The translations under genes were made by a program, and so were the position numbers. The notes beneath the pieces are model-generated. The model did not search any database. It was not told the origin of the DNA and was given only the letters and a program-made list of their open reading frames with translations. From Thalia democratica (taxonomy: Eukaryota): a stretch of 64,000 nt of DNA. Below, piece by piece: positions 1 through 64,000 of the stretch. Position 1 is the stretch's first letter, and each line of letters begins with the position of its first letter. The stretch spans positions 70,122,001-70,186,000 of the forward strand of contig OZ241830.1 in assembly GCA_965202585.1 (NCBI GenBank), given 5' to 3'.

Positions 1-902
1 AACTACCATTCTATTTTTGTTGACTTGAAAAAATATAAAGTCTTTCTCGTATTTTAAAATTTACGTATTGGTTACATAACTACAAATCTAGCTTCTGAAA
101 AAAACGTCGCAAACTTGAACTTACGACCTCGAACAGACATTATGTCATTTAGCAGTGACGTCATTTTAACTCTTGATGGCGGCCAGCTTATTAGAAAATC
201 AAAAATCACATATTGGTTGTTTTAAATGTTGTAAAGCAAATGACAAATTATGTATTTAGAACAGTTTGTAATAAAGTACACAAAATTGAAACAAAAAATA
301 CTTTTAAGAAAACTATCAAGTACTTAGTAACCATAACCGTTTGACACAATGATGTTTCTAGTTGTATGCATTTCAAAAAGATACTTTATTGTGTTTTACT
401 GTCTTATAGCATGTTTATACATCCTGTAATTTCAACTACATACGTTTTATACTTTATATCGTAATCGTGTTAACTGATATATTAGCTTCATACCATCAGC
501 GACAATGAAGCAGTAGCTTATAAATAATCTAATGTTTTATACTAGTAATCAACTAGCTTTACACAAATTGATTGACAATGTAGTGAGTACTCAAGCAGTT
601 GAATCAGTTCAGACTTTTTCTGACAATCTATATTCGACTGTAATTAGTTAAATATAGACATTTTATTGCTCATGTCACCGAGCCCTCGTCGGTGTCGATT
701 ATGACGTCACAAAGTGAGCAACTAAGAGATATTTTGATACTCGTCGGCGTTGCTTGCAGCGCTACAAGCTGATGTGAATTTTTAATTAACTTATGCAATT
801 TATAAATTACTTTCAGCAACAGTTTCCGAGTTGTATATGTATATATATAAAATTTTCTACTTAATTACGTGCAGCACAACAACTTGTATAGTCTACCAAA
901 GG

Positions 903-1049
903 TCGGCAAGGGGCAATTGAGACAGAGACAAGCCTCAATTCGACGTCGCAAGTTGCTTGTCGGCCGACGTCAGGTTCGTGTGTGAGATCGGATCTTTTTA
1001 ATTGCTCCTCCCCAATTTGTAGCGAGGTTGCCTAGCAACAACCGGCATT
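903..1049 (-). other. Highly conserved non-coding element E8, copy 1
   Basis: 3 mismatches in 147 bp vs 29195-29341; X-box GTTGCCTAGCAAC at 1027-1039. Confidence 0.9.
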
Positions 1050-2513
1050 GTTTATGATTGACACATTCACTGAGCACAGTTAAGGTTCCTGTTCTGTTTT
1101 TACGTCACAATAGCGGTTTGAGCTGATCTTTTGTTGGAGAATACTGTTTAAAAGTTCTATTACATCATCGTTTACGAATCATGTAGGGTGAGCTTTAAGA
1201 TATTAAACTGCTAATTTCAAAAAGAAAATCTAAAACGGTATTAACTTGAATTGTGAATGTTATATTTTAAGACTGAAATTTTACTTGCATTTGAAAGGAA
1301 CTTTTTTATTTAACTTTCATTCGTCACTAAATATTTTACATCAAGTTTATAAAAGTATGTAATGTTAGCCATACTTGTTTCCAGAAAAGTTTTTTTTGTT
1401 AAATTTTATTTAGTAAGTCAAAGTTTTTAGACATTGTTGTATTTGCCATCAGCAATCAAATAAAATAAATAAAATGTTTCTTATTTAAGGTCAAGAAAAA
1501 TTGATAAGGCTGTTCACAGAGAAACATAACAAAACATTAACTTTTTTCTCACGCAACTGTTTTATTTGCGGAAAATTTTGAGTGAGTATTGAGACGTTAA
1601 AAAAAAGTAAATGCCCTAATTTAAATTTTTAGTTGTTTTATCGCATCATTATTGAATATTGTTTATAATGAGATAAATCTGATTTTTGAAATATATATCT
1701 TTTTAAAGTAAATCTTTATAGACAATGTAAAACTGAATTTATTTGTATGTTTAAGCGTCGTTGAATATGATTTAGTTGCAGTTGTTTTTAATTATTGTAA
1801 ACATATTTTGTAACTTATTTAAAATCCAATAAAATAGTTAGCTTAATTCTTACATTTTTATAGCATAAGTATTCCTTTTTCTCTTAAGCCGTTAAACTTG
1901 TATGTTTTTAAAAAAATTAAACTAAAAGTAACTACTTAGTGTTAAACGATCAAAAAAAAAAACGCCGTAAAAGATATAGAAATTGAAAAGTAAAATATTT
2001 TTATTTTTGTGTTGTAAATACTTTGTCTATAATAAAAATAAAATTCAGCAGTTAAATGGAATGTTCATAAACTTCGGTAAATGAACAACTAAAGTCTTTT
2101 TAATTGAATGGAACGAATTTTTTTAAAGTAGAAAATTTGTTTAATGAAGCTTGTTGTTTAAGAAACATTAATTAATTTAATTTCATTTTTATTAAAAGTA
2201 AAATAAAAGTGTTTTTTAGTTGTTTCTATAGTGTTGTCAATACAAAACATATATAAAACACTGCAATTTATCCGCACGAATTGATTTATTTATCGGACAA
2301 TTTAGTTAATTTGACTTACAGTTTATTAGGTAAACGAGTGAAATCAACTTAAAAAATTGTATTATAAATCTTTTTTTTTTGCAAAACAAGAAAATCAAAA
2401 CCTTAAGCAATCAGGTTTTTTCACTCAACATTTCAAAATTGAAAAGTTCATGTTTGTAGTTTTGTATTGTTCTTAAAGTGTATAAAAATGACTTAATCCA
2501 AGTAGTTTCTAAA

Positions 2514-2580
2514 GTGAGACAAGCTCAAGTTTACGAAAGGGTCGATCATCAGACCACTTGTAAACTTGAGCTTGTCTCAC
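2514..2580. repeat. 67-bp hairpin with perfect 21-bp arms
   Basis: gtgagacaagctcaagtttac (2514-2534) is the exact reverse complement of 2560-2580; further pairing aag-ggtc/gacc-a-ctt inside. Confidence 0.9.
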
Positions 2581-5500
2581 GGTATACCAGAGTCCAGGCT
2601 TCTGCTCTGCAGACTTTTGCCGATTTTTTTGTTGAAAGCTATGTACACTTAACTTTCTTCTTTTTTATTTTATAGTTAATAGAAGCTTAATATAAACTTA
2701 AAAGTTAAGATTAAAAAAAGTTGAAGTTAGATGGTTTCCTGCCATCAGAAGCTGGTTTAAAAGATTTGCTACCAGCAACCAATAGCTATCGTTTATATAG
2801 CAACAAGTCACTAAAATACTTAAAAAAAATTATTATCCATCTTGTCTTGGGTTAGAAGATTAATTTTCCATTTTTCAAAAAGTATACTTGAGAGGATTTA
2901 AGACGGCGTCATAGTTAGAAAACAACAAAAGAATTTGTGGTTTTAATGAAAAAGAAGCGATAAGAAACTTGACTTGAATATAAAAACAACTTTGGGATGA
3001 ATACAAGATAGTTTATACAGTACAAAATTAAATATTTTTATCACATTTTACTTTGATAAACTTAATAAAAAACTTGTAACTATGAAAGCTTCTTATTTCA
3101 ACAATTTGTAACTCTTTTCTAAGTAGTTAAAACAATATAAAAAATACTGTTAGATCATGTTTTTATTATATTTTATTAGTACGAGGTGTTCACTATCTTT
3201 CAAGAACAAATATTTTTTAACGCTGTTTATGTAAGGTAACATGTATGAAAAAGTTGAGCAAGAAGCTTTTAAGGTTTGCAGTTTTGCCATATCATCAAAA
3301 CCCTAATTCTAAAAAAAAAATATATAATTTTTTCACAAAAAACCTAACTGCTTTTTTATTATAGTAACTGCGCAAAAAATAAGTCTTCTAATTACATGTG
3401 TTTTGTAATAACTACTATTTAGTTCTTAAAACAATCAGAAATTTTCAAATTTTTTTGTTTGAATCAAGCTACCTCTGTACTGTTTTATTGCAGATATTGT
3501 TCTTCACTTAAAATCAGTAAAAATTATCTTAAAACTGCCGCTTATTGAAATAACGGACGACTTTTATTTGAAAGATCGTAACAAGCCTCGTTTTGTTTGA
3601 CTAATAATTTCACTGTTTTATTATATTAGTGGAGTTTATGTAAATGTAATTTTAAATTTATTACTACTTGAATGGATGCACTAGAGCTTTAAGTTTTGGC
3701 TACTAGGATTTTTAAGTTAAACTACAAGAGTTGTAAAAAATAACATATCATGTCGTTGTATACCGTAGATAAAAACGTTTCTTTAAAACTTAAGTAATTT
3801 TTATTTTATGTTTTCTCACGGCAGAACCAAGTTACAGAAACAAATGCATTGTTAACTATTGACACAACACAAGAATAATTTGCTTTTAAAAGTATGTGTC
3901 AACCAAAAATATCAAACTGTAAATTAAATTCCAAATTTAAAAATTAAAAGAAAAATAACTAAAACATTAAAAAAAGTTTTAACAAACTTTTTTTTATGTT
4001 TTAAAGTAGTATGGAGATTAACTTATATAAACACAAAAACCTCATAAGATACTTCCTGTTTTTTTACACTACAAAATAACAAAAATCACACAGATATAAC
4101 TACCACATACTGTATACCTTAAACTTCGAAATAATTCTTTCATACCATGTGGTTTTTTATCGCTTTTCAATAAATATCACCTGATTAAACGGTATTTTCG
4201 TGTCAATATTTTTTTCAATAAGTTGTTTTTTAAAAGTGTAATTAATATGCCGTAAACAGAGACTTTTTTTCTAATTTCTTTGTCAAAAACTTTAATCTAC
4301 CTTTTTAAATAGTTTTGTATTACATATGCATATTTAAACTTTAGTAAACTTAAAAAAAAATACATTATCGAAATTGCTTTAAACTCATAGATATCTATAC
4401 AATTTTGTATGCATTTACTTATAAATCTTTCTATATTTATCTGTAGTTGTTAGCAAGCCGATGTGACTCATTCACACGCTAGTTAACACAATACAGCTAA
4501 TTAGATTAACAACACATGCTCAATCTTTAATGCAGTCTTCGTATGCAAATTTCCTATCTGTAATCTTTAAATAGATTTCTAAGTTGTAATTAATCATTCC
4601 TTCCTGTCAAAGATTAGTGTGATTAGAAGATATAAAAATGATTTCAGTTAAAGCTTGAAACACTGCAAATATAATACTTGACTGGCTAAACGTAAGTTTG
4701 ATTAATTCGATTGTTTTATTTGTTAAATGTAAACCAAAAATATTTTACATACAGCACTTTCATTTGCTGTGTTAAATATCAGATAAATAGGTAGTTTTTT
4801 TATATTAGATTTCTAAAACAAAACAGAGGATATGTTTAAAACTTGCCTAGATGATGCGAAACTGGTGGTGGTGTCAAGTCACACGCTTAAAAATAGAATA
4901 ACTCCGAAATGCGATTCAAGCTAAGCGGTATCGGTGTGCAATCATGCGTTGCTGTTAGCAACCATCCGCTCGATAGTTTAATTGTTGCATTCTAAGTTGG
5001 GTATAAAAAGGCGATGTAAGAAACAAAGCAGGTTTAGTGTAATTACGTGCGTGGAAATCTGATCGACAGTATTAAGATTTGATTGTTGATTACGTTTTAA
5101 GCAATGATTTTTTTTATGGTTTTTATTTAAATTTCTAAATAAAGAAAGCATTAAATTTGTCATATTTTTAGTTTTCTAATTAAAAATTAACAAGAAATTA
5201 TTCTCAAAATGCTGTAGCGTTAAAGGTTTTTAAGTGTGCTTGTTAGATGTGTGTATTAATAATTTTATTAATGTTTCACTAAAACAAAAAGTAAAGGGAG
5301 ACAAAAATAAGTTTAAATAAAAGCCTGTTTTTGATTTTAATAATAAAATTTTAAAGTAATGAATTTTTGAAAATGTTTTTATTAAAAAAAACTAAGTTGT
5401 AAGTGCTGATATAAGCATTAACTCGATTATTAAAATATCTTTTTAAATTAAAATTAAACAAAGCTTACGTTTAAATTATAAAATAAACAAAGCAGCTTTT

Positions 5501-8500
5501 CTTCATATGAAATAGGTTGATCGATACAACTTAACTTTTATTAGTTTTAGAACACTAATAGTATTTGAAAGATTTTTTGACTTTATTTACTTTTGTCTTT
5601 AAGCAAATGTTTACGTTAATCTTTATTACAGTTACAGCAAACCAATTAAACATTAATAAAATTAGTAAGATTTTGTAAGTTAAGAAAAACAAGTTTTAGT
5701 CATTTTGAAAAATTTTAAAATAACGACTTTAATCGAACTATAATGATTCGACATAATGATTTGATGAGAATAAGTTGAACTTTATTATGTGCAAATATCC
5801 GCTATAAATTTTTGAGCGACAGCATTTATGTTTTATTGATGCAAATATAATTTAGTTTGCTTGCGTTTCTATCACTGCAATAAAACATTTATACAATTAG
5901 TTATAAAAGCGGTCGTTAGCTTATATTTGCATTTTTTTATTGACACTATTAACCCTTTATAAAATATATAAAAATATTAAATTTAATTATTTATTTAAAC
6001 GCTTTCATCACTGGATTGTTTTCATAGTAATATTTAAAAGTAAAAAAAAAAATTTAAAAAGTATTTAAATACATGATAAATTGAAGAGTAATGTTATATT
6101 TCTCCAACTACTTTTAACTAAAAATATAAATCTTTACATTAATCAGCGTTAATACAACTTAAATCGAGACATGTGGCTATTTCTTGACATAAATTCTTCT
6201 AAATTCTTTAATAAAATAAAACAAAATCGACGGAAAAATTCAATGTTAAAGAAGTTTTAGTACAAAGCAGAAAAATAAACAGCAAAACAAATGTTTTTGC
6301 TCAAAAAACAGAAATTCTGCACTCGATGACGTAATAGCTTTCTATATTCGTTCACGATCCGTAAAATTGATTGATGTTTGATGGACAGGACGTTTGAATG
6401 AAAACACGTGTAAAATGTAACTAAAATGTCCGATTCGTATGTTAACTTGCCAACTCATCATTAATATCAATACTGCAAACTTCTTTTGATCTGTATGTCG
6501 TTTTTGCACTGCCACTGCTTTTATTTTGAAGACTAAAACAAAACATTTGTTTTTAAAACAAACTTTTATGTGACTTATCATAAAACGTTTATCTTCCATT
6601 GTTTTTTAAACACATCTTTCAAGTTCTGTTTTTGAAATAAGCTAAACATATTGTATTTATAAAACTTTGCATACAGACTAAGTTTTGAGGTTTTTTTCTA
6701 ACTTAATGAACTTTATATATAATAACACATTATTTTTAAAAATACTTAGCGTATGTTATGCGTTATTACGTTACAAATTAACATAAAAAAAAAAATTAAA
6801 TTTGATTTACTAACATACTTATTAATTGTTTTACATTTAAAATGAATTGGGTTTTAAGATACGGTGTTTAGTCAAAAACTTTTTATGTTTTAGAACTTAA
6901 CTAATTTTATTATTGTGAAACTAAAAGTAATTCTGCTAGATTAAATATATTTTAGTTGCCCTGGTAGTGTCATATTTTTTTTTAAATTTTAAAGGTTAAA
7001 CACTTTTAAGAATGCTAAAAAATCATTTTTCTAACACTTTCTTTGTTTCCTAATAAAATATATTTCAATTATGTTGTGCTTAATACAATTACTACAAAAG
7101 CATTGATTAATTTCGAACTTTTAAGGCTTATTTTTACTTGTGTTTCGTAATTAAACTGTTATGTCGGCAACAAAAAACCTAATGACATTAAAAATTGCAT
7201 TGTTATTAGTTCAATCAGTTTTCAAATTAAAATCTTTTAAACATAAGCGTATTAGCAAAATCCAAAGTATACTTTGAACAAGTATATATTGAAGCAGCAT
7301 ACATATATTTTTTTCAATGTAGTAAAAGCTTACTACTGATACAACGAAGCGTTAAACCAAAGCAAAATGTTAAATTGGTGTTATAAACACAGGTTAAACT
7401 TTGAAAGAAAACATCAGAAATATAACAACGAAAAATGATATATACCTCAAATAAAATAATGTTTTAAAGTGTTAAGTTGTCAGTAGTGTATTGTATCAAT
7501 AAAACGACAATTTTTTTTTGCCGCCAAAATTATCAATTTATTTTTGTGAAGAACTTCTAAACTTTTTCGATTTGTGAGATTATTTAAAAAACACAGAAAG
7601 TATCGACAAACAACAAATCATAAAACAAAGAAAATTTTATGCCTTTGCAGACTATCAGCTGTGACCACATCTCCTGAATTTAATTGCAAATTTTGTCAAT
7701 AAATTATGAACTTAACACAACACAAGGAAGATTCTCAAACTATGAGATATAAGAGTTTCAACTTGTGATTTCAAAGGAAGTTGCACATCTTGATTAATCG
7801 AATCACACAGCTCAATGTCTGAATAAATAAACAAACTTAATTTTTCCCTACTTACATTATGTGTTTTTTGTAGCAAAGCTTTATAATTTATAAAGTGACT
7901 AAATTTCTCACAAATACTTTCTTATTTCTACTTTAGTTGAAAGCTCAAGTTAAAATAAATATCGGTTAGAAACTATTTTAAAACAAATACTTGTTTTGCA
8001 AGCTATCTAAAATTGGTTAAATGTTATAGTGTAACTGTGTGACAATTTTAAGGCTTCAATAATGTATAAAAATTAATAACTGTTTTAGTAATTAATGCTT
8101 ATTTTTCAACACAAATACTTTGTTTTATTGATTTTTTAAACTGTCGTATCTATTTCGTAAAGCTTAACTTTAACTATTTTGCTTTATATTTTGTAGCCTA
8201 TTTTTTACTAAATAGTCTTGTTTTTAGTATACACCATTTTACTTGGTGAGTATCTAATGCTCATACAAACTGTATTGAACAGCAAAATTTTGCCACTCCT
8301 GTGCAAATCAATAAAATCAATAGTTAACTTTTCAAGTCAGGTGTCTCATTGATACATAAAACGCTCCAATCAAACGTGAGAATTTATCAATTTTAACCTC
8401 AACAAAACCTTTTCAGCTGTTCAGGGTCTTATTACACGTTGTTTTCACCGTTGGATTCCTCGAGTGTTACCTAACCGCCTTTTCGATTGTTACGTCACAA

Positions 8501-10381
8501 CATATTTCAACGCTTGATTGAGTTTAAGCCGTCATTTTAACGCGTATTTAAACAACAAAGTCTGTGGGGTGTAATGTTTTGCCCGTAGCCCTTTTATTTT
8601 CACACACAGAGCTGTTATAGCGTAGAAAAGTTTAAATCATAACTCCTTGGATCTTTAATTGTTCGAACGCCAATCGTAAGCGTTTGAATAAATAGTTAAG
8701 AAAAGTTTCCTACTAACGACTAAAAAATTTCAGTTACTAAAATTTTCTTAAATTAAATCATGAATACTGATCCTAAAACGTCTAAATCTCTATCAACATC
8801 TATTGTAAGTGTAACGATCAAAACTTTCAAACGTTTTAATGAACAATATTTAACACACTGAACTGAACACGTTAATATATAAAAAAATTCTTAAAAAATA
8901 TTTAGCTTATAAAAAGTATGATAAGTCTAATTTACTTTATTCAAGCTATTTTAGTTTAAACACTATAATTTTTGTAAAAAGTATAGGAAAAATTGTTCAA
9001 ATTCAATTTGTTGCGGAAAACAACAACACAATTTTCAATAAACGTTATAAAAAATATTTATAAGCTTCTTGTTAACAATAGTCGTTAAAATTTTACTTTT
9101 ATTGATATTATGCTAAAAAACTTCTTTAGAACGCTTAAGTAAAATCACATATCTTTAGACTGTTTGATGCTACTCATTAAAAACATTACTTGAAAATATT
9201 TAAGGTCGAAATTTTAAAAATTAATTTATTGTCAACAAAAATAGATCTTTAATTCTACCTTTACCTAAAAAACCAGCTGCAGTATATAAACCAGGATTTT
9301 TTTTTACATTTCACTTAAAATTCAACGGTAAACAAATAAAAATCTTTCCACTCCAGTAATCACATGTTATAAATCAATATAATGTCATTAATTATGTTGC
9401 TTCACAATGCACCTGTGTGCTAGGTCGGAGTCTTTATAGAGATATATAATTTGATTATATATAGGCGGAAAAAGAAGTAACAATGTTTCATAGCGGCACC
9501 CTTTGAATCTTTTTTACTTTATCTGAAGTATAAGTTCTTTTTTTTTTTTTTTTTCAAAACTTATATGTTTTGTGTAGTGTATTTAAAAATATATAACAGG
9601 CGTGATAAAAACGTACTGTATCATTTTTGTTTTTAGATGTTTATTTTTACTGCATTTCAAAATTATTAGTTATAACCTATATGGTTCAAACTTTACGATA
9701 AAAAGCTAATTCTAAATAAATCATTGACCAAATTTTTAAAGATTATACTGATTGATAAACCAATAATATTTGAAAAGACGTAGGAAATATATAAAAATAG
9801 AAAAAAAAAATGTTTTTGACGAAAATTTTCATATAGTTTTTCGATGTAATAAAGCTTAAGAATTTATTAAATTATATAATTTATTATTTTGAAGTTGTTA
9901 AAGTGATTGTTTTTAAATAAGTTTCATAACAAAAGTTAAACATTAGTTAATTAACAAAAACTCATAAAAATTTAACCAAACGGTAATGTAAATAAGCGAC
10001 AACAGAATTAGCTGCATAAATATTTTGAATTAAAGCACAAAATGTTGTATAAGTTTAGATTCAAATTTATGGCCAATCAGTTGAATAATGATTTGTTTAA
10101 CTGATTGATTTTAATATATTTATTTCTACTTTTATTATTGAGTAAGTTTAATTCAATAAATAAACTAATATGTATAATTTAAACTAATTAGTCTTTTTTT
10201 ATGAATAAAGTTATATTCTACTCAACTTGAAAAAATAAATCAGGCTATTTTTATATGAGCGCCAAAAGCTGTCGAATAAAAAGCCATAAGTAAAAAAGAC
10301 CAACAAAAAGAATAAATCAAAGTAAATTAAATAAAAAATGCAGTGCCCGCACCGCTTATCTTCAATATTATGACGTCACAG

Positions 10382-10534
10382 TTAGCTGCAAATGGTTTTT
10401 GAGGAATCGTTATGGAGGGGAGTGGTGCAGGAGAATGTTGAGATATCGTAGCTGTGGGAGGATACGGAGGGGATGCTGTGAACCTCCGAAAAATCAGAAA
10501 TCGAAGAGGGAGTCTGGTCCGAGAAGTTAGTCAC
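10382..10534 (-). CDS. isl: Islet paralog A, terminal exon
   Basis: 153 nt, same length as B exon 7; open frame [20 protein letters not shown]...KTICS then TAA. Confidence 0.9.
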   Translation of the reverse strand: MTNFSDQTPSSISDFSEVHSIPSVSSHSYDISTFSCTTPLHNDSSKTICS

Positions 10535-10935
10535 CTAAAAAACAAATGGAGGTGATAAAATTCAAATAGTAATTTGTTAATAAGTAACATTGTAAATAAC
10601 ATAATAATAAACATAATAAGTAACATAAGTAAGATGAATTAACAAATCAAAACTAAATTGTACAAATATCTCAATGAAGATAAAACTTTTTTCAAAACGT
10701 AAATAGACAGTTAAAACAAGATAAACAAAAACTGAGACATTTTCAACTACATAAAACAGTTCATTATTTTAGATAAAAACTAATTTTAACCATATAGTAT
10801 GAAAGTATAACAAATTTACATTACATTTACTTAGACAGCTAGTTATAAACTTAAACTAATAACACAAAAGTTTTTAGTTACTTAAGAGTATTTTAACTAA
10901 TTTTATGTTTAAGAAATTTTTCAACAATAACTTAC

Positions 10936-11130
10936 TAGTTGCTGAAACGGGGGTTTTTCAATTTCGCTTTGCAATGCGAAATCACTCAGCGCCTTCCAAG
11001 CTGGTTGCTGTCGATGCTGGTAACTTGATTGGTCCACGTTGTTGTCTGTGGACTGGTTAGAAAATTGTCCTGGATCGTTAATATTTTGGTTTGTTGCGTT
11101 TCGTTCGTCGTTTGAGTTGGACGCATCTTT
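10936..11130 (-). CDS. isl: Islet paralog A, exon 6 equivalent
   Basis: 195 nt, same length as B exon 6; AG/GT sites intact; KDASNSND...[23 protein letters not shown]; 47/65 aa identical to B. Confidence 0.92.
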
Positions 11131-12587
11131 CTAAAAATAGTTATAGAAATTTTAAAAAGATTTGTTTAATAATTTTCAAATATACATAATTTATTCTACT
11201 GTTTTTCGTATTACATTACTTTTTAAACGATGACTCTCTCCGCTTTTAAGTATTAAAAAACCAACCTTTTGGCTAATCAAAACTCATAAAACTTTAAATT
11301 GGTTCAATCGACTGCGCAATGAATAGTTGATTGATAGTTTTACAATCGATACAGTTATTTTCTTTCCTTGATAAACACTTAGTTATTGATTTACAGAGAC
11401 ATGCAACAAACTATTATGTTACGTAATAATCTGCTTTTGGTTATGACGTCACTGTATTGAAAAAATTCGGATTTCATATTGTGTGATGTGGATTTGAGGC
11501 TCAAAAACTTATCTCACACACAACCAGCCTCAACGCTCTTGTTTATTACAAAGCGCTTTTTATTAATGGGCAGTAGTTTTTTAATCGATTTTAGACAGGT
11601 GTTTCTATAAGAATTTATTTAGACACTACCTTGAAAAAAGTATAAAGTTTTTTTATTAATTCATTCTTTTCAGTTTAATGATTAACAACGTATTGTTATT
11701 TTATTGTTTTTAGAAAATGGTTATACTGTGTGTTTGTGGTGCACGCCTTGATGACCGAAAAGTTTTTTTTTACATCTGATCCTTAGACCAATTGTTTTTA
11801 GCATTTCGTTTTCGTGTTTTGTTAATTCACTTTTGTTATTGATTAAATAAACATTTAATAAATAAGGTTAACAGTCGGAGCAATGTTATTAAAGCAATTA
11901 ACCTAAATTTGTTTTAAAAAATAATTTTAGTTATAAAAAACTTAAAAAGAGTTTGAACTTTATAATTATTTTTTCTTTAGTAGTTGTTTACATTTATACT
12001 GATAAGCATAAGTTTCATTAAAAATTTACAACAAAATACGCAATCATCTACAACAGGGAATTGTAAGTAAAAACTGAATTTCTTTTATTGAAAAATTTAA
12101 TATTTGTTTATATTATTGTAAATACCGGAAAGCTTTCTGAAGCTACTTTCTGAAGCTACTTTCTGACGTGTGTACGTTGAATTTTTTATGCGTTTCTAAT
12201 TATGTTAATTTAGAAATTAAACACATGTCACTCGCTCATGCAAATGAAGGAAAAATACAAAAAAAAAAAAAACTAAATGGTTTTTGAACTGTAAAGTTTG
12301 AATAGCTATAAAATGTAAAAGAAAACTTTTAGCACAGCAAGTTATCTAAATAATTTTTATTAAGTTTTTCCATCTAAATATAAACTCTTCATCAAAAAAA
12401 GAAAAATTTAAAGAATTTAAATTCTTAAAAAAATATTACTGATTTGTTTAACCATACACAGTTGAAATCAAACTTGTTAAAGAAAAGTGGTTTTTATCAA
12501 AACTGAAGAGATAGTACTTTATGTTGACAAGCTACTTAAGTTAAAGATGCACAACACACTTCACTTATCAGATACCTTTTTAAAAAC

Positions 12588-12687
12588 NNNNNNNNNNNNN
12601 NNNNNNNNNNNNNNNNNNNNNNNNNNNNNNNNNNNNNNNNNNNNNNNNNNNNNNNNNNNNNNNNNNNNNNNNNNNNNNNNNNNNNNN
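12588..12687. other. Assembly gap (100 N)
   Basis: Run of exactly 100 N; homology to Islet B intron 5 stops at its left edge. Confidence 0.99.
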
Positions 12688-14579
12688 AGTAGAAAAGTAT
12701 TTTTTGTTGTAAGCCCGAAATTATCGTATTAAAACAAGATGCAGCTTAGATGGAGGTTTGAAAAAACATTGTTTATAATACTTAAGCTATGAATATTTAA
12801 ACTGCTATAAAAGTTCCGATTAATGCTGTTTTCTTTTTTATCTATGAATAATACTTTAATAAGTAAAACTTAAAGCACTTTAATAAACACTTTATTTTTT
12901 TGAATATTAATCTTCTAAAACTATTTCAATTTAAATACAAGCTTGATTGATGTTCCATTGAAAACACTTCAATACTTATCAACTGCTTTAGAAAAAACTA
13001 ATAAAAAATGTACGAAAAGAACAACGCTATGTTTCACACGAAATTACAGGGAAAACTACCAAAAAACTATTAAAATTGACCCCCACTTTTTAAGTAGAGT
13101 TTCTTTTGACAGAAATGAATGTTTAATAGGCAGCCGGCTTAAAGGTCTTAATTCTGTTTAAAAAACTTTGCTGCAAACTTATAATAAACAATTTAAAAGG
13201 CTACCTAACAGTTGGGTAATATTTAAACACTTGGTAGGTTCTGCATAAGTTAAATACAAATTTGTTAAGTTTAAAGATGCGTTTGTATAGTAAACTAAGT
13301 CATCATATTTTAAAATTAGCATATTTATTAACATAAAAATACACATGTATATACTTTAATGATAATATTGAGCTAGAACACAGCTTGTATCTAGAATAGA
13401 AAATAAAGACATGTAAATAAATTATAGTTCCTTATTAGGGTAGTCAGTAAATATAATCAAAACTTGAAAGTTATGTGTGGTAAGGCTATTAACTTTAAAT
13501 TCTTTTTTTAAAGCTCTGATGATTATTTATGAAAATTATATGTTAGAGTTCTAGTTGTATGTTGACTGTATGGCAACTGACTCTCACTGTTTAATTTTAA
13601 CTGCAATAAGTAAGTCCACAATCTAAAAGTATTCTAATAAGCTCGATGACAAAGATAGCTGATGACAGGTCGTTAAAGCGTTCAATTTCAAATTTCTTGA
13701 ATCCAAATTTGTAAACATACTATTATTTTTTCTAAAGCTGGTCCAACAACGGAATGTTTTCAATTTAGAAATGGAATAATAATTACTAAATGAGGTTCCG
13801 TTACACTATTTTCATAATCATATGCCAAGTAAAAAAAAACATTAATAAATACTTTAGATAATAATAAAAACAAAAACAAATGCTACTTTTGCCAACCAAA
13901 AAATGTGAATCGCATCTGCAAAAATTCTTAAATATTGTAATAACCCATTGAAAATCGGTGCAATTTTGTTTTATAACTTAATGTCTGGATGGTAAACATG
14001 ATAACAGTCATCCAATTATAGTTTTGTGCCCTTTTGCTTTAAGTTAAAATTGTACTTAAAATTAAAGATTAAAAATTAGCGATGTATGATAACCTTGCCA
14101 ACTTGTTTTAGTTTGACAATATGGAGTTTAAACAGTTTCCATACTAATGAACACTAATACATGCCTGCTTACGGTGACAACTCTACATAAAAGTATCCAC
14201 AATCAAACGTTATTTGCAGCTTAAATTAAAAACAAACATTTGACTATGGATGATAAGTTTCTATTAATTATTGCTACTTCGACTAAAAGTACAAGATTAA
14301 TAACTGTATAAAAATATTTGCTGGCACCACGTATAAAAATAATTTTAAGTTTTTAAGTAGTTAAACTTATATTGATTTTATAAAACCTTTTTTTTTAAAT
14401 TCTATTTTTTATACTGTATATTTCGATAAAATAAATAGTTAGCGGAATTTTATGAAAATAGTTTTGTTTTGTATTAACTATCTTTTCTGTTTCAAAAATT
14501 TTAATCTTTAAAATTTTTACTACTCAATTTTTCCATACTTTTCAGATATTTTGCTTTTAACACGATAGCAAAAAGCCAT

Positions 14580-14780
14580 ACAAACCACATTTTGCATTAG
14601 ACTCAGTAATTATCAATCCGCAAAAAGCAAACAGAATACATTAATGCACTTAATTACATTCGAGTTGATATGTTGCTTGGTGATATGTTGCTTAGTAACC
14701 GCGATGCTCGTTGCCATGCAAAATTAACTTGCGGCTATCACCATGAAATTTTGTACGCTTGATCAAGCGTTAATAACATT
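14580..14780 (+). promoter_or_regulatory. Conserved element E1 with clustered RFX X-box-like sites (other copies 45360-45620, 55460-55660)
   Basis: GTTGCTTGGTGAT 14672, GTTGCTTAGTAAC 14687, GTTGCCATGCAAA 14710; the first two are invariant in all three copies. Confidence 0.6.
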
Positions 14781-16809
14781 TTTGTTTTTATTTTTAACAT
14801 CTCAACCAGTTTGCTTTTTAATACAATTTTGTATTATTTCATTTTTGTTTTGTTACATGTAGCAATACGGTTACAAACTTTCTGTCAAACATCTGAAGTC
14901 TGCAATGATCTTGCAATAAAGCTTACTTGTTTTTGTAGTTTTGTGTTCAAACATGCACGTTAATCTTAAATTTTTTTATTGAAAATGTTTCTATCGACTT
15001 AGTTCAACTTTATCAATTTATATCAAACTTCTTGTTTTAAAAGTATTTTGTATACTTTTGCCAACTCTTATGAATAAAAAACAGATATAGCAGCAAATTA
15101 TCGACGTAGTTAATTTTACAAAGACCCTAATTTATATTTAAATTAAAACCCTTAAAGTCGTTCATTTTTCTGGAGATTTTAGATTTAAATAGTAGAAAAG
15201 GTTGTTGTAGCATTAGCTGAAAACTTCGTTACTAAAGTGTTTAAATATAAATTTAATTGGCTACGTAGTCGACTAACTTCAACAGTTCAAAAAAAATCTA
15301 AAGTACATATAAAAATATGATATTTTTGGAAAAAACTTTTATTTCCGAATAAAAGCTCTAAATACTAAACTTATACTATGTTGCTAAATTCTTTTAATTC
15401 TAATAAGTTTTAATGTAACTTTTATGTTGTTTATCAAAAAATTTTTAACGCATATCTTGTAATACTAATAAACAAATCTCAAATAAAGAAAACTGTATTC
15501 AAACGTATACTTGTCAATTTAAAACGTATATTTGTCAAATTTACTGTCAAGTTTTTAGCATTTAGGTTTCTACTAGAATCAGAAAAAAGCTTTCTTTGTT
15601 TTAGTAAGGAATAAATGATAAATTGATATAAAATACTTACCCAAAAACACTGACTTAAATTAATTCTGATCTTAAGATCTGTTCAAGCATTCAACATATC
15701 TTTTAAACTTAAAAAACTGTTTGTGACTTACCACTACATCAAAATATTTATCTTGCGGTTATCAGTCGCCATCTTAGACATTGAAACTTTACATTGAGGA
15801 AGCAAAAAAAAAGCGTGGCGCCAATTAATTTTTAATGAAGATAGTTTGTCCTTTTTTTTGAGCCATCAATCTTCAAAGTAACACAACAGAAGAGTCTAAG
15901 ACGACAACTAATAAGAAACTCATGCAGTTTCGAGGGTAGAAAACTTTGTTAACACTTTTAGATTTGTCATTTTAGCTGCAATTATGATTAACTTGCTTTG
16001 CATTTGGAAGTAGAAGTTTGTGCTGGGTTCAAAATAAGATGAACAAAACGCATAAATTTTTTCTTTATTACTTTTGTTTAAGTATTTAAAACACACTATT
16101 TATATTCCTTAAAAATGAATTCTTAAATGGTGTTTTAAATACTGCCTCTAGTTTAACCCGTGAAAGCACATCGTCAAAAACTAAAGAACATCTTTTACGT
16201 TAATTACTTGTCTCATCGCAAGTGTACTGAAGGTTAGCAGTGAAATTGAAATCTTCGTGCTTTTATTTCATGATTCATGGTTTTACTTTTGAACATGCTT
16301 TTGTCATTTTTGAATCTGTTGTAATAGTGTGTGTTAAACAATTGTTAAACAAATATTTATGACAAAATATGTTTAACGCAATTTTCTCGTAACACTCAAA
16401 ACAGCCGCTAGTGAGGCGACAAGGAGCTGTAATAGAGCGAACCAAGAAAAAAAAAAGAGAAGGAGAGAAAGAATTTCAGCAAACTTTTTATTGTTACTGC
16501 TGCGTTTAGGTTTTTGTTAGAAGCGCAACAGACAAAAAATAGAGTAAAAGCTAGTAAGTGTTTGATTAAAGAAAGTTAAGTTACTGTAAGTTTTTTTTAG
16601 ATATTAGACGTTTTGTTTAATACAGTAGGTTTATTGATTTTTTTATTTAAAGCTGCACACAAAAAAAAAAGCTTAAATGTTCTTTTTTTTTATATTTCTT
16701 TTTATTGCATTTAAGGATCAATGGTCGTTTTTAAATTTAAATACATTTTTAAAACTAAACCTCGTTTTTATGTTTTTTGTGGTTGGTGGGAAATTCAAAC
16801 AAAAATAGC

Positions 16810-17160
16810 CTTTTCAAACTCGACTTTACAGCGCTACAACAGCTGTGTGTGTAAAAATGTCGTACATAAAAGAAATACACGCGAAATATTACACCCAACA
16901 GAATTTGTTGTGTAAATACGGGTTAAAATGGCGGCTTCAACTTAATCAAGCCTTGAAATATGTGGTGACGTAATAAAGAAAAAGAGGTTAGGTGATGATG
17001 TTTTTGAAATTTAATAAAACCCTGAACAGCTGAACAGAGGCTTTTAAGTTTATTTCTATGGAACAAGTTTATAAGTTCTCACGTTTGATTGAAGTATTTG
17101 ATGTATCAATGAGACACCTGACTTGGATAGTTAATTATTGATTTTATTGATTTGTACAGA
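16810..17160 (+). promoter_or_regulatory. Conserved element E3 (copies 57080-57440 on +, 8300-8640 on -)
   Basis: Three-way conservation with CAGCTG E-boxes, TGACGTAA and CACCTG; function inferred. Confidence 0.5.
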
Positions 17161-18879
17161 AAAGGCAAGTATGTGCTGTTCATTGCGGTTTGTATCTAAT
17201 CAAGGTACTGATCAAATATATATTTATACAATTAACTAAAATGCAGATTTGAAATAGTTGTTTTCAAAAGTAAGTTGTATAGAATTGTCAATTAATTTTA
17301 ACTCAAAATACTATGCTAAACAAAAAGCTAATTAAACTCTTACATTGATATATTGTTTTTAAATAAAACAGTAACTACGTAATCATTTACAAAATGGCTT
17401 GCGAAACAAGTATGCAATTTACTAGATTTATAGTTTGATGAAAAATCTATGCTATACTTATTTAACTTGAACCATAAACTAAAATATTAACAAAAAATCG
17501 TTTGATACGTATATAATAAAGAGAAGAATAAAAATCTTGTGGTGTTTTAACAATAAAGCTGTCCATTAAAATCACAAAATTTTAGCTTCTGTTTCTACTT
17601 GTTTATTACTCTCTGTTGTAAAGTGCTTCTTAATTGACAAAATGTTGACAATGATATTGACTAGATACGATCCTTGTTTGTGATTAGGCGAGGAAGAAAT
17701 GTTTATTTGTTTTTATTTAACTCGCAGTTTGTTAAAGTTTTCTGTGTTTGTTATAAACGCTCATAGCTCAAAAGTAGTCAGTATGCTCTTTACAGAAAAA
17801 ACTGACGCTGATTTTGAAGGTAACACAAACTTATTGTTTTTAACAACACAACACGGTAGCGACAGTTTAAAACTTTCTAAAAGTGTTTTTTAAAAACGTT
17901 TCTGAATCTTATGTTTTCTTGCGGGAATATAAGAAGCGCGACAAAATCGGTAAACAATCTGCTTTGATTTACCAATACATTTTATCATAACAGAAAACTG
18001 CCTGGTGATCCCACACATACTGTGAGCGCGTTTGTGTAGTGATAAAATGAAAAAATAATACGGATTCCAACCAAAGCTTTGATCACAGAAAGTGTTTTAC
18101 TGTAAAACTTTTTAAACTATTATTAACAATGCAGTTTTTAATGTGGTTGGGTTAACCTGTATGTACAAAATTTTTCAGATTTGAAACAAAAGAAAACATA
18201 AGCTCTTAAAGTCTAATATCAATCTATGCTTTTGTGGCAACAATATTCAGCTTAAAATAAACAAAACTTTCTTTTCTAGGATAAAAATAAGGTGTTAGAA
18301 AAATGATTTGTTAAGTTTTCAGTCACCAATTGACCCGTATTGGAAGTTATATGAAGTTATAAATACTTCAGCAAAATTACTTTAATAAAGTTAATTGAAT
18401 AATTAGTTTTACTTTCACTGCAAGATAAACGTAGTCACATTTTGAACATAAATAGTTTTTAAAAAAATATCTTATGATTAATTACAATTAAATAGGTATT
18501 TATAAAAGAATTATATACATAGTTTTAAATGCAATTAGAAAAAAACTTTTACACCCTGGTGTTAAAACATACAGTTTACTTTGAAATTTACATTTATTAC
18601 ATGAATTAAAAAAAAATTAACACAAAGTATTTGCTATTTATTGTTTGAATATTTGTGTTGTTGTATAAAAAATAATTCTTACAAAAATTATATCAGAAAA
18701 AACATGAATCTAAGTATGTATGCTTTCGCAATTTATTCTTCTTGAGTTTAATAGAAATGTAGGTTTATAAGTAGTAAGTGTAAGACAGCACTGCATAGTT
18801 TAAATTAAAAAATTGAAAAGCTTATATTAAAAATAGTATTTTTAAATTTTCGTTTAAAGCAATGTAAAAAACGCGAAAC

Positions 18880-19060
18880 AGATAAAAACAAGTTTGCAGT
18901 ATTGAAATCAATGATGAGTTGGCAAGCTAAAATGCAAAACAGACATTTTAGTTACATTTTACACGTGTTTTCATTCAAACGTTCTGACCATCAAACATCA
19001 ATCAATTTTACGTCAGAATCGCAAACGAAAATAGAAAGCGGCGTTATTACGTCATAGAGT
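18880..19060 (+). promoter_or_regulatory. Conserved element E4 (copies 58780-58950 on +, 6330-6510 on -)
   Basis: Three-way conservation with a CACGTG E-box and TTACGTCA sites. Confidence 0.5.
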
Positions 19061-20889
19061 GTACAGTTTGCCATCTATAGCAAAGTAAGTTTGTGGCTGT
19101 CTTGTTTACTTCTGCTTGTTCTAAAGCATTCTTAGCAAAGTGTTATTCTGCCGATTACGCTTAAAACTTTTATAGAAATTCTGGAAGCTTGTTAGTCGCC
19201 ACTCGTGTCTAGAAAGATTCAGCTGTTTCAATTTAAATCGTATCATTTTTATGCGGACTAAAGTTAAGATTGTTACTTTGATTTAAAAGTATTTGGGTTA
19301 CTCTTTTAAGACGGTTAATCTTTTATTTTTGTGATCTAAACCCGTATTTCAATTTTTGGAGCTATTATAAGTACTATAAGAAATTAGCGATAACATCGTT
19401 TTAACTGTTTAAATTTATATGTTACATTTATTAAGGCCTTTTCAAATATAAACAACTTATATACCAGCTGTTCGTATTTAGGAAGTGCGTACCTAGTTGG
19501 CAGGTTTACTGTCTTTAAGTTTAAATTTATATTTTACATTCGTTTTATTAAGGCTTAAAAATAACGGTATAATATCTTTTTGAATATAAACTGCTTGTAA
19601 AACTAAAGACTTTAATTGTTTTATTACCCTAATAGAAACGGAATAAAATTATATCATATTTGCGATAATATAAATATAAGTGATATCGCTTAAAAACTTT
19701 TTATTGCGGATATTTACACAAAATAAAAACCAATATATTCTCTTCAAATTTCACAATCCAACTAGATAAAATTGTAATGTAAATTATTGTTTCAGAGTTT
19801 AGAAAATGATAAAAAGGTTGTTGTATTTCTTATTTTTTGCAAACATGACCTACTAATCTATAACAATTTTTTAAAAAATAGTTAAGTGTTGCTTATAAAC
19901 TGACATTAAACTAATTATAATATTTTGTTTTTTATATAAAACTAGTGTATAGTGCTCTAAAAAACAAAATAAATTAAATTACATATTAGATAAAACACAT
20001 ATATAGTCAATAGTCTGTACTTTATTTTTATTAAAAGGTAATGACTGTTTTATCTAGTATATACTTAAAAAATTAGAACAAGGTTTTCATAGTACAGTGC
20101 TTCCTCGCTTTCTGGTCTTCGCTTTTTCAGCTCCTTGCTAATCCGGCAGGCTTTGACTGAAAGGTAGATTTGTCTAATTCAGCTAAAGCCATGTTTTATT
20201 AAAGTTATGTTTCTAATATTATTTTTATAAATAAACATGCAGTTTATACTTCCGTCATAATTCTAATGTATTTAACAAAGTTTTGTTTCGTTTATTTTCG
20301 TCGATTTAATTGCTTTTTTCATTAAACAACTAAATCAAAATAAGTTAACGGAAAATTTAGTGTGCGTCTTGTTGTACGCACTTTTTAATTTGAATGGATA
20401 GATAACTAATAAAAAAAAAAACTATTTGTTTTTATTCGGCCAAAGGCTAATCGGGCTATTATTTTTAAGCTTGCCTAACGTAGCCGGATAATCGAGAACG
20501 TTCCTTATTAGCATATTATTACTGCTGAGAGTTACTATCGATCAAATAATGTCAATGAAAACAGGTTTTATTTTAGATTACTCTTTAGTATTGTAAAACA
20601 ATTATTCAATAACATTTAAAAAATTACTGTTATGGTTTTTAGCTTTTCAATACATTGTAAAATAACTTTTTGTTAAACTTTTAATACACAAACTGGAAAC
20701 TGAAAATAAAACTGTATTTCATCAACTTTTTCAAATCTACAAAAAAAACTATAAAAAATACCATGATTTGACACAATTCAACAAAGCTTTAAGCTGTCTA
20801 TTACATCATCATACTCGTAATACTACAACACTTATTTTGTTTATTACGTCGCATTTTTATATTCTACTTTCATGGCAATAATTCAAATA

Positions 20890-21050
20890 TAGAGCGACTG
20901 ATTGCTAACAGCAACGCGTTTCAATGCAGATTTAACACATGATTGCACACCGTTGCGCTACCGTTAAGCATGAATCAATCACATTTTGAAAATATTTCAA
21001 AGCGTGTGACTTGACACAGCAATTACTACTTTCGCATCATCTGGGCGGGT
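20890..21050 (+). promoter_or_regulatory. Conserved element E5 (copies 60810-60970 on +, 4850-4980 on -)
   Basis: Three-way conservation; inverted TTGC-N5-GCAAC motif. Confidence 0.5.
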
Positions 21051-23279
21051 TTACTATTAATCCTTTGTCTTGTTTTGAAAACCTGATATCAAAGTAATTT
21101 GTAAACCTTGATAGTTTCACAAAATAAATGCAACTGGAATATATGAAAAAAAATTAGTTTACTTGTTAAACAATTGAATAAACTAAAGTTGTCTTTTACT
21201 AATTAAACATTGTACTTGCATTGTGTTCAAAGCTTCAAGTGAAGTTCTATTTATAGCTTCTAACCATATTGTTCTCTCACAGGAAGTAACAATTAACTGC
21301 AATTTATTAATCCAATTAAAATTTACAGACTCGGAATTCTATCTGTATGTGAACATTGTATTAAAGATTGTGCATGTGCTGAAATTTAAACAGTTATAAT
21401 GTCCTAGCTCGCTTGCTTATGAGTCATATCGGCTTACTAACAACTTAAAAGGAAATTACAAATAGTTATAAATAAACACATACAAATAAGTTTAAGTAAT
21501 TTTGTTTTTAGATATTATTTGAAACACATATAGTTATTTAGTTAAGCATTTTACTAAGGTTTGAAAAAAAAAAACTGATAAAAGTACCTACGAACAGTTA
21601 TAACAGAATTATTTACATTATTATTTTTTGTGTATACGGTATAACAATTAAGGCTTTAATATGATATAAAATTTAAGTAAAAAAATATAGTGATGCTTGT
21701 GAATTGACAGGAAAATACCTTAAAATAAAGTTTTTTATTGGAAAAAAACTTAAAACCACACGATATGAAAGATTAATCGCGAAATATTTTGGCATGCAAA
21801 ATGTAGTGGATATATGTATACTTCGTGTTATTTGGAACAAAAGAAGGAAGTGTTTGCTGTTTTGTTTTAATTATAGATCTATTAATCTCCATATTTCAAT
21901 TAAATATTTCAAAAGTAAAATGAATAGATCTTAGAAGATTTTATGTTTGCAATTTGTTTTAATAAGTTTTTAACTGAAAACTTAGTATACAACTTGACAT
22001 GTTTAGAATGGCACAAAACTTTAGAAGTACTTTTTTAGTGAAAATTGTTAAAAAAAACGTTTATTTCTGAAACTTAATCATTCTGTTATAAACATTGAGA
22101 ATATTTCTAACGAAGACAACTAGAGTTTTAAAGATTTGTTTTTATCTACGACTCATAAAATATGATAAATTAGTTTTTACAGCTCTTGAAATTTAGCTTT
22201 AAAAGCACAGTCGCTAAATTAAAAACAAAAAGCTAATCATATTAAGTGGCAATAAATTTAAATTTTATTTACCTAAAAGCCGTTAATGTTTTATTACAGC
22301 AACAAATTGTAAATTAAACAAAAGACTATTTATGCTCATCAAAGTAAAAGTTGTCTTTTATTAATCAAATCTAACGAGCGCTAGCTTTACGAAACTTTCA
22401 TAGCTGTTAAATGACAAAAAATGTACATTAGTATGCAAACTAGTTAATTAGAGACAGAAAAAGGCTTTCTAAGTTCCTGATTGCCAATAAATTAAGATAA
22501 AACACATGTTGCTGAAAGATTGTTATTTTTTATGCGCAATAAAGATAATTGAAAACAAACATATTTTTACTTTGTCAGCAGGTTTTATCTAATCTCTTTT
22601 TTTATTTGCGTCTTGTACTTTTATTCCAAGAAAAAGCTACGAACCTTGAAAGCCTCTTTCTAAATTTTTATATGTTTTACGTAACAAAAGCTTTACATCA
22701 AAAGTATTTCGTTCAAAAAATAGAGAGTATTTAATTCTCGTACAAGTTAATTAAAATATTTTAATATTCAATCATGTATTTTTTTTAAAACTCTTGATTA
22801 GCCAAGTCGTCATAATCACGAATTTTTACCGATTAGCTTTCGTTATATTTACTTAGAAAATAGTATTAAAAATATTCAATCTTGCTTTATTTAAACTACC
22901 TTCTTTTTTATCCAATAGCTGTATAAATATAGGTGTAAAGTTTTTTATCGCTTATTTTTCATTGAAAATTTTCAATTCTTTTGTCCTTTTTTATTTCATG
23001 GCGCCGGTCACAAACTCTCTCAAGAATTTAATCTACAAAAGGGAGGCCCCTTACAACCACAAGCAAAAATGGAGAAAGATGTATTACTTTCAAGGGTTCT
23101 TTTCAGGATTTTACGGTTTGAAGTATTTATATAAGTGTGATGATGAGTGCGAACAGAATTGCTTGCTTAGAAGTGTATGTATTTGTGTTGTGTCAAAATT
23201 TTGTTTACTACTTTATACTTGTTTTGTTGCTTATCTTATAAGTTTTTACAACAATGGTAAGTTCTCTGTATAAACGGTA

Positions 23280-23340
23280 CCGATTGGTTGCTTGTAGCAA
23301 CAACTAATAACGAGATTGTGTTGGCAGAAAACCGTCGAAG
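23280..23340 (+). promoter_or_regulatory. Conserved element E6, about 1 kb upstream of the Islet ATG (copies 63178-63232 on +, 2730-2790 on -)
   Basis: ATTGG (CCAAT) directly followed by GTTGC-N5-GCAA in all three copies. Confidence 0.5.
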
Positions 23341-24282
23341 TTTTTAAATTTTTCTTAATAAATTTCTCCAGTGGCAGATGTGCAAATAAATAGTTATAGC
23401 AGAACCAACGTATCATTATCGTGTTTAGGAGCTATTTACCGAATTTGTTTTGATATATACTGGTTTTCAAAGACACGGGTTCAATTGGCAGTTTTGGTGA
23501 TAGAAACATTTAAAATTTACAGACTTTAATAATTAATAGTTTTTGTTACGTTTTCACAACACAATGTTGCGTTTTGAAATCTTTTACAAGTTGAGTTTCA
23601 AATGAAACTTTACTAAGAACGTAAAGTAGTAAAAAACTTAAACAACGAGGAAAAAAAAAATTTAGTTTACTAAACTTGTTGATAAGAGTTTATTTTTTAA
23701 ACCTGTTTTAAAAATGTTTTAAATATTTTAAAAACGAATGATGCTTAGACTAATTCTAATAAAACTAGCTAAAGTTTTAATCGAGTTTATGTTAAACGAG
23801 AACAAAATTAAAAACATTAATTGTATATCATTTTATTAATTATAAAAGTATTCTGTTGTAAAATAAAATTAATCTTTTGATTTATCAAATAACTTTTGTT
23901 TGCTTGAGTAAAAATATTTCATGAAAAGCAATCATGTAGCTGAACTAAGGTGTATTGATAGTATGTAATTGAATTCTGTTTGAAATGTTTTTTATTTTAG
24001 AACTTTTTATCAAAACCGCTGAATATTTAACATTTTTGATTTTTCAGTTCTAAATAAACTGATTAAAAAGTGTACTATCAACTAGACAAAACTTGTAAAT
24101 AATTATAAGAAACCAGCTTTTTTTTTTCGTACTTGTGTCGTTATAGGAGATAAAAAGTAAAGAAATTGTAAAATGAATAACAAGTTGATTTACTTGTAAA
24201 GCGCAAAGTAGTCTGCAAACTTAACATCGTTTTTTAGCTTATATTAAAATTATCTTAAAACTTGTCAAAATTGACCAAACGT

Positions 24283-24303
24283 ATGTCATCAAATCGGGCG
24301 TGA
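24283..24303 (+). other. Possible uORF (MSSNRA-stop) ending 1 nt before the Islet B ATG
   Basis: atg tca tca aat cgg gcg tga g ATG. Confidence 0.35.
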
Positions 24304-24304
24304 G

Positions 24305-24602
24305 ATGAAAACCTCTCAGCAGATGGTCCAATTGACAAGAAGCCTTCCACCTTGTCAGAAACCACCAGAAAGTCAGGACATTTTTGATTGGAATAATTTT
24401 GACGACTACTCGGTGGGCAGCAGTTCCCAGGGCTACTTCTCACCTGAGTACCAAGAAGGGGGAAACACCGGAAGCGAGATGAGTTTTCACTCAAACCAGG
24501 AACAAGTTTTGAACCGGGGGATGACCCCAATGTCGAGCGGGTCAAGTCAGATTATGATGAATGAAGATCTTAAAAATACCGACACACTAAAAAATAAAAG
24601 AG
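24305..24602 (+). CDS. isl: Islet B exon 1 (99-aa Ser/acidic N-terminal region)
   Basis: ORF MKTSQQ...KNKR; donor G|gtgagt at 24603; phase 1 matches exon 2. Confidence 0.8.
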
Positions 24603-27600
24603 GTGAGTAATATTTATATAAAATTTTATTTTTCCGTACTTTTGATGTTTAACAAATTCAAAAATAATTAAATTGGAATGTTTGTCGTTTATGTTAATGT
24701 TTTACTTAAATGTGTTTTAAAATGAGTATCTTATATGATGAATTTACTTCAGTTGAATTTCAATACTTCAGTTGAATGCAGAACTTATCTAAATATGATT
24801 CTGAATGATCAACCTCAACAATTTAATAAAATCTTCTTAAAATTTTTTGCTAGTTACATAGCAAACTAAAATTTTAATATTTAATTTAGTATATTAAAGT
24901 ATCTAATTTCTTGTAACATAAAATTAAGTACTTTAAATATAAAAATACTAATAATTTAAAATGTCAATTTTGTCTTTTTATAACGGAAAAGTAACATCAA
25001 ATAAAAAACATTTACAAAGAACTACTAAAGTTGGTGTTCATATTGATGATTTTTATATATAATAGTTTGTTGTAAATTAAATGATAAAATACTCTTTAGG
25101 TCTTCTTACCAGGACTTGTATGAGTTGTGGTCACTTGATCCACGGTCCCTACATCAGCACCTCACATGGGGTCGACTGGCATTCAAAATGTCTCAAGTGC
25201 GCCGCATGTGGTTGCAACCTGGCTGATATGGGAACCTGCTTCATTAGGAACAACAAACCTTACTGCAAAAAAGATTATTTACAGTTTGTTTGTTTTAAAC
25301 AGTCTTGTATATAAAATCATAAACTTAAAGTTTATGTTTGCATTATTTCTAAGTTTATAATTTAACATGAGCTGATTGTATTCTAAGCTAAAAGTAAAAC
25401 ATATATAGTAATAGTTTAACAATAAAACTAATAGAAAATTTCTAAGAAATTAATTTCTAAAAATAAGTTGTTGTTAAATATGTTACAATAGAATTTATAA
25501 ATTTAATCGAAAATAAATTTCTTAATTCAACAATTATGCATGCTAAAAAATATAAAGTTGTATTCAAAAATTAATACATAAGATTATTTCTAATAATTTT
25601 ATTTTGATGACATTGATAAATTTTATAGAAAACGTAATTTTAAATATTTAATAATGACGTGTAACTTGTTAAAGAGTATTCAGCAGAAATACAAATATTA
25701 ACTTTATAACTTTGACACTGTTGATTGAAAACAATTGTTTTTAAGTTTAGTTTGTAAAATTTTTGTTTGCATAACAAAAGTAATTTAAATTTTTCCATTT
25801 GTCAAGTTGATTTCGCTTGTTGACTTAGTAAACTGTCGGTTTGATTAACTCACATGTAAATAAATACTTAAACGAAAGTATGTTGTTATATATCTTTTGA
25901 ATCAGTTCAAGTGGTTATTAAAAACAAAAGCTTAAAGAAAAATTTTTTTTACTGATAAATTAATGTAAATTACTTAATAAGTTTTCTTAAACAACAAGTT
26001 TCACTAAAGAAAGAAGGGTTTATATGTAATAAAAGCTAACTGTAACAAAACTTTGATATTTTGAATATTATAATTTTTGACTTTTGTTTTGATAAGAACT
26101 GACTTTATTTTAATTTTACACGTAAGTTCTAAACTTATTCATAAAAATAATATTGACAAAGTGATTAGGCAAAGCAGGCGGTTAAAATCAATAACTTTAA
26201 ATTAGTTTGCCACTAATTAACCTTTTGTGCTTATGCTTAAGTATTATTTTTTATAAATAACTAAATATAGAATGCAAGAATTCACACTTTTAAGTGTGTA
26301 ATCGCAAAATATTAATTTAATTACTTTCATACATGTATAAAAACTTTGTGGATATTTAATTTCTTCGAGCTTTTGTAAATCATTTATGCATGTTAAGTGT
26401 TATCAAAAAAAAGTTTAAACATAAGCAGTGTATCTTTAATCTTTTTTTATACTTGGCAATTTAAATAACATTAAAAAGGTTAAAGAAAATGGTTGGTTTT
26501 TTAATTAAAGTTTTGAGTACTTTGGACTTGATCGCACTTAATAATCATCTATTAAAAATGTTTTTTAAGAAAAAAATAATTATGTAGCATCATTATTAAG
26601 CTCATAAATTTTTTTTTCGGCATAAAAAACTCGAAAGCGCATTACAATAACCTTTGAAAACGGACTTACCATAGTTTTAATTATTCAGTTATCGAAAATA
26701 ATCATTTTTGTTTTTGATTACTAACTGCTTATTAAGTTGTCAATACTAATTATAATTTACAGCATCTACTACCCAACTAAGAAGTTTTGAGTTAAACCTA
26801 AAGTTTTTCAAAGTTTGTTTTAATGAAAATAATATTATATGAAAAATAAATACTTTATGCTGTCTAAAATGATTTTTAGTTGTACACCTTACACTTTTCA
26901 CTTTTCTTAATCAAAACTTTAATGCAGTAATCATAGACATATGTAAACATATGACAAAGGTAACGGAATTTGTTTAATGTCTAAAGATGATTATCTGAAT
27001 AAACTCAATTCTATTGTTGAAGATAAAACTAAATTCAAATTAGTAGAAAAGGAAAAAAGGAAAAACTCAAGACACCCCCTAATAAGAAGAATAGAGAATT
27101 TAAGAGAAATGATAAAAAAAAACCTTAAACCTTATGTAGACAAAAAGACATATAACAACCTTATTACAGGTGGTAACTCTACGGGCAATTTATATGGCAC
27201 GTGTAAAGTTCATAAAAAAGATTACCCATTGAGACCTATTGTATCAATGCTAAACACACCGTCATATAAATTAGCTAAGTATCTGGATGTAACAATCAAA
27301 CATCATATCCCAAAAAAGTATTGTGTAGAAAACAACAAAGAGTTTTTAGAAAAACTTTCTAAATATGAACATAAAGACGGTGATTACTGCATTAGCTTTG
27401 ACGTAGTCTAACTATTTACTAATGTACCACTAAATGAAACTTTACAGATGATTGCAAATGGAGTACGTGATAGTACCATACCACAATCAAACATGTTAAA
27501 TCTTTTAAAGTCTGTTACTCGAGGTTTGTTCCAATATGATAAGCAATTATATACACAAATAGATGGCGTAAGCATGGGAAACCCACTAGCGCCTACTATA

Positions 27601-30600
27601 GCAAATTACTTCATGGGAACATTGGAAAAAAAAATCTCTTTAACACCGAAGATGAAAATAATCCAGTTTTATACCTTCGATATGTCGACGACATATTCTG
27701 TATCTTCCGAAAAGATGTTTCATTCGAAAAATTCCACAAAAAGTTAAATAAACTACATAAGTCTATCAACTTCACATATGAATTAGGTGGAAATGAACTC
27801 CCATTTTTGGACATTAACATCAAACTAAAGAGAGAGGAAATAACAACAAAGGTACACAAAAAAGAAATTGATACAGATGTCATTTAAAATTTTAGTGTAG
27901 TGGCACCAATTAAATGGAAAGAGCTCTAATACTGTGGTTTGTAAACAGATCAAGAATTATAGCTTCTACGCATAACATTTACAAACAAGAAATCACAAAC
28001 TTAAAAGAAAAATTCTTTAAAAATGGTTATCCAAAGAAATTTGTTGATGACATAATTGAAAGTTCTCTTAATATTAATAAAGACTGCACTAAGCAAAAAC
28101 TAAGTAACTCTGACTTCAAAAATATTGTAAAGGTACCTTATATTGGAAAACCTAGTATCGAGTATAAAAAGAAACTAGAAAAGCTTCTAAACAATTACAT
28201 CGAAGACTTCAAAGTAATTTTTACCACAACAAAAGTAAGCAATTACTTCAGTAATAAAGATAAGACACATCATGAATTAAAATCAAACGTGGTCTATAAG
28301 TATAAATGCTCTTATGATAAGAGTATCTAGTATGTTAGATTCACTTTACGACCATTAATAGAAAGAAATAAAGAACATTTAAAAGGCAAAACATCTGTAT
28401 CGGACCATATAAGCAATTGTAATATTTGTAAAAATTAAAAAATAGCTGTTAATAATTTTGGAACTTTGAAAGAATGTAGAAATAAATTTGAGACCCTGAT
28501 AAATGAAGCTATACTAATTAAACGATATAATCCAATTTAAAAAAACAATTAATTAAACTGGATATTACCCATACATTAAGAATTTTTGATTAGTTTGATA
28601 TATATTAGTTTAACAATTTGTTAGTATTTATGTAAAATATTATTTTAATATAGTTTATAACCTTAATTTATAAAATTTTTATATAATGTATCACTTAAAA
28701 AATTTTTGTATACTGAGTTGTTTATCACTAATTTTAGTTATTTTTGCACAGTATTTTGTTGATAATGACTAATGAAAAGTCAAAACGTCGTCATGCGAAT
28801 AAATTATAAACTTAGAATGTGTTTCTTATTGAATTGGTATTTTGATGAAAATGTTTAACGTATTAATAAAATATAACTTTAGTTTTAAATAAACATATTA
28901 GAACCAAGCTTAAAAATTTGTTAGGTTTTAGTTAGATTCACAGTTTGATAAAATAAGCACAATAACAATTAAATTACTGACTACTTTTATACAAATTGTG
29001 TATTATTTTTTAACATTTGGTTTCAGCTCTTTATTGTCATTAAGTTAATTCACGCTCGCCTTTGCAAGACTTGTGGTAGTATGTTACAAGTTTCAAACAA
29101 GTGCTTTGCGTTCAAAGAGATCAAACCACTATTGTGACGTAACAACAGAACAGGAAACTCGAGTGCGCTCAGTGGAGTGTGTCAATCATTAATAAATGCC
29201 GGTTGTTGCTAGGCAACCTCGCTACAAATAGGGGAGGAGCAATTAAAAGGTTCCGATCTCACACACGAACCTGACGTCGGCCGACAAGCAACTTGCGACG
29301 TCGAATTGAGGCTTGTCTCTGTCTCAATTGCCCCTTGCCGAACTTTGAAATACTAAACAAATGTCTTGCTATACTCATACCGTATCATCACTTATATAAA
29401 AATGATATTCATAAAACTCAAGTTGTTATTTGAAGTGATACAAATTAAAAGTTTTGTTTACAAGTTGTAATGCTGAAAACATACCTGATTCAATGTAAAA
29501 TTTATGACGTCATAACCAACACCGAAGGCTACTTAGCAAAGAAGTGTCAACACTTAACTAATATTTGACAAATTCATTTTCTCTTAGAAACAGTTTGATT
29601 CATGATGTTTGTGATACTACCATATTTCCAATTAGAATGCGTAAAGATATTTATGTGACAATAGATGGTGGTTGCTTATAGGCTGCTGTTACTTTGTCGC
29701 TTGCAGTGGTCGCTTTTGGTATAAAGTCAAAATATCAGTTAACACAGCTTTAGTTAAATATAGAACACAGTCAAATGTAAACTTATACAAACATAGTTCA
29801 AAACTGTAAAAATATGTAAAAGTATTTTCATTATCATTCAAACAACCATAAACATCATTTTACAAAATTATGTTACTTAATTTTTATGAGAGTATTTCTG
29901 TGATATTTTAGACATAATTTAATTAAAGGAAAACTATAAACCATAAAGCATAAACACGCTAATAAGCAAAGTGATGAAAAGCATAAAACTTTCAGTTTTG
30001 ATATTTTAGGACACTGAGAATATTAATAAAATAAGTTTAGTAATGTTTGCATAGCTAATTACAAGTTGAGAAAAAAAAACTGTTTTTCTTTTGTACTTAC
30101 AGCCTCTAAAACAATCAATAAACGGTTTTTGATTTGCAAGCTGACTGCCGTCGGAAATTCAAATGACGTCACTCCAAATGACTCAATGTCTGCTAAAGGT
30201 CGTAAGTTCAAGTTTACGAAGTTTTCCCATATGCTAGTTTTGCGATGGTGTAATCAATAGAGTGGTGATTGATTGAAAAACAGTGTTTCTTAATAGTGTA
30301 TGCAACTGATTAAGATTCGTTTATTAGTTTTCGTGCTTTTTAAAAAATCAAAAAACAAACGACAACTGATACACTAATACAACATACTCGAACGAAATTA
30401 AAAATCTGAAAAACTTTTTAAGGATTTGCCTTAAGTTACTACAATTAGTTATACTTCTAAATTACCGAAATTATATAGGAAAAGCCGCGAAGTAACAGGA
30501 TTTTAATAACAACATAAAGTACAAGAAATAGCGGTTTTTATCTGCTTGTGTCGCGACAGCCGACATATGTTATCCACTGCAAATAACTCTGCTTACTTAT

Positions 30601-33600
30601 CACTGATTCTACATGTCTTATTTTTCCTACTTAACCGAGCTTTGATTTTTTTACATTAAAAATTTTACAAAGCTTTGGAAAATTTCAGGTAGAAAAATGC
30701 GCATGTTGTAAAACATAAGCATTTTTTTTCTTATTTCTTATTATTCAAGGACTTACTTATTTTAAGAATCAAACCATGGCCCAAAAAACACCTTTGATTA
30801 TAAATGGTTTGTTTTCATGTCCAAGACTAATGGATATTTGATTAGTTATTCAATAAAACTTTAAAAAGAACAGCCTTAACTCAAGTCTCGTTATGACGTC
30901 ATAATAGCTGTTGAGGTCAGCTTCCAAGTTGTAATGCGGATCACGTCACATCAGTAAGATTAATTTCTTTTGATCCGGACTTCGACAATTCGCCAAACTG
31001 TATAAACATACAACGGCAAAAAAAAATAATTAGGCTAAATTTGCACTTCAAAACTAAAATTACTTTAACAAGAACTTATTAATTATCAACTTGATGAAAA
31101 TTTACAGAGTTTTTTTGAATTAGTTGTTACTAACAGTATTAAAACCTAAGCTTTTCGATATATTCTTAAAGGTAATATAACACCCACTAAGTCTATTAAA
31201 TAACGCTTAAAACTTTATTAACTGAACTATAGAACGTCGTTTAATTAAAAAATAAAAATATTGATTTGATGGATTTTCCTATAATTAGTTATTTTTTGTA
31301 CAAAAATTATATATTTTTACATTGTGTCTATAAAACAGCAATTTTAATATCAGTTTACGAAACGCTTTAGCTTTTATACTTGTAATTAAAGCTTTTTAAT
31401 AGCAATTTTATTGCTTTTTTTTTATTAAAGAAAAATTAAGTTTAATTATTCAAGGTATACTATCTGCATGTTTGATATTTACAACTAACTTTAAAATTAG
31501 TTCTTTTATTTTTGTTTTTCAGCTTATTTGCGCCAAAATGCGCAAAGTGCAAACTTGGACTGGTCAAAGGGGATTTAATGATGACCGTCAGAAATAAAAA
31601 GTACCATGTTCAGTGTTTTAGGTTAGTAAGAACAATTAAAAAATATTACAATCTATGTTTTGTAACCCATAAAACAGTCAAAACTTCAGTAACGTGCACA
31701 TTGTTATAAAAGTAAACACTAACCAGAATCAAATGATTTCAAAACAAAACTGTTTGAAACTGGTTTTTGTTTTGTGTTAAACCAAGTATATATAATTATT
31801 ATTCATGTTGTTTTGCATACATGACATTTAAATGACAGTAATTAATAAAAGTTCTTTGCTATCAAACAGGTGTTACGCCTGTCACAATCAACTGATACCA
31901 GGAGATTCATTCGTGTGTAACGAAGATGGAAGCATCTACTGCATTAAAGATTATGAAAGAATTTTCAACAAAATAACAGATGACAGCAGTATTTTTGGTG
32001 AGCGATCTTTAATTTGTACTCATACATTATACAGTTTATTTGGATAAAATATTTAAACTTTGCATGTTAATTGTAATTAATTTTATGTACATTAACATAG
32101 TTATCACCGCTTTTTGATGTTTTATGATTAGAAAAAACGTTTAGCAAAAAGGGTGTTTAGTTCAGAATTTAATGACAGTTGAACAGAATTGTTATATTTT
32201 TAAGAGTTTGTCCTCTGCAAAAAAAAAAGTAAAGTAACTTAGATTTACTTATGAAATTAAAAGACTTTCTAACTATTTTTTATAGATAATTTAACTTTAA
32301 ATCCAGTTTAGGGACATGCTACTAAAATACTTTAGCCATTAAGTAAGGGTTTATGCAACTTTAACATCAAAATTACCGCTTCAACCACTCGTTTACCTCT
32401 AATGCATGAGATATTAGAAGCTGAAGAATAAATCATTCATGCGTATAAAGTCCCAACAACTGCCGGCTACTGTGCGTTAATTGGATAATCCGTGTTATTT
32501 AACCTCGCACAAACAACCTTCACACATTATAATCTCATCATTTTTTCCGTAAAAAAAATTGATGAGATTAGTAAGTGCGAGGTTATTTGTGCGAGATGCG
32601 CTTTTAATACCTCTTTGATAGTTGAAACACGTTAGTGTTAAGAACTATTGGCTCTTTCATGTTTTCATTTTTCTTGTTTTTTATTATCCGATTTAACTTG
32701 CGATAATGCAATATTAATTCTTGGCTGTATTGATACCGTTGCTTTGCTTATTAAAGGATCTCATTATATTTTTTAATCACGATGTTTGTGAAAATTTACT
32801 ATAAATAGCTGCGGTAAATAAATTCGACAAAAGTTTTAAAATTTTTATCTCAAAGTTTGGTAAAAAAAGCTACAAAATTGTTATTTCATTTAGAACTTGT
32901 AAAGATGCAAATTAAGTCAATAATTTAGGTACGTTTAAAATTAATAGTAGCTCTTATAATTTTTTTTTACTCATATAGTTCTATTAGTTGTTTTATTTTG
33001 ATAATTTTCGAACAAAAATGTTTTTGTTTTTTTAGATAAAGTTTAAAACTTTATTTTGTTTCAATACCTAAAATCGAAGGATTGATTATTATGCAACTCA
33101 CACAAGTGTGACCAAACAAAAGCTGACAGCTTATTTTTAAATATTCATTAAAATAACTGAATGTTATATGAAAAGACTTCAGCTGTCATTCTTTAAATTC
33201 ATCTTAAGTTCCATAGTAAGTTTTTCTCGTGAAACCGTAATTTAAGTATTAAAACGACTATAAACTCACCTGCTAAGGCAGAAGGTTTGCAAAAAAGTCA
33301 TTTAACCTCATTAACTGCCGCAGTTAATAAAATGGGCATTATCGGAGATTTGGATAAACTTAAAATTACTTATACAGACGGTTGAATATTTTGCTTTGTG
33401 CTAGTGAAAAAATATATATCCTTAGTTTCTAATAGTTTTGTTTACAAAAATATTTTTTTAAATAATTACAGAGTATTTTAGAATACAAAAAAAGTTCTTA
33501 ATTTTGCTAAAGTATATGTCAAAATATATTTTAAGTTTTATACTGATCATAACATGCTTTAATCATCAGACGCCATTTTCTACGTAAAATAAGTTGAGGT

Positions 33601-36600
33601 AGTATGCACTGGTTCTTCTGTTTTTTAAACTAATTTTAAATATTTTTTTAGTTGTCGGACATCCTTTTTTATAATAACAGTTTTATAGTGCTTTTACGAC
33701 AGACAGTTAGTTTTATAATGCTTTGATTTAACTTCTTTCTTATTTTAACAAAATAACTTGTTTTATAAAATTACCTACGGAAAAAATCATAAAAAATTAT
33801 CTCAAGTTAAAGTTTATAGACTGTTTCATAGTTACCTAAACTCAAACTAGTAAAAATTTGCAGACGCTTATACGGGCGATATAATGCCAGGACAGAACAT
33901 CAACTCAGATCACTCAGGTTGCATTAACAGGGGAGGACACATCGGCAAGGAATCAGGACACTCAGCAAGATCGAACAAGAACAAGGGGAAGACGACGAGA
34001 CAGAGGACGGTGCTAAACGAGAAGCAGCTGACGGTGCTGCACACCTTCTACGAGAACAACTGCAGACCCGACGCCATCATGAAGGAGCAGCTGACCACGA
34101 TGACGGGACTTCCTCAAAGAGTCATCAGGGTGTGGTTCCAGAACAAGCGGTGCAAGGACAAGAAGATCGCTATGAAGCAGCAGCAGGAGCAGAAGATGAG
34201 GAACGGCGAAGGAGGAAGGCAGCAGGATTGTGGGCAGCAAAAGCAGCAGGTTAGCTTGTTTAATGTTAATTTTAAAAATAAGTAGTTAATTATATTTAAA
34301 ATTGTAAAGCGTTGTAAAATTATAAGTTTATTTTGCTAATACGTTTATACTCTATAAATAACAATTAGCTAGGAAGGTTAAAGTCATTACGAAAAGTTTA
34401 TATTTATTTTAAAATGTGTTGGAAATCAAATAAATATTATTATTCTAATTGCTAAGCATTACCCATACTTTTTATCTATGAAATTATTAAATTTGTATTT
34501 GTTTAATATATTTTTATTAAAACTGTCTTTGTCAAAATTTTAATTAATAGAAATAATAAAACGGTTACTTGAAATGTTTAAACTTTTATTCACTAATAAG
34601 AATTAAATAAGTTTTACTGCTATTTAATGTTCGTACCATATAAGCCTTTTATTTTTAACTTGAACAAGTAACAGACTCTTTTAATCATTACGCTTTAATT
34701 GCAAAGCTAACTGTAACTGCAAAGTATTATATTCTTTTCAACTACTTATATTCATGTATAATGTTATTTTCATATATACACCATGATACTTAATGTTAAA
34801 TTATTAATAAAAAAATCACATAAACTTGTATAATTATTATAAAACGAGGTTGTACAGAACTTTAAATCACGACAACTATTTATGTAAGAATGAAAATGTT
34901 TACGATCGTTGCTGCTAATAAAGCAGATATATCCTATTTTAACTAGAACTAGAACTACTTTTGTTTTATGTAAATTGGATTTCGAATTTTATACTTAAAT
35001 TCTTAAAACCTTATTGACAAAATAAACTGTAAAAATATTTTTGGTTTAAAACGATTATTTGAAATTTTTATATTAATGACACTAGAACTAAGAAATTAAG
35101 AATTGTTTGCTTTGACAACAATATAAACTTTTGTTTTATTAAATAAAATTGAGCATATTTATATTATTTACACAGACATATATGTATTGATGCTCTATTT
35201 AGCATACTTTTAATAAAAATAATCATCCAACCCAAAAACTTTAGTTTTAAAAATTTACTGTAATTTAAAGGCCTAGTTTACACTTTTACGACTTTTCTTC
35301 ACTTTATATATCATAAAGCTGTCGTGCACTTGTAAATGTTTATCAGAATTATCGATTTCAGTCAATATATGAGCAAAGTAACAAACTTTAAACAACTTGA
35401 TGTCGACCCCTGAACTTGACAAAACTCACCCATGTAGAAAATACATTTCAAGCAGTTTTTATTTTACTCATTGATATTCAACACAAGAGTATTATGACGT
35501 CATTAACCAATGTACTTCGCAAATTGCACATTTAGATATAGCTTTATTTATTTAATGCTTTTGTCTTAAAATAGCTAATCATCTATAATCTGAAAAAGTT
35601 TGTGCTTGATTAATTTTTTCTTTAATTAATTAGTATAGTAGATTGTAAGCAGAAAAACTAAATATTAAAAAAAGACCAACTAAACCGAGTGCGCCTAAAC
35701 TATTGAAAGTTTGGCTTAAACTTGAATTAGTTTAGAAAACAGTTTTTTGTATGTATTGATTATTGAACAGCAAAAAAACGCTCAGATTGGGCCTAAAACT
35801 TGGTGTACGATAAAACCATTTCGGTTTTCGAGTCGCACACTACTTGGATACAGTTTAACGTCATTTCCAGTACAATGAATAAGTCAATTGTAAATAAAGT
35901 AACTTATTTTCATTATAACGTTTTTTTTATGTTAAAGTTACTCTCTATATAGATTAATATTTTTGTATAAAGGTTTCCATTAACATTTTTCCAATAACTT
36001 CAAAATATATGAAATTTTTACTTCAGGTTTAAAGTTTGCTATGATTATAAATGTTTCAACAAAACAAATTAAACTGTGTTAAAATATTTTTGTATCAAGT
36101 GGTTAACTTGTAAAATACACAAATTTTCAAACATGTTGTTTAAAAAAAAACTTTAAATCCTTATATATTAAGATTTTCAGCTTAAAACTAAATTCATACT
36201 CTGAACAACATTTTGTTGGTCGTTAAATTCAAATGTTAAAAGTTTACGCAAAAAACATAAAACTAAAAGGATTCTTTTATTTTTGGTAAGAAAAGAGCTC
36301 GTACTTGAATATATTTGAAGGACTGGTTATTAAGTATTAACGTAATTATGAAAAATCACATCCATTTGAGTTACCATGACGATGGTTGCCTTATCTTAAG
36401 ACGCTCCTCAGGGAAATTTTTGCTATGGAAACGTTGTGACACTTAACTGTCACTCCGTGCTAAAGTATCATCCTGTGCTAAAGTGACGCCGTGCTAAAGT
36501 GTCACTCCGTGCTAAAGTGTCACCCCGTGTTAAAGTGTCACACCGTGCTAAATTGTCACTTTGTGTTAAAATGTCACCCGTGCTTTTGTGACCCGTTCCT

Positions 36601-39422
36601 ATTTAAAAAGTGGCTTACCGAATATCTTTGTAAGCTTAAAATATCAACATTGATCAAAACCTTATTTGTTTTGCTGATAAATTTATCTGATAATAATAAA
36701 ATATTCAGTAATTATAATGAGAACCGACTTGAGAACATTTAATTAAAGATAACAAAGTTTTATTAAAAATAGACAACAAAACTAAAAGAACTTGAAAAAA
36801 AGTTAAAAAAGGTAAATGAGAAAATTTGTGTATTTAAAGATACTTTTAGATTTTTTTTAAGGCTTCAAGTTAAGTTACTTCTGCTTATCTTTTTTACATC
36901 TAAGTCTGTACAACTTAAAAATAACAAGTATCTGTCTTAAAAAAGCATTCAATCAAAAGGAAAACAGAGTAAAGGAAGTCGTTGTTTTATGTTTAATTGA
37001 CTAGTGTATGAAAAAAGTGGCTGAAAAAAAGCTGTAATGCTACAAAAACCGGAAAAGAGCTGCTCTAATTGTTTGTTGGCATCGAAGGTTGAGTAAGGTT
37101 GGCCATTGAACCTGCTTAAATATTTATGAAGGCATCGATCAATGTGAAATATCTGGGATGCTGATTTTTTACTTGGATTAGTGACAAGCCACGCTTGACC
37201 TTTTCGCCTTTATCCACCTTTTCTACACTTTGCAAACAAAAAGAGGCATGTTATCAATTATTAATTTGAACTTATCACATGCAATCTGCCTATTCAGTAT
37301 GTTTTGAATAAATATCTGATAAGTGAAGTGTGTTGTGCATCTTTAACTTAAGTAGCTTGTCAACATAAAGTACTATCTCTTCAGTTTTGATAAAAAGCAC
37401 TTTTCTTTCACAAGTTTTATTTCAACTATGTATGATTAGACAAACCAGTAATACTTCGTTAAGGAAAATTCTATCTAAATTCTTTAAACTTTTCTTTTTT
37501 GGATATAGAGACTACATTTAAATGGAAATGCTTAATTAAATAGTATTTGGGTAGTTTGCTGTACTAAACGTTTTTATACCTTTTTAGCCATGAAACTTTA
37601 CATTATTTTTTTTGTATTTTTCCTGCATTTCTATGAGCGAGTGACTTCTGACTTGTTTATTAAATTAGTATAATTAAAAACGCATGAAAAATTCAACGCA
37701 TAAGACGTCAGAAAGAAGCTTCAGAAAGCTTTCAGGCATTACAATAGTACAAAAAATATTAAATTTTTTTATTTAACAAATTTAATTTTTTCACTCACAA
37801 TTCCCTGTTGTAGATCATGGCGTGATTTGTTGTAATTTTTCTAATGATACTTACGCTTATCAGTATAAATGCAACAACTACTAAAGGAAAAATTATTATA
37901 AAGGTCAGACCTTTTTCAAGTTTTTTAAAATAATTGTTTTTATAATTTAAATTATTTTATAAAACAAACTTTGGTGAATAGCTTTGATAACATTGGTATG
38001 ATTGTTAATTTTAGTTATTAAATGTGTATTTAATGTTTAATTAAAGTTAGCTAACAAAACACGAAAACAAAAGTTATAAAAACATTTTGTCTAAGGACCT
38101 GATGTACAAAAATATTTTTCGGTCATCAAGTCGTTCGCCACAAACGCACAATATAACCATTTTCTAAATAATTTCAAATAAAATATATTGTCGATAAATT
38201 TAACTACAAAAATAAATTAAAAAACAATTTTATAGTTTTTTCAAGGTAGTGTCTAACTAATTTTTATATAAACACCTGTCTAAAATCATTTGAAAAATTA
38301 CTGCTTATTAATAAAAAGCGCTTTGTAATAAACAAGAGCGTTGAGGCTGGTAGTGTTTGAGATCAGTTTTTGAGCCTGAAATCTACATCACATAGTATGA
38401 AATCCGAATTATTTTATTACGGTGACGTCATAACCTTAAGTAGATTACGAACAAGTTCGTTGCGTGTCTTTGGAAATCAGCTACAAAGTTTTGATCAACG
38501 CGAAGAATATAACTGGTATCGATTGTAAAGCTATCAATCAATTATTCATTTCACAGTCAATTGAGCCATTTTAAAGTTGTATGAGTTTTAATTAGGTTTA
38601 ATGCTGGTTTTTTAATACTTAAAAGCGGAAAGATCATTGTTTGAAAAGTAGTGTAATACGAAAAAACAGTACTTAAAATTAAGTATGGTATATATTAAAC
38701 AAATCTTCTTTAAAATTCTATAACTAATTTTAGAAAGAAGCGTACAACTCAAACGACGGACGAAATGCTACAAACCAAAATTTCAACAGCCGAGATCAAA
38801 TTTCTAGCAATTTCACTGACATCAACATTGACCAAACAAATTACCAGAATCGACACCAACCGGCTTGGAAGGCGCTGAGTGATTTCGCATTGCAGAGCGA
38901 AATTGAAAAACCCCCTTTTCGGCAGCTAGTAAGTATTTGTTATGAAATACTATTTAAAAAATAAAAACAATCACTACTTATTGTTTGTACTAGCTATTTA
39001 AGTAATTAGGTTAGTTGAAGTTTTTATTATATATTCTTACTATATTATTAAAACTACTTTTCAATTTAATTAATGAATTGTTTAAAGTAGTTGAAATTGT
39101 ATCAGTTTTTGTTTATCTTGTGTTTAACTGCCTATTTACTTTAAAAAATAGTTTTTAAAAATGTTTAAACTGAGAATTTTTGAGCAATATAGTTTTGATT
39201 TGTAATGCCATCTCCGCAACCTATTAATAAATTATTATTCTAACTTTATCAATTCCATTTTTTTTTCAGGTAAGCAACTTCTCGGATCAGACTCCCTCTT
39301 CGATTTCTGATTATTCGGAGGTTTGCAGCATCCCCTCCGTATCCTCCCAAAGCTACGATCTCTCCGCAATCTCCTGCGCCAATTATCTCCACAACGATTC
39401 CTCACAAACCATTTGCAGCTAA
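24305..39422 (+). CDS. isl: Islet-class LIM-homeodomain transcription factor (copy B), 7 coding exons: 24305-24602, 25100-25283, 31523-31621, 31870-31997, 33864-34249, 38734-38928, 39270-39422; 1443 nt = 480 aa + stop
   Basis: All introns are GT-AG with matching phases (1,2,2,1,0,0) and the joined frame is open. It encodes two LIM domains, homeodomain [13 protein letters not shown]...[15 protein letters not shown] and the Islet-specific [28 protein letters not shown] motif. The start codon is inferred. Confidence 0.95.
25100..25283 (+). CDS. isl: Islet B exon 2 (LIM1)
   Basis: ctttag acceptor; CMSC...[11 protein letters not shown]...[14 protein letters not shown]; donor CA|gtttgt. Confidence 0.93.
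26935..28810 (+). mobile_element. Decayed, 5'-truncated Penelope-like retroelement (RT plus GIY-YIG endonuclease) in Islet B intron 2
   Basis: DKGNG (26953), ISFDVV-x-[23 protein letters not shown] (27681, frameshifted), VVYKYKC...RPLIER..EH GIY-YIG region, EAILIK..NP; multiple stops and frameshifts; AATAAA at 28798. Confidence 0.9.
28759..28790 (+). ncRNA. Degenerate minimal hammerhead-ribozyme-like motif at the 3' end of the Penelope-like element
   Basis: ttgataatg-act-aatgaaa-agt-caaaac-gtc resembles the CTGANGA-stem II-GAAAC core; catalytic positions are mutated. Confidence 0.4.
29195..29341 (+). other. Highly conserved non-coding element E8, copy 2 (Islet B intron 2)
   Basis: GC-rich island with X-box GTTGCTAGGCAAC at 29205-29217, palindromes GTCGGCCGAC and CGACGTCG, and complementary ends. 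Confidence 0.9.
31523..31621 (+). CDS. isl: Islet B exon 3 (LIM2, first half)
   Basis: tttttcag acceptor; LFAPKCAKC...YHVQCF; donor AG|gttagt. Confidence 0.93.
31870..31997 (+). CDS. isl: Islet B exon 4 (LIM2, second half)
   Basis: aacag acceptor; [15 protein letters not shown]...YCIKDY; donor G|gtgagc. Confidence 0.93.
32500..32585. repeat. Nested inverted repeat in Islet B intron 4
   Basis: taacctcgcac/gtgcgaggtta (11 bp) encloses taatctcatca/tgatgagatta (11 bp) plus a T6/A6 stem and a ccgt loop. Confidence 0.75.
33864..34249 (+). CDS. isl: Islet B exon 5 (homeodomain and Gln-rich tail)
   Basis: tttgcag acceptor in frame with ORF 33884; Islet-type homeodomain; donor CAG|gttagc. Confidence 0.96.
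36448..36595 (+). repeat. Tandem repeat, about 8 units of 18 bp (consensus tgtcacYccgtgctaaag), in Islet B intron 5
   Basis: Directly visible periodicity; it explains the VLKCH-repeat ORF at 36491. Confidence 0.9.
38734..38928 (+). CDS. isl: Islet B exon 6 (contains the conserved Lhx3-binding-domain motif)
   Basis: Not in the ORF track. ttttag acceptor; KEAYNSND...[23 protein letters not shown]; donor gtaagt. Confidence 0.93.
39270..39422 (+). CDS. isl: Islet B exon 7 (terminal)
   Basis: Not in the ORF track. tttttttcag acceptor; [11 protein letters not shown]...TICS then TAA. Confidence 0.9.
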   Translation, partial: VSNFSDQTPSSISDYSEVCSIPSVSSQSYDLSAISCANYLHNDSSQTICS

Positions 39423-42149
39423 TTGTGACGTCATAATACTAAAGATAAGCGGTGCTGGCACTGCATTATTTGATTTGAACATTTTTTGGAACAATTTCAT
39501 GAATCTTTTTGCTCTTTATGTTGTTTTGTTAGTTTCTACTTTTCATTAATTAAGTATACCACTCTTTTTATGATAGTTTTATATTTTTTTATGATTAAAT
39601 TGAGTGTAAAAGTAGACCTTTATCGAATTAAAAAAAGAGATTACTAGTTTCACTCATATCTTTTTGTTCGCTTACTGTTAAACTTTCTTGGAAACTAAAG
39701 ATAAAATGTATAAAAAATTAAACAAAATACCCCAAATCTGCTTGACCATAAGTTGATTTTTAGTTTTTCATCTACCTTTTGTACTTTTGAGCAAAACTTT
39801 TAAGTATATAATTAAATTACGCTTTTTTATGTTAAGTTGTGCTTATATTTAAGAAAATTGTTTTTAAATACTGTTCACTCTAGTTTCAACGAGTATTTAA
39901 AGACTAAATATAAATGCTTTGATAAATTTTTATGCTAAACTTTTTGGATAGTTTTTTTAAAAACTCTACTGAACATAATACGTAAACATTGTTGTGAAAA
40001 AGAAAAATGTAATATTTTTAGATTAAATTTAATTTTTAACTAGAATTTAGTTTTTGTTATTTTTTGTTTTATTAATTAAACTTAATATGTTTTGTTTTTA
40101 TCAAAGATTCTAACTCATATGTGTTGTGACTATAAATAATAAAATGCAGTAAAAAGTAAACAACTTACAGTAAAATGACTCATCCTGTTTTTAATTCGTT
40201 TCTTTTATAAACTTTTAAATAAATTATAGTAAAAATATCTTTGATTTTTTTGTTTAATTTTCAGTAGTTGTTAAGACCTGGTCTAGTTTAAAGTTAGCTA
40301 AATTTTCAACTAACAAGTTTTAGAACAAGATACTTTTAAATTTCACAATAAAAAAAAGACTTTTTGTTCACATGACAACCAACCTTGTTATTTTATTACA
40401 ACTCATTTGTTTCAGTATTCTTACATACTGATTTTTGTACGTTGAAAAAAATATCAAAGTATTTTAATTAGATACGTGTTATGGCAAGACAACTAAATTT
40501 CTAGACGCATCAAAATCGAAGCAATATTCTTAATTTATAATAACTATGTTGTTTGTTTGTAGTTTTTAATTTCACTCTACTATGTAACAAGCTTTTATAG
40601 AGACTAAATTTTTAAAATAAACTAGTAAATGTATTTTTTGTATCTAAATTAATGTTTCCAAAACTCATTTACGTTATCGCCAACTAGGCAGAAGTTTAAA
40701 AATAATCGTGCCCTTTATTAGATGTTGCACATACTAGTTAATTATTCAGTTAGTTTTTGTTCACCTTACAGGTTAAAATTGCCCATTTTAATTATTAGTA
40801 GATTTTAAATAAAATTACAAAAACTCTCATCTAGCACGCAGGTGCATTGTTAGGCATTATAATTAATGACATCAGAATAATGATAACATGTGATCTCTGG
40901 AGCGAAAGTAATAATAACTTCTAACTTTACATTAGATTTTAAATGTTAAATTTATATAAACAAGTATACCGCCCAGTTTTGATTCTGCAGCTGGCTTTTC
41001 TAGTTAAGGAACAGCTGACAAGTTGTTTGAGTTGAGGTTAACATAATGTTAAAAATCTTTACCTGCACTGTTTTTAAATAAATTTTCAATGAGAAAACAA
41101 CCTTAGTATAAACTGTAATTAGAAGTTGTTTAAAAACAGCAAAACTTTTATTAAGTTACTATATATCCTCAGAAGTTTTCATTCGCTTAAACTACATAAA
41201 TAGGTATTTAAAAAAATTAAATCGTAGTAGAGCTTGTACTTAAAGTTTTGAAATATATAATGACTTTCTAATTTCTACTTATAAAATGCATACATCAAAT
41301 TAAAAAAATCTTTAATGAAGTTAAGTAATATGAAGTTTTTGTCTGTATTAAAAGAAAGTAGTATTCTTACTTATTTACTGAGTAAGGAACCTTCTTTTGT
41401 TTATGTATGTTTTGGTATCACAACCTTTATAAAGTATAAAGCATACAATTAATTTAAGTTATTTGAATAAGTTTAATAAGTTAGGTAAAAGTAGGTATAT
41501 TTAAAATACTTTACTAAAATTTTTTAAATGTTTTACTTAAACTATAATAATAATTTATTTTAGTAATTGTTGTTGAATTATTTTTTTGATTTCTTAGCTC
41601 ATGAAAATAGTTTAGGTTACTAGTATTTACAACAATGAAGAATAACACTTTTTTTAAAGTTTATAAAAATGCAGTTTATACTGCAGTCAGTTTGAATAGT
41701 TTATATTTTTATACGCAGTAGGCTGTTTAAAATACTTATATATAAAGTTGATATACAACGTTCTCTGGAAAAAATAAATATGTTATTCTATGATTAAAAG
41801 GTTCTAATAAACATTTTTATTTAAATAGTACCAATGATTTGTGGTGACAAATCTTTTGATGTTTTAGTAATCAACTAGTATATTATTAAAATAAAACATA
41901 TCCTGAATATATATATATAATAGTAAAAAAAAAGTTTAAATTTATTCTTTTTTTATACTTAACTTCAATTAATAACTTAACTGGTTTTAAAAAAATGTTT
42001 TAGAACAAAAAAACCTTTTTCAGTTAAATTTACTTCAAAAAAATTGACTAATTTGAAAACTGAAAAAAAAAATTAATTAAAAAAAATATATTAAAAGTTT
42101 ACTTGTACGGTTTTGATTAACACTTAACTTTTTTCAGCAATATATAAAA

Positions 42150-45100
42150 AACATGCTATCTAGTTTAAAAAACTTAGCAGAAGTTTAAGTGATCAGTTTT
42201 CTGTTTTGTATCAAAATAGATATTGTGGTCAGGAAGACTTTACTATTGCTGTGTTTAATTTTTAAAAGGTATGGCGAAAGTAAATCAAACAACAGACCTT
42301 TTCTGTTGAACAACTTTAACACTAAATGTACCCTTCCTAGCTTGCCTATACCTGAACATGGTCTTAAAGCTACTTCTAGTGGTTCTAATATTATGTGTTA
42401 AGTCAGCTTGAAGATCGCAGTTCCTCCGCCTTTATAAAGTATTCTTCTTTTACAAAAACCTCGAGAAAAATTACCTTTATTAAAAAGAATTTTATCCACC
42501 TTACTACGTGTGTGCTTTCATGCAAAAGGTTTTGTTATCTGTGGAGCTAGTAACAACAGGCCTTGTATGTTTTATGATAATCTACGTGATCAATGGACTT
42601 CTGCCGAACCTATTATAGAAAGTAGGGAAAAAGGCAGCTTGTACAATTTTTGAAGGCAAAATAGTTGTTTCAGGAGGTTCTAAGAAAACAGATCAAATTT
42701 ACCATAAAAAACTCAAATCAATTGAAGGTTATGATTTTCATGAAAATAAATGGTCCGTTTTCATAATATGCTATCACCAAGAAAAAATCATGCTGCAATT
42801 AGTATTGGCAATAAAATGTTTGTTATTGGAGGCAGTAGTTTTCTTTTATGAAGTATTTGATAGCGTCACAAGAAAAGTTCACGTATATTGAAAATGTTCC
42901 AAAATATGTGATGATTCTAGATTGCCAGTTAGTCAGCATTAGTTATAAGATTTATTTCTTCCGAAAACAAAACAAGAAAATCAATGTACTTAGTTATGAT
43001 GTCAAGAACAACCATTTTAGCTTCAAACTTCAATAGAGATAGAAAGTTTTGATAAAATTCAGCTGCATCAAGGTCCCAATGATTTAAAAGTATATTTGAA
43101 TTTACAGTACTTTTGTGACATTACAACTTAAGTGTTTCAAGGCTGGTCTTAGTAGATTTTTTGTTTTTCGTTATTTATAAATCCTTTCTTAGTTTCTATG
43201 CAATAAAGTGTTTTCGTTTACAGCTTCGTAACTTAAAAATTATGACAATAATAGTAAAAATTACAGTATAATTTAGCTATTTATTGTGAACTGCTACAAG
43301 TAACTGAAGTTTAATGTAATAAAAGTAATAATTACATTATTCTTAAATTTTTACACTACTTGGAAGGATACGATAAAATTAACTTAAATCATACCTTTAT
43401 AAATATTAAACTATAAATAGGAGTTTTGTTTTTTAAATAATTCGCTTATCGAATGTTGCTAAATTTCATTTGAAAAAGGAGTTTCTTCAGCATACATTTT
43501 GCTTTGATTTAAACTAATAAATTAAATAGATAACAGCTTCCAACCTGAACAAAAATGTATTGAATGATAAAAACATTTATATTTAGTAAAACTTCAATTC
43601 CTCATATAACTAATACTATTCTTTTTTCCTTCAACAACTCCTCCTTTTAAATAAATAATTAAAACACTCGTTAATAGTTTTTAAGTTTTTAAAGAAGTAT
43701 TTTGCTAGTATAATATTTTATTATAGATTGCCTTATAAACAACGTAGTTCCATTCGTATTAGTATTTTATTCTCTTCAATGTCACTAATATTCTAGACGA
43801 AAACGATTACTATACTAATTATAAAAATATAGGTGGATTGTTTATAAAATATTTGTAAGCAAAATTTGAAAGATCTTTCATTTGTACTCCTTGTGATTTA
43901 TAAAATTCCTATTGTGGTGATATATGTGGACGCAAAAAATTAAGTCACAAAAATTATTTCCTTGAAAAATCATATTACAACATTTAAGCACCATTATCAT
44001 ACAAGGTGTTAATATTTTATAAACAGAATACTTTAAAAATACAAATACGATTCTTATTAAAAATTTTTTCAAAGAAGATAGTGAACAAATATATATAAAA
44101 TTTCAAGACTATTTAAGTTTTAATAATTCCTAAATAATAAAGTTTGAAAATGACAAGTGTTTTTAAACAAATATAAACTACAATTAAAACCTTAAACTTA
44201 TTTTACTTAGTTCTATGAGCAATATTTTTGGTTGGTTATAACAGTTTATATAACTTAGCTTTGTGATCTTTTAAAAAAAGCTTTTATAAAGCATTCAAAT
44301 TTTCTAGTTAAGTTAAAATTTATTTTTTTTTTATTACACTAAAACTTAGTCAGTAGCAGTTCTTATATAAGTGTTTCAAATGTTTAACAAAATCAAAATA
44401 ATAGACTTAAAAAAGGCAGTAGATCTTTAAAACTTAAAATAAATAATGTAAGCTTTGCGCGCAAAATTATAAAAATCGGCGGGCCTGATTCCATTTAAGT
44501 TTTAAAACAGGCTTAAATGTTAATTTTTAGGTTAGCGGCAAATTTAAAAAATTCAAGAACAAATTTAGATAACAACTACCACGTATTAGACACAAACTAA
44601 ACTTTTTAGTTTAAGCAAAAATTAATATAATCAAGCAGTTTTAGTTTTACTAAGAAAAACATTTAAAAAAGAAAGAATTTATCTTAGAAAATTGTGTAAA
44701 ACATAACCGGAAATGTTAAATTTGCTTCCATACAAATTGTTCTAATTATCTAGTAACACATCGAACATCGAACAAAGTAATTTGATGTTCAGCTGGTCAA
44801 TATGGTGTCAGAGTTTATTTATACTCCAATGGAGTTTTATGCCAAATAACTAACTTTTATTTAGAGTTTGAGAAGTGGTTTTATAAAATTTGAAATATCG
44901 CTATGTCTTCCGATTTATTTTCATTTTACTGGTAATAAAATGCCAAGACATGCCTGCTTGCGGGTATAACTAAAATACTCCTTGAGTATATGTATATTTG
45001 ATTTGAATCTAAAATAACTGATCGACAAAAAGCAACAAGATTATATCACTAACTGGTACTTACGACTATAGGCTTTCTTTTGGCAAAGAAAACATTTAAA

Positions 45101-46330
45101 AATTGGTTTTAGTTAGCATTAAGTATTATGTAAATTATAATTTTTTACTGTTTTTATACACAATATTTTCAATGTTTATAAACTATTTTAAACTGTAGAA
45201 TGTAAATAATTAGCATTATCTTTTTTTAAAAACGTATTGTTATATGTTATCTAAAGTTAGTATGCTGTCCTAAAATTGATGTGTGTCTTAATGTTTTCAC
45301 TACTAAGACTTTCATCAATTTTATATTAAACTAACTTTTTAAAGACAGCGAACGAAACACAATTTACCACAACTTGCATTAGACTCAGTAATTATGAGTC
45401 CGTAAAATGTGCAAACAGAATACATTAACGCACTTAATTACATTCGAGTCGATATGTTGCTTGGTGATATGTTGCTTAGTAACCGCGTTGATATCGCGTT
45501 ACCATACAAAATTATACTTGAGGCTGTTACCATGAAGTTTTGCTTGCCTTATCAAGGTTTATTGGAATCTACATTTTTCGCTTTTGAAATCCTCAAACAA
45601 ACCGGTTTGCTTAAAAAGTTTTAAGTTTTGTAATATTTCGTTTAAAGGTTTTATAGAATTTTGTGTTACCTGTTAAAAATACCTACTTGAACGAGTTTTG
45701 ATAAGATTTAATTGACTCTATGTAGCTTATAACCTTATTTATTATTACTTTAAATAAGTTAGAAAACTGTATGAATTTGAGTGCTCAAAACATAAGAGCT
45801 TAATTATAAAAATTTTAGCCAACGATTGTTACCTTAGCTCACACTGTTTCTCCTAAAAGGATCTTCAGACCTTTGATGTAAATTGTAAAATAATTTTTCT
45901 ATAACCACTTTAATTTATTTTTTACTTTGATACTTATTTTTTGAACTTTTCAAAAACAAAACTGTATTTAACCCCTTTTTTTCTAACCTTTAGTAATTTT
46001 ATAAACAATGAACCGAAATTACTCTTGCTTCAACAAGTTAAAATAAAATAGAAGAAAAAACAAAAACTCAATTAAATTTTGGTTTAAAACCTTTGCAAGC
46101 AATTAAAAACGCTTCAAAAGTTTAAAACACACATATCAATGACGTCACATTTGTTATCGCAACATTCGGACTTATACAGTTGAACTTAAAAATTTACATT
46201 GTGGAAGAAAAGAAAGTGTGGCGCCATGGCTTATTATTGTTGAAGACATATCATTTTTCCAAGTAACACGGCAACTAATTCCCGACAGCTGATAAGTTGT
46301 TCACGCAGTTACGTAGGCGGAAAAACCTGT
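42150..46330 (+). repeat. Direct duplication unit: kelch pseudogene, flank and conserved elements E1/E2; matches 52245-55700 and 14570-15950
   Basis: Kelch and flank match 52245-54900; 45360-45620 matches 14580-14780 and 55460-55660; 46170-46330 matches 15770-15950. Confidence 0.85.
42153..43087 (+). pseudogene. Frameshifted paralog of the kelch gene at 52247
   Basis: Collinear with 52247-53218 from ATG (42153) to VPMI-stop (43087), but several indels and stops split it into short ORFs (42189, 42848). Confidence 0.88.
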
Positions 46331-47689
46331 TCTAAGTAAAATTAAATTTGTTGACTGATAGATTAGATGGCTTTTGAGGATGTAGTTGTGATTGATGTGA
46401 AAGTGTATATCTGCTAATACAAATATACGATGGTTCGAAGTTGTATTCAGTTTTTATTTTTTTTGTCCTTTAACTCAATTGACATTAAAAAAGCAATGTA
46501 AAGTTAGTGACATGAGCTTACTTATTACATTAAGCTTAATAAAACTGTTTGAAACTTAAAAATACAGTATAGCAGAAATGTTAAGCTTGATTCTAAATTT
46601 GAATACAAAAGCTTTATAAAACTATGTATGTAAATAAATGCTATTAAAAATATTTCTATTGTTTTGTTTTGTTATATATAAACCGTTTAGTAGTTTTTAT
46701 GAATTTATGTTTTATCAACTTATTTTTTTATCAATTAAGTTATGTAATAATTACTAATAAGACTTACTTAATATAGATCTAAAACTTTTTTTGATATATA
46801 AGTACATATAAATACAAACACATTTATTTTAATGTTTAAACAAAATTAAAACAAAAACATCGTTAGATCAAAACTATAAAAAAACTAACTGTCGCTGTCT
46901 AGTCAATATTTAAAAATAATTCTAAAAACTAAAAAATACTTATGCAAAATATGGAATGTATTTTTTCATAGTTTGAAAACTATCGTTGTAAATTAAATTG
47001 TATGTAAGAGTTTTCAAATACGAGTTTTTAAATAACATCTTAATTTTTTTGATTAACATCAATAATGTTAATTGATGAGGCTAAGAAATCTTATCCACTA
47101 AATAACTCTATGTCTTTAATACACATAAATAAAACAACAAAAAACTTTCACAAAAATATCAGTCATAGTTTCAAGTGATAACTAGTTTAAAATGAGGCTT
47201 GTTTAATGATCATTTTAAAATTAGATGTATGTCAAACGGCAATCAATAATCGCGCGACAAGATTATAGCAAAGTATAAATTAGGAATGATTTATAACTTT
47301 GTTCTTCTTCTCACTCACACTTTTCTTCAAATAAAAAGGTTGTGTGACAGATAAAGCTTTGTTTTGCTTATCTGTCTGTAGTCTCATGAATATTTCACAA
47401 CTTTAAAAAAGGAAAAATTCGTTATTGTTTTATCCGATTGCTGGTCGCATTTATCACAAACTCTATAAGTTTGACAACAAAAAGATGATAGCTTCTCTTA
47501 CTAAAAGAAACCTGATTACCGTGTGTCTTAAAACAATTAAAATGTAAAACTTTTAGTGAACGCTTAAATTAAAATATAAATAGATCCGGACGGTATTCAG
47601 TTTGTACTTTTAAGTCTTAGCAGTGGTTTACAACTACGCCCTGCAATTTAATTTGAAACTTTTTAAATTAGTTTTTTGATTCTTATTAT

Positions 47690-49200
47690 AAGGGGCTTTT
47701 TTATGCCACCAAGTTCATTCAAGCTCGCCACTACATGTAAACGATGGTTTTTTACAAGTTTCAAAAAGACTCAAATCGCTATTGTGACGTAACTTCAAAA
47801 CAGGACACTTGAGTGTGCTCGGTGGAACGTGTCAACCACTAATGATGCCGATTGTTGCTTGGCAACCTCGCTACAGATTGGGGAGGAGCAATTAAAAGGT
47901 TCCGATCTCACACACAAACCTGACGTCGGCCGACAAGCAACTTGCGACGTCGAATTGTTGCTTGTCTTTTTTTCTTAATTGCTCCTTTCCTACATTTGAA
48001 AGAATACACAAAGCATACACGGTGTATAATTCAATGAGAGAAACACCTTCTCTTAACAAAACTCGCCAAATTTTGTTACTGGAAATAATTTCATACGTCA
48101 AAAGTTGTAACGCTGCTAAATACACCGATATGGTTCACCTTATGATGTCATAATTAACACAGACGACTGCTCAACGACACCAACGGTAAACACATCACAG
48201 CTTAACAAATATAAGAAGAGTTTATAATTCTGTCACATTTTTTTGATTCAATCCGCTTGAGATGTTGTCATATTGCCATTTAGTTTGTGTGATCCTTGTT
48301 AAGTTAACTCGGGATAAAAGGAAGTTGCAGACAAGTTGCTGCTACATTGTCGTTTGCATTTGTAAGCGTTGGTATGACGTATGTAGAACACTTAACACAT
48401 TTATGGCCAAGTATAAAGTACATATAGTAGTCAAAAAATAGTTGAAAAAACATGGTTTAGGTTGAAATCATATAACAAACTAATTGATGTAATATATATA
48501 TATGAACTAGTTGATGTTTTATTCTTATTAACTAAATCCTTTTCAAAATTTAAGGTAAATGTATTATCTTAATCTTCCTATTAATAAAATTAAATTCTAC
48601 TTTGTGCCATTTCTGAGGCATATTTAGGCATATAGTCCTGGACAAGACGTTAAAAGATATCCGTGGTGTGCGACTTGATGGCCGAAAGGTTTTTGTGCCC
48701 CAGTTTTTAGTACCGAATATTTTGAGCTTCTTTTTTTTTTGTTTTTCAATAAACTATAGACCATTATTCAAAGAAAGTAAATAACTATTAAAATGTTTTT
48801 GATTTGATATTTTAAGCAAATTAAACTTGTTCGCTATGAGTTACAATAGTTTTAATTTGTTAAACTTACTTAGATAATGAGCAAATCACAAGTTCAGTGA
48901 ATGTTTTCTCTAAGAAACTTGAGTCAAGAGAAAATAAAAAAACTTTGGAGTTTTTTTGTAAAAAACAAAATTATTACCATTTGAAATTACATGATAGAAA
49001 ACTATAACATATATGTTTGTACGGCATTTAATACAATCAATTAGCATTGTTTTAAATTTCTATCTCAGTGGGCCGCCGTCGGAAATAAAGTTACGTCACT
49101 CTGAAAGTACGTCATTCCTAAATGACTTCATATCTGTTTGAGGTCATAAGTTAAATTTGTGACGATTTTTGAGATTCTAGCTAAAAGATGGCTTAATCAA
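47690..49200 (+). repeat. Direct copy of Islet B intron 2 segment 29030-30260
   Basis: 47770-47990/29130-29345, 48135-48400/29500-29740, 49070-49200/30140-30260. Confidence 0.85.
47845..47990 (+). other. Highly conserved non-coding element E8, copy 3
   Basis: Core nearly identical to copy 2; X-box at 47854-47866; the altered 3' end pairs over 16 bp with the 5' end. Confidence 0.88.
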
Positions 49201-51025
49201 CATATAGAAATCTACAGTTGAGTAATAATCGTTATTTTTCAAGCCTTACTAAAAATATTTCTTTTTTATATACTTATTTATTTATTTTCTTTCAAAAATT
49301 TTTCATAACTTAGCTTACTTATTTTAGTGTTATCTGCTGTTTATTGAGAGTTTCTGTCGATGAAATTTTTAACTAAATAATGATTATACTAAACTAAATT
49401 TAAATAAATAAATGTTAACTTCTAGTTTTACAACGGAATTACAAGAGCGTAAGAAGTAATCGATAAAGTTGATCTTTATAAAAATAAAATTGCAAAATTA
49501 CTATAACTTTTTTTGAAGTTTTAAAAGAATAAAAGTTGTTTACCAAACTTTATATAATGATATAAATAATATTCATATTGTGCTCGTAATAAAACTTAAG
49601 TTTGTTTGTAACTAATAAAAAAGTTTTATGCAGACAAGCACATATTTTAATGTAAAACTGTTTACTAACACAACCTACCATCACTTTATATATGTATTTA
49701 ATAATTAACAGTCATCTATATTGTTATCACACACACATTATCGTCTACTTCAACAAAAACATCAAAACTGTCAATTACGTTTATTGCTACACAATACATA
49801 AAACTCAAACATTAAACAGATTAAAGCAAAAATTCGTTTTTTGTTTTTCCGTAACTTGCGTCCCACGAGCTTCATTTGTAAACTAGGTTAATATTACTAA
49901 TGTTAGGAAATTTATATAATTATTACTTAACAATTATATCACGTTGATTTCTGACTATATCTTTTTATAATCTTAAAGTCAAATGATTACTAATTATTTA
50001 TATTCTATGTTCTTATAAATACTTATTATTAATATTTTAAAGCTAGAAATGTAGCAACAAAGTTGAATTAAGAATTCATTTAATTTTTTTTTCAACTAAA
50101 TAATTTAAAAATAAGTAAATTTTATATTATAAAAAGGGTCATATGTACATTATACAACTGTAAAAAAATACCTATGATACTTTTTGCTTTTAAATAACAT
50201 TAATTTATTCAATAAATCAACAAAGCGTAAATATGATAAACTGGGATCTAAAAAGTTAATTATAAAATGATAAAACTGGCTTTTATTTGAAGTCTCCTAT
50301 TCTTAAAATCTTAATATTACTTGTTTAAGTTTTTTGTTAGTCTAGTTTTAACTCCTTGCAACCTGATGTGATGATTAACAGCTTTGAATACCTTTTTATT
50401 TTGGTATCATTATTTTAAAGAATGTTTGCAGTACTAGCATGAGTTTTTAAATTCAAGGGTTTCAATATATAAAGCATCAATCTTTTAATTTTTCAAACTT
50501 CCTTTAAATTTTAGATGAATATTTTAAGTTTTACATTATATAAATTAAAAATTTTTAGACTACCTTATTTTCAAATATAGTTAAGTTTATTTTATTTTAT
50601 AATTATGTGATTAGTGTATTGCCTAAAACAGCACTTAAAAATAAAATATATTGATTCAAAAACTTTTATAGTTATTGTATTAATACTTATCAAGTTTATA
50701 CTTAAATTCTGGATTTTGATTGATCTGTTGCGTTTTAGTAATTTAGTATAATTAAACATAAAATTTCAATTAAACAAAAGTGTTACAACATCTTTTGTAC
50801 TTATACACAATCTGTAGTATATTTTATAATCATAATACGCTTAATATTGACGTAACTAATATTCAAAAGTAAATGTGTTTGTATCTTTCCAATAATTAAG
50901 ATCTATAGTGGAATATTTTTTGTGAAACTTCGTAAAGTTTTTTAACATAATTTTTTTAAAGTTTTATATACTTACAAATAAGAATAATGGATTAATCAGT
51001 TATAACTAATTTAACTATTGGGGTT

Positions 51026-51398
51026 TGAGCTGGCAACGGTTTTAGTCGGCGGCCCGAAAAGTTTAGTACTTAACAGGTTAGAAGCATTTAAATCTTATTG
51101 AACTCGTAAATATTATCTAATTTATATGAGTAAAATAATAATTAGTGATCTTTTTTTTACTTTATTAGATTTATATTTCAAATTTTCATTTAACTATGTC
51201 ACAAAGCTTTTTTTTTCTTATACTCTCGAAGTGCCTAGTGTAAACTTCAAGATTTGGTTTAGCAGTCCAGATTTAAAGGCTCGCAGGCCGCACTTTTATC
51301 TTTTTTGGGTCGGATATCTTTTAAAATTTGTGAACACCGGCAAGCTATTTTCACTCCACATGTACCACTACCCGTATGCTGTACGTTGCCCAATCCTA
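51026..51398. mobile_element. Possible hAT-type non-autonomous element remnant
   Basis: Ends gagctggcaac...gttgcccaatccta with internal ggcccg/ggccgc motifs; no target-site duplication seen. Confidence 0.3.
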
Positions 51399-52246
51399 GC
51401 ATAATCCATTAAATATATTTTAATTAGTAGTTATTATTAAAATAAATAATTTAAAACGAGGTAGACTTCTAGTAAAGTAAGTAATATTAAAAGTAGTTTA
51501 GATTGTTTGAGTAAGTTTAGTTAGCTCGATATAAATAAATAATTTTAAAACAGAGTCCTATAGTAACTACAAAATTTTAGGTACACTCAAGCTATAATGA
51601 TAAGTTTATATATATATAATAATACTATTTTATAACTTTTAAGCTCATCGAAATACTTTTGTTTAATATTGTTTGCAATTGATGAACAGTATTAAACTAA
51701 TAAAAACTAAACAAATAAAAAAATTATACAGCACTCAGTTTAAATTATTTTGAGTTTTTATAAGTAGTTAGCCGTTTATAATATCCCTAAATCAAGTTGA
51801 TATATTTTTTCTATAAAAGCACAATTTTAGTTTTTACAGCTTTTAAATAAAGGTTTAAATGAGTACCTTTATTTAATATTACTTATTAAATGAGGTAATA
51901 AAAACTAGATTTTTTCTTTATAAACAATAAGATAATTAATAGAAACATACAATGAAATTTGTTTTCACATTCTTAAAGAAACAGTAGCTAATCAGTAACT
52001 TTTTTTTTGTTTTAACAAAAATAATAATATGCTACTTCTGTTAAAAAATAGTGTTTAGTCTTAAAAATATTTTCAATAATATTAAGCTTACTTGATTCAG
52101 AAAAATGAAAATCAATAAAATTATTTAACTTTTTTAAAACTAATTAAGTTTTATTAAATCTACATATATAGATATGTAAAAATGTAAGTTAACTTTTACA
52201 GTTTTTAACCGTTGATAACGTTTTTTGTCAACTATATATTAAAAAA

Positions 52247-53218
52247 ATGACATCCAGTTTCAAAAAAGTTAGCAGAATTGTTAGTGATCAGTTTTCGGTT
52301 TTGTATCAAAATAGATATTGTGCTCAGGAAGACTTTAATATTGCTGTGTTTAATAGTAAAATGTATGGCAAAAGTAAATCAAATAACAAAGCTTTTCTGA
52401 TGAACAGCTTTAACACTAAAATGTACCTTCCTAGCCTGCCTATACCTAAACATCGTCTTAAAGCAACTTCTAGTGGTTCTGATATTTTTGTGTTAGGTCA
52501 GCTTAAAGATCGAAGTTCGTCAGCCGTTATAAAGTATTCTTCTTTTACTAAAACCTGGGAAAAATTACCTTTATTAAAAAAATTAAATCTATATTACGTG
52601 TGTGCCTTTATGCAAAAGGTCTTTGTTATCTGTGGCACTAGTTATAACAGCTATTGTATGTTTTATGATGATCAACGTGACCAATGGACTTCTACTAAAT
52701 CTATGATGATAAGTAGGGAAGAGGCAGCTTGTACAGTTTTTGAAGGCAAAATGATTGTTTCAGGAGGTTCAAGAACATTAGTTCAAAACCCAGTTAGAGA
52801 AGAGGGTCGGGTGGATCGTACTTTATATGTTTACCATCAAAAGCTCAAATCAATGGAAGGTTATGACTTTCATGAAAATAAATGGTCTCGTTTTCCTAAT
52901 ATGCTATCACCAAGAAGCAATCATGCTGCAATTAGCATTGGAAACAAAATGTTTATGATTGGAGGGAATAGTGACCATTTTGAAGTATTTGATAGTGTTA
53001 CAAGAAAGTTCACATATATTGAAAATTTTTCAAAATGGGTATGGAATCGAGATTTCCAGGTTATCAGCATTGGATATAAGATTTATTTCTTCCGAAAAGA
53101 TTACAACAGAGTAAGATTTCACAGTTATGACGTCAAGAGCAATAATTTTCGCTTCAAAACTTCGATAGAGATGAAATACTTCAAGAATATTAATTGCATT
53201 GAGGTCCCAATGATATAA
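52247..53218 (+). CDS. Intronless kelch-repeat protein, 323 aa, no BTB domain visible
   Basis: Kelch repeat signatures, e.g. SREEAACTVFEGKMIVSGG and YDFHENKW...PRSNHAAISIGNKMFMIGG...EVFD. Confidence 0.85.
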   Translation: MTSSFKKVSRIVSDQFSVLYQNRYCAQEDFNIAVFNSKMYGKSKSNNKAFLMNSFNTKMYLPSLPIPKHRLKATSSGSDIFVLGQLKDRSSSAVIKYSSFTKTWEKLPLLKKLNLYYVCAFMQKVFVICGTSYNSYCMFYDDQRDQWTSTKSMMISREEAACTVFEGKMIVSGGSRTLVQNPVREEGRVDRTLYVYHQKLKSMEGYDFHENKWSRFPNMLSPRSNHAAISIGNKMFMIGGNSDHFEVFDSVTRKFTYIENFSKWVWNRDFQVISIGYKIYFFRKDYNRVRFHSYDVKSNNFRFKTSIEMKYFKNINCIEVPMI

Positions 53219-55454
53219 AAGTACGAAATTTTCATTTAGGTACTTTATGTCATAATAAGTGCAGTTTTAATGTTGGACTTTATAAGTTTTAGTTTATTGT
53301 TATTTTCAATTCGTCTCTTAGTTTGTACGCAATAAAAGTATTTTTGTTTACAGCTTCTTTTTTTAATAATGTAAAATAGCTTAAATATATTTTACTTAAC
53401 TTCTAGATAAAACTGAAGATCTAAATTTTTTTTTGATTTTTGAAAAACTTGAAACTAAATGTTAAAATTAAGTGAAATAAGAACTTAAAATAACTAAACC
53501 GTAAGATAACTATTTATAGGCAAAAATGATATTCTACAGTTGTCAATTTATATTCGTCAAAGCTATTTTTTGTAAAGATGAATGTTTCCAACCGGAAGAA
53601 AAATTATACTTAATACTAAAAAATTTGTTAAATAAAACTTCAATTCCTCTTATAACTAACTTTTTTTGAATTCTATGAAGTACTTCGTTATTGTCTTTTT
53701 TTTCATAAATGGTTCAATTAGATTTTAATTCATGAAAATTATTTTTAATTATTTTTATGTTTTAAAAGTATTTTTTTTGGCATAATTTATGTTTTATGTT
53801 TTTTATCAAATAACTTGATTTAATTTCTTATTAATTTTTAATCCTTTTCAAAGGAACTAATGTTTTGGGCCAAAGATTTTATTAAACAATTAACAAAATT
53901 ATAGGTGATTTCTAAAAGTTTTGTAAACAAGATTTTGACGTCTTTAATAAGCATTTAATGTGTATTTTAATAAAGCACATGTGGTGGCCGCATTCGGTCA
54001 CAAAAACATCATTATTTCCAAGTCAGTTTATTTCTACATTCAAACGTGTTAAAATTTTCTAAACCGAATATTTTAAAAAAGACAACAAGTAATTTTGGTT
54101 AAATTTTGTTTTCAATGAATACTTGAATCAAAAGATTTTAATTTTTATAGAAAATTAAGTCTTATTAATTTCAATTATAGTACAGTGCAAAGTATTTTCC
54201 CAAATATAATTTATTAATAAAGCCTTAAGTAAACTTACGTATAATTTTATAAGCAAGATTTATAATTCGGTTGTAATGATTTGTTTATTTTAGTTTTTCT
54301 ATTCTTAAAGTGAAAAAGACTTATCAAAGCTTGCAAATATTTAACAAGTTATACAGTAATCTATTTCTTATATACGTTTTTATTATGCAGACACTTTCCG
54401 TGAAAACACAATTATACAGATAAAATGTTGTTTTTAAAATACTTGTCTTTAGTTTTAAACAATTTTTTAAAAAATTATCAGTGACGATTCTTACGGAAGT
54501 TTCTAAATAATATAATAAGATAAAATAAAAACAAATCACAAACAAGTAGTAGATTTCTTAATATTTATATAAAATATTAAAAGCTTTGGGCGCAAAATTA
54601 AAAACTCGCGGGTCTGATTCTATTTGATTTTTTTGAACATTGGCGGGCCGGCCAGTTTCACAGTTATTATGAACAAATTTAGACAAAAACTGCTACACAT
54701 TAGACATAAGTTCAACTGTGCAAAAAAAGTATACAAGCAGTTATAGCTATACTTACAAAAATACTAAAAAAACAAAAGCAGGAGTTTTTTGAATAAAAGT
54801 ACAAAATTAATTATATAACATTTGCTCACCGAAAATGCGATAATTTCTTCCTTACAAAATTTTGAGTTTTGTATCATCACATCCAGTATCGGCTGACTCT
54901 GGTAACTTAATTTCCGGCAGGTCAATTTAATATAAGATTTCAGTTATATCTCAGTGTAATTTACAAGATAAATTTAGTTGTTTTATTTGGATTTGATAAA
55001 CAGCTTTTATAAAAAATATAAATTTTACCGTGTGTTTCAATTTGACCCGTTTATTTTTACTGCCTACTAACGTGTCACATTAGTACTTAGTACTCTAATA
55101 GTATATTTGCATCGGCATTAGATCAAAGAGCAACTGATCACAAACAAACAATATAATTACAAAAACATTTTCGTTTGGCGACTGACAAATTTTAAAAATA
55201 GCTTTCAGTTAGCATCACTTATCATGATGAGTTATTATTATTTAAATTAATTTAAACTTTCAGTTTTATCTGACTATTTCACTATTTACAATAGATTAAA
55301 CCGTTTAGTATAAATAATTATCAAAATGTTTTATAAAAAAAATCTGGTTTTTGTAAGTATTTTTTTTTAATCAAAGTTGCAATGTTTTCAATTTTTTAGT
55401 ACTGAGACATTCTATATTTTTGCAGTAAACTAGACTCCTTAAGAGAGTGAACGA

Positions 55455-58400
55455 AGCCATATTTACCACATTTTGCATTAGATTTAGTATTTATGTATCC
55501 GCTAAAAGCAAACGGAATACATTAACGCACTTAATTAATTTCGAGTCGATATGTTGCTTGGTGATATGTTGCTTAGTAACCGCGATGCTCGTTGCCATGC
55601 AAATTACATTTGCGGCTGCCACTATGAAATTGAGTTCGCCTGATCAAGCGTTAGTGAAATATATATTTTTTTAATATATCAACCAGTTTTCTTTTAACAT
55701 AAATTCGATATCATTTTGTTATTATTTTGTTATATGTAGCAATACGATTATAAACTTTCTGTCGAAAAATATGATGTCTGCATTAATCTTGTCATACAAC
55801 TTACTTATATTTGTAGTTTGGTGTTGAAACATGCACGTAAATCTTAAGCCTTTTTCATTAAAAATGTTTCTTTTGCGAATGTTTTATTTCAATATTTTAT
55901 ATAAAAATTCTATTTTTAAAATATTTTGTATTCTTTTGCTAACTTTTATGAATAAAAAAATTATTTTACAGCATTTATAAACAAAGTCAATACTATAAAA
56001 ATCCTAATTTATACAAGTTAAAACCTTACAGTTGTTTAACTTTTCAAATGGTTTTGTTTAGACTTAAATCGTAAAAAAGGTAATTATAGAAGTTACTAGT
56101 AAAGTTTGTTACTAATATAATTAAATATAAATTTTAATGGCTACGTAATCGACTAACTAACTAAGAAACTCATGCAGTTTAGAGGGTAAAAAACTTTGTT
56201 AACACTTTTAGATTTGTCATTTTAGCTGCCATTGAGATTAATTTGCTGTGCATTTGAAAACGGAAGTATGTGCTGGTTAAAATTAGATGAACAAAATGCA
56301 TAAATTTTTTCTTCATTAGTTTTGTATAACTATTTAAAACAAACTATTTAAATTCTTTAAGAAAGAATTCTTAAATGGTAATTTAAATACTACCTCTAGT
56401 TTAACCCGTAAAAGCACATCGTCAAAAACTAACGAACATCTTTTACGTTAATTACTTTAGTCACCGCAAGTGTACTGAAGGTTAGCAGTTAAATCAAGAT
56501 CTTTGTGTTTTTTTTTCATGGTTCATGGTTTTATTTTTGAACATGCATTTGTTATAGTCAAACCTGTTTTATAGTGTGTCTTAAGTAATTGTTAAACAAA
56601 TATTTACGACAAAATGTGTTTAATGCAATTTTTCTTGTAATACTCAAAACAGCCGCTAGTGAGGCGCAAAGGAGCTGTAACTGAGCGAACCGAGAAAGAA
56701 AAAATGAGAAGGAGAGAAAGAGTTTCAGCAAAAACTTTTTACTGTTACTGCTGCGTTTAGGTTTTTGTTAGAAGTGCAACAGACAAAAAAAATAGAGTAA
56801 AAGCTAGTAATTGTTTAATTTATTGACTTAAGGAGTTAAATTACTGTAAACTTTTTTTTAGATGTTTGACGTGTTGTTTTAAGCAGTAGCTTTATTGATT
56901 TTTTTTGTTTAAAGCTGCACAAAAAAAAAACCTAAATTTTTTTTTTTTTATTATTTTTGAGAATCAATGGTCATATTTTTATTTTATATAAATGTTTAAA
57001 ACTAAAGAGCTCGTTTTTATTTTTTTTTGTGGTTCGTGGGAAATTTATTTATTATTTATACGTTTGAACTCTCACAATAGCCTTTTCAAACTCGACTTTA
57101 CAGCGCTACAACAGGTGTGTGTGTAAAAATTTCGTACATAAAAGAAATACACGCGAAATATTACACCCCATATAATTTGTGGTGTAAGTACGGGTTAAAA
57201 TGGCAGTTTCAACTTAATCAAGCGTTGAAATATGTGGTCACGTAATATAGAAAAAGAGGTTAGGTGATGATATTTTTGAAATAAAATAAAACCCCGAACA
57301 GCTGAACAGAGGCTTTTAATGTTTGTTTTTATTGAACAAGTTTGTAAGTTCTCACGTTTGATTGAAGTATGTTTATGTATCAATGAGACACCTGACTTGA
57401 ATAGTTAATTATTGATTATATTGATTTGTACAGAAATGGCAAAGTTGTGCTGTTTTATACGGTTTCTAATTAATCCAGATACTTAACATGTAATTGTTTA
57501 TACACTAAACTAAAATGCACATTTGAAATAGTTGTTTTCAAAAGTAAGTTGTATGTAACAATTAATTTTAACTCAAAATACTATGTTGAATAAAAAGCTA
57601 AAGTTTAAAAGTATTTAAACTCTTATTTTGATAAACTGCTTTTAAATAAAAAAAATCATTTACAAAATAGCTTGCGAAACTAGTATGTAATTTACTAGAA
57701 TTATAGTTGGATATACAATCTATGCAATATTTATTTAGCTTCAATCATAAACTAAACTATAAACAACGAATAGATTGATACAAAAATAATGAAGAGAATA
57801 ATAAAAATCATGTGGTGTTTTAATAATAAAGCTGTCCATTAAAATCACAACATTTTCGCTTGTGTTTTTACTGGTTTACTACTCTCTATTGTAAAGTGCT
57901 TCTTAGTAGATAAAATGTTGACAGGACTACAATGATATTGACTAGTTACGGTTCTTATTTGTAATTAGGCGAGGACGAAATGTTTATTTGTTTTTATTTA
58001 ATTCGCAGTTTGTTAAAGTTTTCTGTGTCTGTTATAAACGCTCACAGCTTAAAAGTGTTCTGTTTGCTCTTTACAGAAAAAAAAACTAACGTTGATTTTA
58101 AAGGTAACGCAAACTTTATGTTTTTGTGGCAACATTATTAAGCTTAACATAATCAAAGTCTTTTTTATTAGGAAATAAAGGAGGTGTTAGAAAAATTATT
58201 ATTTGCTTTTCAGTTACTATTTGACCAGTATTAAAAGTTATAAGGAGTTATAAATACATCAGCAATATTACTTTAATTAATTGGGCTAATTAGTTTTATT
58301 TCGACAAGAATATAAACGTAATTACATTCTAAAACATTAATTGTCTTTGGTAAAATACCTTATCTTAAATAAATATGTATATAATAAACAGTTATATATA

Positions 58401-61400
58401 ACTCTTAATGAAATTTAAAAAACCTTTACACGGTGGTGTTAAAACTTACAATTTATTTTTGTAAATTTCATACACAATTGTTTGTTACTTAAATTTCAAA
58501 AAAATAACACAAAACATTTGCTTTATATTGTTTGAAAACTTTTATTTTTGTTTAGAGACTTATATTCTGGTAGTAAATGTAACACAAAAAACACAAACCT
58601 AAGTATGTATGTTCTACTAGTTTTTCTTTAGTTTAATAGAAAAACAGGTTTAGAAATAAGCGTATAGACAGCACTGTATAGTTTAAATTAAACAACTTTA
58701 ACAGCTGATATTAAAAATAGTACTTTTTAGTTTTCGTATTAGGATTAAAAGCGTTACAAAAAAAAACGAAACAGATAAAACAAGTTTGCAGTATTGACAT
58801 TGATGAAAAGTTGGCAAGTTAAAATGAAAAACAGACATTTTAGTTACATTTTACACGTGTTTTTATTCAAACGTTCTGACAATCAATCAATTTTACGTCA
58901 GAATCGCAAACGAAAAAAGAAAGCGACATTATTACGTCATAGAGTGTACAGTTTTCGATCTATAGCAAAGTAAGTTTGTGGCTTTATTGTTTACTTCTGC
59001 TTTGTTCTAAAGCATTTTTAGCATAATGTTATTCTGCCGATTACGCTTAAAACTTTTATAGAAATTCTTAAAGTCGCCATTCGTGTCAAGGAAGTTTCAG
59101 CTGTTTTGATTTAAATCGTATCATTTACATGATTTTTAAAATGAAGATTGTTACTTTAATTTAAAATAATTGGGGAAATATGATACTTTTTTTATAAGGT
59201 TAATATTCTATTTTTGTGGTTTAAACCAGTTTTTTTTTGAGTTATTATAAGTACAATAAAAAATCAGCAAAAACATTGTTTCTACTATTCAAGTTAAAAT
59301 TTATATTTTACATTTGTTTTATTAAGGTTTAAAAATGACAGCATAATATCTTTTCAAATATTAACTGCTTGTAAAACTAATGGTTTTAAATGTTTTATTA
59401 CCCTGATAGAAACGGAAGTAAATTAAGTTATGATTGTGATAAAAAAGAAGATAAGTGATGTCACTTAAATGAAAAAGAATTGCGAATATTTGCACAAAAT
59501 TTAAACTAATGCATTCTCCTTAAATTATATATTACAATTAGATACAGTTGTAATGTAAATTATTGTTTCAGAGTTTAAAAAAATATAAAAAGCTTGTTGT
59601 TTTTCTTTTTTTTGCAGACACTGACTTCTTGTCTATAAATTTCTGTTATCTATAGTCAAATATTGCTTATAAACTGATATAAGACTACTTATAGTATATT
59701 TATTATTTAAAACTAATATAAAGTGCTCTAAAAAAACAAAAAGTATTATATTATATATCAGATAAAACAATCTTTAACCAATAGTCTATACTTTACTTTT
59801 TACTAAAAGGTTATAACAGTTTTATTAGTATATAATGAAAATATGAAAATATTTGTTATTTAGCACAGTGGTTCCGGTATTCGCTTATCCGTTAACTGAG
59901 AAGTAGAATTATTTAATTTATCTAAAATCAATGTTAAACAAAATATTTTTCTACCTTTATTTTTATAACTAAGTAAGCAGTTTATACTAACGTTATGAAT
60001 CTATTGTTTATATCAAAGTTTAGCTTCGTTTATTTTTGTCTTTTTAATAGCTTCTTTCTATAAAATACTAATTTAAAATATAGTAACGCAAACGTTAGTG
60101 TGTGTTTTATTGTATGCATTGATTAATATAAAAGGGTAGATTATAAAAATAAAAAATGTTTTATTCGTATACGGAAAATGACTAATCAGGCCATTTTTTT
60201 TTGAAGAACATAGCCGGATTAGCGAGAAAGTTCCTTATTAGTATATTATTCCTGCTGAGAGTTACTATCGATCAACTAATGTCAATGAAAACAGGTTTTA
60301 TTAAACTTTAAAACTTAATTTTAAGCTATATATTAGAACTTCATAACTCTAATTTTGATTTTCGTCATGCAAACATTTCATTAAATATTAAATTTAATAG
60401 TTGTATTAGAACTTTACACTTAGTTTTATCCGTATCGAAAATCTTTAAACCCTCTATAATTAAGAACAGGCATATCTAAACTTTTTTTGTCTTCGACATT
60501 AAATTACTTTTAATATTGTAGAACAATTATTTAATAAAATTTTGAACAAGTATTGTTATGTTTTTAGAATTTCAATATCATTATAAATTTTTAATACACA
60601 AACTGGAAAGTGAAAATAAAATTTTAATTTATGTGTTTCATCAATTAATTCGAATTTACTAAGAAAACTATAAAAGTACCATGAATTAATACGTAAACAA
60701 CAAACATATTTTAACAAAACTTTAAGCTGTCTATTACATCATAATACTCGTAATATTACAACACTTATTTTGTTTTTTATACTCACCTTGCATGGTAATA
60801 ATTCAAGTATAGAGCGACTGGTTGCTAACAGCAACGCGTTTCAATGCAGGTTTAACGCATGATTGCACACCGGCGGCGCTACCGTTAAGCTTGAATCAAT
60901 CACATATTGAAAATATTTCAGTGCTGTGTGACTTGACACAGCAATTACTACTTTCACTTCATCTTGGCGGTTTAATACAAATCCTTTGTCTTGTTTTGAA
61001 AACCTGAATTGAAAGCAATTTGTAAACCTCAACAGTTTCACAAATTAAATGCAACTGGAATATATTAAATAAAAGTTAGTCTATTTTGTTAAAACAAACG
61101 AATAAACTAAAGTTGTCTTTTACTAATCAAATATTGTACTTGCATTGTGTTCAAAGCTTCAACTGAAGTTCTATTTATAGCTTCTAACCACATTGATCTC
61201 TCACAGGAAGGAACAGTTAACTGCAACTTATTAATCCAATTAAAATTTACATACTCGGAGTTCTATCTGTATGTGAACATTGTATTAAAGGTTTTGTATG
61301 TGTTGAAATTTAAATAGTTATAATGTGTTGCTCGCTTGATAATGAGTTATATCGGCTTACTAACAACTTAAAAGAAATTTACAAATAGTTATAAATAAAC

Positions 61401-64000
61401 ACATACAAACAAGTTTAAATAATTTTGTTTTTAGATATTATTTGAAACACATATAGTCATTTAGTTAAACATTTTACTAAGGTTTAAATAAAAAAACTGA
61501 TCAAAGTACCTACGAACAGTTATAACAGAATTATTTACGTTATTATTTTTTGTGTACACGATATAACAATTAAGGCTTTAATATGATATAAAATTTAAGT
61601 AAAAAAACTATAGTGAAGCTTGTGAATTGTCAGGAAAATACCTTAAAATCAAGTTTTCTATTGGAAAAAATTTAAAACCACACGATATGAAAGATTAATT
61701 GCGAAATACTTGGCATGCAAAATATAGTGGTTATATCTGTGTACTTCGTGTTATTTGGAACAAAAGAAGGAAGTGTTTGCTGTTTTATTTTGAGTACAGA
61801 TCTATTAATCTCGATATTTCAATTAAATATTTTAAAAGTAAGATGAATAGACCTTAGAAGATTTTACGTTTGCAATATGTTTTAATTAGTTTTGAAACTG
61901 AAAATTTAGTATACAACTTGAAATGTTTAAAATGGCACAAAACTTTAGAAGCACTTTTTTTGTGACAATTGTTAAAAAAAACGTTTATTTCCGAAACTTA
62001 ATCATTCTGTTATAAACATTGATAATATTTTTAACGAAGACAACTAGAGTTTTAAAGATATGTTTTTATCTACGGCTCATAAAAATATGATAAATTAGTT
62101 TTTAAAGCTTTTTATATTCAGCTTAAAAGAACAGTTGCTAACATTAATAAAATTACCTAATCCTTTAAAGTGGCAATAAATTTAAATTTTGTTTACCTTA
62201 AAGCCGTTAATGTTTTATTACAGCAACAAATTGTAAATCAAACAAAGAACTCTTTTTGCTCGTCAAAATAAAAGTTGTCTTTTATGTAACCTTATCTAAA
62301 GAGTGCTAGCTTTACGAAACTTTCATCGCTGTTGAATGACAAAAACATGTGCATTAGTATGCAAACTAGTTAATTAGAGTCAGAAAAGGCTATCTAAGTT
62401 CCTGATTGCCAATAAATTAATATAAAACACATGTAGCTACAAGATTGTTATTTTTTATGCGCAATAAAGATAATTAAAAACAAACATATTTCACTTTGTC
62501 AGCAGGTTTTATCTAATCTCTTTTTTATTTGCGTCTCGTATTTTTATTCCATGAAAAAGCTACGAACCTTGAAAGCCTCTTTCTAAATTTTTTATATGTT
62601 TTACGTTACAAAAACTTTATATCAAAAGTATTTCGTTTAAAAAAGATAGGGAGTATTTCATTCTCATACAAGTTAATTAAAATATTTTAATATTCAATCA
62701 TGTATTTTTTTTTAAACTCTTGATTAACCAAGTCGTTATAATCACGAATTTTTATCGGTTAGGTTTTGTTATATTTGCTTAGAAGATAGTATTAAAAATA
62801 TCATTCTTGCTTTATTTAAGCTACCTAGTTTTTTATCCAATAGTTGTATAAATATAGATGTAAAGTTTCTTATCGCTTATTTTTCGATGAAAATTTTCAA
62901 TTCTTTTGTCCTTTTTTATTTCATGGCGTAGGTCACAAATTCTCTCAAGAATTTAATTTACAAAATGGAGAAAAATGAATTACTTTCAAGGGTTCGTTTC
63001 AGGATTTTACGGTTTGAAGTACTAAGATAAGTGCGATGATAACTGCGAACAGAATTGTTTGCTAAGAAGTGTATGTATTTGTGTTGTGTCAAATTTTTGT
63101 TTACTATTTTGTACTTGTTTTGTTATTAATCTTTTAAGTCTTTACAACAATAGTAATTTTTTTTTATAACAGTACCGATTGGTTGCTAGTAGCAACAACT
63201 TATAACGAGCCTATGTTGGCAGGAAACCGTCGAAATTCTAAGTATTTTTTTAAAGAAATTTCTCCGGTGGCAGATGTGCAAATAAATAGTTGCAGCAGAA
63301 GCAACGTATCATCATCGTTTTTAGCAGCTATTTAACTAATTTGTTTTTATATATACCGGTTTTAAAAGACACGGGTTCAAATGGCATTTTAGTAGTAGAA
63401 ACATCAAAAAATTGACACATCTTAATAACTCATTGTTTTTATTTTGTTTTTACAACACAATGTTGCGTTTTAAAGTCTTTTATAAGTTGAATTTTAAATG
63501 AAGTTAAATTAAAAAATTTTAATAAAAGCGTAAAGTAGTAATAAACTTAAACAACGAAGTAAAAAAACGTGTTTAATTTACTAAACTTGTAAATACTAGT
63601 TTATTTCTTTAACATATTTCTCAAATTTTATAAACACTTATAAAATGAATGATGTTTTGACTAATTCGAATAAAACTAGTGAAAGTTTTAATCGAGTTTA
63701 TGTTAAACGAGAACAAAATTAAAAACGATAATTGTATATCATTTTATTAACTTTATAAAAGTATCTTCTTGTGAAATAAAAATAATATTTTGTTTTTTCA
63801 AAAAACTTTAGCTTGCTAAAAAATAAAATTTAACGAAAAGCAATTATGTAGCTGAACTAAGGTGTGTGAAATTAATTAAAAAATTTTTTAAATGCTTTTT
63901 GTTATAGAACTTTTTATCAAGACAGCTGGTTATTTAACACTTTTGTTTTTTCAGTTCTAAATAAACTGATTAAGTTGTGTACTATCAACTAGACAAAACT
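55455..64000 (+). repeat. Direct segmental duplication (C) of the Islet B upstream region 14570-24093
   Basis: Collinear throughout, about 80-93% identity in sampled stretches; the window end agacaaaact equals B 24084-24093. Confidence 0.95.

Follow-up and report, generated by a model that had tools for sequence, protein, structure and literature searches.

Genome comparison points to an old paralogous Islet gene tail that ends at an assembly gap in a Thalia democratica Islet array

The window analysed here is a stretch of 64,000 nt of Thalia democratica DNA (G000:C6:70122001-70186000, part of a genome of 802 Mb that was searched as a whole), and positions given without a prefix refer to it. 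It contains the last two coding exons of an Islet copy on the minus strand (copy A), which is cut in intron 5 by an assembly gap, and on the plus strand a further Islet copy (copy B), whose upstream exons encode two LIM domains and a homeodomain. The features of the window are as follows:

10382 to 10534, minus strand: exon 7 of copy A, the last coding exon (153 nt, 50 codons and TAA)
10535 to 10935, minus strand: intron 6 of copy A (401 nt, GT..AG)
10936 to 11130, minus strand: exon 6 of copy A (195 nt, 65 codons)
11131 to 12587, minus strand: 3' part of intron 5 of copy A, with homology to other copies up to the last base before the gap
12588 to 12687, no strand: assembly gap of 100 N that cuts copy A in intron 5 and marks the right end of contig X
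9154 to 10381, minus strand: 3' flank, or putative 3' UTR, of copy A, homologous to 39423-41112 of copy B
1 to 9153, minus strand: remainder of contig X in the window, the exon-depleted Islet relic R (upstream-like region from 8631 to 2864, intron-2 pieces from 2464 to 2136)
12688 to 24300, plus strand: contig Y, far-upstream region of copy B, with no Islet exons on either strand
38734 to 39422, plus strand: exon 6 (38734-38928), intron 6 and exon 7 (39270-39422) of copy B, the comparator used in the first-pass annotation

Both exons of copy A translate without stops, each is preceded by AG, and exon 6 is followed by GTAAGT. As the first-pass annotation had stated, exon lengths (195 and 153 nt), splice sites (AG and GT) and stop position are the same in A and B, and the length and stop of exon 7 are also those of eight other copies on C6. 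The exon structure is that of the family (a phase-0 junction between exons 5 and 6, a 195-nt exon 6 and a 153-nt terminal exon), the exon junctions agree with those of a spliced relative (P0003), and exon 7 contains NFSDQ, SIPSVSS and C-terminal ICS motifs. In exon 6, A and B are identical at 47 of 65 residues, and a recount of the 18 differences returned the split reported earlier, with 17 in residues 1-42 and a single one (Q/R) in the last 23 residues; in exon 7, 40 of 51 positions are identical when the common stop is counted. The tblastn matches between the exons of A and B (E = 4e-27 and 1e-20) mean that the likeness is not due to chance, and at the DNA level the homology extends, inverted, over ~3.4 kb including introns and the 3' flank (A from 12585 to 9154, B from 37302 to 41112). 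Copy A had been described as missed by the ORF track, and indeed no listed ORF of 60 aa or more lies there. Contigs from one public run, which looks independent, match A with zero differences at 10097-10474, 11712-12008 and 12181-12514; the contigs of all four runs examined are short and span introns and flanks and were hence treated as DNA, the kind of run being unrecorded.

The first-pass annotation had called A a second Islet paralog, which is wrong: exon-by-exon searches of the whole 802-Mb genome returned 11 homeodomain exons on C6 (69.82-70.27 Mb) and 13 on C4 (36.17-36.72 Mb), with matching numbers of exon 6 (11 on C6 and 12 on C4) and exon 7 (13 and 12). The LIM1 exons number 11 good and 3 degenerate ones on C6 and 13 on C4, and one further C4-like LIM1 copy lies on an unplaced contig (C899). 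The genome holds at least 24 (~25) Islet units in two arrays, ~11-15 on C6 and 13 on C4. Pairing of the exons on C6 gave ~8 complete units, several decayed ones (gene 13, which has stops, and genes 4, 5 and 7, each without an exon) and three orphan halves, namely one 5' half (gene 9) and two 3' halves (A and c15). Taken alone, copy A is one more member of an array, and possibly a broken one. Between the Islet genes lies, once per repeat unit, an intronless ORF of 323 aa with kelch repeats (window 52247-53218, plus strand), of which partial copies occur at window 42095-44888 and also on contig X.

The palindromic CRE octamer TGACGTCA occurs 12 times in the window against 0.4 expected (at 156, 702, 10371, 11444, 29505, 30164, 30894, 35495, 38423, 39426, 46140 and 53128). 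One of these octamers (10371-10378) lies 4 nt past the stop of A and is found at the same spot in B and in most C6 copies, a second one is conserved in intron 5, and both octamers of the counterpart segment of B are kept in A. This distribution suggests putative bZIP/CREB-type sites in the Islet regulatory landscape.

Exon 6 of A consists of a variable Lhx3-binding-like stretch (codons ~14-45, ending PAW) followed by an invariant motif. It was this conserved segment that had been taken for the homolog of the Isl1 Lhx3-binding domain, an assignment that does not hold. The chain of the Lhx3-ISL1 fusion in PDB 2RGT has as its last residue the W of ...VEVQSYQPPW, where the Lhx4-ISL2 chains of 3MMK and 6CME stop as well, so that the Lhx3-binding domain comprises the ~30 residues up to and including W. 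Judged by sequence, the domain labels are therefore reversed: the variable 30-40 residues before W are the homolog of the Lhx3-binding domain, and the invariant segment is a pan-Islet motif immediately after it. The correction turns round the functional reading of the 17-versus-1 split, as the part that varies is the putative partner-binding stretch and the part that is frozen is the motif. In A this post-domain motif (W-K-x-LSDFALQS..PxFQQLV) is the family consensus, and it is common to sea urchin, ascidian and other Islet proteins. Just the C-terminal half of the binding stretch is recognisable in A (V-D-Q-S-x-Y-Q..PAW), the N-terminal PMVA-type motif being absent; the PMVAxSPxRH half is unrecognisable in all 23 exon 6 copies (e.g. 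11130-11005 and 38734-38859) and in P0003 and P0014. A phmmer search with exon 6 of A against PDB returned no match, Pfam has no family for the tail, the literature that we examined assigns no function to the pan-Islet motif, and searches of protein databases found no predicted or transcript-derived protein with the exons of A. What the two exons would encode is an Islet tail made up of a Lhx3-binding-like stretch that has degenerated, the 23-residue pan-Islet motif in frozen form and a C-terminus rich in Ser.

Copy A lies at the right end of contig X, a contig of 51 kb (window -38367..12587, C6 70083633-70134587) with a 100-N gap at either end (C6 70083533-70083632 and window 12588-12687), both of them in an Islet intron 5. 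Over its entire 51 kb X is collinear, inverted and at 82-93% identity, with C6:69832329-69888848. The latter interval starts with the 3' part of gene 1 intron 5 and gene 1 exons 6 and 7, continues with a relic depleted of exons (with a LIM2a pseudo-exon), then a kelch gene and an upstream region, and ends with gene 2 exons 1-5 (through the homeodomain exon) and the 5' part of gene 2 intron 5. This collinearity makes A the paralog of the tail of gene 1 (c1) and gene 9 that of the head of gene 2, and since the homology extends to both ends of contig X, these ends are breaks of the assembly and not of the homology. Relic R, downstream of A, keeps upstream-like and intron 2 blocks (window 1-8631) and has a LIM2a pseudo-exon with a stop and a frameshift at C6 70121176-70121294, ~700-830 nt to the left of the window start; the same relic lies between gene 1 and gene 2, with its LIM2a relic at C6 69846540.

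At the other end of X, gene 9 (C6 70084853-70095681, minus strand) has exons 1-5 intact and is cut by the gap in intron 5. The orphan 3' half c15 (C6 70261256-70262445, minus strand) abuts a gap in intron 5 and, after ~1.9 kb that are missing, resumes the collinearity with gene 2. Because gene 9 and c15 are both collinear with gene 2 (at 89.6% and 91% identity, respectively), they probably make up a single gene that a scaffolding error has cut in two. The contig to the left of X (W) ends at the equivalent of window 54355, and the first detectable homology of contig Y is at window 14431 (1.7 kb inside Y), where it matches 55310; W and Y therefore abut in unit coordinates, so that X looks like an interloper between gene 8 and B. 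Judged from these alignments, the placement of contig X in the scaffold is most likely wrong.

At least three contig ends in the array fall within an Islet intron 5, including that at the gap at C6 70263306-70263405, and the left end of contig X is complementary to the contig bearing c15, 180 kb apart. The contigs of A and c15 both end within 6 nt of one shared short T-run/A-run palindrome, and as c15, which is broken in the same way, has an intact 5' half in gene 9, a break at this site is at least sometimes a failure of assembly. Copies are just 70-79% identical to each other in the break region of intron 5. Intron 5 of B contains an 18-nt minisatellite (~7.8 units of TGTCACYCCGTGCTAAAG, window 36448-36584), which falls in the part of the intron that is lacking where the contigs of A, c15 and gene 9 break off. 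A repeat as the cause of the breaks was considered and rejected, the minisatellite of B having no equivalent in gene 2. Gene counts for the array, or accounts of 'complementary exon loss', rest on a demonstrably fragmented assembly.

The nearest relative of A is c1, the 3' end of gene 1, 300 kb off, and B is more distant. Intron 6 of A is 92% identical to that of gene 1 and 75% identical to that of B, and the 3' flank of A is 91-94% identical to the flank of gene 1. The earlier view of A as a paralog rather than an allele of B is supported. Genes 2 and 9 form an inverted pair (89.6% identical), as do genes 3 and 13 (95.5%), and the two ends of the array mirror each other, the left end reading 1(+) 2(+) relic(-) 3(-) and the right end 13(+) relic(+) c15+9(-) A(-). 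Copy A would accordingly mirror, as a 'gene 1-prime', the gene with which the C6 array begins, within a large inverted segmental duplication that would pair gene 1 with A, gene 2 with gene 9 and c15, and gene 3 with gene 13. Placing contig X beside c15, as we infer, would set A at the outer end of the right arm. The mirrored architecture dates A and identifies its proper comparator. Gene 13 (C6 70211845-70226489) is the inverted mirror of the intact gene 3 (C6 69920878-69935411), the identity of 95.5% applying to the 3' half. Its LIM1 exon is degenerate, its homeodomain exon is interrupted by a TGA and its exon 7 contains a stop, so that decay is under way in one arm of the inverted duplication.

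A 5' half that would belong to A was sought throughout the assembly. No LIM exons of A were found in the window or in the 802-Mb assembly, the gap lying 1.46 kb upstream of exon 6, whereas B and gene 9 do have LIM exons; every LIM1 exon on C6 is assigned to a unit other than A. Nor was a homeodomain exon of A found, all 11 copies on C6 being assigned to other units. Between the gap at 12588-12687 and the first exon of B there are no Islet exons on either strand. A 5' half of the expected type (~85-92% identical to gene 1 exons 1-5) is absent assembly-wide, unplaced contigs included, and close paralogs of the 5' half of gene 1 are lacking, as the introns on either side of its homeodomain exon are at most 72% identical to all others. 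Intron 5 of A has no match above 82% in the assembly, which means that there is no haplotig. Nor does the missing half of A lie in the right flank of the array (C6 70263406-70288000), where homology to the side of gene 1 is lacking. A contig of run X2 that leaves A at 12574 into conserved intron 5 proved by exact match to be the intron of gene 8. The first-pass annotation had taken a lack of any upstream exons or transcripts as evidence against a functional A. Upstream exons are indeed lacking in the assembly, but A ends at an assembly gap, and their absence is therefore no proof of truncation.

The same annotation had proposed dN/dS on exons 6 and 7 as a check, which we ran as pairwise Nei-Gojobori omega over these two exons. 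Values are well below 1 and not near it: omega is 0.52 for A versus B, 0.27 for A versus c1 and 0.25-0.33 for A versus c2, c3 and c15, the last range being at the low end of that of the family (0.27-0.84). By region, codons 1-42 of exon 6 give 0.76 in pairs with A and 0.60 in pairs without A, the 23-codon motif gives 0.01 and 0.03, and exon 7 gives 0.33 and 0.57, respectively. In A, omega for the last 23 codons of exon 6 is ~0 despite 4-5 synonymous differences. Among the 23 copies compared, 19 have the same motif peptide, and the sites that vary in the motif are ~15 synonymous and 4 nonsynonymous ones, all four of the latter private to one copy; the peptide of A is the consensus, with 2 of 72 bases off the majority, one of them unique and both synonymous.

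Changes on the lineage of A itself, counted as copy-private variants, amount to 6 nonsynonymous and 6 synonymous ones (P = 0.02-0.12, depending on the assumed neutral fraction; private bases at window 11125, 11082, 11042, 11002, 10969, 10530, 10529, 10444, 10439, 10418, 10412 and 10399), and the corresponding numbers in the pseudogene copy c13 are 6 and 5. The purifying selection that had been claimed for A is in keeping with the pairwise values (0.25-0.52) but shows weakly on its own lineage. In exon 7, A resembles c15 and c2 more closely than c1, whereas its flanks are nearest to c1; this mismatch of ancestry indicates gene conversion, which could keep a dead fragment looking constrained. 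Overall, the exon sequences argue for A having evolved under the same constraint as the intact copies and having been functional for much of its history; it may have died recently, or its intact look may have been kept by conversion.

From these comparisons, A is a real, distinct and old paralogous Islet tail copy, the sister of gene 1. It would form the 3'-terminal part, from the end of intron 5 through exons 6 and 7 to the 3' flank, of an old and distinct LIM-homeobox paralog of the Islet class, whose LIM and homeodomain exons would simply not be assembled beside it, contig X being misplaced. In the animal, A would still be joined to its 5' half and make a normal Islet protein. On whether A does belong to a whole Islet gene with an unassembled head, our judgement is evenly poised.

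We also consider it possible, with our expectation leaning against it, that A is a truly truncated 3'-half pseudogene that owes its intact look to recent truncation, to conversion by live copies or to both. Exons 1-5 would then have been removed at the outer boundary of the duplication, or by a later rearrangement or fold-back at the T-run/A-run in intron 5. The absence of a 5' half from the assembly speaks for such a loss, as do the many inverted duplications of the array, its decayed units (relic R and genes 4, 5, 7 and 13) and the mosaic ancestry of exon 7, which suggests conversion. The shared palindrome at which the contigs of A and c15 end would also fit, but the like break in c15 has its matching 5' half in gene 9, so that the break site itself is no sign of truncation. 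The private substitution rate in the exons of A (3.4%) equals that in alignable non-coding DNA (3.7%), which counts for truncation; the exon rates of intact copies are, however, also near their alignable non-coding rates, and a comparison of private rates between exons and introns is therefore not discriminating. Since A and c1 split, substitutions in non-coding DNA have reached 10.7% and indel events 12.7 per kb, and the neutral expectation for the lineage of A is 2.2 indels in 348 coding nt; ~4.1% of neutral substitutions would create a stop. Against this expectation A has no indel (P = 0.11), no stop (P ~0.43 for ~20 substitutions) and a low ratio of nonsynonymous to synonymous changes over 7-15% neutral divergence, by which truncation of A at birth is disfavoured.

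That A and gene 9 are one gene strikes us as improbable. Contig X would in that case be a circularly permuted, collapsed tandem unit, the ends of which meet in the missing ~1.7 kb. Both of its ends do lie in intron 5 (B-equivalents 35572 and 37302), both halves are intact and on the same strand, and in intron 5, genes 3, 12 and 13 are like gene 9 towards the 5' end and like A towards the 3' end. However, X runs from the 3' half of gene 1 to the 5' half of gene 2, its ends coming from two ancestral genes; gene 9 has its natural partner in c15, with which the collinearity to gene 2 goes on at 91%; and intron 5 of gene 9 most resembles those of genes 8 and 2, which at their 3' end are of another type than that of A. 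Marine tunicates can be extremely heterozygous, and the collinearity of X with the gene 1-gene 2 interval over its whole length would also be seen if A and contig X were an uncollapsed, very divergent second haplotype of that interval, but we hold this to be highly improbable in view of the non-coding divergence of 7-18%, the 37 indel events in 2.9 kb, the 22 of 115 residues that differ, the location of both members of the mirror pairs 3/13 and 2/9 on the main scaffold (gene 13 being a pseudogene) and the lack of a near-identical haplotig in the assembly.

The reading in which the head of A is unassembled can be carried further. Copy A would then belong, as its tail, to an Islet gene that is alive and expressed and that lies at the outer end of an inverted duplication of >100 kb, in a family of ~25 genes in which the Lhx3-binding-like stretch drifts or diversifies (omega 0.6-0.8) and the 23-residue motif is frozen (~0.01-0.03); taken as a whole, we regard this as unlikely. 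If true, the paralogs would differ mainly in their choice of LIM partner, and a pelagic tunicate would have an expanded 'LIM code' where the invertebrate rule is one Islet gene.

Vertebrate ISL1 and ISL2 have in common with A the post-domain motif (with its [DE]I-[DE]-xPxFQQLV end) and the C-terminal half of the binding domain (V-[ED]-x-Q-x-Y-Q..P-x-W), whereas the N-terminal half, PMVAxSPxRH, is unrecognisable in every copy here. Vertebrates have two Islet genes and this genome has at least 24, and A differs from ISL1 and ISL2 in that no LIM or homeodomain exons are assembled for it. The LIM-interaction domain is the least conserved part of Islet proteins, and in C. elegans the domain by which LIM-7 and CEH-14 interact has ~30 residues and ends A-Q-W, the W being a binding hotspot (PMC5496915). 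This end parallels the P-A-W of the putative partner-binding stretch in the copies here; unlike the family here, LIM-7 is single-copy.

The best named match in the C-terminal region is ISL-1 of the ascidian tunicate Phallusia mammillata (UniRef A0A6F9DG81, P0015), which has the exon 7 motifs NFSD, SSMSD, SIPSVSS, CSTPL and a C-terminal CS in common with A. Unlike the copies here, Phallusia ISL-1 keeps a canonical bipartite Lhx3-binding domain, and the PMVA-type N-terminal half is retained in sea urchin Islet as well. We know of no amplification of the Islet gene in Phallusia. Two full-length, spliced Islet mRNAs from a JGI metatranscriptome (P0003 and P0014) and exon 6 contigs from Tara Oceans (P0001 and P0017-P0021) have the exon 5/6 and 6/7 junctions as well as the invariant motif in common with A. 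At least six distinct exon 6 variants that are 74-80% identical to A lie on short contigs of L050 (ENA ERZ976226, PRJEB4352), which suggests that a related planktonic species, too, has many Islet copies. The matches to A in this range of identity are all exon ORFs of genomic origin, from a relative in a Tara Oceans metagenome. P0001, the sequence that was compared with the copies here, is at most 86% identical to them; the plankton sequences come from another species and none is the transcript of A.
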